Notes under the pieces: model-generated
The model's input: only the letters and a program-made list of their open reading frames with translations
The model's database searches: none
Told to the model about the DNA's origin: nothing
NCBI RefSeq assembly: GCF_046119375.1
Contig: NW_027362772.1
Span: forward strand, 288,238,001 to 288,302,000
From: Phyllobates terribilis
Lineage: Eukaryota
Direction: 5' to 3'
Length of the DNA: 64,000 nt
Program-made: the position numbers and the translations under genes
Shown: in pieces, positions 1 to 64,000 of the stretch
Position numbering within the stretch: the first letter of the stretch is position 1
Layout of the letters: each line of letters begins with the position of its first letter

Positions 1-173
1 TAGGGACTTTATTGGCCACGCGTTTAAGGGTTGATCCATCCCCTTTAAGGGTAACCGCCGTATTATACTGTACATCGGTCATTGCATGGTGTATACCTAA
101 ATATACATGTAGTGTAAACGTTTTAGGCAAACATGTGGCAAAGTAAGAATGCTTTCAAAAATAGAAGTGTGAA

Positions 174-592
174 AGGAAACTGTCAGCAGGTTATTGCCGC
201 GTAATCCGAGAGCAGAAACTCAAATTCCAGCGATGTGTCACTTACTGGGCTGCTTGCTGTAGTTTTGATAAAATTACTGTTTTATCAGCAGGAGATTATC
301 ACTAGAGGACTAGTAAACCTGCTGCCAGGTAGTCCTTCATAGTCATCAAGCTCTGTATTGGCAGTTTCTGTGTACGCTATGCATAGGCAGAAAGCTGCCA
401 ATCAGTGGTGTGGGCAGGGTTATACAGGGCTCAGCATTCAGAGAACTGGTAGATCGGCAGTAGAGAAAAGAGTGAGTTTATTAAAATGATAGCAAGCAGC
501 CCAGTAGGTAACATATCGCTGGAATCAGGGTCTCTTCCCCTACATCATACTGCTGTCAGATGGGGGAGCAAAAATCTGGTGACAGATTCCCT
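174..592. mobile_element. Short non-autonomous DNA transposon (T2/Kolobok-type MITE, TTAA target)
   Basis: Imperfect terminal inverted repeats: left (tgaa)AGGAAACTGTCAGCA; right TGGTGACAGATTCCCT(ttaa). No coding capacity. Confidence 0.5.
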
Positions 593-1299
593 TTAATACC
601 TTATTTTCATCTATTAACAAAATGCAAAGTGAATAATGAACAAAAGAGAAATGTACAGTAAATCCCATCAATATTCGGAGTAACCGTCCTTTGAAAGCAT
701 CTATTCTGCTAATTACACTTATCCATCATGTAACACATCAGGCAGGGGCTGACACTGACTGCTTGGGGCCCCTGTGCAAGAAATGTGTCTGGGGCCCCCA
801 CCTTTTATGGCGACAAAGCTACAGATGTATATATAGCCACACACATATATACCTCTTACATAGCCTCCTTTATTATGTATATTGCCATCCCTTATTACAC
901 AGTGCCCTCTCTTGTTATGTACAGCACCGTCCCTTACATATTGGGTTATCTATAGCTCCCTGTTCTTTATTACATACCGTCCTCTCTTGTTACATATATA
1001 ATGCAATGACTTCTGATGGCACAAGGGAAAGCTTCTTTTCTGATGGAGGAGTTGATGGACGGGTCTTCTGGTCACCGACTGCTCCATCAGCAGTCATTTT
1101 ATATGTAACAAGAGACAACTATGTAATAAAAGAGGGCGCTGTGACTGACAAAAATAACAAGAATACGCTATGTAAGGGACAGCACTGTACATAGCAGAGG
1201 AAGCTATATAATAAGAGACGGCCCCATATAGAACTAGAGAGGATGGTACGTAATAAGGGAGGGTGTTATACATAATAAAATATGAAACTATATAACTAA

Positions 1300-1690
1300 G
1301 GACGGCGCTATACATAATATGTGAGTACACTGTATACTAAGGGACTGTGCTATACGTAATAAGTGAGTACAGTATATATTAAGGGACTGTGCTATACATA
1401 ATAAGTGAGTACAGTATATACTAAGGGACTGTGCTATACATAAGTGAGTACACTGTATACTAAGGGACTGTGCTATACGTAATAAGTGAGTACAGTATAT
1501 ACTAAGGGACTGTGCTATACATAATAAGTGAGTACAGTATATACTAAGGGACTGTGCTATACATAAGTGAGTACAGTATATACTAAGGGACTGTGCTATA
1601 CATAATAAGTGAGTACACTATAAATTAAGGGACTGTGCTATATATAATAAGTGAGTACACTATATACTAAGGGAATGTGCCATACACAAT
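1300..1690. repeat. 42-bp minisatellite (AAGGGACTGTGCTATACATAATAAGTGAGTACAGTATATACT), about 8-9 copies
   Basis: Direct tandem repetition read from the sequence. Confidence 0.9.
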
Positions 1691-1692
1691 AA

Positions 1693-3588
<1,896 letters not shown>

Positions 3589-3974
3589 AAGGGATTTTAC
3601 ATGTAACATTACCATTCCATGTCCCATAGTGAAGATACAGAATAATATTTACATCCAGGCACTTACCGCAGACGTGTCATCTGATCAGAGCCGGTTTCTG
3701 CTGCTTCTTCTCTATCTGGTCAGACCTTCATGTCGACATCTCCCAGCCACGACTCATCTTGTCACGATGATCTCCTGCCTAGAAAATAACAAGGTCACAT
3801 ACAGTACAGACCAAAAGTTTGGACACACCTTCTCATTTAAAGACTTTTCTGTATTTTCATGACTATGAAAATTGTACATTCACACTGAAGGCATCAAAAC
3901 TATGAATTAACACATGTGGAATTATATACGTAACAAAAAAGTGTGAAACAACTGAAAATATGTCTTATATTCTA

Positions 3975-5544
3975 CAGTCATGGCCAAAAGTGTTGAGAAT
4001 GAGACAAATAGTAATTTTTCCAAAGTTTACTGCTTCATTTTTTGTAATGGCAATTTGCATATACTCCTGAATGTCAAAGAGTGATCAGCTTAACAGCAAT
4101 TACTGTACTTGCAAAGTCAATATTTGCCCAGAAAATGAACTTTAACCCCCAAAACACATTTCAACATCATTGCAGTCCTGCCTTAAAAGGAGCAGCTAAC
4201 ATCGTTTTAGTGATTGATCCATTAACACAGGTGTGGGTGTTGATGAGGACAGGGCTGGTGATCAATCAGTCATGATTAAGTAAGAATGACATCACTGGAC
4301 ACTTTAAAAGGAGGCTGGTTCTTGGTATCATTGTTTCTCTTCAGTTAACCATGGTTATCTCTAAAGAAACACGTGCAGCCATCATTGCACTGCACAAAAA
4401 TGGCCTAACAGGGAAGAGTATCGCAGCTACAAAGATTGCACCTCAGTCAACAATCTATCGCATCATCAAGAACTTCAAGGAGAGAGCTTCCATTGTTGTC
4501 AAAAAGGCTCCAGGGCACCCAAGAAAGACCAGCAAGCGCCAGGACCGTATCTTAAAACTGTTTCAGCTGCGGGATGGGACTACCAGCAGTGCCGAGCTTG
4601 CTCAGGAATGGCAGCAGGCTGGTGTGAGTGCTTCTGCACGCACTGTGAGGCGGAGACTCTTTGAGCAAGGGCTGGTTTCAAGGAGGGCAGCAAAGAAGCC
4701 ACTTCTCTCCAGAAAAAACATCAGGGACCGACTGATATTCTGCAAAAGGTACAGGGAGTGGACTGCTGAGGACTGGGGCAAAGTCATTTTCTCTCATGAA
4801 TCCACTTTTCGATTGTTTGGGACATCTGGAAAACAGCTTATTCGGAGAAGAAGAGGTGAGCGCTACCACCAGTCTTGTCTCATGCCAACTGTAAAGCATC
4901 CTGAAACCATTCATGTGTGGGGTTGCTTCTCAGCCAAGGGAATCGGCTCACTCACAGTCTTGCCTAAAAACACAGCCATGAATAAAGAATGGTACCAGAA
5001 TGTCCTCCAAGAGCAACTTCTCCCAACCTTCCAAGAGCAGTTTGGCACCCAACAATGCCTTTTCCAGCATGATGGAGCACCTTGCCATAAAGCAAAGGTG
5101 ATAACTAAATGGCTCATGGAACAAAACATAGAGATTTTGGGTCCATGGCCTGGAAACTCCCCAGATCTTAATCCCATTGAGAACTTGTGGTCAATCATCA
5201 AGAGACGGGTGGACAAACAAAAACCAACAAATTCTGGCAAAATGCAAGCATTGATTATGCAAGAATGGACTGCTATCAGTCAGGATTTGGTCCAAAAGTT
5301 GATTGAGAGCATGCCAGGGAGAATTACAGAGGTCTTGAAGAAGAAGGGGCAACACTGCAAATATTGACTTGCTGCATTAACTCATTCTAACTGTCAATAT
5401 AACTTATTGGTACTCATAATATGATTGCAATTATATTTCTGTATGTGATATAAACATCAGACAAACACTAATAAAAACCAGAGGCCCGCAGATCATGTGA
5501 AAATATAATTTTGGTGTCATTCTCAAAACTTTTGGCCATGACTG
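3975..5544 (+). mobile_element. Tc1-like DD35E (Traveler-type) transposon, full length, nested
   Basis: About 30-bp TIRs CAGTCATGGCCAAAAGT(G/T)TTGAGAATGA. TA duplicated at 3973-74 and 5545-46 within the host sequence ttcTAggttc, which is uninterrupted in the other host copies. Confidence 0.95.
4351..5367 (+). CDS. Tc1 transposase, 338 aa, open frame; first catalytic Asp replaced by His (FSHES)
   Basis: Paired/HTH-like N-terminus, GRPR-like PGHPRK, HVWGCFS, FQHDGAPCH...WPGNSPDLNPIE with 35 residues between D and E. Confidence 0.9.
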   Translation: MVISKETRAAIIALHKNGLTGKSIAATKIAPQSTIYRIIKNFKERASIVVKKAPGHPRKTSKRQDRILKLFQLRDGTTSSAELAQEWQQAGVSASARTVRRRLFEQGLVSRRAAKKPLLSRKNIRDRLIFCKRYREWTAEDWGKVIFSHESTFRLFGTSGKQLIRRRRGERYHQSCLMPTVKHPETIHVWGCFSAKGIGSLTVLPKNTAMNKEWYQNVLQEQLLPTFQEQFGTQQCLFQHDGAPCHKAKVITKWLMEQNIEILGPWPGNSPDLNPIENLWSIIKRRVDKQKPTNSGKMQALIMQEWTAISQDLVQKLIESMPGRITEVLKKKGQHCKY

Positions 5545-7231
5545 TAGGTTCTTCAAAGTAGCCACCTTTTGTTTTGATGACTGCTTTGCACACTCTTGGC
5601 ATTCTCTTGATGAGCTTCAAGAGATAGTCACCAGAAATGGTTTTCACTTCACAGGTGTGCCCTGTCAGGTTTAATAAGTGGGATTTCTTGCCTTATAAAT
5701 GGGGTTGGGACCATCAGTTGTGTTGTGCAGAAGTCTGGTGGATACACAGCTGATAGTCCTACTGAATAGACTGTTAGAATTTGTATTATGGCAAGAAAAA
5801 AGCAGCTCAGTAAAGAAAAACGAGTGGCCATCATTACTTTAAGAAATGAAGGTCAGTCAGTGCGAAAAATTGGGAAAACTTTGAAAGTGTCCCCAAGTGC
5901 AGTTGGAAAAAGCGCTACAAAGAAACTGGCTCACAGGAGGACCGCCCCAGGAAAGGAAGACCAAGAGTAACCTCTGCTTCTGAGGATAAGTTTATCCGAG
6001 TCACCAGCCTCAGAAATCGCAGGTTAACAGCAGCTCAGATTAGAGACCAGGTCAATGCCACACAGAGTTCTAGCAGCAGACACATCTCTACAACAACTGT
6101 TAAGAGGAGACTTTGTGCAGCAGGCCTTCATGGTAAAATAGCTGCTAGGAAACCACTGCTAAGGACAGGCAACAAGCAAAAGAGACTTGTTTGGGCTAAA
6201 GAAAACAAGGAATGGACATTAGACGAGTGGAAATCTGTGCTTTGGTCTGATGAGTCCAAATTTGAGATCTTGGGTTCCAACCACCGTGTCTTTGTGTGAC
6301 ACAGAAAAGGTGAACGGATGGACTCTACATGCCTGGTTCCCACCATGAAGCATGGAGGAGGAGGTGTGATGGTGTGGGGGTGCTTTGCTGGTAACACTGT
6401 TGGGGATTTATTCAAAATTGAAGGCATACTGAACCAGCATGGCTACCACAGCATCTTGCAGCGGCATGCTATTCCATCCGGTTTACGTTTAGCTGGACCA
6501 TCATTTATTTTTCAACAGGACAATGACCCCAAACACACCTCCAGGCTGTGAAAGGGCTATTTGACCAAGAAGGAGAGTGATGGGGTGCTGGCCTCCACCG
6601 TCACCAGACCTGAACCCAATCGAGATGGTTTGGGGTGAGCTGGACTGCAGAGTGAAGGCGAAGGGGCCAACAAGTGCTAAGCATCTCTGGGAACTCCTTC
6701 AAGATGGTTGGAAGACCATTTCCGGTGACTACCTCTTGAAGCTCATCAAGAGAATGCCAAGAGTGTGCAAAGCAGTCATCAAAGCAAAAGGTGGCTACTT
6801 TGAAGAACCTAGAATATAAGACATATTTTCAGTTGTTTCACACTTTTTTGTTAAGTATACAATTCCACATGTGTTAATTCATAGTTTTGATGCCTTCAGT
6901 GCGAATGTACAATTTTCATAGTCATGAAAATACAGAAAAATCTTTAAATGAGGTGTGTCCAAACTTTTGGTCTGTACTGTATATTATATATATACCTGTG
7001 TTTCACCCGCACTGCGCCCCTTACTACAGATATGTAACCCCCCCCCCCCCATTAATATACTATTAGCCACTTAGTAATCAAAATAAAGTGATAAGTAGCA
7101 CTGTGCCCCGCATTAACTATAATCTGCACCGGCCAACAATATAAATTATTCAGTCTCTGTGACTCTCCCCAATTAACTGTAATGTGAACACAAAAAATAT
7201 ACAAGACTTTACAGTACAAGCAAAGTGAAAC

Positions 7232-8310
7232 CCCCATCACTGCTCTCTCCCAGCATCCCTATCATTGCTCAGTCCCAGCACCCTCGTCATTGCTCTCTCC
7301 CAGCATCCCCGTCATTGCTCAGTCCCAGCACATCCATCATTGCTCTCTCCCAGCACCCCCATCATTGCTCTGTCCCAGCACCCCCATCATTGCTCTGCCC
7401 CAGCACCCCCATCCTCATCATTACTCTCCCATTCACCACCATCCCATCATTGCTCTCCCCATCCCATCATTGCTCTCCCCATCCACATCATTGCTCTCCC
7501 CAGCCCCAGCATTGCTCTCCACAGCCTCCCCTCGTTGCTCTCCCCAGCCTCCCCTCGTTGCTCTCCCCAGCCTCCCCTCATTGCTCTCCCCAGCCTCCTC
7601 TCGTTGCTCTCCCCAGACTCCCCTCGTTGCTCTCCCCAGTCTCCTCTCATTGCTCTCCTCAGCCTCCTCTCGTTGCTCTCCCCAGACTCCCCTCGTTGCT
7701 CTCCCCAGCCTCCTCTCATTGCTCTCCTCAGCCTCCTCTTGTTGCTCTCCCAGCCTTCTCTCATTGCGCTCCCCAGCCTCCCCACATTGCTCTCCCCAGC
7801 CTCCTCTCATTGCTCTCCCCAGCCTCCCCACATTGCTCTCCCCAGCCTCCTCTCATTGCTCTCCCCAGCTTCCTCTCGTTGCTCTCCCCAGCCTCCTCTC
7901 GTTGCTCTCCCCAGCCTCCTCTCGTTGCTCTCCCCAGCCTTCTCTCGTTGCTCTCCCCAGCCTCCCCTCATTGCTCTCTCCTGCCTCCCCACATTGCTCT
8001 CCCAAGCCTCCTCTCATTGCTCTCCCCAGCCTCCTCTCATTGCTCTCCTCAGCCTCCTCTCATTGCTTTCCTCAGCCTCCTCTCATTGCTCTCCCCAGCC
8101 TCCTCTCATTGCTCTCCCCAGCCTTCCCTCATTGCTCTCCCCAGCCTCCCCTCATTGCTCTCCCCAGCCTCCCCTCATTGCTCTCCCCATCCTCCCCTCA
8201 TTGCTCTCTCCAGCCTCTCCACATTGCTCTCTCCAGCCTCCCCACATTGCTCTCCCCAGCCATCCCTCATTGCTCTCCCCAGCCTTCTCTCATTGCTCTC
8301 CCCAGCCCCC
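7232..8310. repeat. Pyrimidine-rich ~23-bp minisatellite (CCCCAGCCTCCTCTCATTGCTCT)
   Basis: More than 40 degenerate tandem units; this explains the ORFs open in all three + frames. Confidence 0.92.
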
Positions 8311-8775
8311 CTTCATTCTCCTGTACCTCTCCCCAGGTTCCCCAGACTCAGTTAAAAAAATAAAAAGCACAACTTACCTCAGCTCACTCCCCTGCAGCAT
8401 CCTCCTTGTCTCCGGTAACTTTCTCCCTGACACACAGGCCCGCGCTGCATGATGATGTCATCAAGCAGGCGGGCTTGTGTCAGGGAGGAAGCGCTGAGCA
8501 GCCAGGAAGGAGAGGTGAGGATGGATCCCTGCAGCTTCGCTGCCATTTTCCTCCTGATGGCAGCAGAGCTGCAGGGATCGCTCCCTGCCCACAGCATATG
8601 ATGAGGGCAATCTGCCCATGGGCCCCCTAGAGCCTGGGGCTCTGAGAAGCAGGCCAGATTGCCCTCATTATCAGCCGCCCGGCAAGGGCCCCCCTGAACT
8701 GCCAGGCCCCAATGCAGTTGCACCGGCGGTAGGTCAGCCCCTGACATCAGGAGGCATCTGATCGGCTGCATATGT

Positions 8776-9354
8776 ATTCTGCAGCTGGACAATGATTCCC
8801 AACATTCAGACAATGTCTCTAAGAACGAGGAGTCCTAGAAGTGATGATCCGGCCCCATAGCCCTGATCTCACATCATCCAATCTGTCTGGCATCACATGA
8901 AGAGACAGAAGGATTCGCACAAGCCTCATACACAGAAGATCTGCGGCCAGTTCTCCAAGATGTTTGGAACAATCTCCTGCTGAGTCTCTTCAAATACTGT
9001 GTGCAAGTGACGAGAAGAAGTGATGGAGGTGACGGACGGTCACCAGATACTGATGATGGAGGGGACGGGCGGTCACCAGATACTGATGATGGAGGGGACG
9101 GGCGGTCACCAGATACTGATGATGGAGGCGACGGGTGATCACCAGATACTGATGATGGAGGCGACGGGCAGTCACCCGATGCTGATGATGGAGGTGACAG
9201 GTGGTCTCCAGATACTGATGGGATTTAGATTTCTGTTCAATCACTTTTCATTTTGTTAATTGCTAAAAATAAAGTATTATTCCTTCTATTTTGTAAAGCA
9301 TTCCTACATTGCAGCATTTGTTCCACATCTGCGCCAAACCTTTGCACAGCGCTG
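8776..9354 (+). mobile_element. Degraded 3' remnant of another Tc1-like element containing a 33-bp minisatellite
   Basis: Frameshifted translation resembles ILQ.DND..H ... GVLEVM.. PDL..I.SVW.HMKRQK ... VLQDVWNNL. It ends in a TIR-like CCTTTGCACAGCGCTG. Confidence 0.65.
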
Positions 9355-10689
9355 TTCTTGCACCTGCTGTACATGTACATTCACTGGAGTCTCTGTCTGT
9401 TTCGGTGTCTGCGTAAATAAATGAGAACCTGTGTGATCCGTGAGTCCCACCGTCATTGCCAGGGAAGCGAAACAAAAGCAGATCAAGCCGTTTGCTTTAG
9501 CAGCACCAGGGACAATAACGAGACTATGAACACTGGCAGGGAAATGGGACATTTGGCCCGACACCTGCATTCCTACCATTTACAGAAGAAAAGAGGGGCT
9601 CCAGTCTGGATCTTTAACATGCTCAGTCAATTATCATTTCTGCTTAGAAAGCATGGCACGGGGGCATCGAGGCCGGCCACATGGGCTCACATGGGATCGG
9701 ACTTGGCTCTCTGATGAAAGGCTGTAACATTAAATAATATAACCCAACTCATCCAGGAGCGCTTGCAGAATTCGACATATTTGGAGCTAACACTAAATGG
9801 TAAAATACACAGAATCTTATTAATATCTTACTCCCAGGTTCCCGAAGTCTCAGCTTTTTAGTTATATCTCACTTTTCATACTTTTGGCTTACCGAATGCA
9901 CTTTAATGGCAGCAGGGTGACTTTGTTAAAAGTTTACACTTTGCGCAGTAAACGCAGTCTTCGCGCTGCGGGTTACGTCACTCTTGTTTTTCCAGAACAA
10001 GCGGTGTAAACAGGGATCCAATAAGGGACACGAGGATACGGCAGCGTACGGAGGCAGGACTGCTCTAACATCGCTTGTCCTCTAAAGAATGCAAAGTCAT
10101 CTCAATAAAATGTCACTGCCCCGGCCCGGTCTGTGCCAGCGGACAATCGGAGCCCAAACAGCTGCCTGACTATTTATACCCTCTGCTCCGCAGCAGTTAC
10201 TGGGCCAAACAGACAAGAAGCTCGTGTCAAGGGAAGCAAAAGGATTTGCAGATGGACGCAGGATGAATACTTCTCCCAATATGTAACAGACTGAACTGTA
10301 ATTATTTATTGCAATGACAAAATACATCTGATCGTGCAATAAACTTACAATGCACACTGTTGTTTCAACACACTGGGGGGAAATTAAAAGTACAGGCGAA
10401 TTTAAGAAACTTTATAACATATCTTATCAAATAAATTTGCTTATTTCTCATCTATCCCAGCACCTCCTGAACTCTTCATCCACTCTGAAATCTGCTAAAA
10501 TGTGTCTTGCTCAAAGCAAGACGTACTGCGAGATAACTGAGGAATCAGGTTACAGCTGCCTATTAAAGTCTATGAAGAAAGTAGAAGGGGGGAGCAAGAA
10601 GGAGGAAAAAGAGTAAGGATAGGGCAGAGAAACACACACAGATTTTGCTGCTGCTTTCTAACAAGTGTCTTATTTCATCCCCGGAGCTG

Positions 10690-12150
10690 GAATCACATAT
10701 ACACTGCTCAGTTCTGCTGTGTAATATTTCTGTTGTATCAGAGCCTGAATCACATCTACACTGCTCACTCTGCTGTATAATATTTATGTTTTGTCAGCAC
10801 CTGAATCACATCTACACTGCTCAGTTCTGCTGTCTAATATTCATGTTGTATCAGAGCCTGAATCATATCTACTCTGCTCACTCTGCTGTATAATATTTAT
10901 GTTTTGTCAGCGCCTGAATCACATCTACACTGCTCAGTTCTGCTGTCTAATATTCATGTTGTATCAGAGCCTGAATCATATCTACTCTGCTCAGTCCTGC
11001 TAATATTTATGTTGTATCAGACCCTGAATCACAGCTACACTGCTCAGCTCTGCTGCCTAATATTCATGTTGTATCAGAGCCTGAATCACATCTACACTGC
11101 TCAGCTCTGCTGTCTAATATTCATGTTGTATTAGAGCCTGAATCACATCTACACTGCTCAGTTCTGCTTTCTAATATTCATGTTGTATCAGACCCTGAAT
11201 CATATCTACACTGATCAGTCCTGCTGTCTAATATTCATGTTGTATCAGACCCTGAATCACATCTACACTGCTCAGCTCTGCTGCCTAATATTCATGTTGT
11301 ATCAGAGCCTGAATCATATCTACACTGATCAGTCCTGCTGTCTAATATTCATGTTGTATCAGACCCTGAATCACATCTACACTGCTCAGCTCTGCTGCCT
11401 AATATTCATGTTGTATCAGACCCTGAATCACAGCTACACTGCTCAGCTTTGCTGTCAAATATTTATGTTGTATCAGACCCTGAATCACATCTACACTGCT
11501 CAGCTCTGCTGTCTAATATTTATGTTGTATCAGACCCTGAATCACATCTACACTGCTCAGTTCTACTGTCTAATATTCATGTTGTATCAGAGCCTGAATC
11601 ATATATACACTGCTCAGTTCTACTGTCTAATATTCATGTTGTATCAGACCCTGAATCACAGCTACACTGCTCAGTTCTGCTGTCTAATATTCATGTTGTA
11701 TCAGACCCTGAATGACATCTACACTGCTCAGTTCTGCTGTCTAATATTCATGTTGTATCAGACCATGAATCACATCTACACTGCTCAGCTCTGCTGTCTA
11801 ATATTTATGTTGTATCAGACCCTGAATCACATCTACACTGCTCAGTTCTACTGTCTAATATTCATGTTGTATCAGAGCCTGAATCATATCTACACTGCTC
11901 AGTCCTGCTGTCTAATATTCATGTTGTATCAGACCCTGAATCACATCTACACTGCTCAGCTCTGCTGCCTAATATTCATGTTGTATCAGAGCCTGAATCA
12001 CATCAACACTGCTCAGCTCTGCTGTCTAATATTCATGTTGTATCAGAGCCTGAATCACATCTACACTGCTCAGTTCTGCTGTCTAATATTCATGTTGTAT
12101 CAGAGCCTGAATCACATCTACACTGCTCAGTTCTGCTGTCTAATATTTAT
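10690..12150. repeat. 57-bp minisatellite, about 25 copies
   Basis: Unit ATCACATCTACACTGCTCAGTTCTGCTGTCTAATATTCATGTTGTATCAGAGCCTGA; source of the 369-aa repeat ORF. Confidence 0.95.
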
Positions 12151-12507
12151 GTTGCTGATGCTTCTGAACATGTTTTATAACAACATTGTAATCCTGTATG
12201 ACAAAAGGATCGGCAGCTTTGTAGTATACTCTTCCTTTAATTTCATATTGTTTTCAAGAGATTCAGTAAATGTGAAAATTCCCGTATAACATCCAGAAGG
12301 AAATCCATGAAATAACCTAGTTAATTAACTAGTCAGACAGGTAGGTTCTTGGCGGCTTCTCCACCTCTGCCAGTGACTGACAGGTCTCTCCCTATAGGCG
12401 CATGCAGGGAGAGACCTGTCAGTTATTGGCAGAGGTGTAGAAGCCAATGTCTTATACGTGCTGCCCGGGGATCAAGCAACATGTATCAGCTGTCAATATC
12501 AATTTAA

Positions 12508-13335
12508 CCCCTTTCCGACCTTGGGCATATGAATACGTCCAATGTCGCATTCCTACACCCCATGCGGGCGCTGGCATTGGGCCCAAATGTTTCTGTTCAA
12601 ATCACCCCCTATTCGTCTCTTCAAAATAAAACAGTAAAAAGAAATAAAAAATACACATATTTTGTATCGCCGCGTTCAGAATTGCCCGATCTATCAATAT
12701 AAAAAAAACAATTAATCTGATCGGTAAACGGCGTATCGAGAAAAAAAAAAGTCAAAACTGCAGAATTACTGTTTTTTGGTCGCCGCAACATTACAATAAA
12801 ATGCAATAAGAGGAGATCAAAACATCGGATCTACCCGAAAATGGTATCACTAAAAACGTTAGTTTGCCGCACAAAAATAAGCCCTCATCTGGCCCCAGAT
12901 CCCAAAAAGTGTAGACACTACAGGTCTCGGAAAATGGCAATTTTTTTTTTTTTTTTGCAATGTTTGGATTTTTTTTCACCACTTAAATAAAAAAGAACCT
13001 ACACATGTCTGGTATCTACAAACTCGTAATGACCTGGAGAATCATTACTGGAAGGTCAGTTTATGCATTTAATAAACATGGTAAAAAAATACCCCAAAAA
13101 ACAATTGTGGAATTGCACTTTTTTTGCAATTTCACTGCACTTTGAATTTTTTTTCCCATTTTCCAGTACATGATATGGTAAAACCAATGGTGTCGTTCAA
13201 ACGTACAAGTCGTTTGGCAAAAAACAAGCCCTGACATGGCCATAGTGATGGAAAAATAGAAAAGTTATGGCTCTGGGAAGAAGGGGAGCAAAAAAAGAAA
13301 ACGCAAAAACAGAAAATGGCCCAGGAGTGAAGGTG
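12508..13335. mobile_element. Non-autonomous DNA transposon with TTAA flanks (Kolobok/T2-like)
   Basis: TTAA at 12504-07 and 13336-39; ends CCCCTTTCCGACC... and ...GAGTGAAGGTG; AT-rich non-coding interior. Confidence 0.5.
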
Positions 13336-14730
13336 TTAAAGGGTTTGTACCTGGTTGGTAAGGCTGAGTTCACATGTTAGTTTGCTCCATTTTAGGAATA
13401 GACACATCGAATGAATTTCCAAACAGATCTGGGTGCTAACTGGAAGCAAAGGGACCGAACTGGTTATTATGGGGTCAGTCTGGTTTACATTTGATTTCAG
13501 CTTTTAGAAAGCAAGATAACGAAAACCAGATGAACCCCAAAATAATCAGTTGAGCCCCTCTGATTCCATTTAGAAACAGAAACAAGTGAACAGAGCCTAC
13601 GTTATAAAGAGGATTGCTGGGGGTCCCATCACTGATGGGATGCCAATGGGACCACCTGTGAACCATTTAAGCATAGCAATTAAAGCAGTGATTGACAGCA
13701 TTTAAATGGTTAAACAGAAGCAATGAGAGCAGCTCCAGTCGCTGGTGTTATAGGCAGATATTGGCTGTATGGCATATACATCTGCACACTAGTGTGGGCT
13801 CAGCACCTGAGCCTGTTGTATACTCCCAGCATCTGACCTGTGACCGAAATGTACATCACAGGTCATTAAGAGGTTAAGATAAAATGTTCCCAGGTGTTAC
13901 TGGATATATTAGATAGTTTTACAAGGGGGGCACATTGGTTTCAGCTTCCCAAAAATCAAGCTACAAGACGATGTCAACAAATGATGCCATGCAAGATATC
14001 CAGGTGTATGGCTGCGTCCCAGGATCTATATATATAAAAAGCCTTTGCAAGAATCCAACATTCCTGTCCCTTTATAGTTGGAGCTGGCACAATGTCCGCT
14101 GCTCGGAGCCAGCGGCTGGAATGGTGACCACATTTTCTGGATATTTATAAATGTGTCTCCAATGAAGTGATCGTTATCTAAGACCCAAGATAATTACAAC
14201 TATTATACCAGTGCAAACCAAATTATTCCCCACTACCCCTATTGCAAATTAGATTTATTAGCAAAATCTACAAACTTTCTGCTGTTTGTGATAAACCAAT
14301 GAAAAAAGAACAACGGAAATCGCTCAACACAACTAATATAACAAGTGGTTTCTCCAAATTCAGCACAAAATGCCACTTTTATTACTACTACTGCAGTCTC
14401 AAGATTATTCAGTATCTTTAGTACTTAGTAAAGCCCCTCTGGCTGTTATGACCTGCTGCCCCTCTGGCTGTTATGACCTGCTGCCCCTCTGGCTGTTATG
14501 ACCTGATGGAAAAAAAATTATGCAAAGCCAGACACAAGCGTCTTGATTCCTGGTCACTAATATTTGTGGGTGGTCCAAAAAAGTTAAGAGGAGAGATTGT
14601 GTGCACAAAGAAGGAAAATATACAAAGTCATTGAATGATCCCAGAGATCCAGCATGAAGCAGATGTCACAAATTCGATCTGGAAGTTACAGAATAAACCA
14701 ATGGTGGTAATTGATAACATATAGCATAGG

Positions 14731-15332
14731 TGTCACGCAGGGTGAGGGAAAGACTAAGTGCAACATGAAGGGAAGAGGGGGAGGAAGCCCAAACACTAGG
14801 GAAAGGGGGAGTGGAGACCCCTAGGCAGATCTAATATCACCCTGACTACCCTATCGTCCCTATATAGGTTCCACATCTATCGCCGAGCAGGAACCTAAGC
14901 CCTGTGTGTCCCTAGAGCTTGGCCCCAGGTAGGGAGGGGACAGGGTGAGCACTAGTCAGGCCTTGATACAAACTAAAGACAACAAGGTAGACAAACAAAG
15001 GGGATACACTTAGCTTGAGCAGACACCAGAGAGATAACGCCAACTGTCCTCCAAGGGCACCAGAGAAGAAACTAGCCAACTGCTAGTGCTCCAAGCCAAG
15101 ACAGAGGTACATAGTACTATCACCAGCACCTCTCTGGAGAAACTGAGAGTTTTTAACTACCAAGCAAGGGTGTGTCAATCAGCAGCAGAAGGTGGAGGTA
15201 GCTACCGGGTCCTAAAGGAAGAAGGATACAACAATATCAAAGAGATGAGAGGATCAAGAAGGCATCTGCAATGCCCAGTGCAGTGACCTTCTGCAGCCGG
15301 CTCCAGAGCGACTGTCTGACACACCCGTGACA
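14731..15332. mobile_element. Solo LTR (602 bp) of a Gypsy-type retrotransposon
   Basis: TGTCACG...CGTGACA terminal inverted repeat with a perfect 5-bp target-site duplication ATAGG (14726-30 and 15333-37). Confidence 0.85.
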
Positions 15333-16324
15333 ATAGGACAGTATAGTGTAACTGTTTTTAGGTCCTTTAGGGAGTTATTTTATCCAGTCAACCTTAATAT
15401 TTGCTTTATTAGGGGATATAGATGTCATAGGGGACCCCCAGAGTGTAGGCCCACTATAAAAATGGTTTTCAGTTTGCACACGGCTGTTGTGATGAGATTC
15501 CCTCCTTAACACTTGTACAGTGCATCCCTAAAAATGTTAGTATTTGGCGCCCCTGAGGCCACCCTTCACCCCCTGGAGGTCAATAGTGTTTTTTATCATC
15601 TTATAACATTGGCAGCTGTTAAAAAAAAAAAAAAAGTAAAAGTTGAATAACTTGTACAAGTTTGGCTGAATGTGCCAGAATCTCGGCAGGAAACAATGTC
15701 TCCTCTGTTACCCATGTTTATTTCTGTTCCCGCAGTGGACAAACATCCCAAGGTCGTGTGATCACTTTAATTTCCTGGAGATGTTTGTTAGCGCTCGTCA
15801 TGTTCACACATAGGGAAATATACAATGTCCTTATGACACGGCACTCTGTGCATTCACTGCTTGCTCTGCACACTAGCATGTAATGGGGGTCACCGCTAGA
15901 CATCACAATGGTCAATTCCATAGGGTCACACTGAGTAATTCTATCCTGTGCTGCATTAACATTCAGAGAGAGCTCAGGAGCTGCGTTCCCACCACAAGCC
16001 TCTGTATATTACATAGCCGGCATGTGTATCCGAGCTCCAATTGCATCTCTGACATCTGCATTTAAATGACGCCATTGCCACCAACCTCCATTGGCCATCT
16101 GAGATGTGATCCGATGGGTTTCTGTGGCAAGCAGGGCTTTCCTGAAGGCCCCCGGTCACTGCCATCCTGGTCTTCCAATGAAGCTCAGCCACAGGCTGGA
16201 CTTCATGGAAGAACAGCGACTTCACTATAAATTACAATACTGTAATATTGCATTATATAGTATGAGATCAAACGCTCACAGGTTCAAGTCCCCTTAGAGG
16301 ACTAATAGGTAAAAATATACCAGG

Positions 16325-17075
16325 AAGGGGAACATACATACCAGGATGGGGCTCAGGATAAGGGACATACATACCAGGATGGGGCTCAGGATAAGGGACA
16401 TACATACCAGGATGGGGCTCAGGATAAGGGACATACATACCAGGATGGGGCTCAGGATAAGGGACATACATACCAGGATGGGGGACATATATATCAGGAT
16501 GGGACCATAAACATACATACCAGAATGGGGGATGTATATAGCAGGAAGGGGAACATACATACCAGGATGAGGCCAGGAAGGGGAACATACATACCAGGAT
16601 GGGGCCAGGAAGAGGAACATACATACCAGGATGGGGCCAGGAAGGGGAACATACGTACCAGGATGGGGCTCAGGATAAGGGACATACATACCAGGATGGG
16701 GCTCAGGATAAGGGACATACATACCAGGATGGGGGATATATATATTAGGATGGGACCATGAAGGTAAACATACATACCAGAATGGGGGATGTATATAACA
16801 GGAAGGGGAACATACATACCAGGATGGGGCCAGGAAGGGGAACGTACATACCAGGAAGGGGCTCAGGATAAGGGACATATATATACCAGGATGGAGGATA
16901 TATATATTAGGATGGGGGACATATATACGAGGATGGGGCTACAAAGGAAAACATATACACCAGGATGGAGGACACATATATTTATATATATATATATACC
17001 AGGATGGGGGACATATATATTAGGATGGGCCCAGGATGGGGGACAAATATACCAGGAAGGAGCCCAGGATGGGGG
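16325..17075. repeat. ~33-bp minisatellite (ACATACATACCAGGATGGGGCTCAGGATAAGGG)
   Basis: Tandem units read directly, degenerating toward 3'. Confidence 0.9.
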
Positions 17076-18111
17076 ACATTACTACATAATGGAGGAGGTG
17101 CAACTTGTTTGTCCTTATAGGATTTAGAATTATGGTATACAAGGCTCCATACATCTGAACAACATGCGGCGGGGGGGGGGGGATGGTCCAAATCTTGCAT
17201 CGGGGCCCATCAGACTCTAGTTATGCCACTAGGTACGGGTCTCAGAAAATGGTAACACAATCCATTATAGTTTTCTTTTCTTTTTTTTAACAAAGTTCAA
17301 AACATTTTTAAACCACTAACATAATAAAAAAAATGTTATAAAATAATGAAAAAAAACACTATATATATTTGGTATTGCTGTAATTGTACTGATCTGGGGA
17401 ATCATGTTACCAGGTCAATTACACCGCACAAAACGAAACCCCCCAAAAAATCAAACAATGGCGGAATTGTTTTTTGTTTGTTTTTTTACCATTTTCTCCC
17501 ACTTGGAATTTTTTCTCCAGTTTTTCAGTACATTATATTTAAAACTGCAACTCTTCCCAAAAATAAAAACGTTCTGACTCTTGGAAGAAGGGGAGGAAAA
17601 AAGAAAAAAAAAACGAAAGCAGTAGAATGAAAACTGGCTGAGTTAGTGTATGGTACCGCTGTGGGGTCCTTGACGGGGGCACAATATTATCAGGCAGGTG
17701 GTATTAATGTTACAGCACTTATGTAACAGTAATGTGACACAGTGATACAATGCGGCATGTTGTATGCAGATGGAGAGGTCACAATACATATTTCTTCATC
17801 CCACTTTATAGGACGCGGACCCGCAGAAGGGCAATGGGCCAGAGCTGGATTATTCAGGACTATGGCAGGAGGAATACGCTGCTCTCTGCGGCTGGGATCA
17901 CATTATCAGCTGTCAGATCTCAGAATGAACTCATCCCCTGTCATGTCGCACTACGGTAGCTGAAATGATCCTGCTGTCCGTTAATCCAATGTGCACAGAG
18001 AGATAATCGGAGTCTCTTACTTGCTGATCCGATGAGTTGTCCAGAGAACAGAAGACTTGTCATTTCTCATATCCTCCGTCTATCCGCTGAATGGGGGCAG
18101 ACAGGCGTGCT

Positions 18112-18202
18112 GGGATAATGAAACCATCTGACAGCACTTTTCCAGAAAGTTCAATGTTGGGGTGCTGGGGAGGAGCACAAGAGCCACCACTCCGTATATA
18201 AG
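18112..18202 (+). promoter_or_regulatory. cryab: cryab proximal promoter: GGGATAATGAAACC..CTGACA lens-region-like motif, perfect heat-shock element (18139-18153) and TATA box (18195-18202)
   Basis: tTTCc-aGAAa-gTTCa is three alternating nGAAn pentamers; TATATAAG lies about 75 nt upstream of the ATG. Order matches the mammalian CRYAB promoter as I recall it. Confidence 0.8.
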
Positions 18203-18275
18203 GCCATTGGGTTTGGTGGGTGAATCAAACACTGAACAGTTCTGTCTGACAGCTACCACCCAACGCCTGAAGAAG

Positions 18276-18467
18276 ATGGATGTGACAATCCAACATCCCT
18301 GGTTTCGCCGCCAATTTTTCTCCTTCTTTGGACCAAACAGGATGTTTGAACAGAGTTTTGGGGATCACCTTCAGGAGTCCGATCTGTTTCCCACCATGAT
18401 GTCCCCTTTCTACTTCAAATATCCTTTCCTTAGACTTCCATCCTGGATAGAAAGCGGCTTCTCGGAG
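18276..18467 (+). CDS. cryab: alpha-B crystallin exon 1 (64 aa, [12 protein letters not shown]...SWIESGFSE)
   Basis: Clear similarity to vertebrate CRYAB N-terminus; GAG|GTAATT donor at the conserved position. Confidence 0.97.
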
Positions 18468-21400
18468 GTAATTCTCTACTTGTTTTGTTCATTTTCCTGT
18501 AGTTCAATCTATAGGGACTGCGGCTTCCTAGCTGTTGTAACACTACAACTCCCAGCATGTCTTGCTACAGGATTTAGGGTGAGAACCAGCAAATGATAAT
18601 GTAAAAAAAGTCAGAACATCGATGAGGGGGGGGGGGGATTAGTCAATAGATGAAACTTTTAACTGTTTAGGTCCCAGAGGGTATAGCGGTAGAATGTGTT
18701 ACTATCAGGGAGTAAAATTGCAATTTATCTTATAATAAAGGGACATGGCGGATATAGAGAGGAGTGACCAAGTCTAAATACTTGCATTTTTGCTTTTGCA
18801 ATGCATGGTGAGGAAAAGAGTTAATTTGGGATATCCACTAGGTCTACGGGCTGTTTGTAAGCTGTGACCATTCCCTGCCCCGGAGGAAGCACTATGTTAG
18901 AAGTGCAATATTTGATATTCCAGCTTTATATTTTCTGTATGTGAATGGATTTTTATTAGGAACCCTAAGTGCAAAGTAAAAGCACCCAGTATTATTTATC
19001 AGCATATGGCGGTATTATGCTGGGATTCATAGGGCGCTATTTCTTGGGCTTTCCAAACATATATTAGGATGGGGCTTGCATAACCACAAAAATGTGTGTG
19101 ATTTGATGGAGGTTTTCGGTCACGAGACTTTGCATTTTGGGAAAGAGTCGTATGTGGATTGGGATTTAACACACACATTAGATGGTAAAATAATGAAATT
19201 GCGTCGTAGTCACTGTCGCATGTGATTTACAGTAAAGTGTAAGCTGGCAAAATTGCAACCAAAATCTTGCAGGTTTTCAGCTGTTGCAGTTGCATTATAT
19301 GATGTCTTGCAAAGTGACCACATTCGCAATCAGCGCTAGCGATGCTGTAATGTGACGCTTCATGACGCGCAACCAAAGTCGCTTTTTGTTACGTGCACAC
19401 TATGTGGTGTTAGTATTTGGACAGTATATGGCAGTATTATCAAGACACGATATGGTAGTATGCCTCCTGAGATCATCTTTCACTTTCAAAAATGCTAAAA
19501 TCCATCATGGTCACAACTAAATAGACTGCTAGCTCACTGAGGGATCAGATTACAGCTGTCTACTGAAGTCTATTGAGAGGAGAGTGAGGGGAGGTGGTAA
19601 GAGCAGAGAGAAAAGCAAAAGAGACATACACAGACTGTGCCGCTTCTTTTTATAAGTGTTTTAGCTCATCTCCACACCTGTCCCAGGTATTTCAGGCTCC
19701 ACTTCCTTCCTCTGGGTCCGCTGCCCTATGCTGTGCTCCAAGTTGGGTTTTGCAGATTGCTCAGAATGGATCAATGACATAATCTCCCTAGATGTATTAA
19801 AAAGACATACCTGTATTTTGGGATTGAGATTCTAGTGTTCCATGTTTGGTTTGCTCCATTAATTGTGCTTGCTGTGTTTTAAACTTGCATTCATCCCTGC
19901 TGGGTTCCACTCTGACCGTTCTCCTACTCCTGAGATTACTGTGTGTGCTAAGTCCTCGCTATCCACTGCCTTCCTGCTTGCTGCATTAACGCCCTGGGTC
20001 CGTAAGCCCACCTGGACCAAGGGATTAGAGGATCCACCTTACCTGTGGATTCAACACAAAGCAGGATCCACAGCTACACTGCTCAGTACTGCTGTATAGA
20101 GGTCTCCATACTTCTGGACGTGCTACAAAGAAACAAGGGAACAGAAATCCCTCATGTCTGTGTGTACTGTGTATGAGAGACATCAGGACAGCTATTTTCT
20201 TCCCACTAGCTCATAGAAAACTGAAAAGTAGAGATATATCCTGCATTTTCACCAGTTTCCCCTATTTCACCAATTCAGACTTTTCAAAACAAAACCAAAA
20301 AACGTTTCCCCTAAAGATCACTGATGATATATCAAGTCTTGTTTTGGTCTGTGCGAGCGCAGAAGTACTGTACATTCTCGTCCCACAGTAATAAATCAGT
20401 TGGCGCCCAGAGATTCCCTTATTAATATGCACATATCCCATTACAGCACAGATATAGACTTCCTAGACTGGAAGTCAACAGCTCGCCCAAACGTGTAATT
20501 AGTTTTCCTTACGAAATTCAGAAACACGAACCGTCGTACAGTGAGATTGGGTTATGCAATCATGTTTGTTTTCAGGTTCTTGTATTTCCTCTTCGGAGCC
20601 GACATTATTAGCTTGGGATCTGCAATGGGGTTGCAGTAATACCAATACTACCCTGGTCCATCTCCCGCCGGTCTTTGTCAGCAGTCCCGCAATGGAGACG
20701 ATCTAACTACCTTACATGACATCAGCGGTCATGTGCTACCATCACCGCTGAGGCCGGTGACTGACTGCAGCAATCAGATGACTATAGTCGGGACAAGGCA
20801 ACTATGAAGGACCAAGAGGACCACCAAAGAGACAACATGGGAACTATACGTACGACTTTATTTAGGAAACCATCTGAGGGATGACCTAATATTCCTGGTC
20901 ATGTTGCAAGGCTAGGACATTGCCCTTCAGGGTAGCTACCTCCAATCGGTGGTACTTAGAGAGCTTTCTTTTAGTCCAAGAGACAGCATGGACGATTGCC
21001 AAAAAGTCTCAACTTCTTATTAATAGGCCCATGGAGTTGGAAAAAAACTAGAAAAATACTGATACTTACCTGCTGGACCGGCGGCGCTCCACCGTACATA
21101 GCACTCAGTCGCTCGCCGGTCTGTTGGGTTCAGCATTTTGCGGGGGCATCATGTGAGCTCCAAAGCCTCCTAGCGGAAGAAACAGTGTTGATGTTGATCC
21201 CATCTGTCTGGTGGGGGACGCAATGCTGAGTACAGAAGAGCAGCGTTGGTCGGAGAGCTGAATAGAAGTTGTTGTCCACTAGTGGACAACCCCTTTAAAG
21301 CGTCAGTACCTATAAGGCAGCATCAAGGGCATCACATTTAGACAACTAACCCTGCACTGATAAAGGGGCAATGAATGTCTGACTTGGCTAATATCCCTGG

Positions 21401-21743
21401 TCATGTTACAAAGCTCAGTGAAGCGTCGGACATTGACTTGCAGGGTAGCTGCCTCCAATGGGCAGATGATTTTCTTTCCTTCCAGTCTGAGACCCAATAT
21501 TTTATCAACTGGGCAACCCCATCAAGAGCTGTGAAGGGGCAGGTAGACATGGCCATACTTAAATTATGCCTTAAACAGGCTCGATTATCTTGTACTTTTC
21601 TGAGAACTGGACCGTAAAGTCAAAGTAGTCTTGCAAAACCACATCTAAAATTTTGGCCTTTTGGGGGCGTTCCTGGTGGGCGAGGCTTAGATGTCCTGAA
21701 TATTGGTGTCAATTTTGGTAAGTACTGTATGCTTAAACTATGG

Positions 21744-23542
21744 TGTTATGCACACGCCCGGGCTGAGCGGCGTGTGCGTGTGATTGGTAGTGATTCCACT
21801 GGACCGTGCCGGAGAGTGAATGCCTGGAGGGGCGTGACTAAGTATTCACCCGATCCGACCAGGGTCGCACGACGGCATACGACGCCAGTGCACCAAGGAG
21901 GAACCGAGCAGAGGGACCAGGTGCTACTCCAGGACAGACCCCGGACACGGCTGTTGACCCACACAGGGGAATACAGGAACAGGCTGGTAGGCTGGCACAC
22001 AGACTGGTGGGTATAGGCAGGCACGACTGGTATGCAGGCAGGCGGGTATGCAGGCAGGGGGGTAAAGGCAAGCACAGCTAGAGTGCAGACAGGGAGGCAC
22101 TAGCAGGTAGGAACACAGGCGGGATAGGACCCAGTACACACTGGGACTCAGGAACAGGCAGGTTAGGCTGGCACAGACTGGTGGATATAAGCAAACACGG
22201 CAGGTATGCAGATGGGTGGATACAGGCGAGTATGCAGGCAGGGAGGTACTGGCCGAAAGGACGGGCTGGAGCACAGAAAGGTTAAGACCCAGTACAGACT
22301 GGGTCACAGAACCGCAGATGCGGTAGACAACCACAGCAGAGAGGGAACGCCCGAAGCGGTGGGCAAGAACAGAGCAGGACGGGGCTGCAGGAGCAGCGAG
22401 CACAAGCAGGGCAGGACAGGACTGCCGGAGCAGCGAGCACAAGCAGGGCAGGACAGGACTGCCGGAGCAGCGAGCACAAGCAGGGCAGGACAGGACTGCC
22501 GGAGCAGCGGGCAGAAGCAGGGCAGGACAGGACTGCCGGAGCAGCGGGCAGAAGCAGGGCAGGACAGGACTGCCGGAGCAGCGGGCAGAAGCAGGGCAGG
22601 ACAGGACTCTGTTCACACGGAACAGACAGGAAGGGAAAGACAGAGCCAGACACCCACAGGGTACTTGCAGTGAAGTAGCGAGTGGACCACAAACTCACAA
22701 ACGGGAGTACAGAGACAACAGGCAGGAGTTAGGTACGAGTTCAGACTCTGCAGAAAAAGGAAGGGAACGGACATAGAGGCAAAACAGGTAAAGGATAGGA
22801 GAGAGTTCAGACTGGAACTGAGTGTACGGAGGAGACCGACACTGCAGCGGGATACAGGAGCGGGTCTGGGAATACTGCCCCCAGAGAGGCGGGACGAACA
22901 GGCAAGGAGCGTGTTCAGACAGGACAGACAAGATACAGGAGCGGGTCTAGGTAATCGGCCCCTAGAAGGCGGGAGGAACAGGCTAGGAGCGTGTACAGAC
23001 AGGACAGACAAGATACACAGAAAGGACTCAGTTCAGACACGGGAACTAATACCGCAAAGCAGGAGACATACAGGACTCAGTTCAGACACGGGAGCTGATA
23101 CCGCAAAGCAGGAGACATACAGGACACAGTTCAGACACGGGAGCTGATACCGCAAAGCAGGAGACATACAGGACTAAGTTCAGACAGGCCTGGAAATACA
23201 GCCTCCAGGAAAGGCAGACAAGGAAACAAAGACGGGACCTGGCACCTTCAGAATGCAAGCACACACTGAAGGAAACACTTATGCTCAGGCAGGAATAGAA
23301 GGGAGCTGCTGAGCTATATACCAAGTGTCAGACAGCAATAGGCTGAGGACGCACAAGGGGTGTGACCCACAGCAGGTACAAAAAGCAGGAAGTGATCGGG
23401 CGCCGCCCTTAAGCAGCAGAGACAGACACAAACAGACAGCATGGAGGGAAGCCAGAGAGACACTCTGGACAGGAGATCAAGTGCGCTCTCTTGCACAGTG
23501 GGAGATGGACCACCATGCAAGGACGCCGCCAGGTATGTTACA
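21744..23542 (-). repeat. 3' LTR of the cryab-intron element
   Basis: Direct repeat of 25528-27363; contains five full 37-bp units (GCAGGGCAGGACAGGACTGCCGGAGCAGCGRGCASAA). Confidence 0.96.
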
Positions 23543-25389
23543 GTACCTCCCCCCTTACGCCCCCTCTTCTTCAGGCCTGCCAGAATCTTCCGCAGGGAAT
23601 TCGAGGACCAGTCGTTCACTGGGTTGGAGGGGGACAGAGACTTGAGGGTAATCTCTGCTTCGAGGTACATCTTGTCAAGCTCACAGGAAAAAATAGACGG
23701 GTTATCAGGTACATAATGAGGAAAAGTCACTGTCTCTTTGTTATCTGGTGGTACCCCGGAGGATTCAGGAAACAACTGGAGGTCCTCCGCCGGGTCAGAA
23801 GAGTGCAGAGGCTCAGAGAAAACAACTGCTTCAGAGTACACTAGGTCGGACTCACTGGAGGAAGCAGGCGAGGTATCGGGTACCGAGTATAGGAAAGTCT
23901 CTGTCCATTCACCACCAGGTGGCACCCCGAAGGGTTCTGAACACAACTGGAGGTCCTCCGCCTGGTCGGAGGGGTGTAGAGACTCGGGAGTAACCTCTGC
24001 TTCGGAGTACACTAGGTTGGACTCACTGGACGAAGCGAGCGAGGTATCAGGTACAGAGTATAGGAGAGTCTCTGTCCTTTCACCACCAGGTGGCACCCCA
24101 AAGGGTTCTGAACACAACTGGAGGTCCTCCGCCTGGTCGGAGGGGTGTAGAGACTCGGGAGTAACCTCTGCTTCGGAGTACACTAGGTTGGACTCACTGG
24201 AGGAAGCAGGCGAGGTATCGGGTACCGAGTATAGGAAAGTCTCTGTCCATTCACCACCAGGTGGCACCCCGAAGTGTTCTGAACACAACTGGAGGTCCTC
24301 CGCCTGGTCGGAGGGGTGTAGAGACTCGGGAGTAACTTCTGCTTCGGAGTACACTAGGTTGGACTCACTGTACGAAGCGAGCGAGGTATCAGGTACAGAG
24401 TATAGGAGAGTCTCTGTCCTTACGTTACCAGGTAGCACCCCGAAGGGTTCAGGAGACAACTGGAGATCCTCCGCCTGGTCGGAGGGGTGTAGAGACTCGG
24501 AGGTAACTACCACTTTGGGGTACCCATTGTCAGGCTCACAGGACGAAGCGGACAAAGTATTGAGTACCGGGTGTAGAGAAGTCTCTCTCCATTTGTCATC
24601 GAGTGGTATCCCGGAGGATTCAGGAGGCAACAGGGGATCCTCCGCCAGGTAGTAGAGGTGCACAGACTCAGAGGTAACCACAGCTTTGGAGCATCCTTGG
24701 ACATGCACACCGGTTAAAGAGAGAGAAGCATCTGATGCCGGGTGCAGGAAGTTCTCCTGTGTGGAGTCTGGATGGGCAGAAGTCTCTTCGGGCAGGAGAA
24801 CTGGTGCACTACCCACGCACATTACCCATTGGGGTTTCTCCGGGATACAGGGAGATGAAGCTTCAGTAGGGACTTCTAGGTTGGGGTCAGGAGGTCTCAG
24901 GGAGGACAGACCCTGGCGTGACGGCTTGCCTCTACGTCTAGCACGTCTGGACTGCCTCTTGAGGTTGAGAGAAGTATTCCGGAAAGCGTAGTCACCCTGT
25001 GAGGATTCTGGGTGGGCAGTAGTCTCATTGGGCTGGAGGACTATTGCGCTACCCACACACATTACCCATCGGGGCTGCTCCGGGATATTGGGAGGTGAAG
25101 CTTCAGCAGGAGCCTCCGGGTTAGGATCATCGAAGACCATTAGAAAGGCCACCAGGAAGGCCATTAGGTCCCGGAGGATCGGATCCTGTGTTTCATATAG
25201 GGGGTTGATCCATTCCAAGGCATCACCCGCCAGGTAAGACATCATAAAGGCCACTTTAGCCCAATCGGAAGGAAAGTAGAGAGGGTAGGCCTTAAAGTGT
25301 AGCATGCATTGCTCCACAAATGCACGACACTGTCTTGGATCCCCATAGTAACGTGGCGGATCCGCAGGAACGAGAGCTGATAGATCCAT
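23314..25389 (-). CDS. 691-aa ORF: Gag capsid N-terminal domain (about aa 1-89) fused to acidic Ser/Pro/Glu-rich tandem repeats
   Basis: Residues PPRYYGDP...VFDDP align without gaps at 44/79 identities to the Gag at 61495. Followed by two ~43-aa repeats, a basic patch and about six 57-aa (171-bp) repeats. The frame reads through the PPT and stops inside the 3' LTR. Confidence 0.8.
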   Translation of the reverse strand: MDLSALVPADPPRYYGDPRQCRAFVEQCMLHFKAYPLYFPSDWAKVAFMMSYLAGDALEWINPLYETQDPILRDLMAFLVAFLMVFDDPNPEAPAEASPPNIPEQPRWVMCVGSAIVLQPNETTAHPESSQGDYAFRNTSLNLKRQSRRARRRGKPSRQGLSSLRPPDPNLEVPTEASSPCIPEKPQWVMCVGSAPVLLPEETSAHPDSTQENFLHPASDASLSLTGVHVQGCSKAVVTSESVHLYYLAEDPLLPPESSGIPLDDKWRETSLHPVLNTLSASSCEPDNGYPKVVVTSESLHPSDQAEDLQLSPEPFGVLPGNVRTETLLYSVPDTSLASYSESNLVYSEAEVTPESLHPSDQAEDLQLCSEHFGVPPGGEWTETFLYSVPDTSPASSSESNLVYSEAEVTPESLHPSDQAEDLQLCSEPFGVPPGGERTETLLYSVPDTSLASSSESNLVYSEAEVTPESLHPSDQAEDLQLCSEPFGVPPGGEWTETFLYSVPDTSPASSSESDLVYSEAVVFSEPLHSSDPAEDLQLFPESSGVPPDNKETVTFPHYVPDNPSIFSCELDKMYLEAEITLKSLSPSNPVNDWSSNSLRKILAGLKKRGRKGGGTVTYLAASLHGGPSPTVQESALDLLSRVSLWLPSMLSVCVCLCCLRAAPDHFLLFVPAVGHTPCASSAYCCLTLGI

Positions 25390-25527
25390 CTGGACGGTGC
25401 GTAATTCGCCTGGAACTCAGCTAAGGGAAAAAAAATTTATTTATTTATTTTAATGCATATATTCGCTGGAAAACTTCTCAGAGGGCGAAGGCCGTGGGGC
25501 TCAACGGGAACCATGGCCTGAGCATGC

Positions 25528-27363
25528 TGTTATGCACACGCCCGGGCTGAGCGGCGTGTGCGTGTGATTGGTAGTGATTCCACTGGACCGTGCCGGAGAG
25601 TGAATGCCTGGAGGGGCGTGACTAAGTATTCACCCGATCCGACCAGGGTCGCACGACGGCATACGACGCCAGTGCACCAAGGAGGAACCGAGCAGAGGGA
25701 CCAGGTGCTACTCCAGGACAGACCCCGGACACGGCTGTTGACCCACACAGGGGAATACAGGAACAGGCTGGTAGGCTGGCACACAGACTGGTGGGTATAG
25801 GCAGGCACGACTGGTATGCAGGCAGGCGGGTATGCAGGCAGGGGGGTAAAGGCAAGCACAGCTAGAGTGCAGACAGGGAGGCACTAGCAGGTAGGAACAC
25901 AGGCGGGATAGGACCCAGTACACACTGGGACTCAGGAACAGGCAGGTTAGGCTGGCACAGACTGGTGGATATAAGCAAACACGGCAGGTATGCAGATGGG
26001 TGGATACAGGCGAGTATGCAGGCAGGGAGGTACTGGCCGAAAGGACGGGCTGGAGCACAGAAAGGTTAAGACCCAGTACAGACTGGGTCACAGAACCGCA
26101 GATGCGGTAGACAACCACAGCAGAGAGGGAACGCCCGAAGCGGTGGGCAAGAACAGAGCAGGACGGGGCTGCAGGAGCAGCGAGCACAAGCAGGGCAGGA
26201 CAGGACTGCCGGAGCAGCGAGCACAAGCAGGGCAGGACAGGACTGCCGGAGCAGCGAGCACAAGCAGGGCAGGACAGGACTGCCGGAGCAGCGGGCAGAA
26301 GCAGGGCAGGACAGGACTGCCGGAGCAGCGGGCAGAAGCAGGGCAGGACAGGACTGCCGGAGCAGCGGGCAGAAGCAGGGCAGGACAGGACTGCCGGAGC
26401 AGCGGGCAGAAGCAGGGCAGGACAGGACTCTGTTCACACGGAACAGACAGGAAGGGAAAGACAGAGCCAGACACCCACAGGGTACTTGCAGTGAAGTAGC
26501 GAGTGGACCACAAACTCACAAACGGGAGTACAGAGACAACAGGCAGGAGTTAGGTACGAGTTCAGACTCTGCAGAAAAAGGAAGGGAACGGACATAGAGG
26601 CAAAACAGGTAAAGGATAGGAGAGAGTTCAGACTGGAACTGAGTGTACGGAGGAGACCGACACTGCAGCGGGATACAGGAGCGGGTCTGGGAATACTGCC
26701 CCCAGAGAGGCGGGACGAACAGGCAAGGAGCGTGTTCAGACAGGACAGACAAGATACAGGAGCGGGTCTAGGTAATCGGCCCCTAGAAGGCGGGAGGAAC
26801 AGGCTAGGAGCGTGTACAGACAGGACAGACAAGATACACAGAAAGGACTCAGTTCAGACACGGGAACTAATACCGCAAAGCAGGAGACATACAGGACTCA
26901 GTTCAGACACGGGAGCTGATACCGCAAAGCAGGAGACATACAGGACACAGTTCAGACACGGGAGCTGATACCGCAAAGCAGGAGACATACAGGACTAAGT
27001 TCAGACAGGCCTGGAAATACAGCCTCCAGGAAAGGCAGACAAGGAAACAAAGACGGGACCTGGCACCTTCAGAATGCAAGCACACACTGAAGGAAACACT
27101 TATGCTCAGGCAGGAATAGAAGGGAGCTGCTGAGCTATATACCAAGTGTCAGACAGCAATAGGCTGAGGACGCACAAGGGGTGTGACCCACAGCAGGTAC
27201 AAAAAGCAGGAAGTGATCGGGCGCCGCCCTTAAGCAGCAGAGACAGACACAAACAGACAGCATGGAGGGAAGCCAGAGAGACACTCTGGACAGGAGATCA
27301 AGTGCGCTCTCTTGCACAGTGGGAGATGGACCACCATGCAAGGACGCCGCCAGGTATGTTACA
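25528..27363 (-). repeat. 5' LTR of the cryab-intron element (TATA at 27141-27136; predicted start near 27111)
   Basis: Apparently identical to the 3' LTR except for one extra 37-bp unit (six full units). Confidence 0.96.
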
Positions 27364-27501
27364 TATGGTTTGTTCTGAAATGTAAACATACATTTTGTTA
27401 GAGAACCTTTATATTAAAGGTGGTTTTCTAGGACCACTACAGTGATGGCCTATCCATTATTCGACCACGGTTATAATAACACGTTCCATCATTTTCCACA
27501 G

Positions 27502-27624
27502 ATGAGAATGGAAAAGGACAAGTTTTCTGTTAACCTCGATGTAAAACATTTCTCCCCGGAAGAGCTGAAAGTGAAAGTGATGGGTGATTTCATTGAAATC
27601 CATGGAAAGCACGAGGAGCGTCCG
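27502..27624 (+). CDS. cryab: alpha-B crystallin exon 2 ([25 protein letters not shown]...HGKHEERP)
   Basis: CAG|ATG acceptor, CCG|GTAATG donor, 123 nt; alpha-crystallin domain. Confidence 0.97.
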
Positions 27625-28667
27625 GTAATGATCGGGATCCCCCTATTGGACCCTTCTTTATTTGACTTTGATAACACTTGCTCTACATTACACTCCATTT
27701 TGGTTTCCGTCAAGCTTTCTTGTATATTTCATTGCAATATTATCTTTATTCTTGCCGTCAAATGTAGAAGAACCAATAAAAGTCAATAGTTTTTCCAAGA
27801 GTCCATTTAGATCCAGAGCTTCCACCATATTTGGTGCATGCAGTCCCTCTGTAAGCAATTCCTCCATTCCACCAAGTGACCCACCAGTCGTATGAGGTGG
27901 AAAAAGTAGCTAAAACACCTAATAAATCTGACGCAGGGCTTTTGCCACAGTTTTTTGATGCAACATAAACCAGAATTATGGAGCATTTATCTTAGTAAAT
28001 GCCTCTTTGGAATTACTAGTCCACGGCTGGTAGCTATAGCTCAAGGCCATCATTAGTATGGAGGTTCCTTGATCGAAGCCCCTTTCTCTTGGCCTAGACC
28101 CATCATGCCGCTTTGTCTATTCCCAATGATGGAGCATCTCAGCTTCACGAAGCAGAAACCTTCTGTAAGCTCTGGTTTCTGAAGGTCTCAGAAGCTCCTG
28201 GAGGATCTGCCAACTCCTCCGGTCTTCCCTTTCTTCCATAAGGCTTCCAGATGTTCCAGGAAAGTTGACAAGTTTGCTAAATACAGATGGCAGACTGACT
28301 AAAAGTGATATTTTCAAGACTTTCCAGCTAAAAGCTATTTCCCTGGCCTAGACACATGCCATACATATCTCACTTAAAAACAAATGATTGGGCACGTTGA
28401 CTTGAAACATGTGTGATCCTTTTCTCCTCTTGAAAGTCAGCTGAACTTTGAAGCTTATGGACCCTAATGCCAAATTTGCCCCCAACTATTGCAGGTCATC
28501 AATAGTATAAGTCTTCTTCTTTTGGTCACCCTAGTCTCCAGGATTGAGTGAGACTGCAACTTCTACACCTCTAGTGATGGCAGGTCTTGCTCAAATCAAA
28601 TATGTATGGCCACTTTGCGTCAAAGTTATCCATTAATCTTGCAACTGGTTATTCTCTCACTTCTCAG

Positions 28668-28871
28668 GATGAACACGGCTATGTTTCCAGAGACTTCCAG
28701 CGTAGATATAAAATCCCCGTGGATGTTGATCCTCTCTCCATCAGCTCATCCTTGTCCTCCGATGGAGTCCTGACCGTAACTGGACCAAGAAAACTGGCTG
28801 ACGTTCCTGAGCGCTCCATCCCCATCACCCGTGAAGAGAAGGTGGCCATCGGAGCTGCCCCCAAGAAGTAG
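28668..28871 (+). CDS. cryab: alpha-B crystallin exon 3 ([14 protein letters not shown]...[17 protein letters not shown]); total protein 172 aa
   Basis: CAG|GAT acceptor; IPI motif; AATAAA at 28995-29000. Confidence 0.97.
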
Positions 28872-29319
28872 AACCTCTCAGCCCTTCCAGCTAGAGAAGA
28901 CACCTTTCCACCCTGCCAGAGAGAGTGCGCGCGTACTACACTGCTACATGTATTTATTTGTGCTGTCCTGTGACCAAACCAAATTACTAATGAGAATAAA
29001 AGTAAAGAGAAGCATCTGCAAGTGGCTCATTACCGAGGAATTTATCCCAAAAATAAGAACAGACCCAGAATGTTTTATGCAATTTCATATCCTACAATTA
29101 TTAACTGCAGCTCACAGAAATAAGAAAATACGGCATGAATAAGAATTGTTTAGAATCTGAATATTATAATGATATCTAATATTTACTATTTATAGCAGAT
29201 TAGTGTGACTGATGTTGCAATGTTCACACTGGCCATTAGGCCTTATTCTAGACTGACACATACCGTTCTGTACAGAAGACTTTTCAGCAGTTTCATTATC
29301 ATCAAAGACAGGAATACAA

Positions 29320-30225
29320 TGGCTGATAACACCTCTATATACAGTAAATAACACAGGATCCACCACTCACAATAGGTGATGTCACAGCTCACCTCTTCCT
29401 CCTGTACAATGACTGATAATACCTCTATATACAGTAGATAACACAGAATCTACCATTCACAATAGGTGATGTCACAGCTCACCTCCTCCCCCTCCTGTAC
29501 AATGACTGATAACACCTCTATATACAGTAAATAACACAGCATCCACCATTCACAATAGGTGATGTCACAGCTCACCTCCTCCTCCTGTACAATGACTGAT
29601 AATACCTCTATATACAGTAGATAACACAGGATCCACAATTCACATTAGGTGATGTCACAGCTCACCTCCTCCTCCTTACAATGACTGATAACACCTCTAT
29701 ATACAGTAGATAACACAAGATCCACCATTCACAATAGGTGATGTCACAGCTCACCTCCTCTTCCTCCTGTACAATGATTGATAACACCTCTATATACAGG
29801 AGATAACACAGGATCCACCATTCACATTAGGTGATGTCACAGCTCACCCCCCCCCTGGAAAATGACTAATAACACCTCTATATACAGTACACAACACAGG
29901 ATCCACCATTCACATTAGGTGATGTCACAGCTCACCTCCTCCTCCTTACAATGACTGATAATACCTCTATATACAGTAGATAACACAGGATCCACCATTC
30001 ACAATAGGTGATATCACAGCTCACCTCCTCTTCCTCCTGTACAATGATTGATAACACCTCTATATACAGTAGATAACACAGGATCCACCATTCACAATAG
30101 ATGTCACAGCTCACCTCCTCCCCCTCCTGTACAATGACTGATAACACCTCTATATACAGTAGATGACACAGGATCCACAATTCACATTAGGTGATGTCAC
30201 AGCTCACCTCCTCCCCTTCCTTCAC
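29320..30225. repeat. ~90-bp tandem satellite, about 10 copies
   Basis: Unit ...GATAACACCTCTATATACAGTAGATAACACAGGATCCACCATTCACAATAGGTGATGTCACAGCTCACCTCCTCC... Confidence 0.92.
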
Positions 30226-31507
30226 AATGACCATTGCCCAGATTACAGCATGCTTAGATTAGAAGCTCAGAAGATTTCTATATACAATATTGCTTGATTA
30301 GGAAGTATGCATCTAATTTTTGGCCTAGTTTCCAGTCTGAAAATTGCAAGATATTTTTTTTTATGTAGATAGTGATATAAAAACAAACAAAAAAAGTTTC
30401 CATTAAGTAATTCTCTACCTTGTACAGGTATAGGAAAACAAACCACATTGCAAACTGCAATACCAGGCACAATCCATGGTCACGACATCTGAGCAAATTC
30501 TGGGCTTAGGAGTCCAGTGGGCGGTCCCTAAGGAGTGACTGACAGCTTCCCTTCTATATATGTGATATCTGTCATTCACATCGTAGGACCTCCCACTGGA
30601 CTTTTAAGCCTGAAATGATCAGAAATGCAATAAGTAAATTACAGCTATACAACATCAGTGAAAAAAATATATAGAAAAACATAACAACAACTTAGAAGGA
30701 TAATTTAGAAGTGTCGCTAATCATTCATAGATGACAGAATTGGGTCTACAAGATTTACATAGAAATTCAAGCTTAAAGCAAATATTAACAGGTTTCACAA
30801 TACAAACTGCACGCATTATTACATCGATCTCTATAGACCTGATGAGGCTGTTGTACTCACTGGAAATCCGAGACAGAATAGTTGTGTAATCCTGATATTA
30901 AATTAAAATTAACTAGCGCTGGACCCAGGCGTAAAATAAATATGAGATGGAGTGAAAGGTATAAAATAAAATTCTTTATTGATAAAATTGATTAAAACCC
31001 AATTGTAAAATAAAGTAAAAGGGGAGTAATTTATATTAGGTATAGGGTTTAGTAGTAGTGGTAAAAGGCTGGTGGTCCTCTGTAGATCTTCTCAAAGCGG
31101 ATCCACTAAGAATTGGCTTCTAGATCAGGGTGATTTTCCTGATGGCGAGGAGGAGAAGTAAATCAGGAGTCCAAGAAAGTTGTGGGTGACCCAGGGGGAT
31201 GGTTCACTCTGAAAAGAGGTGTATAAAGTTTAGGAATTAAATTTAGGAATTATACAGGAGCTCTCGTTCAAGCTATGTGGATGGAGATTCAGCAGCAGAG
31301 AGGAGGGACGGAGTTAAAACTTTCAAAAAGAATTATATTCTTATTCTGAGATGGCTTATCAAAGTAAGTATACCAGTATCATCAGGTCTAAGAGATGGGT
31401 TTAATAATGTATACAGCTGATACTGTGAAATCTGGTGACAGATCCATGTTAATAATTACATTGACAAATAGCAAGAATTAATTGCAGAATAACAATTGGT
31501 TTATTAG

Positions 31508-31617
31508 TTAAGAGTTGCCGTAGTCGATCGTATAGCAGGATTTTTGTTGAGGTCGGTATTGCGGTGGGTTTAGTTCAGGTTGATGTCCTGGAAAAACATG
31601 AGGTTCTCTCTCGAAAA
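31508..31617 (-). CDS. cfap68: CFAP68 (C11orf1) last coding exon (FEREPHVFPGHQPELNPPQY...DYGNS*)
   Basis: Long poly-T tract then AG acceptor; REPHxFPGHQPEL motif matches human C11orf1. Confidence 0.9.
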
Positions 31618-32500
31618 CTAAAAAAAAAAAAAAAAAAAAAGGAATAATGGAGTTTACATCTGTACAGACATCAATCAGTATGTGTTGTATATTAAAAGAG
31701 AGCATGGCCATTAATTATGGCTCGGGGTGGAGATGCCTCACAATGAGGCATCAGCGGTGAGATCACATCATTACCCTGTGGACTAAACAAAACCCCGGCA
31801 GCAGCGGCAGCAGAGGACGCAGCCTTGTCCGAGGCCAAAAAGTTCCAATCCACTGCTCAGTGATGCAATAAAGCCAAGAAGCCAAGGGAGATGGGTATAA
31901 AGTAACTTCAAGGGGTGACTTACTCCACTACAGTGGGCAGCAGGCAAGCATCCACCCACACCCTGCCTGGATTGCTTGTTACCCTCAGGGTCTATTATTC
32001 AACCCTTCCAAGATCCAACTTATAATCACAAACCATTGGAAAGACGAGAGTCCTTACCCAATCTATAAGTTGGATGGTCCTCTCCATCATGGATGGCAGG
32101 ACTATTTGCCCATGAGGGTGACAAGCGGCGGAGGAATCGGGTAAGTCGGTGGTTGCCCGTTACCCTGTATTGTGGAGTAATATATCCCTGCATTATTTAT
32201 TTTCCATAAGTCTATGCATCCATCCACCACAACTTTGGGACTTGGGACTATACCAGCGTTCTCCAGTTTGGATGTCCCTTGATCTGACATATATTGCGCT
32301 GGATTGCTTGTAAGCCTCGCTAAGTGTAAGGGTCGATTTAGTGGCCCAGGACCAGGTGAGTCTATAGTAGTTACTTTGGGATCACTGTCTCAATTTTTTC
32401 ATTGGCAATTGTTTTAGGAACCCTAAGCAAAAACCCTTTGTATGAGTATGAAAAGATATGGACTGGTGGAAGAGGTTGGACCCCATGTGTCGTCCTCTAC

Positions 32501-32570
32501 CTTGTCGCTCTGCAGCTCCACCATTCCTGAGATAGTCTGCGTTATACGAGGTCTCGTAGTAATGAGCGTA
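32501..32570 (-). CDS. cfap68: CFAP68 middle coding exon (YAHYYETSYNADYLRNGGAAERQ)
   Basis: TTTCAG|TAC acceptor and CAAG|GTAGAG donor; phases fit both neighbours; similar to human FGHYFETTY. Confidence 0.85.
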
Positions 32571-32948
32571 CTGAAAAAAAAAGAAGACAATTTGATTAGT
32601 GATCTAACTCGTGACTACATCTGATCAAGAGGTCACTGGAGCACACAGCAAACCTGCCATAAGCTATTACCATCAACACTACATCTGATGCCTCCTTCTC
32701 CTGCTCATATACCCCGCACCATGTTTAGTCCTGTTCATTTAACCCATGGGGCCCCATACAAGACTCATTGATGGGCCAGCATCCAAGAGGAGGACACTGT
32801 GCTGATATCAGAAGTTTATTTTCTGATTACTTTTATCTTTCTGTTCCAAGTGATAACTTTTCAGAATATGTCCTGTGTAAACTTGAGGATTAACATTATT
32901 TCTGCATTTTTTCAGCATCTGCAGGTTCTGTCTCCAATTTTCAACCGT

Positions 32949-33330
32949 CTCTGAGCTAGTGGGTAGAAACTAGCTGCCATGTTGTCTCCCATACACAGCA
33001 CACACAGAGTCATGAGGGATTCCTGCTCCCCTATCTCTGTGTAGCACATGTCCAGAAGCAGCAGCACCATGGTGGACAAAATACTGCAGTACTGAGCAGC
33101 GTAGCTGTGAATCCAGCTCAGGGTCCGATAAAAAACTTGTTAAAAAAGTCGTAGCATGGTCGCTCTCTGAGCTGGTGGGTAGAGACTAGCTGCTATGATG
33201 TCTCCCATACACAGCACACACCGACACGAGGGATTTCTGCTCCCTTTTCTCTGTGTTGCACATGTCCAGAAGCAGCAGCACCATGGAGGACAAAATACTG
33301 CAGTACTGAGCAGTGTAGCTGTGAATCCAA
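32949..33330. repeat. Tandem duplication of a ~216-bp repeat-derived segment
   Basis: CTCTGAGCT(A/G)GTGGGTAG... recurs at 32949 and 33165. Confidence 0.75.
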
Positions 33331-33678
33331 CTCAAAGTCAGATAAAAAAGGAGCAGCATGGCCACTCTCTCTGCTTCACTTCTTCTCCATAGACTTCAAT
33401 AGGCAGCTGTAATCTGATCCCTCACTGAGCAGGCAATCCATTCAGTTTAAAATAATAAGTATTTTAGCAGTTTTTTTCTGCGTGGACGAGGAGCTAAATG
33501 GAGGAAAAGAAGTGTCTCATAAGTGGAGAAAGAAGCAGATTACTGTGGTAAAATACATCACAAAGTTTCTTATATTTTCTTGTACTATTGATTTACATAA
33601 AGGAAACAGCAACGACCATTTAAGAGAAGCAGTGAAGAAATAGGTCCCACATTAGTCTCGGCCTCTCGTCTTCGGTAC

Positions 33679-33882
33679 CTGGGATGGCGGCGGTCTCCTC
33701 TGCTCTAGTTTACACAGGTCGTAACGTTCCTGGTTCCAGTTTCCGATGAGCGTCTTGTTGCAGTAAGCGTCCTCCTTGGTTGTGCACCTCCATCCGTACT
33801 GCTTGAATTTGGCCTCAGGTCTGATGTCCATCCAAACCTCCCCATGTCCGTCGGCTTTAAGATCAGAAACAAAATGCGACAT
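33679..33882 (-). CDS. cfap68: CFAP68 first coding exon (MSHFVSDLKADGHGEVW...YGWRCTT...GNWNQERYDL...PPPSQ); total about 127 aa
   Basis: ADGHGEVW, QYGWRCTT and GNWNQERYDL match human C11orf1; acceptor CTGCAG|AATG, donor CAG|GTACCG; expected synteny between cryab and fdxacb1. Confidence 0.92.
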
Positions 33883-34064
33883 TCTGCAGAAGAAAAGTCG
33901 TGTCACATAAAGACATGTCCATTGTCTTAAAAACTGTGTAACCCCTTATAATGTTTCCTTATGGGATCATTCACAACCAAATGTGAGCAGTTTTTTGGGT
34001 TACAGGTTTTACCATATAAATGCCACCTATAAGTACAGCTTGCACCATTAATAGGTCCAATTGG

Positions 34065-37000
34065 CCATCAGGACAGTATATACATCACCAGGACAGTATA
34101 TACATCACCAGGACGGTGTATTCATCACTAGCGCGGTGTATTCATCACCAGGACGGTATATTCATCACCAGGATAGTATATCCATCACCGGGACCATATA
34201 TTCATCACCAGGACGGTATATTCATCACCAGGGCCGTATATTCATCAAAAGGATGATATATTCATCACATGGACGATATATTCATCACATGGACGATATA
34301 TTCATCACCGGGATGGTATATTCATCACCAGGATAGTATATCCATCACCGGGACCATATATTCATCACCAGGACGGTATATTCATCACCAGGACGGTATA
34401 TTCATCACCAGGACAGTATATTCATCACCACAACGGTATATCAATCAGCAGGACGATATATTCATCACCAGGATGATATATTCATCACAAGGATCATATA
34501 TTCATCACAAGGACGGTATATCCATCACCAGGACGGTATATATCCATCCCCGGGACGGTATATATCCATCCCCGGGACGGCATATACTTCCCCGGAGTGG
34601 TATATCCATCACCAGGACAATATATTCATCACCGGCACGGTATACCCATCACTGGGACAGTATATCCATCACCAGGATGGTATATTCATTACCAGGATGG
34701 TATATAACCACCACCAGGACGATATATTCATGACATGGACAATGGATTCATCACCAGGACGATATATTCATCACAAGGACGGTATATCCATCACCAGGAT
34801 GGTATATTAATCACCAGGACGGTATATCCATCACCAGGACCATATATTCATCACATGGACAATGGATTCATCAGGAGGATGATGTATTCATCACAAGGAT
34901 GGTATATTCATAATCAGGACGATATATTCATCCCCAAGACGGTATATCCATCACTAAGATGGTATATAACCATCACCAGGACGTTATATCCATCAGCAGG
35001 ATGGCATATAACCATCACCAAGACGGTATATCAATCACCAGGACGGTATATCCATCACCAGGACGGTATATAACCATCACCAGGACAGTATATCCATCCC
35101 CAGGATGGTATATCAATCAGCAGGACAGTATATCCATCACCAGGACGGTATATAACCATCACCAGGACAGTATATACATCACCAGGACGGTATATCCATC
35201 ATCAAGATGGTATTTCCATCACCAGGATGGTATATCCATCACCAGAACGGTATATTCATCATCAGGATGGTAAATACATCACCGGGACGGTATATCCATC
35301 ACTGGGACTGTATATCCATCACCAGGACGGTATATTCATCACCAGGACGGTATATTCATTACCAGCACAGAATATACATCCCCAGGACCTTATAATCATC
35401 ACCACGACGGTATATACATCACCAGGACCATATATCCATCACCAGGACTGTATATCCATCACCAGGATGGTATATTCATCACCAGGATGGTATATATCCA
35501 TCACCAGGATGGTATATATCCATCACCAGGACAGTATATTCATCACTAGGATGGTATATTCATCACCACGATGGTATATCAATCAGCAGGACGATATATT
35601 CATCACCAGGATGATATATTCATCAGAAGGATCATATATTCATCACCAGGACGGTATATCCATCACCAGGACAGTATATATCCATCCCCGGGACGGTATA
35701 TATCCATCCCCGGGACAGTATATATCCATCCCCGGGACGGTATATACTTCCCCGGAATGGTATATCCATCACTGGGACGGTATATCCATCACCAGGATGG
35801 TATATGCATCACCAGGACGGTATATCCATCACCAGGACCATATATTCATCACATGGACAATGGATTCATCACCAGGACGATGTATTCATCACAAGGATGG
35901 TATATTCATCCCCAAGACAGTATATCCATCACTAGGACGGTATATAACCATCACCAGGACGGTATATCCATCAGCAGGATGGTATATAACCATCACCAGG
36001 ACGGTATATCAATTACCAGGACGGTATATAACCATCACCAGGACAGTATATCCATCCCCAGGACAGTATATCAATCACCAGGACAATATATCCATCACCA
36101 GGACAGTATATTCATCCCCAGGACGGTATATTCATCACCAGGATGGTATATCAATCAGCAGGACGATATATTCATCACCAGGATGATATATTCATCACAA
36201 GGATCATATATTCATCACCAGGACGGTATATCCATCACCAAGATGGTATATATCCATCCCCGGGATGGTATACATCCATCCCCGGGACGGTATATATCCA
36301 TCCCCAGGACGGTATATACTTCCCCGGAATGGTATATCCATCACTGGGACGGTATATCCATCACCAGGATGGTATATTCATCACCAGGACGGTATATCCA
36401 TCACCAGGACGGTATATCCATCACCAGGATGGTATATTCATCACCAGGACGGTATATCCATCACCAGGACCATATATTCATCACATGGACAATGGATTCA
36501 TCACCAGGACGATGTATTCATCACAAGGATGGTATATTCATCCCCAAGACGGTATATCCATCACTAGGATGGTATATAACCATCACCAGGACGGTATATC
36601 ACCATCAGCAGGACGGTATATCCATCAGCAGGACGGTATATAACCATCACCAGGACGGTATATCAATTACCAGGACGGTATATAACCATCACCAGGACAG
36701 TATTTCCATCCCCAGGACGGTATATCAATCACCAGGACAGTATATCCATCACTAGGACGGTATATCCATCACCAAGATGGTATATCCTTCACCAGAACGG
36801 TATATTCATCACCAGGACGGTAAATACATCACTAGGACAGTATATCCATCACCAGGACGGTATATTCATTACCAGCACAGTATATACATCCCCAGGACCT
36901 TATAATCATCACCTGGACGGTATATACAGCACCGGGACCATATATCCATCACCAGGACGGTATATCCACCACCAGGATGGTCTATCCATCACCAGGACAG

Positions 37001-37131
37001 TATATTCATCCCCAGGACAGTATATTCATCACCGGGACCATATATTCATCCTCAGGACGGTATAGCCATCACCGGGACGGTATATCCATCACTAGGATGG
37101 TATATTCATTCCCAGGACGGTATATCCATCA
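34065..37131. repeat. ~3-kb array of a ~20-bp unit (ATATTCATCACCAGGACGGT) in cfap68 intron 1
   Basis: About 150 degenerate units with recurring higher-order blocks. Confidence 0.95.
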
Positions 37132-37281
37132 CCTCTTTCTATAATACGGCCTCTCTCTCTATCTGAATACATTGGCAGATTCCTCCTTTCCCCTCACACT
37201 CTGCCATCAGCCTCCACCATCTCCAACCTCTGTCCTCCTCCCAGTATTGCACATTACAGCTGGGGAGACACCTGCACGTAC

Positions 37282-37441
37282 CCGGGGATCGGTTGAAAAG
37301 TCCAACTCTAGTTTTTGTTGATGCGTTGCTTAGTAACCGAACGTGACGTCATCAGCATGCGCCGCAAAACCCGGAAGTAGCTGCAGGAGGGAGTCACGTG
37401 GTTGTAGCAGTCGCCGGTGCCGGTGTGTTCTGCCGTAGGAG
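37282..37441. promoter_or_regulatory. CpG-rich bidirectional promoter for cfap68 (-) and fdxacb1 (+): RFX X-box, CRE, ETS, E-box
   Basis: GTTGCTTAGTAAC 37325-37, TGACGTCA 37344-51, CCGGAAGT 37371-78, CACGTG 37395-400. Candidate donors of non-coding first exons at 37281 (-, CGG|GTACGT) and 37442 (+, GAG|GTGACT). Confidence 0.7.
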
Positions 37442-37967
37442 GTGACTAGCGTTACTGTGTTAACAGATCCCTGCAGACAGCGCGAACATTGCATAAAAGA
37501 CGCGTTTAATTCCGACTTCAGTGTCTGCACAATGTTCCTTCTGTAGGATTGGAGGTCGCTGCTTGCTGGAAATTCAAATCTTGCTCTAGATTCACACATT
37601 GCGACCATAAAACGTTTTATTTTATATAGCAGGTTGTGGCCCGTGCTGTCTATATGGAAATCTAGGAGGCCATCACCGGTCCGGCTCGTGTCCTCGCCAT
37701 TCTTGCCTGATTGACAACATTTTTGGAGCCACGAGCTCCATCAGACACATCCATCCCCCCAGAGGAGGAGGGGCTGCGGTTCTGACTCTTCCTGATTTGG
37801 ACTCCGCCCACATGACTATTGCGGCATTTTTAATAATGATTTCTCTGATTTGCTATTTAGAGGGAGATTTATCTAATCGGTCCGTATAATATGGTGGCGG
37901 TTTAGGGGCAGAAGAGCAGACCGTTTCCCTTTAATAAATGTCCTTTTATTTTTGTTCAGGTTCAGAG

Positions 37968-38136
37968 ATGATGGTTTCTATTCTGTTGGTTGGGGAAGGA
38001 AATTTTTCCTTTTCTTCTTCCCTTTGTGACAGCAGAGAAGACGCTGATCACATCACCGCCACCTGCTATGAGGCAGAAGATACGGTCCGTGGGCAGCACC
38101 TTGCTTGGAGGAATGTCCAGCACCTTAGAAGTAAAG
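37968..38136 (+). CDS. fdxacb1: FDXACB1 first coding exon (MMVSILLVGEGNFSFSSSL...)
   Basis: LLVGEGNFSF motif of the N-terminal methyltransferase-like domain; acceptor at 37959/60; donor G|GTAC. Confidence 0.92.
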
Positions 38137-38654
38137 GTACATGAATATCAGGGTCAGTGTCTGCTGAGGATGGCGGAGGCTGTGACTGACAGCTGTAAGA
38201 TCGCTGACAGACACCCCATTATATGGGGCTCTGCATCCCCTCCCATGTGATATTTGGCATTGTGTCAGCAGCTCATTAGTTAGCAGTCCTTAGATTTGTT
38301 TTGGGATATGAGAAGTGACAGTTTTGCTATATAGCAATATCACATTCTGCACAGCTTAATGTCTAGGCTTAAAGGGGTATTCCCACCTCAGATGTTTATG
38401 GCAAATCCATAGGAACTGTTATAAACGTCTGATAGATGCAAGTCTCACCTCTGGGACCCCCCACCTTTCTTGTGAACAGGACCCATGGATGTGCAGCTCT
38501 TTACAGTCCCTTCTATGGGAGTAGTGAAATAGAAGTGAATGGAGAGAGTTGCACATATGCAGCCACCACTTCCTGCAAAGTGATGTGAGACCGCACCTTC
38601 CCCTTCAAGGTCCCCTTTGCTCTATTCTCCAGTCTGCAACCCTCTATCCCCCTT

Positions 38655-38925
38655 TCACAACCCCCTTCCGCGCCCCCCCTTCTGCGCCCCCCCTTCTGCG
38701 CCCCTCTGTCCGCGCCCCTCTGTCCGCGCCCCTCTGTCCGCGCCCCTTCCGCGCCCCCCTTCCGCGCCCCTCTGTCCGCCCCCCCTTCCGCGCCCCTCTG
38801 TCCGCCCCTCTTCCGCGCCCCTCTGTCCGCCCCTCTGTCCGCCCCTCTGTCCGCCCCTCTGTCCGCCCCTCTGTCCGCCCCTCTTCCGCGCCCCTCTGTC
38901 CGCCCCCCTTCCGCGCCCCTCTGTC
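38655..38925. repeat. GC-rich 12-14-bp microsatellite (CCGCGCCCCTCTGT / CCGCCCCTCTGT)
   Basis: Tandem units; the minus strand has many G-runs. Confidence 0.9.
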
Positions 38926-39176
38926 TGTGATGTATCTCCCTTGAAAACCAATCCAACTTCACTAATTCTTTTTATTCTCGGGCATCTGCCAACAGGGTTG
39001 AGTCAGTACAATCGTCACGTTTGGCACCCCTCTAACTCCTATGTTCCATGATACTTTCCTCACTCATGACATCTGCATGGTAATTTGCTGATGAAAATGA
39101 GAATATTAATGCCATGATATTATCTTCCCGTTTCTAACCTTTGTCCATGCCATGTTTATCCTGCCATATATTGTAG

Positions 39177-39333
39177 GAGCCGAGGTTCACTTTGCTGTGG
39201 ATGCCACAAAACTAGATGAATATGGTTTTATCACTAATCGGCTTTACGACAGAATTATCTTCAATTTTCCACATTGTGGCAGGAAGGCAGGAGTCAAGAA
39301 GAACAGGGATCTGTTGTCCAATTTTTTTCAAGG
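39177..39333 (+). CDS. fdxacb1: FDXACB1 coding exon 2 (...IIFNFPHCGRKAGVKKNRDLLSNFFQ)
   Basis: 157 nt, AG/GT boundaries, FNFPHCGRKAG motif. Confidence 0.95.
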
Positions 39334-39817
39334 GTAAGTTAGAAGGGTCTTCTCCGTGCCTCCTGCAGGGTAGAAGTACTATCACATAGCCCGGTGTGCC
39401 AGAGAAGGAGCCGCTGGAACGTAGCTTTGGCTTATAGAAGGGGGTTCTTAGAGGTCTGTCCTCAATCATGTCCATTTTAGCCCCTGTTTATACCCTGAAC
39501 ATTAGGATTTTCTACATTTCACATAATGTATTCTACCAGCATTGAACGAGGAGGGACAAGATGGTATCCTCATGGTACACCACCCCCCATCCATTTTACA
39601 TTGGCCAAAGCAAATTATGGCACCAAATATTGGGCACATTTTGGATTATGTTGTCTATTCTATCTATGGTCACAGTGTTATGTTAATATTATTATTATAT
39701 CGCCAAACTATAATTTTATTCTAGATACAAACTAAAATGTAAACATTTCTGGAGGCCATTTCTGGTAGTAACAGTTACTAAATCAGTTTTGTTGTCTTTT
39801 TTTATTTTATATTCCAG

Positions 39818-40021
39818 CTGTACAGGTGTTCTTGCAGCGAAAGGTGAAATCCATGTAGCCTTATGCCAGGGGCAAGGTGGCACTCCTTCTGATGAGTCAA
39901 AGAGGGAATGGCATAACAGCTGGCAAGTGGTGGCCATGGCTGCCACGGCTGGGCTCCTCCTGACATCAGTGGTCCCTTTTGAGTCTGATAAGCACTACGG
40001 CTACCAGAGCACCGGGTACAG
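39818..40021 (+). CDS. fdxacb1: FDXACB1 coding exon 3 (GEIHVALCQGQGGTP...REWHNSWQVVAMA...TGYR)
   Basis: 204 nt, AG/GT boundaries, strong match to the human protein. Confidence 0.95.
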
Positions 40022-41989
40022 GTAACTGCACAGTCTGCAGCTTATCGCCATAGCAGAGGTATCATCTTACAGGAGTGTTATAGGATAAAAAGTAGTTGAG
40101 CAAAAATATTCCCACCATCCAGTGTCCACTTTCGTTCTCCACGGCAGGGCGACGCCATGACGTTGCAGCACCTATGAAGCGTCAGAGGAATTGAGGATGG
40201 CGAGTCAACTGCTGCCACGCAGGACTGGAGTGGAGGGTAGTGTGAATATTTTTGCTTTTTTCTAACATTATTCTTTAGGCTATTTGCCCACATAGCAGAT
40301 TTGATGCAGAGTGTTTTTGCCTCTCTCTGGCAGAAAAAAACGCATGCAGATTTACATGCGGTTTTTCGGCCAGGGAGAAGCATTTTTTCAGCGTTTCTAC
40401 ATGCGTATTGGCATGTGTTTTTTCAAGCACTTTTCCAAGCGATTTTGAGTATCACTTGGAAAAGTGCTTGACAAGTTAGTCACACAATATAAATCCATGG
40501 ATTTATATTATGTGACCAGCTTAGATGCTTTGAATGCTGCAACTATAGTAAAAAAAAAAAAAACAAAAAAAAAAACCCTGTATACTCACCTCTCCAGTCT
40601 CCTCCCGGCGGCGATTCTCTCTCCTCGGCGTCCCGCGGTCTACTGGCAGGACCTGCGGTGACGTAATTTAATCAGCTGATGGTCACGCGACCATCACCTG
40701 ACCGCTGACGTCAGCGGTTGCGTGACCATCAGCTGATTAAATTACGTCACCGCAGGTCCTGCCAGTACACCTCGGGACGCTGAGGAGAGAAGATCGCCGC
40801 CGGGAGGAGACCGGAGAGGTGAGTATACTGGTCTTTTTCTATCGCTTCGTTGGGGGACACAGGAAACCATGGGTGTATGCTGTTGTCACTAGGAGGCTGA
40901 CACTAGGCAGAAAAAAAGGACTAACTGCTCCCCAGCAGGCTACACCCACACTGGGATTGAACTAACCAGTTTTGGCTTAGTGTCCAAGGAGGCAAGACAT
41001 GGGTCTGCGTTCAGGCCCGTCTCTACCATCTTGTTGTGTTTTATTAATGTTTTTCCTTTCTTTTTCAGATACAGCTTGTGACTTCGGGCAACAGGGTGTA
41101 ACAGCTCACCCTGATTTCCCACCTTTTGGGACAGAGAGAACAATGTGGTGTTGCCCACATCGTCCACTCTCTTGTCTAACAGGCAGGACCCTTTTTTCCC
41201 CCTAACTCTTCCGAAGAGTTTTGGGGTGACTCGTGGCGGATGGTCCTCTCCCCACCCCAGCCCCCTCCTCGGAGCGGGCCGGGAGGAAGACTGTGATCAC
41301 TGGTCAGTGATCCTCCCCTCATCCAGGGTCGACACCGTCTTTTGCACCGCCGGGGACTGCGACAGTGCGGGAAGGAAGACGTTCCTATTCCAGAGACACC
41401 CCCCCCCCCCCCTCAACCGGGGGCTGCTGATGCCGTCTTCAGGACTGTGAAGAAGGAGTCGGGGCCTCTCCAGAGACAGGTACCCTCCTTTCTACAGTCC
41501 TTTCTTCAGGTGGCGGGAGCTCCACAGGACAGCCAGCTGGATATTGTTCCCGGTCGTTCTCCCTCATTTCCAGCCGACTTTCAAAATTTAGGCCCTGGCT
41601 TCGGCCTAGTTCCATTCCACACGCCCCCCACCGCACCATTAGCCCCTCAGAGCCACGGACTCTTCCTAACCCCCTTTTTTTCTATCTAATCCCTGCTGTT
41701 TTTTCTTTTCCTCAGCGCAGGCTCTCTGTGCGCACTTTTTCGACTCCGTCCCCTCCTTTTCCCGCTGGCGCCATTACTCGCACGGCCTGCGGCCTCCATC
41801 TTGGCGCCTGCCGCAGCCGGGGTCACAGCTACAGACGCTGCCCGCGCCACAGCGCCAGCTGTGGCCTCCATCTCAGCGCCAACCGCAGCCCCTGTCACAG
41901 CGCTAGCCCTGCCGCGTATCCTTTCCAGCTGCGGCCTCCAATCCAATGCTAGCTGCGGCCTACATCATGGCTCTAGCCGCGTCCCCTTC

Positions 41990-42190
41990 AGTGACTGCCC
42001 CAGCCTCCGTCACAGCGCCAGCAGCGGCCTCCGTCACAGCGCCAGCAGCGGCCTCCGTCACAGCGCCAGCAGCGGCCTCCGTCACAGCGCCAGCAGCGGC
42101 CTCCGTCACAGCGCCAGCAGCGGCCTCCGTCGCAGCGCCAGCAGCGGCCTCCGTCGCAGCGCCAGCAGCGGCCTCCATCGCAGTGCCAGC
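41990..42190. repeat. 24-bp tandem repeat (GCCAGCAGCGGCCTCCGTCACAGC) inside the DIRS
   Basis: About 7 units. Confidence 0.85.
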
Positions 42191-42416
42191 CACGGGCTCT
42201 GGCACAGCTACAGCCATTCCCTCCGTCACCCAGCCGCAGCCTCTTTCACATCGGCTCCTGGCCCTCTTCAGCCTCGGATCCTGGCACTGCTTCAACCGTT
42301 AGCCCATGGGCAATCAACACCGAGGGTCCCCCACATAGGATAAGGTAGGCCCTGTCCTGGCCGTCGGCCCCTCGGGCCCAGTCCTCCTTTTTTTCTAAAC
42401 TGTCCAAATAGTTTAT

Positions 42417-42848
42417 GGGACATTTCATTCCACAACCATAGAGTTTGTTGGGCACTTCATTCCAAAACCACAGCGTTTGTGGGACATTTCATTCCAAAAC
42501 CACAGCGTTTGTGGGACATTTCATTCCAAAACCACAGCGTTTGTGGGACATTTCATTCCAAAACCACAGCGTTTGTGGGACATTTCATTCCAAAACCACA
42601 GCGTTTGTGGGACATTTCATTCCAAAACCACAGCGTTTGTGGGACATTTCATTCCAAAACCACAGCGTTTGTGGGACATTTCATTCCAAAACCACAGCGT
42701 TTGTGGGACATTTCATTCCAAAACCACAGCGTTTGTGGGACATTTCATTCCAAAACCACAGCGTTTGTGGGACATTTCATTCCAAAACCACAGAGTTTGT
42801 GGGACATTTCATTCCAAAACCACAGAGTTTGTGGGACATTTCATGGGA
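42417..42848. repeat. 32-bp minisatellite (GGGACATTTCATTCCAAAACCACAGCGTTTGT) inside the DIRS
   Basis: About 13 near-identical units. Confidence 0.93.
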
Positions 42849-44185
42849 CATCCCAAAACTGTACAGATTGTGGGGCAGACCATGCTAAGACTTATGGTAT
42901 GAGGGTACCAATATCCATAGGTCAGCAGGAATCTCCGTGCATCGACCACAACAACCCCAAGCACTCAGTTCTCTCCGGAGCTCCCTGCCACCAGGATCGA
43001 AAGCGGTATTCCAATGGTTGCTGCCTTATTGTATCCGGCACCAACCTCACCAACCTTTGGTAGAGGTCCCTTTGCGACTACCTAACAAGCCATCAGCCTC
43101 AGCTGCTCTGACTATTTCCCAAGATGTATCAGATGCATGCTTTTACAGCAGACCGCGCAGAGTTCCAGGGAGCGGGTGCCCTCCAGCTTTATGTCTGGAC
43201 TCCCCTTGTTCCTACATAATCTAGGACTATTCCCATGCCTCGCTTCTCTTTCCCAGAGATAGTTTTAGAGTTGGACCTCTCCACCCTGCTACCCGAGCCG
43301 GATTCCGATCTAGACTCCAACCGGCCCCTCCAGGTCACAAGACATGATGAACAGCCCGGTATCAGCTGTCAAGCAAGCCTGAGTCAAGGACGACGAACCT
43401 CTTCCACAAAGACCATTCTCTTCTCGAGAGTGTCTCTCACCTCCAATCATGAAGAGATCTGATTGAGTGCCCCTTGCGAATGAGGTATACTCAGGAAATG
43501 GTGTTCAGAGCAGTTATCGTTCTAGAATTCTTCTGCAACCTACGGTTTCTGGTCATTTAACATTCTGATACCTGCAGGGTGCCTTGCCTATAGCAGGTTA
43601 CCTTGTTTATGGTACACACAGGAGCTGTTTTATGCCTCTCCTTACGGACAGGTCCACAATTCACCAAGGTTGTGCCCTCACACTGTTCCTACTAGCGATA
43701 GTAAGTCAGAACCGAGATGTCTCCAGAGTTATTATTTTTATAACGGAGTGACTGTTCGATACTTTGCCAGTCTTGCAGTGTGTCAGAACACTCCATCCTC
43801 CGTGTCCACAGCTGTAGAGCTTCCTTTATGGAACATACCTGGTGTTCCACCAGCTCCACGACCATACCTATGGCACGACTACCCAGGCAAACCACTGCCA
43901 ACTCCTGCCCACTTCCTAATGGCATCAGATCTATGTGGTTGCCTATCCCGCCAACAGTCCTTTCGGACTAAGGCGGGTCAGTAACAGAGTGTTACCTTGC
44001 CACTGCTATTTAAGAACATACATGCAACAACCTCCATTATCTCCGTTTCAGAGGTTTCTTATGCATCAACTGTCGGGTACTCTCTGCAGTTGGTCAGACC
44101 CACTAACATCTATGGCCACAGCTATACAGCTGTCTCTTTTCAACGGCATAAATCCATGTAGTGCTCCAGGCACTTATCTTATCTA

Positions 44186-45807
44186 CAGTACAGACCAAAA
44201 GTTTGGACACACCTCATTTAAAGATTTTTCTGTATTTTCATGACTTTGAAAATTGTACATTCACACTGAAGGCATCAAACTATGAATTAACACATGTGGA
44301 ATTATATACTTAACAAAAAAGTGTGAAACAACTGAAAATATGTCTTATATTTTAGGTTCTTCAAAGTAGCCACCTTTTGCTTTGATGACTGCTTTGCACA
44401 CTCTTGGCATTCTCTTGATGAGCTTCAAGAGGTAGTCACCGGAAATGGTCTTCACTTCACAGGTGTGCCCTGTCAGGTTTAATAAGTGGGATTTCTTGCC
44501 TTATAAATGGGGTTGGGACCATCAGTTGTGTTGTGCAGAAGTCAGGTGGATAAACAGCTGATAGTCCTACTGAATAGACTGTTAGCTGTTTTTTCTTGCC
44601 ATAATACAAATTCTAAGTAAAGAAAAATGAGTGGCCATCATTACTTTAAGAAATGAAGGTCAGTCAGTCCGAAAAATTAGGCAAACTTTGAATGTGTCCC
44701 CAAGTGCAGTTACAAAAACCATCAAGCGCTACAAAGAAACTGGCTCGCATGAGGACCGCCCTAGGAAAGGAAGACCAAGAGTCACCTCTGCTTCTGAGGA
44801 TAAGTTTATCCGAGTCACCAGCCTCAGAAATCGCAGGTTAATAGCAGCTCAGATTAGAGACCAGGTCAATGCCACACAGAGTTCTAGCAGCAGACACATC
44901 TCTACAACAACTGTTAAGAGGAGACTTTGTGCAGCAGGCCTTCATGGTAAAATAGCTGCTAGGAAACCACTGCTAAGGACAGGCAACAAGCAGAAGAGAC
45001 TTGTTTGGGCTAAAGAACACAAAGAATGGACATTAGACCAGTGGAAATCTGTGCTTTGGTCTGATGAGTCCAAATTTGAGATCTTTGGTTCCAACCACCG
45101 TGTCTTTGTGCGACGCAGAAAAGGTGAACGGATGGACTCTACATGCCTGGTTCCCACCGTGAAGCATGGAGGAGGAGGTGTGATGGTGTGGGGGTGCTTT
45201 GCTGGTGACACTGTTGGGAATTTATTCAAAATTGAAGGCATACTGAACCAGCATGGCTACCACAGCATCTTGCAGCGGCTTGCTATTCCATCCGGTTTCC
45301 GTTTAGTTGGACCATCATTTATTTTTCAACAGGACAATGACCCCAAACACACCTCCAGGCTGTGTAAGGGCTAATTGACCAAGAAGGAGAGTGATGGGGT
45401 GCTACGCCAGATGACCTGGCCTCCACAGTCACCAGACCTGAACCCAATCGAGATGGTTTGGGGTGAACTGGACCGCAGAGTGAAGGTAAAAGGGCCAAGA
45501 AGTGCTAAGCATCTCTGGGAACTCCTTCAAGATTGTTGGAAGACCATTTCTGGTGACAACCACTTGAAGCTCATCAAGAGAATGCCAAGAGTGTGCAAAG
45601 CAGTCATCAAAGCAAAAGGTGGCTACTTTGAAGAACCTAGAATATAAGACATATTTTCAGTTGTTTCACACTTTTTTGTTATGTATATAATTCCACATGT
45701 GTTAATTCATAGCTTTGATGCCTTCAGTGTGAATGTACAATTTTCAAAGTCATGAAAATACAGAAAAATCTTTAAATGAGGTGTGTCCAAACTTTTGGTC
45801 TGTACTG
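44186..45807 (+). mobile_element. Tc1-like DD38E transposon copy 2, inserted in the DIRS; start codon inverted and one nonsense codon
   Basis: TA flanks; ~268-bp TIRs; WSDESKF, FQQDNDPKH, WPPQSPDLNPIE; TAA at 45372-74. Confidence 0.95.
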
Positions 45808-48696
45808 TATATCTGGGCTCTTTGTCCATTACCCCTAGCGGTTCAGACCTACTACCCCCCCCTTATTAGCAGCTACAGTGTTTTTATCCGTTTGCTGCTA
45901 ACCCTGTAGTATTCGATCCACTATCCACAGCCTGTCAGTTTGTCGACACTCTCCTTTTTGTTTCCTCAGAAGAAGACTTGAAGAGGTCTGCAACAAATTA
46001 CAGACATGCTATTACAGACCAGATGCTGTTACAGGCTCTGTTCATACCAGAGATCAGGTCTTAGTTCGTCACGAAAACAGATTCTTCTTGTCCTGCTCAT
46101 CCTGACCACCCCGGTTCGCCCAGGCTTCGTGGGACCTACCTGTCTGATGCCTATACACGAGTTGTTGTCGAGTTGTTGTTCTGGTTTTCTTTTTCCCTAC
46201 AGTTGTCGTCAACGCCTTTCATCAGTTGGATAATCGGCTGTTTGCGGCGCTCCTCTAGGGAGACTATTCCGCATACAGGTACTCGCCTTTTCTTCCGTCA
46301 CATGTCAAGGACCGAAACAGACCTAGGGTCTCTAGACGCCTTGAGATGAAACACCTGATTACTGAGGTACCTGATCGGTAGGAGGTAATGTTGTGTCTCT
46401 AGCCTAATTTTCTCTTTCGACAAGAGAACTTCCGACTTTCAGGACATGGAAGCCTTTCCTCAAGCCGGCACTATCCGGCTTAACATTTGTCCAGTCAGAA
46501 GTTTCCACTTCCAGGGACAGTTGTTGGCAGCACCCAACATTTGCAGGATGAAGGGTTGGTAACGGAGCTCATCTCGGAAGACTCATCTTTGGATTCAGGA
46601 TTCCGCATGCAGGTACTCTTCTTTTCTTCCTTCCTTTCGGGATTGCCACTTGTCTAGAATCAAGATGGACTATCGGTCTCCAGACGCCTTATGATGAAAC
46701 ACCTGATTCCACAACCTGAACCATTCTGCCGTCTACCTGACTAGGACCTCATTAATGCCATGTCTCTTACCATACCTTCTGTTTCGACGAAGAGAACTTG
46801 CGCCTAGCAGGATATGATGGCCCTTATTCAAGCCGGTCCTGTCCAGCGTAACACGAACCAGTGGGTCGTTTCCAGAGACAGGTAAGGTTCTCCTCAGAGC
46901 ATTCCCTTCAGATAGGCGTTATTTCTGCGTGACATGTGTCATCATGATTAATCCTACCGTGGGTGGAATCCTCCCTCCGTTGGCGCCATAGTCTTTACTC
47001 TCACGATAAGAGTTCTCGATACTTCCCTTGGAGGGTTGGACTCTTTGGTGACCATCTTCCTGTCCTCTTTTTTTTGCCTTCTTCTCTCATCTCTACATAA
47101 GCGTGTTGAGTAAATTTGGGGGACAGTGTAACACATGGAACAGGGGAGCCCTTCCCCCAGATCGGTCCTTAATTCTTCCCCCCTGAGCGATGTTTTCCCT
47201 GTATGGGAGGGGCTATCCTCCCGTCTAGCCTGAGCCCTGCGCCTGTCGGAAGTGGGAAGTGTTCTGGGACACTTGTTCCCTGGCCGGGGAGCTGCCTTCT
47301 AATGCCCCCCCATTTCAAGGTCACAGGAAGTCCAGGACCTTTTCCTTTTTCCGACTCGCTTAGGTTTAGAGCCCGTCTTATCTGTTCTAGCCGTGACTTA
47401 CATACAGGGTGGAGCGCTAAATTAGACCGTCTGGTGCTTCGGTCTGAACTCATTGTTCTGTTTTTTCCTCCACAGTTTCTCCCCTGAACGGGGGACACTT
47501 CCAGTTTATCCAGAATGTTCCTATCGCTCCATGGACTGTTCGTCCTTCCTGGTCTTCGGTCCACACCTTCTCCTTGTATTACACGGTATCTCCACTCGGC
47601 ATCAGCAACGCCAATCGGTATTGGAAGGTCCCTCATGCAGTAGTGGACCAACCTTACTTTTTGAGTACTTGTCTTTTCCCTCCCTAGGGACTGCTTTAGG
47701 ACGTCCCATGATTTCCTGTGTCCCCCAATGAAGCGATAGAGAAAAGAGGATTTTTGGTACTCACCGTAAAATCCTTTTCTCGGAGCCTTCATTGGGGGAC
47801 ACAGCACCCACCCTTATTTGTGCCATTTTTGGTTCATCTTAGGGTAATCTTTTATACCTCCTTTCCTACTGCTTTCTCACAAACTGGTTAGTTCACTCCC
47901 AGGGTGGGTGTAGCCTGCTGGGGAGCAGTTAGCCCTTTTTTCTGCCTAGTGTCAGCCTCCTAGTGGCAGCAACATACACCCATGGTTTCCTGTGTCCCCC
48001 AATGAAGGCTCCGAGAAAAGGATTTTACGGTGAGTACCAAAAATCCTCTTTTTTTATTTTTAGCTTTTCTTTTTTTCACCGCGTGGTAGCCGGGATCAAG
48101 AGGAGTTGTAGTCTCCTCTTCATCCTGGGTACCACACGCAAAGCGATTATGCTGCAAATTCGCGGCCATTGAATTTAATTGAAACGCAGCAAATCCACAT
48201 ATACCTGCGGGTTTGCTGCGTTTCAATGTTCCTCAATGGCCGCGAATTTGCAGCGTAATCGCAATGCGAATTCGGCGCGCTAATTAGCGCATCATGTGCA
48301 CAGCACATCCGAATTCACATTGCTTTGCATGGCCGACTGTTTTACAAGCGTTTTTGCGGCCGTAAAAACGCTACGTGGGCACATGGCCTTATTCTTTCAT
48401 TATCAATTCCTCGTGATTTCTGCACGCAGTCAATTAGCATGAAGAGCCAAGTATCTGCGTGATCATCGCATGACCGGGTCTGGTTCACATCTCCCCAAAA
48501 TAACCAATGAGTTTTCCCACGCAGTGATCTTGACAGTGGCAATGCCTGATACAGTTACTTTAATGGAAAACTCTTACTTTGTGTTGAATACTGAATAACC
48601 TTTATCTGCTGAAGCTAGAATTCCCATGTAATTATTACACTATTATCACATTATATCGTAATAATTTATATTAATATTTCTCGCTTTCTTTCTTAG

Positions 48697-48831
48697 GAGC
48701 CAGGAGAAATCATTCCGTGTTATCGGAGCCTTGAACCACGTTTTTACCAGAAGTTTACCATTGGAGAACTTATCAGCCTTGCAAATAATCGAGAAGTTCA
48801 CTTCTGTCCAGGATCCGCAGTGCATTGATGG
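48697..48831 (+). CDS. fdxacb1: FDXACB1 coding exon 4 (SQEKSFRVIGALNHVFTRSLP...)
   Basis: TTAG|G acceptor; matches human SQDKSFHVEGALNHIFTRSLP; the phase-2 donor at 48832 is inferred. Confidence 0.85.
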
Positions 48832-50403
48832 GTGATTACATGTGATAACTTTTTTGGTTACCTTACATTAGTCTCAGAGCCTCCCATTTTTCCTTAACTC
48901 AACCGCAAGAGTAAAGAAAGTAAGAAATCGTACAGACATATCCCAGTCATTGTCTCCTGTAAGTGCTGGTGGTATTGTGTTTTGGTAGAGGGCGACCCTG
49001 ACAGATCTTTATAGGAGTGCTAGATCTGGCCCTGTTATGCTGCAGGGGTCAGCAACCTGCAGCACGCCAGCAATTGTGAAACTGCAACTCTCAACATGCC
49101 CTGATAGGCTTTGGCCATTAGGACATGCTCGGAGTTGTAGTTTCACAACAGCTGGAGTGTTACTGAACAGCACCGGGGAAAATCTAATTTTTCGCTGGTG
49201 TTTCTTACTATAGCACACCTTTTCATTATTGCAAAATAGATTTGCAGTTTGCTTTTATTGCAAGTGTTTGGCTTGTAGAGCTTACAGGTAATACAGAACA
49301 GTGCAGGCTGCTCAATCCTATTCTGTCTCAAGTCCATGAGACAAACCATTTCTCCAGCCCTTCTCCGACGCACATTTTATCCCTTGCTGGTTGGGCAGAG
49401 CGCCCACAGCCGTGCAGTCCTCCCTGCCTTGTACTGATTGTACTGAGGAATGATGAGTGTTCACATGTTCAGCTTCTGTATTTATGTTGCCTTGGGTGAG
49501 TAAACCACTAGAATATCAGATATTATCCTCCATCTTATATCCTATTCTACTAGGGAATTTAATATTTAGTCCCTTCCTCTACCCTAGACCACCCTGGTAA
49601 TTGAATATTAAAGGGGCTGTCTGAGGATTTAAAAAAAAAAAAAAAATGAATAAGATGAAAATAAACAATACTCCTCTACTCAATCTCCACCAGCCACATG
49701 GCCGACACTTTGGTGACTTCCATCGCTTGCTCTGGTCTCATGCCGTACATGCCTGTGTGACTGCTGATTCCCGCAGTGATGACGTGCTGTACATTTCACC
49801 AAAGGTGCACGAATTAGGAGCCTATGAACGGTAGACGTGATGTCATCACTGCCGGATCATAACGGTGGGGCTTGAGTCGCGTCACCACCGCTGAGAGCTC
49901 GGACTTTCTGTAAAAGATGTTACAGAAGTTAGGTTTCTTTGGAATTAGTGGGCAAGTAAAGTTTCATCCCAGAAAACACCTTTAAACTGTTTCCTGGACA
50001 AATCCTTTAAAGAGAATCTGTCATCACAAAATGACTGTTCAAACCAAGCACTGGTTCTCGGTGCATCCTTGGAGTTGCCAAACACTTTAATGCCTTTTTC
50101 CTTCTTTCTCTAGCCTCATCTGGCTCGTGTAAACCCAGAGCTGTCAATTAAGGAAGAGGGGGCAGAAATAGATGGAATAAAAGTAGGTGGCAAGGAATTG
50201 ATTGGCCGTGCCAAGTTTGAACAGTCGTTTTGTGCTGACAGTCTACTCTAGACTGCTGAGGAGAAAGTCTGAATATTTTTTTTTTATCTGTCTAAATTTC
50301 TTATAAAATTCTTCTAAAAATGCAGTCAAAAAATTTGGTGTGAAAAATTATTTTTTTTTAATAATTTTCTAATAAAAATTCTGTATTTTTTTTATTCTTT
50401 CAG

Positions 50404-51499
50404 GGGTTTCTTAGGTAAAATATCTCGTCACCTCATCGGTGTAATATATAAAGAGCTGGTGAAGTGTTTTCGTCAGAAGCTTCAGGTGAACGTCTTGGAA
50501 GACACATTTCCGCTTATTTGTCGCGACGACTCTTGTTCTCCTCATTCCCCGCATTCAGCGGCTCACTCCAAACTTTACTTTGTGACTTGTGGTAAAGAGA
50601 AGGAAGGATCTGAGAGTTCTGGTGACTTCCACAGGACGCGCTTATGTTCAGTTGAGCCGGCTTTTCGGCAGGGAACTCACCAGGACAATAATCGGACATC
50701 AGGGCGGCATCATCTGAGACCGTCGCTGACTTGTTTTATCGACGATATTGCTCATAAATCCAACGTCAGAGCAGATCCTCTGACCGTGGTGAGCGGCCTC
50801 GTCTTTAGGAAGCGTCTGATATCTCCGCAGTCCATGCCGGTTTATCACGAGATGCTCATGTTGTTGGATTGCCGAGAACAGCTCCAACTGGTAATGGACA
50901 CCATGAACACAGCCGTGGCGTCCATCATATCTACGGAAACTGTGAATAGTGAGAAAGTAAGACTCGGCTTAACATTTCATCAGGAAAAAGGAGATTATAT
51001 CATCTGGATGTCACCTGCTGATCCTGACCGGATCATAGGGACGATCAAACAGGTCCCCACCGGAGATCGACATAACATACTCATAGTATCGCTGAATTTA
51101 GATTTACTCGCCATGTGTCTGCTCGGCATTGAAGACTGGAGACTTCTGTGGACGGAAGATGACCGATTCGAAGCCCAGTTCCATCATGGTGACCTAAAAC
51201 CTTACCGGACCTTCTCCCTATATCCCCCCTGTTATATCCACGACGTTAGTTTTTGGGTGGAGGATGCCGGATTCGATGAAGTGGAGTTTCACACCATAGC
51301 GCTGCAAGTGTCAAAGGGAAACATTGTGGATATTCAGCTTCTGGACCAGTATAAAAATGCAGAAACTGGGAGAACTGGTCTGTGTTACCGGCTGAAATAT
51401 CAGTCCTGTGACCGAGCGCTGAGTTACAGGTCGGCGCTGGCGATGCAGCTGCAGCTTCGGGATGAGCTGCGGAGGCGTTTACACCTCGTTCTCAGATAG
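50404..51499 (+). CDS. fdxacb1: FDXACB1 last exon with the FDX-ACB domain (HDVSFW...YRLKYQSCDRALS); total about 586 aa
   Basis: TTTCAG|G acceptor in frame; C-terminal ferredoxin-fold anticodon-binding motifs. Confidence 0.95.
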
Positions 51500-52028
51500 C
51501 GGCTCGGAGGGGACATCCGGAAACCATTTCCGTACATCTGAGACCGCGTTCACACTGCGTATATGGCAGCGAGTATCTGCTGGTCTGAACATGCCCATAT
51601 GAGTCCGTACAGGGACCGGAAGAGTCTGGCAATTAAATCCATTTTAAATTAAAGAAAATAATAATTTATTTTCATGTCGCCATATTCTGAGAGCCATTCC
51701 TTTTTTTTTTTTTTCCAACAATAGCTTATTTGTCACATCATAAGTTAAAATTCTCATTGGTGCATGTGTTTTTCTTTATTCTTTTTTATTTTATTTCAGC
51801 TTTTGGGAAGATGCAAAGAAAAAGCAGCAATTCTGCCATATTATTATTATTATTATTTTTTTTTTTTTATGGCATTCACCATCTAGGTTATCTAATCTTT
51901 TTATACAGAGTTGTAACTAATGTGGTGACTCCAGTTATGTGATTATTATTATTTAGTTTATTTACATATTGTAAAAACCAGTGAATGGGAAAAAGCCATT
52001 TAAAAATATGCATTTTCACTTATATATA

Positions 52029-53652
52029 CAGTACAGACCAAAAGTTTGGACACACCTCATTTAAAGATTTTTCTGTATTTTCATGACTTTGAAAATTGTA
52101 CATTCACACTGAAGGCATCAAAACTATGAATTAACACATGTGGAATTATATACATAACAAAAAAGTGTGAAACAACTGAGAATATGTCTTATATTCTAGG
52201 TTCTTCAAAGTAGCCACCTTTTGCTTTGATGACTGCTTTGCACACTCTTGGCATTCTCTTGATGAGCTTCAAGAGGTAGTCACCGGAAATGGTCTTCCAA
52301 CAATCTTGTAGGAGTTCCCAGAGATGCTTAGCACTTCTTGGCCCTTTTGCCTTCACTCTGCGGTCCAGCTCACCCCAAACCATCTCGATTGGGTTCAGGT
52401 CTGGTGACTGTGGAGGCCAGGTCATCTGGCGTAGCACCCCATCACTCTCCTTCTTGGTCAAATAGCCCTTGCACAGCCTGGAGGTGTGTTTGGGGTCATT
52501 GTCCTGTTGAAAAATAAATGATGGTCCAACTAAACGCAAACCGGATGGAATAGCATGCCGCTGCAAGATGCTGTGGTAGCCATGCTGGTTCAGTATGCCT
52601 TCAATTTTGAATAAATCCCCAACAGTGTCACCAGCAAAGCACCCCCACACCATCACACCTCCTCCTCCATGCTTCACGGTGGGAACCAGGCATGTAGAGT
52701 CCATCCGTTCACCTTTTCTGCATCACACAAAGACACGGTGGTTGGAACCAAAGATCTCAAATTTGGACTCCTCAGACCAAAGCACAGATTTCCACTGGTC
52801 TAGTGTCCATTCCTTGTGTTCTTTAGCCCAAACAAGTCTCTTCTGCTTGTTGCCTGTCCTTAGCAGTGGTTTCCTAGCAGCTATTTTACCATGAAGGCCT
52901 GCTGCACAAAGTCTCCTCTTAACAGTTGTTGTAGAGATGTGTCTGCTGCTAGAACTCTGTGTGGCATTGACCTGGTCTCTAATCTGAGCTGCTGTTAACC
53001 TGCGATTTCTGAGGCTGGTGACTCGGATAAACTTATCCTCAGAAGCAGAGGTGACTCTTGGTCTTCCTTTCCTGTGGCGGTCCTCATGTGAGCCAGTTTC
53101 TTTGTAGCGCTTGATGTTTTTTGAAACTGCACTTGGGGACACTTTCAAAGTTTTCCCAATTTTTCGGACTGACTGACCTTCATTTCTTAAAGTAATGATG
53201 GCCACTCGTTTTTCTTTAGTTAGCTGCTTTTTTCTTGCCATAATACAAATTCTAACAGTCTATTCAGTAGAACTATCAGCTGTGTATCCACCAGACTTCT
53301 GCACAACACAACTGATGGTCCCAACCCCATTTATAAGGCAAGAAATCCCACTTATTAAACCTGACAGGGCACACCTGTGAAGTGAAAACCATTTCCGGTG
53401 AGTACCTCTTGAAGCTCATCAAGAGAATGCCAAGAGTGTGCAAAGCAGTCATCAAAGCAAAAGGTGGCTACTTTGAAGAACCTAGAATATAAGACATATT
53501 TTCAGTTGTTTCACACTTTTTTGTTAAGTATATAATTCCACATGTGTTAATTCATAGTTTTGATGCCTTCAGTGTGAATGTACAATTTTCAAAGTCATGA
53601 AAATACAGAAAAATCTTTAAATGAGGTGTGTCCAAACTTTTGGTCTGTACTG
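52029..53652 (-). mobile_element. Tc1-like DD38E transposon copy 3; 350-codon transposase (53241-52189) with one in-frame stop and first Asp changed to Glu
   Basis: TA flanks; long TIRs; DNDPKH...SPDLNPIE with 38 residues between D and E; TGA at 52725-52723; WSEESKF. Confidence 0.95.
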
Positions 53653-54989
53653 TATTTTAACCTTTTTATATCATTTTTTATTATTTTTATTCATGTACAC
53701 ATAAATATATATATTTTTTATTTATACACACATAGAAAAAAGAATATATATGCCGGTGTGTGTGTGTATATATATATATATATATTTTTTTTTATTTATA
53801 TATTTTTTCTGTGTGCATAAATAAAATAGAAAAAAAAATGTATATATGTCTGTGTAAATATATATTTTTATATCATTTTTGTTATTTATTTACCAGTTAC
53901 AGCTCTTTGTCTTTTCGGCCTGTACTGTGTGGCAAACGTGCATGGGTGCAATAATAGGGACCATGTGTCATTGGTTGGTTATGACCCATTTTTGGACATT
54001 TCCAGGAGGAATAACAGAGGAACAGGTGCTTCAGTATAGTCATTTTAATGAAAGTGTTACAAAAATGGTCATATCAGGATTGCTGGGAGCTCTTCTACAA
54101 AGGGTTGCTCTGGTGTCAGTCATTCAGGATATGAGCGGCACTGCTCGCGCGCCGTCAGGACACGGATACAGCCTTGTGCACACATCATATTTTAAATAAT
54201 CGGACGGGTGTGTGATACCCGCCGGCTGTGCAAACGTCCTGGCAGCTACCCTGGCGGTGGTGGCGCTCACCTCCTGAAGCAGAAGTGGTGAGCGGCTGTG
54301 TAGTAACCTTTTACTGGAAAGCTATTGTGCAGAGCTGTAGATTATGTATTTGATACAGAAATATGTTGACCTTTTTTGCTATAAATATTTTTTAAACTAT
54401 TCTGGTGTCTTTTTTGTGTCCATATAAAAATGTAAATATCCTGCAATATTCAGTTTTTTCCACTATTGGAGCACACAATAGAATACAATGTTCTGTTTTC
54501 TGCAGATCTTTTTTCAGGCTTGGCTGTGTAGCCTGGGACAGAGTCAACAGAAACATATATCCCGACCAATGGGTTGTAAACATCTAATTCAATCATGTAT
54601 TCCCGGTGGGCCGTCTGTGAGACTGATTCACACGACGTGTGAATGTTTCATGGTGTTTGCAATATGGATGTCCCGAGCCGTATGTTTGTCACACATAGTG
54701 TACATATGGGGGACAACCCCTTTAAAGTTGTCCGAGTCCACAGATTTCAGAAGGCCATGATGTTGTGGAAGAGAAGGATGGCGTTCCTCACCTCTCCTGG
54801 ATCCAGGGTTGGGTTTTGTGTCCTCCTCCTCCTGCTGCCGCAGGGTTCCTCTGCTCCTCGTACTTCTGTCACGGCACTCGCTTGTACTATATAGGTCGGT
54901 ACAGGCAGCCGGACGCCAATGAGTATTCAGGTAGTTGGCATTCAGGCAATTACTGAGGATTTTCTCCCATGTTCAGTTCCTGCACCTCT

Positions 54990-55370
54990 ACTGAACTCTG
55001 CATTGCTAAATTGCTGTCCTATGTGGAACTCTATTGCAAACTCAGATCTGCTACATTGCTGAATCAACTCTGTTGCAAACTCAGATCTGCAGCATTGTTG
55101 AATCACCTCTGCTGCCAACTCAGCTCTACTGCATTGCTGAATCAATTCTGCTAGCAAACTCAGCTCTGCTGCATTGCTGAATCACCTCTGCTGCAAACAC
55201 AGTACTGCTGTATTGATGAGTCAACTCTGTTGCAAACTCAGCTTTGCTGCATTGCAGAATTAACACTGTTGCAAACTCAGCTTTGCTGAATTGCTGAACT
55301 AATGCTGTTGCAAACTGCTCTGCTGCATTGATGAATCAACTCTGTTGCAAACTCAGCTGTTACATTGCTG
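54990..55370. repeat. ~39-bp degenerate minisatellite (GCATTGCTGAATCAACTCTGTTGCAAACTCAGCTCTGCT), possibly within an old LTR fragment
   Basis: Tandem units; TGTCACGG at 54867 upstream but no matching TSD found. Confidence 0.75.
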
Positions 55371-56277
55371 TGCAGACTCTGTTGTATTGCTGTGCCATCT
55401 CTGCCATACTGAGACCTCCTTTGCAATTCACTCCTGCTACTTTGATTCTTCATTGCTCAGTTAGCTCTGCTTCATTGCTGTGCCTGCTCCACTGCATTAA
55501 ACCTACCACATAACTCAGCTCTACTACTCCGGTTCCTCCTTACTTTGATGGCTCTGCTGTATTGCGTTGCCAGTCCTGCCTCAGAACCCCCACGACAAAT
55601 AAAACACAGCTACACCTGTTGCCATTTCTTCAACTCTGCCACATCGGCCTCCTTTGTTCCGAACAGATCTCTGCTGCGCCAGCGCCATCAGTCCATGCCG
55701 ACTGCTCATCCGGGCCAAGGGTCCACGTCACCAGGTGAGACATAACACATAGGGCACGATGAATGCCATGTGTATGGCGGAGTCAGGAGCGTCCGGCCAC
55801 AGCTGTCTGGGGTGTATGGGTTCCTTTAAAGGGCGGAAGGTTTAAACAGGTTTCCCCGTGTTATTGTTCTGGAAAATAATAAAGAGAAAAAGTGCCGCTA
55901 ATAAACAGATATATGGTGTGACCGCCTAGATGCAGTGGCTACTGACTGCAGCACCTAAGGGGTTAAGCAGCATTTACAATAGTATCAGGGCTGCTATTAC
56001 TGCGCCCCCTGAGGTCACCTGGAGGAACATGTAAGTCATGGCACAGAATCTACCACCTGTGATTTCCATTTTGATCACAAGCTATTAAAGGGTTAACTGC
56101 ATTAGGTGTCAAATGTGAATAAATATGGGGAGAAGTAACTGAATAGAACAAGTATGTAATAACACAGCACAGGGAGGTGCAGAGACCAAGCAGACGATGC
56201 TCTGATCCACACACAACCTCCATGACGATCTCTGCCCCGTCCACCTCTCACCTGAGTGGTCACACGTCATTCTACAC

Positions 56278-56364
56278 CGCGCGTGCGCAATAGAAGACCA
56301 AGGCGCCAGTAGTAAACATGGCGCCTGCTAAGTCTTCGCTCTTTACCCATACGCGGAAGTAAGT
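56278..56364 (+). promoter_or_regulatory. alg9: alg9 CpG-island promoter: NRF1-like GCGCGTGCGCA, YY1-like AACATGGCG, ETS GCGGAAGT
   Basis: Motifs read directly just upstream of the ATG at 56385. Confidence 0.6.
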
Positions 56365-56384
56365 TCCCACTGCCCACAGTAGCA

Positions 56385-56491
56385 ATGGCGTCCAAGGGAG
56401 CTCGACACCGATGGAAAGGAACCGGCGGAGAAAGGGAGGAAAACAGCGGAAAACACAAGGAAGAGAACCGGGGGCCGGAACAAAGAGCAGA
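56385..56491 (+). CDS. alg9: ALG9 exon 1 (MASKGARHRWKG...EQRAE)
   Basis: Matches human MASRGARQRLKG; GA|GTGAGG donor in phase with exon 2. Confidence 0.9.
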
Positions 56492-56610
56492 GTGAGGGCA
56501 GCGCCGGGAAGAAGGGTGGTGGTCTGTGTATAGCGATGTGTATCGGGGGGTGACGTGTAATAAGGGGCTGCACACTAATGGGAGAGTAGTAATGGCTGCA
56601 TGTCACAGAT

Positions 56611-56930
56611 AGGACCCCGCATGTCTCGTCCCCTTGTAGAGATGGGACCCCGCATGTCTCGTCCCCTTGTAGAGATGGGACCCCGCATGTCTCGTCCCCT
56701 TGTAGAGATGGGACCCCGCATGTCTCGTCCCCTTGTAGAGATGGGACCCCGCATGTCTCGTCCCCTTGTAGAGATGGGACCCCGCATGTCTCGTCCCCTT
56801 GTAGAGATGGGACCCCGCATGTCTCGTCCCCTTGTAGAGATGGGACCCCGCATGTCTCGTCCCCTTGTAGAGATGGGACCCCGCATGTCTCGTCCCCTTG
56901 TAGAGATGGGACCCCGCATGTCTCGTCCCC
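56611..56930. repeat. 33-bp minisatellite (GGGACCCCGCATGTCTCGTCCCCTTGTAGAGAT), about 10 identical copies
   Basis: Direct repetition. Confidence 0.95.
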
Positions 56931-57270
56931 CATAGTCAGCTATCCACCACATGTACAGGATATGTATATAGGACGCCCTATATCTGTGCTCCCATCCGCA
57001 GAGATCAGTTATTTGCAATTTGTACTTTTGCTTATTTGTGCATTACGAGGGTAAAATCTGCAGCAGAAATCCAGATGCAGGGGGTCCACATTCCACTCCC
57101 AGGTCGGGTTTTTCTGCAATGTGTGGATAAGATTTGGTAAATACCACAACGCTTTTAATTACTACCCAGATACAACCATTGGCTGCAGAAGCAGTTATCT
57201 GTAGTGTCGCCCTGTACAGGATCTCTATCGGGTTCTTTATTACTGGTGACGTCTTGTGCTCGTTCCCTAG

Positions 57271-57409
57271 GTCTGCGTGTACTAAGGCCGGCCAGGTGTG
57301 GGCGCCTGAAGGAGCCACCGCATTTAAATGCCTGATCTCCGCCCGCTTCTGTGCCGCATTGCTGAGCAACATCTCCGACTGCGATGAAACCTTCAACTAC
57401 TGGGAACCT
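57271..57409 (+). CDS. alg9: ALG9 exon 2 (AGQVWAPEGATAFKCL...SDCDETFNYWEP)
   Basis: 139 nt, AG/GT boundaries, DCDETFNYWEP motif of GT22 mannosyltransferases. Confidence 0.97.
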
Positions 57410-57929
57410 GTAAGTAACAGATGGAAGAGAATTGGGTCTAGTGGCCACAGGGTTATCAGCTAATGGCAGGTGTGCACGCTCATGTGGTGCCTGCCTGACA
57501 GCGGGCACAGTCTGGATAGACGCCGTGGCATCCGTCCACCAGATCACCCAATTGTAAAGAGATCTATTCCTATAGAGGAGGAAATGCTGGCGAGCAGCTG
57601 ATGCCAGGTGCAAAACCAGGTGATAACGACCACTTCACTGACCACTGCGGGAAAGACACAGTCCCTATTTAAAAAACAAGGGTAGATTTGCCGCATGTAA
57701 TACATGCTGATTTTGGTTTGGATTATTTCCAAAAATCTGTGGTGAATAAATGTATAACCTGTGTAGACCTGGCTTTAAAGAAAAGAGTTATAGAGAGGGG
57801 AGAAAGTATCTGCAGTCTCAAAGAAAGCAGAGAAAAGGGCTTCAAATAAGGAAGAAAGCACATTAAGAAGCTGTACGTGCAGGATAGAAGCTGTGTTGAT
57901 ATATGAGCAAATGAAGATTACAGCACCCT

Positions 57930-58357
57930 GTATACACACAGCTCACATTCAACCTATATTACTGGGAGAGACACAGACTTCACATCCGGCCTATATTACT
58001 GGGATAGACACATAGACCTCACATCCATCCTATATTACTGGGAGAGACACATAGACCTCACATCCATCCTATATTACTGGGAGAGACACACAGAGCTCAC
58101 ATCTAGCCTATATTACTGGGAGATATATACCGACCTCATATTCTGCCTGTATTACTGGGAGAGACACGCAGAGCTCACATCCAGCCTGTATTACTGGGAG
58201 AGACACGCAGAGCTCACATCCAGCCTGTATTACTGGGAGAGACACGCAGAGCTCACATCCAGCCTGTATTACTGGGAGAGACACGCAGAGCTCACATCCA
58301 GCCTGTATTACTGGGAGAGACACGCAGAGCTCACATCCAGCCTGTATTACTGGGAGA
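57930..58357. repeat. 39-bp minisatellite (CTGTATTACTGGGAGAGACACGCAGAGCTCACATCCAGC)
   Basis: Direct repetition, more divergent at the 5' side. Confidence 0.9.
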
Positions 58358-58624
58358 CAAAGAGAATGACGGCACTTCCACTACAAAAGCTAGGTGTGAA
58401 CAGGTGCTTACTAAGAGCAGCTACCTCCATGTATAATGAACAAATAAAGTAGCACACTGTAACACTGAGTATATAGATGTGAAATATGAATAGCATAACT
58501 GCTGTAAAAAATAGAAATAAATGAAAAATTTTTTTAAAAATTTTTTTAGCGCATGAAATATGAAGTATGGAAAATGAATAGCATTACTGCTGTAAATAAA
58601 TGAGAAATCTTAGCGCATAAATTG

Positions 58625-59246
58625 GTTCTGTATTACTGGCAGAGACACGCAGAGCGAACCATCCAGCCTGTATTACTGGGAGAGACACGCAGAGCAAACC
58701 ATCCAGCCTGTATTACTGGGAGAGACACGCAGAGCGAACCATCCAGCCTGTACTACTGGGAGAGACACGCAGAGCGAACCATCCAGCCTGTACTACTGGG
58801 AGAGACACGCAGAGCGAACCATCCAGCCTGTACTACTGGGAGAGACACGCAGAGCGAACCATCCAGCCTGTACTACTGGGAGAGACACGCAGAGCGAACC
58901 ATCCAGCCTGTACTACTGGGAGAGACACGCAGAGCGAACCATCCAGCCTGTACTACTGGGAGAGACACGCAGAGCGAACCATCCAGCCTGTACTACTGGG
59001 AGAGACACGCAGAGCGAACCATCCAGCCTGTACTACTGGGAGAGACACGCAGAGCGAACCATCCAGCCTGTACTACTGGGAGAGACACGCAGAGCGAACC
59101 ATCCAGCCTGTACTACTGGGAGAGACACGCAGAGCGAACCATCCAGCCTGTACTACTGGGAGAGACACGCAGAGCGAACCATCCAGCCTGTACTACTGGG
59201 AGAGACACGCAGAGCGAACCATCCAGCCTGTACTACTGGGAGAGAC
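58625..59246. repeat. 40-bp variant of the preceding minisatellite (CCATCCAGCCTGTACTACTGGGAGAGACACGCAGAGCGAA), about 15 copies
   Basis: Direct repetition. Confidence 0.95.
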
Positions 59247-59448
59247 AATTCCACAAGAGAAAAATCTTAATTTTAGATCAGGCTTCAAACATCACATCAC
59301 GGGTTGTAGATAGGCTATTGGTTTTTATCTTTTGCCCAAAGTATCACTTCATTGCAAATTCTTCAAAATAAAAGAAAATTTGCCAATTATGACTCGCGTT
59401 GATTTTAATACTTATTTCTTCATAACTTTTTTTTTTCATCTTTTATAG

Positions 59449-59583
59449 TCTCACTACCTTGTATACGGCAAAGGCTTCCAGACGTGGGAATATTCTCCAG
59501 CCTACGCCGTCCGCTCCTATGCCTACCTGTGGCTGCACGCTTTGCCCGCGTGGTTACATGCCAATGTCCTCCAGACCAACAAG
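59449..59583 (+). CDS. alg9: ALG9 exon 3 (SHYLVYGKGFQTWEYSPAYAVRSY...QTNK)
   Basis: 135 nt, AG/GT boundaries, FQTWEYSP motif. Confidence 0.97.
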
Positions 59584-59685
59584 GTAGCTGGGCGGGAGTA
59601 ATTGCTTTTTCTTCTTTGTTCCTTTTATTTGCTCATAATATTAGACCTATTGGCGGAAAGTAATTTTTCCTCTTTCGTCTGTTAG

Positions 59686-59756
59686 GTTCTGGTCTTTTAC
59701 TTCATCCGGTGCTTTTTGGCTTTTTGTAGCTGCATATGTGAGCTTTATTTCTACAA
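59686..59756 (+). CDS. alg9: ALG9 exon 4 (VLVFYFIRC...CELYFY); gene continues beyond the window
   Basis: 71 nt, AG/GT boundaries. Confidence 0.95.
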
Positions 59757-60198
59757 GTAAGTATCCAATTATCTAATAATTCTTATAAAGAAGCTATCCA
59801 GCGCCTGTCATGTTACGCCCTGCTGCGGTGGGGTCTGTCGGACACACACTAGGACTCGTGGACCCCCGGCAGGTATCATATCTTACTAATTATCATAGGA
59901 TTCCTGCTGATATCTGGCAAGGGCTGGACAGACTCCACCTCAGCAGTGTCTCACCCCCCCCAGTGTGGAAGTGAAAGGCGCTGAGTAGCCCCCTTTATTT
60001 ATTTGTATTAATGGGGTCTAATACTAGCCCCAGCTGCTGGAGAACCTCTTTAGCAACAATACAGAGCTTATGTTCATTGTTATGCATTGGAAATATCCTT
60101 TGCAAAAAGAAGGTCTGCAGCAGCTGTGAGTGTATAATGTTCCAATAATGTGTAACCGGTTGCATTTATATATGTCTCTAGCACTGGGGTGTTGTAAT

Positions 60199-60201
<3 letters not shown>

Positions 60202-60273
<72 letters not shown>
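60202..60273. repeat. (TA)n microsatellite directly abutting the LTR
   Basis: About 36 TA units. Confidence 0.97.
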
Positions 60274-60276
<3 letters not shown>

Positions 60277-61494
60277 AGTGCCGGCGTCCCTGCCCTCTGC
60301 TAGGCAGGGACGCTGTTCCCCTCACCGCTCTGCTCCGTGCCCGGCGTCCCTCTCCCGCTCTGCTGGCAGCGCGCGCTCCTTCCCGGCCACTGTGCTTAGG
60401 GCGCGCGCGCCCTCCCTCCCTCTTAAAGGGGCCGCGCGCGCCGTCCTAAGGAGTCCCCGGCCAATGGCCGGAGGACTTTACCATATATAAGGCACCTCCT
60501 CCAAAATGGAGGTGCCCGAGCAATGTTGTTGCACTGTTCACTACTCTGCTTCAGCCCTCAGGTCCCGTTGCCAGTTACCTGCCAGTTACCTGCCAGTTAC
60601 CTGCCAGTTACCTGCCAGTTACCTGCCAGTTACCTGCCAGTTACCTGCCTGATTATCTGCTACCTGTCTGCTAGTCTGAGGTCCGACGGTCTGCCTTGCT
60701 ACTCCTGTCAGTCTGTCTAAGGACCAGCCTGCCCGCTCACCTGGGAGCACACACCAGCCACCTGCCTGCTTGCCTGAGGTCCGACGGTCTGCCTTCCTAC
60801 TCCCGTCAGTCTGTCTATGGACCAGCTTGCCCGCTCACCTGGGAGCGCTCACCTGCTACCTGCCTGCTAGTCTACCTGGAGGCTCCGCCGTCACATGCTG
60901 TGACCACCTGCCTGTCCAGTGACTCCTGCTCGCTCACCTGGGAGCGCTCATCTGCTGCCTGTCTGCTAGCCTACCTGGAGGCTCTGCCGTCACGTGCTGT
61001 GACCACCCGCCTGTCCAGAGACTTCTGCCCGCTCTCCTGGGAGCGCTCATCTGCCGCCTGTCTGTTGGTCTTCCTGGAGGCTCCGCCGTCACATGCTGTG
61101 ACCACCCGTTTATCCAGAGACTCTCGCCTGCTCACCTGGGAGCTCAAGTCTACCATCAGCCGCCACAGGTCGTACCAACCCTTTACCCAGAGACTGCCCC
61201 GGTCACTTGCCGTGACCACCTGCCCGTTCACCCAGAGACTGCCCCAGTCACTTGCCGTGATCTCCTGCCCGTTCTTCCAGAGACTGTCCCGGTCACTTGC
61301 CGTGACCATCTGCCCGTTCACCCAGAGACTGCCCCAGTCACTTGTCGTGATCTCCTGCCCGTTCTTCCAGAGACTGTCCCGGTCACCTGCTGTGACTGCC
61401 TGCCTGGTCGCCACCTGCTCCCTTACAAGGACTGCCCCCTTGTATAGTAGCTCAGAGGTTCCGCCTCCCAGACCCGTTACAGTTTGCTCGGGCC

Positions 61495-62445
61495 ATGGAA
61501 CCCGGTGGCACCCAAGCTCCCTCGCTCTCGGACCTCTGTCATGAACTGTCCCGTCAGAGGTCCCAACAGGAGTCCATCCTGGGTCACCTGCGGAATGTCA
61601 ATTCTCGCCTGGACACTCTGACTGCTCCACCAGCAACCACCGCCAGTGCCATGACTCGCAACCCGGCAGCTCCGCTGCCCACCAATACCATGGTATCCTA
61701 CCCCGGACCCCGGCTTTCTGCACCTCCTTGCTTCGGAGGCGACCCCGCCCAGGCTCGGGGCTTCATTAATCAGTGCACCCTGCACTTTGAACTATTGTCC
61801 CACCAGTTTAACTCCGACCGGGCCAAAATTGCCTTCATCATGTCCCATCTCACCGGGGAGGCCCTGGCCTGGCTAAATCCTCTATGGGAGAGAGGAGACC
61901 CCCTGGTGTCCGACCTGCCTGCCTTCCTCACGGCTTTCCGGAAAGTCTTCGATGAACCCGGACGGAAGACCTCATCCTCCTCGTCTCTGCTACGCCTCCG
62001 TCAGGGAAGTCTCACCGTGGGCCAATATGCCATACGGTTCCGTACCCTTGCCTCGGAGCTGGCCTGGGATAACGACGCTCTGGTATCCGTCTTCTGGGAG
62101 GGTCTGTCCGGCCGTATTAAAGATGAACTTGCCGGTCGGGACGTTCCTACCACTCTTGATGATCTAATAACTCTTGCCACCCGGATTGACCTACGGTTCC
62201 AGGAGCGTGCCAAAGAGGTCACCCGTGAGAGGAGGTTTCCACGTCTAGCTCCTACTTTTCAGAAACCCGTCACTCCCTCCGTCTCTCCCCAGGTACACTC
62301 TCCTGAGCCTATGCAGGTCGACCAGACCAAGATGGTCAAAACCCGTCAGGACTTACGCCGTGCCGAGGGGAGCTGCTTCTACTGTGGCAGTAAGGAGCAC
62401 CGGATCCGTGCCTGCCCAGAGAGGTCGGGAAACGCCTGTGTCTAG
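61495..62445 (+). CDS. Gag (316 aa): coiled-coil N-terminus, capsid, CCHC zinc knuckle
   Basis: FGGDP...FINQC...AKIAFIMSHLTGEALAW; LRQGSLTVGQYAIRF; CFYCGSKEHRIRAC. Confidence 0.95.
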   Translation: MEPGGTQAPSLSDLCHELSRQRSQQESILGHLRNVNSRLDTLTAPPATTASAMTRNPAAPLPTNTMVSYPGPRLSAPPCFGGDPAQARGFINQCTLHFELLSHQFNSDRAKIAFIMSHLTGEALAWLNPLWERGDPLVSDLPAFLTAFRKVFDEPGRKTSSSSSLLRLRQGSLTVGQYAIRFRTLASELAWDNDALVSVFWEGLSGRIKDELAGRDVPTTLDDLITLATRIDLRFQERAKEVTRERRFPRLAPTFQKPVTPSVSPQVHSPEPMQVDQTKMVKTRQDLRRAEGSCFYCGSKEHRIRACPERSGNACV

Positions 62446-64000
62446 GTTCGCTCAGAGAGGTCGACCTAGACAAGAATAAATCCTCTCCATCTCTGCTGCT
62501 GTCAGTTTCAATCGTCTGCGGGGAGAACCGTTATTTCTAGCCCAACTGGACTCTGGAGCAGCCGGGAATCTTATTTCACAGTCCCTGGTAGAGAAGTACC
62601 GCATCCCCACCAAACCTCTGGCTGTACCCTTGTCTGTTGCTGCCGTGGATGGGGGTCTCTTACCACGCCCCATCCAACTCATCACCGAATCCATTACTCT
62701 GCAAGTGGGAATGCTGCATTCTGAGAGTATCTCCTTTCATGTTCTGCCTGGACTCTCTCACGCCCTCCTGCTAGGTCTACCTTGGCTCCAGAGACATGCA
62801 CCCGTGCTTGACTGGCAGACCGGAGAAGTCCTTCGCTGGGGACAGGACTGCCATAAGACCTGTCTGGTTCCCGTCCATCCCGTCCGTCCTTCTCCTACCC
62901 CAGCTAATCTACCTGGACTTCCGATTCCTTATTGGTCTTATGCTGATGTCTTTAATAAAAAGGAAGCAGAGACACTACCCCCTCATAGACCATACGACTG
63001 CCCTATCGACTTGTTACCCGGTACTACTCCTCCCCGTGGGCGTATTTATCCATTATCCGCTGCTGAGACCCGGTCGATGTCCGAATATATTGAGGAGAAT
63101 CTGGCCAGGGGATTCATCCGGAAGTCTACCTCCCCGGCAGGAGCAGGCTTCTTCTTCGTAAAAAAGAAGGACGGCTCTCTCCGTCCCTGTATAGACTATA
63201 GAGGCCTTAACCAGATCACGGTGAAAAATAAGTACCCCCTTCCGCTCATTCCGGAGTTATTTGATCGTCTGAGAGGGGCTAGAATCTTCACCAAACTGGA
63301 CCTCCGTGGGGCTTACAACCTGGTTCGTATCCGTCAGGGGGATGAATGGAAGACGGCATTCAACACCCGGGACGGCCACTATGAATATCTGGTAATGCCC
63401 TTTGGCCTCTGTAACGCTCCTGCCGTCTTTCAAGAGTTGGTCAATGACATCTTCCGGGACCTTCTCTACTCCTGCGTAGTGGTGTACCTGGACGACATCT
63501 TGGTCTTCTCTCCGGATCTCCAGACTCACCGGAGGGATGTTCGTCAGGTCCTGCTCAGGCTCAGGCAGAACCATCTCTACGCTAAATATGAGAAGTGCCT
63601 CTTTGAGCAGACCTCGCTTCCGTTTCTGGGCTACATTATCTCTCACACCGGCCTACAAATGGATCCTGAGAAACTGTCTGCCATCGAGAAATGGCCCCGA
63701 CCAGAGGGGTTGAAGGCTATTCAACGGTTCCTGGGCTTCGCCAACTATTACCGCCTCTTCATCCCGCACTTCTCTTCCCGGACTGCCCCAATTTCCGCGC
63801 TCACCCGTAAGGGTACTAATCCCAAAGAGTGGCCGCCCGAAGCAGAGGAGGCCTTTCTTTCCCTAAAACAGGCCTTCTCTTCCGCCCCGGTGCTGCATCG
63901 CCCGGACGGCAACAAGCAGTTCTTCCTGGAAGTTGACGCCTCCTCCTCTGGAGCCGGAGCGGTACTTACTCAAAAATCATCTTCCGGGAGAATGGTAACT
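62433..64000 (+). CDS. Pol (protease-RT-start of RNase H) via -1 frameshift; one apparent 1-bp deletion near 62535; runs off the window
   Basis: Hand translation gives LDSGAAGN (62546), [33 protein letters not shown] (63485) and LEVDAS in one open frame to base 64000. Confidence 0.92.

Follow-up and report, generated by a model that had tools for sequence, protein, structure and literature searches.

A mobile LTR retrotransposon family of Phyllobates terribilis with no pol and an open reading frame for half a capsid

Background

Non-autonomous LTR elements are usually held to need either cis-acting DNA and RNA signals alone or a whole Gag. The locus described here raises the question of why an LTR element with no pol should keep a long reading frame open when the only recognizable domain in it is one lobe of a capsid. 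The window (the whole stretch of DNA that was analysed, 64 kb) had received a first-pass annotation in which the element was read as a complete, young insertion encoding a capsid amino-terminal domain (NTD) plus an acidic tail, a layout ascribed also to mammalian RTL8 and LDOC1, and as one that either favours packaging of its own RNA in helper capsids or restricts the helper. LDOC1 has an acidic tail.

Structure of the element

One copy of the element lies in the window, on the minus strand (21744..27363; 5,620 bp), with the following features.

21739..21743, no strand: left target-site duplication (TSD), TATGG
21744..23542, minus: 3' LTR, 1,799 nt, TG...CA
23314..25389, minus: single ORF, 691 aa (capsid NTD, linker, Arg motif, acidic repeats, Pol end, 75 LTR-encoded codons)
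23543..23595, minus: extended polypurine tract (PPT), in the Pol frame and equal to the Pol C-terminus LRKILAGLKKRGRKGGGT; 81-89% identity to the autonomous group
23747..24691, minus: acidic tandem repeat of 171 nt (57 aa), net charge mostly -8 to -12 per unit
24756..25129, minus: an imperfect repeat present twice at a spacing of 240 nt (81% over 134 nt), in frame
24913..24960, minus: Arg-rich motif LKRQSRRARRRGKPSR, residues 144-159, present in 86 of 90 copies
25123..25359, minus: capsid NTD, residues 11-89, DUF4939
25390..25514, minus: leader, in which the ancestral Gag ATG (25514) opens a 25-codon upstream ORF (uORF)
25516..25527, minus: primer binding site (PBS), self-priming type
25528..27363, minus: 5' LTR, 1,836 nt, with 37-, 49- and 80-nt tandem arrays in U5
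25608..25716, minus: U5 stem-loop, about 110 nt, common to the autonomous group, with compensatory changes
27102..27111, minus: self-primer at the predicted RNA 5' end, complementary to the PBS
27136..27141, minus: TATA box of the 5' LTR, from sequence
27364..27368, no strand: right TSD, TATGG

The characters of a Tf1/sushi derivative (TG...CA LTR ends, PPT and 5-bp TSD) are all present; the PPT adjoins the 3' LTR, the region between the LTRs is 1,985 nt long, and the LTR pair has no mismatch over 1,799 aligned nucleotides and a single 37-nt indel that corresponds to one repeat unit. The window copy is young, and its description as a complete element stands. A primer site had also been listed correctly, but as to type a tRNA primer was rejected, because the PBS matches the element's own LTR in the self-priming manner of Tf1/sushi elements: it pairs over 10 bp with LTR nucleotides 253-262, about 25 nt past the TATA box (-19 kcal/mol; the start site is predicted). 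The window contains no tRNA genes, and a neighbouring element at 60273 has the same self-priming design.

The ORF runs from the ATG at 25389 to the stop at 23314, and the five remaining frames of the internal region hold 4 to 44 stops (the 4 being in the ORF's own frame, upstream of the ATG). DUF4939 is the sole Pfam match (31.7 bits against a cutoff of 29), and Pfam gives no capsid carboxy-terminal domain (CTD), zinc knuckle, protease, RT or integrase in this copy, as had been reported. The NTD extends to VFDDP (residue 89) and matches the Gag at 61495 at 44/79 positions in gapless alignment, both points being reproduced exactly. Pol, with its PR, RT, RH, IN and chromodomain, is absent except for its last 18 residues, which form ORF residues 599-616; the final 75 codons lie inside the 3' LTR, to an extent that differs between copies. 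The tail is indeed open over about 600 residues, but its description as mostly acidic repeats was overstated: the 57-aa units, whose number differs between copies, account for about 265 of 602 residues (about 44%), and D+E make up 13.8% of the tail against 5.1% for K+R. The Arg-rich motif is a candidate RNA-binding or nuclear-localisation patch.

Searches for relatives of the tail gave blanks, which are no proof of absence. The best 150 of 1,026 matches in a 1.84-billion library were all confined to about residues 2-132 (among the matches listed, the best have 50-56% identity to full Gags), two word-index searches at 380-1,210 aa were empty, the ESM Atlas gave no usable match, and comparison with 21 autonomous loci gave no match apart from the Pol end.

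The family and its autonomous relatives

We found at least 8,472 LTR/primer-site junctions genome-wide (5,363 plus 3,109 exact matches; 0 with reversed-pattern controls), and neither a capsid CTD nor pol in any of 94 position-sampled copies. A one-off deletion, with gag-pol retained in other copies, was therefore rejected, and the same copy number, together with LTRs and independent TSDs, excludes a domesticated, immobile, low-copy host gene. Where both LTRs were located, the TSDs agree in 53 of 56 and in 24 of 28 copies; the median of 2-3 LTR mismatches in 56 copies indicates that the family is still young. LTRs are 1.3-2.3 kb long and the internal regions of 90 copies 1,090-2,869 nt, and by rough arithmetic (8,472 copies at about 5.5 kb each, with a further 10,000 or so LTR ends) the family occupies about 60-70 Mb, or about 0.6% of the 10.6-Gb assembly. 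One subfamily (4 of 59 copies) carries two tandem NTDs. A supposed NTD-less subfamily was rejected: its five copies share one 5' flank and so represent one duplicated insertion, not re-transposed.

Shared sequence characters place the family as a non-autonomous derivative of self-priming Tf1/sushi chromoviruses. It shares with the chromodomain-bearing autonomous group of this genome the self-priming PBS, the DUF4939 Gag, the PPT, the Pol end and the U5 stem-loop, outside which the LTRs of the two cannot be aligned. The Gag at 61495, at most a putative helper, belongs to the right autonomous group and is alike in PPT and Pol end, but its LTR ends and self-primer differ. Most of the sampled autonomous copies are decayed (4 of 30 are free of stops over the final 500 codons); among 30 of 37 matches read for a young autonomous family with the same PBS we found only family members and two decayed Gags.

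The U5 stem-loop is a candidate packaging signal. Past the uORF the leader continues with a run of TAAA in which all three frames meet stops, followed by poly-T and a conserved, acceptor-like AG (25422-25421); at full length it measures 1.7 kb and includes 8 upstream ATGs. Should the poly-T tract and AG serve as a splice acceptor, the PBS would be missing from the mRNA, which could then not be the packaged RNA, and a model of cis action on the same molecule would be weakened. Two sequence patterns gave 0 matches to spliced retrocopies (a donor-like site at 25636 lies outside their scope), and of the 55 copies lacking the AG, the 30 read are point mutants of unspliced elements. The family is also present in contigs of four runs (two studies, two organism labels), with no acceptor joint; these contigs are neutral with respect to splicing and expression.

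Selection on the open reading frame

We compared variants common to at least three copies with those private to one. Private tail variants include 7 stops against 7.2 expected, whereas the 271 shared ones include none against 8.0 expected (P=3e-4; shared versus private, Fisher p=0.006). The sole stop seen twice occurs in 2 copies genome-wide, in differing contexts. Length variation follows the same division: 10/10 shared length classes are in frame and 10/10 out-of-frame classes are single-copy, although the classes are not independent, because tail units are multiples of three. The open frame is selected in replicating lineages, in keeping with the expectation that it would be open across independent insertions.

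The tail's amino acids show no detectable constraint (omega about 1.0). Charge selection was not detected in the repeats (21 of 102 shared variants change charge, against 26% expected; p=0.26), and a small sample of the Arg motif showed no constraint (5 N, 1 S). An omega of about 1, and growth of the tail largely by duplication of multiple-of-three units, are what would be seen if a few master copies had stayed open by chance around an ORF with no role. We regard such a neutral relic as improbable: it does not account for 271 shared substitutions with no stop, the frame is open in all subfamilies whose tails differ by 10-14%, and the same units, read in the other sense frames, mostly contain 1-9 stops.

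The NTD differs from the tail. Its omega, from column-wise counts, is 0.57 among shared variants (binomial p=0.028) and 1.04 among private ones, a contrast that is itself not significant (Fisher p=0.14). The domain is moderately constrained, which agrees with the proposed dN/dS below 1. The NTDs of the family group in a single clade (100/100) with a stem of 0.69, and the window copy retains 10/10 of the columns that are near-invariant among 100 aligned Gags. Basic residues have been lost from helix 4 (FRKVF to FLMVF), a substitution that may alter lattice contacts.

These results bear on the main alternative, that what is selected is translation through the tail and not the protein. An ORF reaching the 3' LTR would shorten the 3' UTR and avert nonsense-mediated decay (or route the RNA to assembly sites), with the NTD a slowly decaying relic. 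This proposal, which we hold possible though doubtful, explains a tail omega near 1 despite the lack of shared stops and frameshifts, fits the absent charge constraint and the ending of the ORF at or inside the 3' LTR in 49 of 57 copies, and is cis-acting by nature. It predicts neither the NTD omega, nor the ten core residues kept over a long stem, nor the tandem NTD duplication, and a leader of such length with eight upstream ATGs would itself expose unspliced RNA to decay. Protection from decay and packaging in cis are compatible and can coexist.

Predicted structure of the capsid domain

The NTD is predicted to fold: its AlphaFold model has a pLDDT of 88.6. A single-sequence prediction was unusable (pLDDT 45). 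The top structural matches to the model are capsid lobes, dArc1 (Z 8.9, rmsd 3.8, 85 aligned) and, for an NTD, Ty3 (Z 7.4, rmsd 3.0, 73 aligned); because the two capsid lobes share a fold, such searches return CTDs too. A PDB sequence search with the NTD gave chance matches only, and Foldseek no match at E<=0.001. In complex with three helper-group CA the NTD scored 0.39, against 0.04 for the best control, with contact agreement of at least 85% and partner pLDDT of at least 71; likeness to solved complexes may explain this score, and in calibration values of 0.60 or lower occurred in 5/78 solved complexes and 4/4 passing mismatches. The modelling weakly suggests that the NTD binds helper-group CA.

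A proposed model of action in cis

For stops to be purged from variants passed on by transposition, there must be an effect in cis. Our best explanation, to which we give about an even chance, is that the half-capsid ORF is kept open because its protein acts in cis, bringing its own RNA into the particles of autonomous relatives. RT and integrase would be supplied in trans, probably by the 'FLxGLKKRGRKGG' chromovirus group, and the RNA would be translated at a low level, either downstream of the brief uORF or after splicing. Contacts between NTDs would let the NTD enter rings of helper Gag; retention of the RNA, once the task of the lost zinc knuckle, would fall to the Arg-rich and C-terminal basic patches, with the acidic repeats serving as a spacer whose sequence is irrelevant. 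With no CTD the protein would be tolerated at low stoichiometry only, so that the helper would probably be harmed to some extent as a by-product. The cis signals are kept (self-primer/PBS pair, U5 stem-loop, extended PPT, LTR ends).

The packaging half of the earlier proposal fits the cis effect that stop purging requires. A more far-reaching version, which we offer tentatively, is a still active, capsid-pirating satellite of more than 8,000 copies, whose NTD would enter helper Gag rings, tether its own RNA and displace that of the helper; the NTD variants and the doubled-NTD subfamily would be traces of an arms race with several helpers, and the family would exemplify, in mobile and living form, the kind of precursor that domestication could turn into RTL8-like restrictors.

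The other half, restriction or copy-number control, is unsupported as the reason for the ORF's persistence, since a trans inhibitor would not select each lineage of so large a family. That the protein is mainly such an inhibitor of autonomous relatives, in the manner of RTL8 or Ty1 p22 and kept by host- or element-population-level selection, seems unlikely. RTL8, itself NTD-only, and the PEG10 NTD are reported to lower particles (PMC11684626), and the decay of most sampled autonomous copies would agree with inhibition; yet inhibition is a shared good, under which copies that lost the ORF would still replicate, shared variants have no stops, and the family, still young, has expanded beyond 8,000 copies. 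Selection on transposed lineages, pointing as it does to cis action, makes an aid to packaging or assembly likelier than restriction.

Comparison with known systems

By analogy, the closest mechanism is that of the mouse IAP 1Δ1 non-autonomous subfamily, in which a 1.9-kb internal deletion creates a single Gag-Pol ORF; the subfamily dominates new insertions, and its fusion protein is reported to be cis-acting, with helper proteins needed in trans (PMC6466679, PMC7411935). Common to both, as an analogy only, is a single ORF joining part of Gag to the Pol end (NTD and Pol end are in frame in 80/90 family copies); for the family, putative action in cis is deduced from the depletion of stops and frameshifts among shared variants. 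IAP, however, belongs to the retroviral lineage, whereas the family is a self-priming Ty3/Gypsy chromovirus with a sushi-type Gag, and it keeps only the NTD and 18 Pol residues, between which lie about 500 residues for which no homologue was found.

In architecture the closest systems are RTL8 and LDOC1 (Mart/SIRH), which likewise have the capsid N-lobe only, DUF4939, a sushi lineage and then unrelated sequence (PMC11684626, PMC10516033). RTL8 is a 113-aa truncated capsid that enters PEG10 particles through its NTD and is tolerated at low levels, and an NTD with no CTD lowered PEG10 particle abundance; the acidic tail earlier ascribed to RTL8 has no counterpart in the main text of that paper, where the word 'acidic' occurs 0 times (PMC11684626). 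LDOC1 and RTL8A/B/C are strongly constrained (table values about 0.06-0.09), and are fixed mammalian host genes, whereas the family is mobile, numbers thousands of copies and is selected in cis. The suggested link to RTL8-like genes thus holds for N-lobe-only architecture and not for common descent: the likeness is convergence, not orthology.

A lone Gag-related ORF, with RT and integrase missing, also characterizes other active non-autonomous LTR families: TR-GAG of plants (PMC4350172), Sabrina/WHAM of wheat (PMC9744471) and Bik-1/Bik-2 of zebrafish (PMC12067270). As described, their ORFs specify either a Gag precursor or a domain for capsid assembly, unlike that of the family, whose protein, with no CTD to close the lattice, could probably not build particles alone; the TR-GAG criterion is moreover less than 4 kb with a Gag-precursor ORF, against 5,620 bp, half a capsid and no zinc knuckle in the window element. 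Ty1 p22/p18 and Drt2 (PMC11684626, PMC12530519) also link a single capsid lobe to a retrotransposon, but theirs is the CTD and a trans-dominant restrictor, whereas the family's is by gapless alignment the NTD. Vertebrate Tf1/sushi chromoviruses (PMC6317226) share the self-priming PBS and DUF4939 Gag but, unlike the family, have pol. In a search of the open-access literature we found no NTD-only mobile family.

Population data from one genome thus show that lineages which replicate retain an open half-capsid ORF; the cis advantage reported for IAP 1Δ1 has here a natural counterpart with many replicates. Two questions become testable: by what means defective elements beat their helpers in the competition for particles, and whether selfish advantage can be the first cause of the N-lobe-only architecture seen in RTL8/LDOC1. 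Surveys that count pol-bearing Ty3 elements only, such as that described in PMC12822217, would miss the family.

The element and its family

The element had been described in the first-pass annotation as TSD-flanked with near-identical LTRs, and this was borne out: its LTRs (1,836 and 1,799 nt) show 0 mismatches and differ solely by one 37-nt repeat unit, its TSD is TATGG, and its internal region spans 1,985 nt.

21744-27363, minus strand: complete LTR element (LTR pair and TSD)
25389 (ATG) to 23314, minus strand: single ORF, 691 aa

We obtained the same gapless match as before (44/79, ORF residues 11-89) to the Gag at 61495, and DUF4939 was the sole domain in a Pfam search of the element, in agreement with the earlier statement that pol domains are lacking. 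The element lies antisense within intron 1 of an alpha-crystallin (alphaB-like) gene (18276-27624; exons at about 18276 and about 27502), 138 nt upstream of exon 2.

In the 10.57-Gb assembly of the host, a vertebrate and probably a frog, two exact LTR/primer-site (PBS) junction patterns gave 5,363 and 3,109 matches (reversed controls, 0 and 0) and an LTR-end pattern gave 27,533 (reversed control, 1), counts that may include assembly duplicates. The copies analyzed were 59 of the first 60 matches listed for pattern 1 (the one skipped being the second unit of a tandem) and the first 35 listed for pattern 2, all on contig C1. A capsid NTD stands at the start of the ORF in 94/94 copies, directly followed by an Arg-rich motif (9 K/R in 16 residues) in 88; four have two tandem NTDs and two are deletion variants. 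Internal regions measure 1,090-2,869 nt (n = 90 copies with the 3' LTR in reach), and TSDs match in 53/56 and 24/28 copies of the two samples. LTR mismatches per copy range from 0 to 22 in the first set (median 2-3) and from 5 to 79 in the second, and family activity has therefore been both long-lasting and recent. The family keeps its cis signals and lacks enzymes.

Several structural variants were seen. Loci L085, L108, L112 and L120 (also L161 and L162) form a subfamily with two tandem NTDs, and single-NTD variants appear to combine segments of different NTD types, a pattern that suggests recombination. Loci L236-L240 are one NTD-less insertion, apparently produced when the stretch from the PBS ATG to an internal ATG was lost, and later spread by segmental duplication over contigs C1, C10 and C15. 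Tandem arrays of two to four elements about 4 kb apart, with LTRs apparently common to neighbors, occur on G000 C1, for example:

29113087/29117072: tandem array
86492394-86504708: tandem array
109129792/109133802: tandem array

Leader and tail

The PBS pairs over 10 bp with LTR nt 253-262, directly past the TATA box, which on sequence grounds is a self-priming design of the Tf1/sushi type, known from such elements in yeast and vertebrates (PMC6317226). Next to the PBS, what was once the Gag ATG has become the start of a uORF of 19-34 codons, which stops short of the main start in 89/92 copies and shows no preferred frame with respect to the main ORF (32/31/29); all three leader frames carry stops in 89/91. 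In 89/90 copies with a located leader poly-T tract, the tract leads into an AG that resembles a splice acceptor and is a candidate site; no spliced form was seen for it. In the tail, 57-aa acidic units account for about 265 residues, 18 residues correspond to the Pol C-terminus and overlap the PPT, and 75 LTR-located codons, which vary with a G run and with LTR sequence, are probably incidental.

Selection on the open reading frame

Assuming a transition bias of 3, we divided the variants of each column into shared ones (at least three copies), taken as inherited via transposition, and private ones, taken as having arisen after insertion. The tail set comprised 325 repeat units and three non-repeat segments (74, 68 and 75 rows), with three rows of other length dropped. 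Shared tail variants included 190 nonsynonymous, 81 synonymous and 0 stops (8.0 stops expected, P = 3e-4), whereas private variants included 175, 69 and 7 (7.2 stops expected; Fisher 0.006 for shared versus private stops). No stop occurs among the 86 two-copy variants either, and a linker stop flagged in three copies has its exact codon context in only two genome-wide. Among 33 length classes (90 copies), which are not independent because many differ by whole units, 10/10 shared ones are in frame and 10/10 out-of-frame ones are single copies. The frame of the ORF is selected, and drift is an improbable account of the open ORF.

Tail omega is about 1.0 and no charge constraint was detected in the repeat units; translation-through alone (NMD) could select an open frame of this kind, an explanation that we consider less likely than not. 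The NTD is moderately constrained: across 88 copies its shared variants (40 nonsynonymous, 27 synonymous) give an omega of 0.57 (binomial p = 0.028), private variants give 1.04, and pairwise values between variants are 0.09-0.78. The two points that the first-pass annotation had proposed to check, an open ORF and NTD dN/dS below 1, are seen in the frame among shared variants and in the NTD estimate; the direct shared-versus-private contrast in the NTD (88 copies) was not significant (p = 0.14). In a tree with 12 autonomous NTDs of the same genome and 11 database Gags (79 columns, rough bootstrap), 23 family NTDs form one clade (100/100, stem 0.69), so that NTD constraint is later than CTD and pol loss, unless closer autonomous donors are unsampled.

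A candidate helper

The Pol-end pattern FLxGLKKRGRKG has 2,291 genome matches; all 30 examined end in a chromodomain and have the family's PPT, and the neighbor at 60273 belongs to this group.

60273-64000 in the window, and locus L140: autonomous self-priming chromovirus, open reading frames for a 316-aa gag and a 1,122-codon pol with chromodomain

Family and group agree at 81-89% in the PPT region and 70-84% over a 110-nt U5 segment, and differ in LTR ends and self-primers. The U5 segment can be folded into a stem-loop (95.9% of cells paired, five pairs with compensatory changes; 19 rows, 2 family and 17 autonomous), for which the controls lean in its favor because the structure was derived from those same rows. 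By BLAST, the neighbor's 5' LTR did not match this stem-loop, which is present in most relatives. Most sampled autonomous copies are decayed, 4/30 being free of stops in the last 500 codons, and among 30 of 37 genome matches inspected there was no young autonomous family with the family's PBS. The group is likely both source and helper of the family. The neighbor is inserted at an (AT)n run, and at L285:6685-7400 a family LTR is nested in the integrase region of an autonomous element from the presumed helper group.

Predicted structure and possible role

The predicted NTD fold (pLDDT 88.6, alignment of 100 sequences) best matches retroelement capsid lobes (dArc1, Z 8.9; Drt2, 8.5; Copia, 7.8; PNMA2, 7.7; Ty3 NTD, 7.4; unrelated rows, at most 4.6). 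A modeled complex of the NTD with three copies of the neighbor's CA scored 0.39 (best control, 0.04), which gives weak support; at this level such a score is more often wrong than right unless the complex is likely beforehand, and like complexes have been solved. Runs share at least 85% of contacts, and partner pLDDT is at least 71.

Because stops are purged from replicating lineages over thousands of copies, we infer that the ORF or its translation aids its own RNA or locus. That the ORF is kept for a protein role is about an even prospect: the half-capsid NTD would join helper Gag, basic patches of the tail would hold RNA, the acidic repeats would serve as spacer and the uORF would keep protein dose low. 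A protein role and translation-through can coexist. The protein might instead restrict in trans, a reading to which we give little credence.

By analogy, the family may work like IAP 1Δ1, in which a fusion of Gag and Pol reportedly acts in cis (PMC6466679, PMC7411935), although the lineage is different. It looks like the half-capsid genes RTL8/LDOC1 (PMC10516033, PMC11684626) but is mobile, not domesticated. TR-GAG (PMC4350172), Sabrina/WHAM (PMC9744471) and Bik (PMC12067270) are Gag-coding non-autonomous families not reported to have lost the CTD, whereas our family lacks it; in bovine D-type ERVK, gene-less defective elements dominate new insertions (PMC10924933). The observation of the window element is real; an NTD-only mobile family did not turn up in literature searches, as distinct from repeat libraries, where the family may already stand under an automatic name.

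Other features of the window

4276-5367: Tc1-like transposase ORF, open over 363 codons
44631-45374; 52189-53259: Tc1-like transposase ORFs, interrupted
50318-51499: ORF with FDX-ACB domain at its end, FDXACB1-like last exon
41431-43984; 47169-47813: ORFs bearing repeats of 24 and 32 nt and including RT-like fragments

The last pair is possibly another degraded retroelement, perhaps a DIRS-like one.

What the first reader, a model, noticed from the sequence alone, without database searches (positions are those of the whole stretch)
25516..27141. Self-priming signal with compensatory base changes in both LTR elements
Seen: neither element has a tRNA-type (TGG...) PBS. In this element (minus strand), GCCTGAGCAT begins 30 nt after the TATA box (27111-27102) and is the exact complement of ATGCTCAGGC, 2 nt past the 5' LTR (25525-25516). 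In the alg9 element, GCCCGAGCAA (60514-23, also 30 nt after TATA) is complementary to TTGCTCGGGC (61484-93, also 2 nt past the LTR). The two 10-mers differ at two positions and both are compensated in the partner. Known: Tf1 and Tf1/sushi-group elements prime from their own mRNA 5' end after RNase H cleavage. Inference: self-priming across a very long loop (about 1.6 kb and 1 kb here), which the pol-less element would need a helper RT/RNase H to process.
Basis: partly seen in the sequence, partly recalled or inferred. Interest (0 to 1): 0.7.

Follow-up and report, generated by a model that had tools for sequence, protein, structure and literature searches.

The report
Self-priming retrotransposons leave cap footprints
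Two jumping genes in a large animal genome, and their relatives, carry a 10-letter site that pairs with the likely start of their own RNA instead of a host tRNA, a known self-priming trick, and variation among thousands of copies of the enzyme-less family piles up where that RNA would be capped and cut, which likely records how the trick works.

Summary
Observation confirmed exactly. E2 is a Ty3/gypsy chromovirus. E1 is a young pol-less family, 5,298 exact LTR-end/PBS junctions, with an open 691-codon gag-fragment ORF. Eight primer/PBS types across families pair 10/10, with 14 paired changes on the tree. Self-priming is in print for Tf1/sushi elements, vertebrates included, and this scan met it before in mosses, so the core is known.

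New here are genome-wide footprints. In E1-type LTRs position -1 varies in 596 against 10 at -2, mostly T>G, as expected from copying a 5' cap. A one-base insertion after +11 occurs in 1,050. Of 67 changes at PBS position 5, 66 give the base that pairs with the common primer variant. These support a start at 27111/60514, a cut near +10/+11 and copying of primer into PBS. They also suggest that some cDNAs reach an intact cap, which needs a second RNA.

Against: only 5 of 42 primer-variant elements carry the compensated PBS, founder effects are not excluded, and there is no RNA-end data.

The parts
25528..27363 (-). E1 5' LTR, 1,836 bp, TG...CA
   Evidence: LTR pair alignment, ends and TSD
27136..27141 (-). 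E1 TATA box, 30 nt before the primer
27112..27112 (-). E1 position -1: variant hotspot across the family (mostly T>G), read as a cap-copying footprint
   Evidence: 596 variant LTRs against 10 at -2; interpretation inferred
27102..27111 (-). E1 predicted self-primer (+1 to +10 of the RNA)
27100..27102 (-). E1 +10/+11 junction: substitution and insertion hotspot, read as the end of strong-stop DNA on the cut RNA
   Evidence: interpretation inferred
26145..27007 (-). Tandem arrays (49-, 80- and 37-nt units) inside the loop; loop length varies between copies
   Evidence: primer-PBS distance 1,093-1,650 in 25 of 30 loci
25534..25561 (-). Predicted 9-bp U5 hairpin just before the LTR end
   Evidence: constrained fold; little covariation seen
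25516..25525 (-). E1 primer-binding site, 2 nt past the LTR, followed by C (25515)
23314..25389 (-). Open 691-codon ORF: N-terminal gag fragment (DUF4939) plus acidic 57-residue repeats; no pol; runs into the 3' LTR
23543..23570 (-). E1 polypurine tract
21744..23542 (-). E1 3' LTR, 1,799 bp
21739..21743 (-). 5-bp target-site duplication (partner at 27364-27368)
60274..61481 (+). E2 5' LTR, 1,208 bp, inserted in a TA microsatellite
60484..60489 (+). E2 TATA box
60514..60523 (+). E2 predicted self-primer
61484..61493 (+). E2 primer-binding site, followed by C and the gag ATG
61495..62445 (+). E2 gag (DUF4939, Retrotrans_gag, Ty3_capsid; best PDB match PEG10)
62480..64000 (+). E2 pol frame; continues past the window as protease-RT-RNase H-integrase-SH3-chromodomain, 1,122 codons stop to stop

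Best explanation
Both elements belong to a Ty3/gypsy chromovirus lineage whose primer-binding site is the exact complement of a 10-nt sequence 30 nt after its own TATA box, and they likely start reverse transcription Tf1-style, using the capped first 10 nt of element RNA as primer. Inferred steps: (1) Pol II starts at +1 (27111, 60514). (2) +1 to +10 pairs with the PBS. (3) RNase H cuts near +10/+11 (known for Tf1, untested here). (4) Minus-strand DNA ends at +11 and jumps to the 3' R, leaving errors at +10/+11. (5) Plus-strand synthesis copies the retained primer, which writes primer changes into the daughter PBS and would add a C opposite the cap; C follows the PBS in all eight types. (6) In a fraction of rounds the minus strand runs to an intact cap, which needs a second, uncut RNA, either primed in trans or jumped onto, leaving G at -1. 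E1 has no pol and must borrow RT, RNase H and integrase; the E2 family is the nearest coding relative sampled.
For: Cross-family pairing: 8 types at 10/10 and 14 paired changes by parsimony; offset control 37 of 47 against at most 1 of 47. Chromovirus domains. Position -1: 596 variant E1 LTRs against 10 at -2; first 100 rows 82 G, 18 C, 0 A, mostly in both LTRs of a copy. In E2, 28 against 3 both-LTR pairs in the first 100 rows of each list, 18 of the 28 G. The cap templates a C for an MMLV-type RT (PMC6885630 passages). +10: 48 LTRs, 15 both-LTR pairs, against 3 independent-looking paired loci at +9. One-base insertion after +11 in 1,050, present and absent on at least three R haplotypes. PBS position 5: 66 of 67 changes give the base matching the 364-LTR primer variant, against 10, 8 and 1 changes at PBS positions 1, 3 and 7; 5 of 42 primer-variant elements carry it against about 8 of 1,826 others (estimated denominator, p 5e-6). 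The helix is in the full-length minimum-energy fold for E1 (p 0.94) and E2 (0.67).
Against: No RNA start, cap, cleavage product or cDNA end was observed. 37 of 42 primer-variant elements are not in the compensated-PBS list (two confirmed to have the common PBS), and 6 of 7 PBS-position-1 variants with a visible primer are uncompensated. Raw counts at -1 and -2 in E2 are alike (185 and 178); only the paired class differs. No junction hotspot showed in about 45 family-A loci or 21 young E2 copies. Copies share ancestry, so counts are not independent events and p-values overstate. The full-length fold lacks the helix in 3 of 6 representatives. E1 and E2 LTRs show no blastn similarity and their gag fragments are only 55% identical, so the helper is not established.
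Confidence: 0.85

Rival explanations
1. Textbook intramolecular Tf1 priming only. The -1 and +10/+11 variants and the matched PBS variant are inherited from a few prolific founder copies and say nothing about cap copying, primer write-in or a second RNA.
For: U3 shows clear sub-lineages; one insertion allele travels with one R haplotype; -1 variants in E2 are concentrated in short copies (13 of 28 against 0 of 37), which could be one lineage; other families show no hotspot in small samples.
Against: Two derived alleles at -1 in each of two families, G commonest in both. -1 G occurs with both +6 alleles, 6 nt away (16 of 56 elements; 8 of 58). Two elements have the common primer in both LTRs but the variant PBS.
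Confidence: 0.4
2. The 10-bp helix is real but structural (packaging, cap shielding or control of gag translation, whose ATG follows the PBS in E2), and priming uses something else.
For: The ATG lies 1 nt past the PBS in E1 and E2; no cleavage was observed.
Against: The fixed 2-nt offset from the LTR end is where a primer must sit. The +10/+11 hotspot and PBS write-in fit priming. Families A, B, C and D have no ATG directly after the PBS.
Confidence: 0.07
3. A host tRNA or tRNA fragment primes, and the LTR match is chance.
For: The host tRNA set could not be compared.
Against: No TGG; eight different PBS sequences each match their own LTR at one position after TATA; offset control.
Confidence: 0.03

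Closest known systems
Tf1/Tf2 of Schizosaccharomyces pombe and the Tf1/sushi chromovirus group, including vertebrate sushi-type elements (passages of PMC10085805, PMC6317226, PMC4600332, PMC5341516)
   Same: Ty3/gypsy order with a chromodomain; no tRNA site; PBS just past the 5' LTR complementary to the predicted RNA 5' end; flanking U5-leader or U5 stems predicted
   Different: 10-bp helix (11 in Tf1, recalled); loops of 425-1,650 nt, partly variable tandem repeats; a pol-less family with thousands of copies; population footprints at -1 and +10/+11 and a matched PBS variant, which my searches did not find described. Butler et al. 2001 and the primary Levin papers were not held, so they may cover part of this.
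Non-autonomous LTR elements (LARD, TRIM, gag-only TR-GAG; definitions recalled)
   Same: Two LTRs, PBS, PPT, 5-bp TSD, no pol, moved in trans
   Different: Self-primer instead of a tRNA site; ORF is only the N-terminal gag part fused to acidic repeats, kept open in older relatives
PEG10 and RTL/SIRH (Mart) genes derived from sushi-ichi-like elements (PMC4340606 abstract start)
   Same: DUF4939/gag similarity; PEG10 is the only PDB match to E2 gag
   Different: E1 and E2 are mobile, multi-copy and LTR-flanked, not single domesticated genes
Cap-templated C addition by MMLV-type RT (PMC6885630 passages)
   Same: Predicts an unencoded G at -1 on the plus strand
   Different: Shown in vitro for another enzyme; here inferred from genomic copies

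Membership tests
Tf1/sushi chromoviruses | Ty3/gypsy domain order PR-RT-RH-IN | tested here: met
   E2 pol; best PDB match Ty3 Gag-Pol. E1 has no pol.
Tf1/sushi chromoviruses | Chromodomain at the integrase C-terminus | tested here: met
   PF00385, E 4e-11, residues 1011-1057 of E2 pol
Tf1/sushi chromoviruses | PBS next to the 5' LTR complementary to an LTR sequence after TATA | tested here: met
Tf1/sushi chromoviruses | That LTR sequence is the RNA 5' end | tested here: inconclusive
   Indirect support from the -1 footprint; no RNA ends available
Tf1/sushi chromoviruses | No tRNA primer | tested here: inconclusive
   No TGG in any of 8 types; no tRNA sequences obtained
Tf1/sushi chromoviruses | Three-duplex 'pretzel' structure | tested here: inconclusive
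   Long U5-leader stems with differing letters in A, A2, B, D; U5 hairpin in E1 and C; weak in E2; no formal covariation count
Tf1/sushi chromoviruses | RT groups with Tf1 and sushi-ichi in a tree | not tested
   No reference sequences were obtained from a tool; the tree holds only this genome's elements
Tf1/sushi chromoviruses | RNase H cleavage releases the primer | not testable with these tools
   Only the +10/+11 hotspot bears on it
Non-autonomous LTR element | No pol, yet intact termini, PPT and TSD | tested here: met
   20 of 20 full copies; no pol-bearing copy recognised among 30 of 35 older relatives within 1.5 kb past the PBS
Non-autonomous LTR element | Identified autonomous partner sharing LTR termini | tested here: inconclusive
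   Gag fragment groups with E2 family at 84/81 support, 55% identity; LTRs not alignable

The most novel reading that the evidence does not exclude
Self-priming in these elements is often a two-RNA reaction. With R-U5 loops of 1-1.6 kb, and above all in enzyme-less copies, one RNA donates its capped 10-mer or its strong-stop DNA and an uncut partner RNA is copied to its cap. The primer is then written into the daughter's PBS together with a cap-derived C, so primer and PBS coevolve by templating, not by selection on separate mutations. The genome keeps a countable record of start site, cut site and partner use in thousands of copies.
Probability: 0.4. Interest if true: 0.7.

Novelty: new variant of a known kind. 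Interest (0 to 1): 0.5.

Why it matters
Self-priming was worked out in yeast Tf1 and, in the passages I could read, is inferred or 'implicated' for vertebrate relatives. Here a vertebrate-type genome gives population evidence without an assay: an invariant primer flanked by error hotspots at the cap and at the cut, and a PBS variant that tracks a primer variant. It offers a simple answer to how primer and PBS, 1-1.6 kb apart, change together, and a way to map retroelement start and cleavage sites from assemblies alone. It also shows a pol-less, self-priming family reaching over 5,000 copies while keeping a truncated-gag ORF open. The priming mechanism itself is not new.

Tried and rejected
Sequencing runs: no RNA holder listed, and all runs are contigs, so no start site could be read. 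tRNA search listed 63 matches in two clusters and gave no sequences. A DNA search with E1's internal 3' end returned nothing (uninformative). Rfam found no match over 21000-28000. No AATAAA/ATTAAA in the sense strand of either LTR, so the R/U5 border is unplaced. Looking for a coding element with E1's PBS: 30 of 35 matches examined were all E1-lineage relatives; the one pol hit was on the opposite strand. Write-in of another family's primer into E1's PBS: the family-B form occurs 2 times and the full E2 form in 0 of the first 100 rows, so no support for cross-family priming. Compensation at PBS position 1: 1 of 7 readable cases. Atlas search with the E1 ORF gave only leads at 0.85 or below, DUF4939/gag. 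Five primary papers were not held. Paper searches showed no listing that describes these footprints or two-RNA self-priming; I saw listings and selected passages only, and no supplements. Considered and rejected: -1 G templated from the PBS-leader, since U3 and the leader share no flanking homology (sequence inspection).

Full report
1. Observation. The four 10-mers are present as stated and are exact reverse complements. E1 spans 27363 to 21744 on the minus strand: LTRs of 1,836 and 1,799 bp, a 1,985-bp interior, a PPT and a 5-bp TSD. E2 starts at 60274 and continues past the window. Its pol frame has protease, RT, RNase H, integrase, SH3 and chromodomain, so it is a Ty3/gypsy chromovirus. 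The genome is 10.57 Gb; a vertebrate host is inferred from that size and from the PEG10-like gag. The loops are 1,576 and 960 nt.

2. Covariation across families. I fetched 80 of 150 gag-domain hits. 27 had no LTR pair in the stretch, 5 had alignments ending far from gag and 3 had no recognisable end; the other 45 plus E1 and E2 were scored. 37 of 47 had a perfect complement of the 10-mer at offset +2 and 43 of 47 had at least 9 of 10, against at most 1 of 47 perfect at each of 27 other offsets. I also fetched 40 of 150 integrase-SH3 hits. 8 had no pair, 6 no CA end and 4 an end inside the LTR; of the other 22, 11 scored 10/10, 6 scored 9/10 and 5 scored 8/10. Together these give eight primer types: GCCTGAGCAT (E1), GCCCGAGCAA (E2), GCTAGAGTAT (A), GCTTGAGTAT (A2), GCCTGAGTAT (B), GCTTGTGTAT (D), GCGCTCAGAT (C1) and GCGCTCTGAT (C2). 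Each pairs with its own PBS and lies about 28-30 nt after a TATA-like box. Seven of ten columns vary. Parsimony on a tree simplified needs 14 paired changes. RTs of the other families are about 56-74% identical to E2's in the longer alignments. The base after the PBS is C in all eight types, while position -1 is T or C.

3. The E1 family. There are 5,298 exact LTR-end/PBS junctions and 6,687 LTRs of this promoter type. All 20 full copies fetched had two LTRs, identical 5-bp TSDs, LTR ends 98.8-100% identical and no pol inside the element; ORFs were 346-691 codons, mostly differing by whole 171-nt repeats. The primer-PBS distance ran from 1,093 to 1,650 nt in the 25 of 30 loci where it could be read. 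Older relatives kept the same PBS (30 of 35 matches to a pattern that required it) and mostly an open frame, with synonymous to non-synonymous differences near 15:19 in the closest. The gag fragment groups with the E2 family (55% identity, support 84/81). E2 has 40,095 exact promoter-primer copies. It is the best helper candidate sampled, but the two LTRs do not align.

4. Footprints. I noticed these in the first 20 copies and then tested them on other copies and genome-wide. A variant present in both LTRs of a copy arose before integration (established LTR replication logic). At -1, 596 E1 LTRs differ from T, against 10 at -2; the first 100 rows are 82 G, 18 C and no A (counted by hand). An unselected sample of the first 100 LTRs, 60 elements, had -1 G in 9, changes at +11/+12 in 10, none at -4 to -2 and none at +10. 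In E2 the raw totals at -1 and -2 are alike, 185 and 178, but the first 100 rows hold 28 concordant both-LTR pairs at -1 (18 G, 10 C) and 3 at -2. An RT copying a capped RNA to its end adds C opposite the cap (PMC6885630, passages), which gives G at -1. This supports a start at +1. At +10, 48 LTRs differ (15 pairs), against 24 at +9, many of which look like duplicates of one locus. A one-base insertion after +11 occurs in 1,050 LTRs, present and absent on at least three R haplotypes among 38 elements. This is where strong-stop DNA would end on an RNA cut after +10. Tf1 RT adds untemplated bases to most cDNA ends (PMC11042837 passage).

5. Primer written into the PBS. A primer variant at +6 occurs in 364 LTRs. 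At the partner PBS position, 66 of 67 changes are the matching base; PBS positions 1, 3 and 7 change 10, 8 and 1 times. In the 35% of the genome covered by the listed rows, 5 of 42 two-LTR primer-variant elements carry the matching PBS, against 8 among an estimated 1,826 others. Two of those 8 have the common primer in both LTRs. The other 37 of the 42 are absent from the variant list, and two of them are confirmed to have the common PBS. So the pairing is coupled but not kept copy by copy. This fits plus-strand copying of a retained primer together with exchange between co-packaged RNAs. About half of Tf1 cDNA keeps a full PBS copy at its 3' end (PMC11042837 passage); that the Tf1 self-primer is not removed I saw only as a title in a reference list. 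A compensated sub-lineage plus recombination would give the same table.

6. What a cap footprint implies. An RNA that has given up its first 10 nt has no cap left on the template. Reaching the cap needs an uncut second RNA, either primed by a sibling's primer or jumped onto within the long R (inference). The footprint is about 9% of E1 LTRs and under 0.5% of E2 LTRs. Within E2 it is concentrated in short copies: 13 of 28 pairs are 3.3-4.0 kb apart against 0 of 37 for the common allele (these short copies were not fetched). Founder effects could inflate all of these. About 45 family-A loci and 21 young E2 copies showed no hotspot.

7. Structure. The helix is in the minimum-energy fold of the whole 5' region for E1 (mean pair probability 0.94), E2 (0.67) and B (0.95), but not for A, D or C1. 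With the PBS held open, A, A2, B and D form long U5-leader stems with differing letters, and E1 and C form U5 hairpins. These resemble the flanking duplexes of the 'pretzel' described for Tf1/sushi RNAs (PMC10085805 passage); they are predictions only.

8. Comparison with what is known. Self-primers are described for the Tf1/sushi group in yeast and vertebrates (passages of PMC6317226; PMC10085805; PMC4600332; cleavage by RT in PMC5341516). Butler et al. 2001 and four Levin-lab papers were not held, so I cannot say what they report on loop length or cap copying. Eight searches listed nothing on such footprints; I saw listings and passages only. Earlier notes of this scan record self-priming chromoviruses in mosses and nothing on these footprints or this ORF. 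It works like Tf1; membership of the Tf1/sushi group is likely but the reference tree was not run.

9. Verdict. Real feature, known mechanism, new variant: kilobase loops, a large pol-less family and countable footprints of start, cut and primer write-in. Interest 0.5; 0.7 if two-RNA priming holds (probability about 0.4).

Noticed in passing
window:23314-25389 (-): The pol-less element's ORF is not simply broken: an N-terminal gag fragment fused to acidic 57-residue repeats stays open across copies and older relatives. It may act as a capsid modifier or decoy; untested.
   Followed up: partly
L184 (G000:C203), both LTRs: One copy lacks the TATA box and primer in both LTRs, the deletion joining short look-alike sequences, yet has a perfect TSD. 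Likely a misplaced strand transfer.
   Followed up: partly
G000, e.g. C1:40641856: A further E1-lineage subfamily with an E2-like spacer and first PBS base, 4 of the first 100 rows and up to about 360 copies. L292 shows the matching primer with a different promoter; a probable ninth type.
   Followed up: partly
L283, L285, L289, L291, L292: E1-lineage copies with quite different U3 promoter sequences keep the primer about 30 nt after their TATA-like box.
   Followed up: no
G000, E2-type LTR pairs 3.3-4.0 kb apart: Short, presumably internally deleted derivatives of the E2 family exist and are enriched for -1 variants.
   Followed up: partly
window:62426-62433: A GGGAAAC heptamer near the end of E2 gag, like the PEG10 frameshift site (recalled).
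   Followed up: no
window:25437-25514 (-): In E1 the ATG after the PBS opens only a 25-codon upstream frame; the long ORF starts 125 nt later.
   Followed up: no
G000 small contigs C3181-C7643: The top SH3_Tf2-1 hits lie on small contigs and match the profile differently from chromosomal hits; possibly foreign DNA in the assembly.
   Followed up: no
G000:C4:752.2-753.4 Mb and C5:164.4-164.9 Mb: Dense, partly duplicated clusters of chromovirus integrase hits.
   Followed up: no
window:4276-6984, 44167-45812, 52024-53655: Several Tc1/mariner-type transposon copies, 95-99% alike.
   Followed up: no
window:50318-51499 (+): Host exon with an FDX-ACB domain, probably FDXACB1.
   Followed up: no
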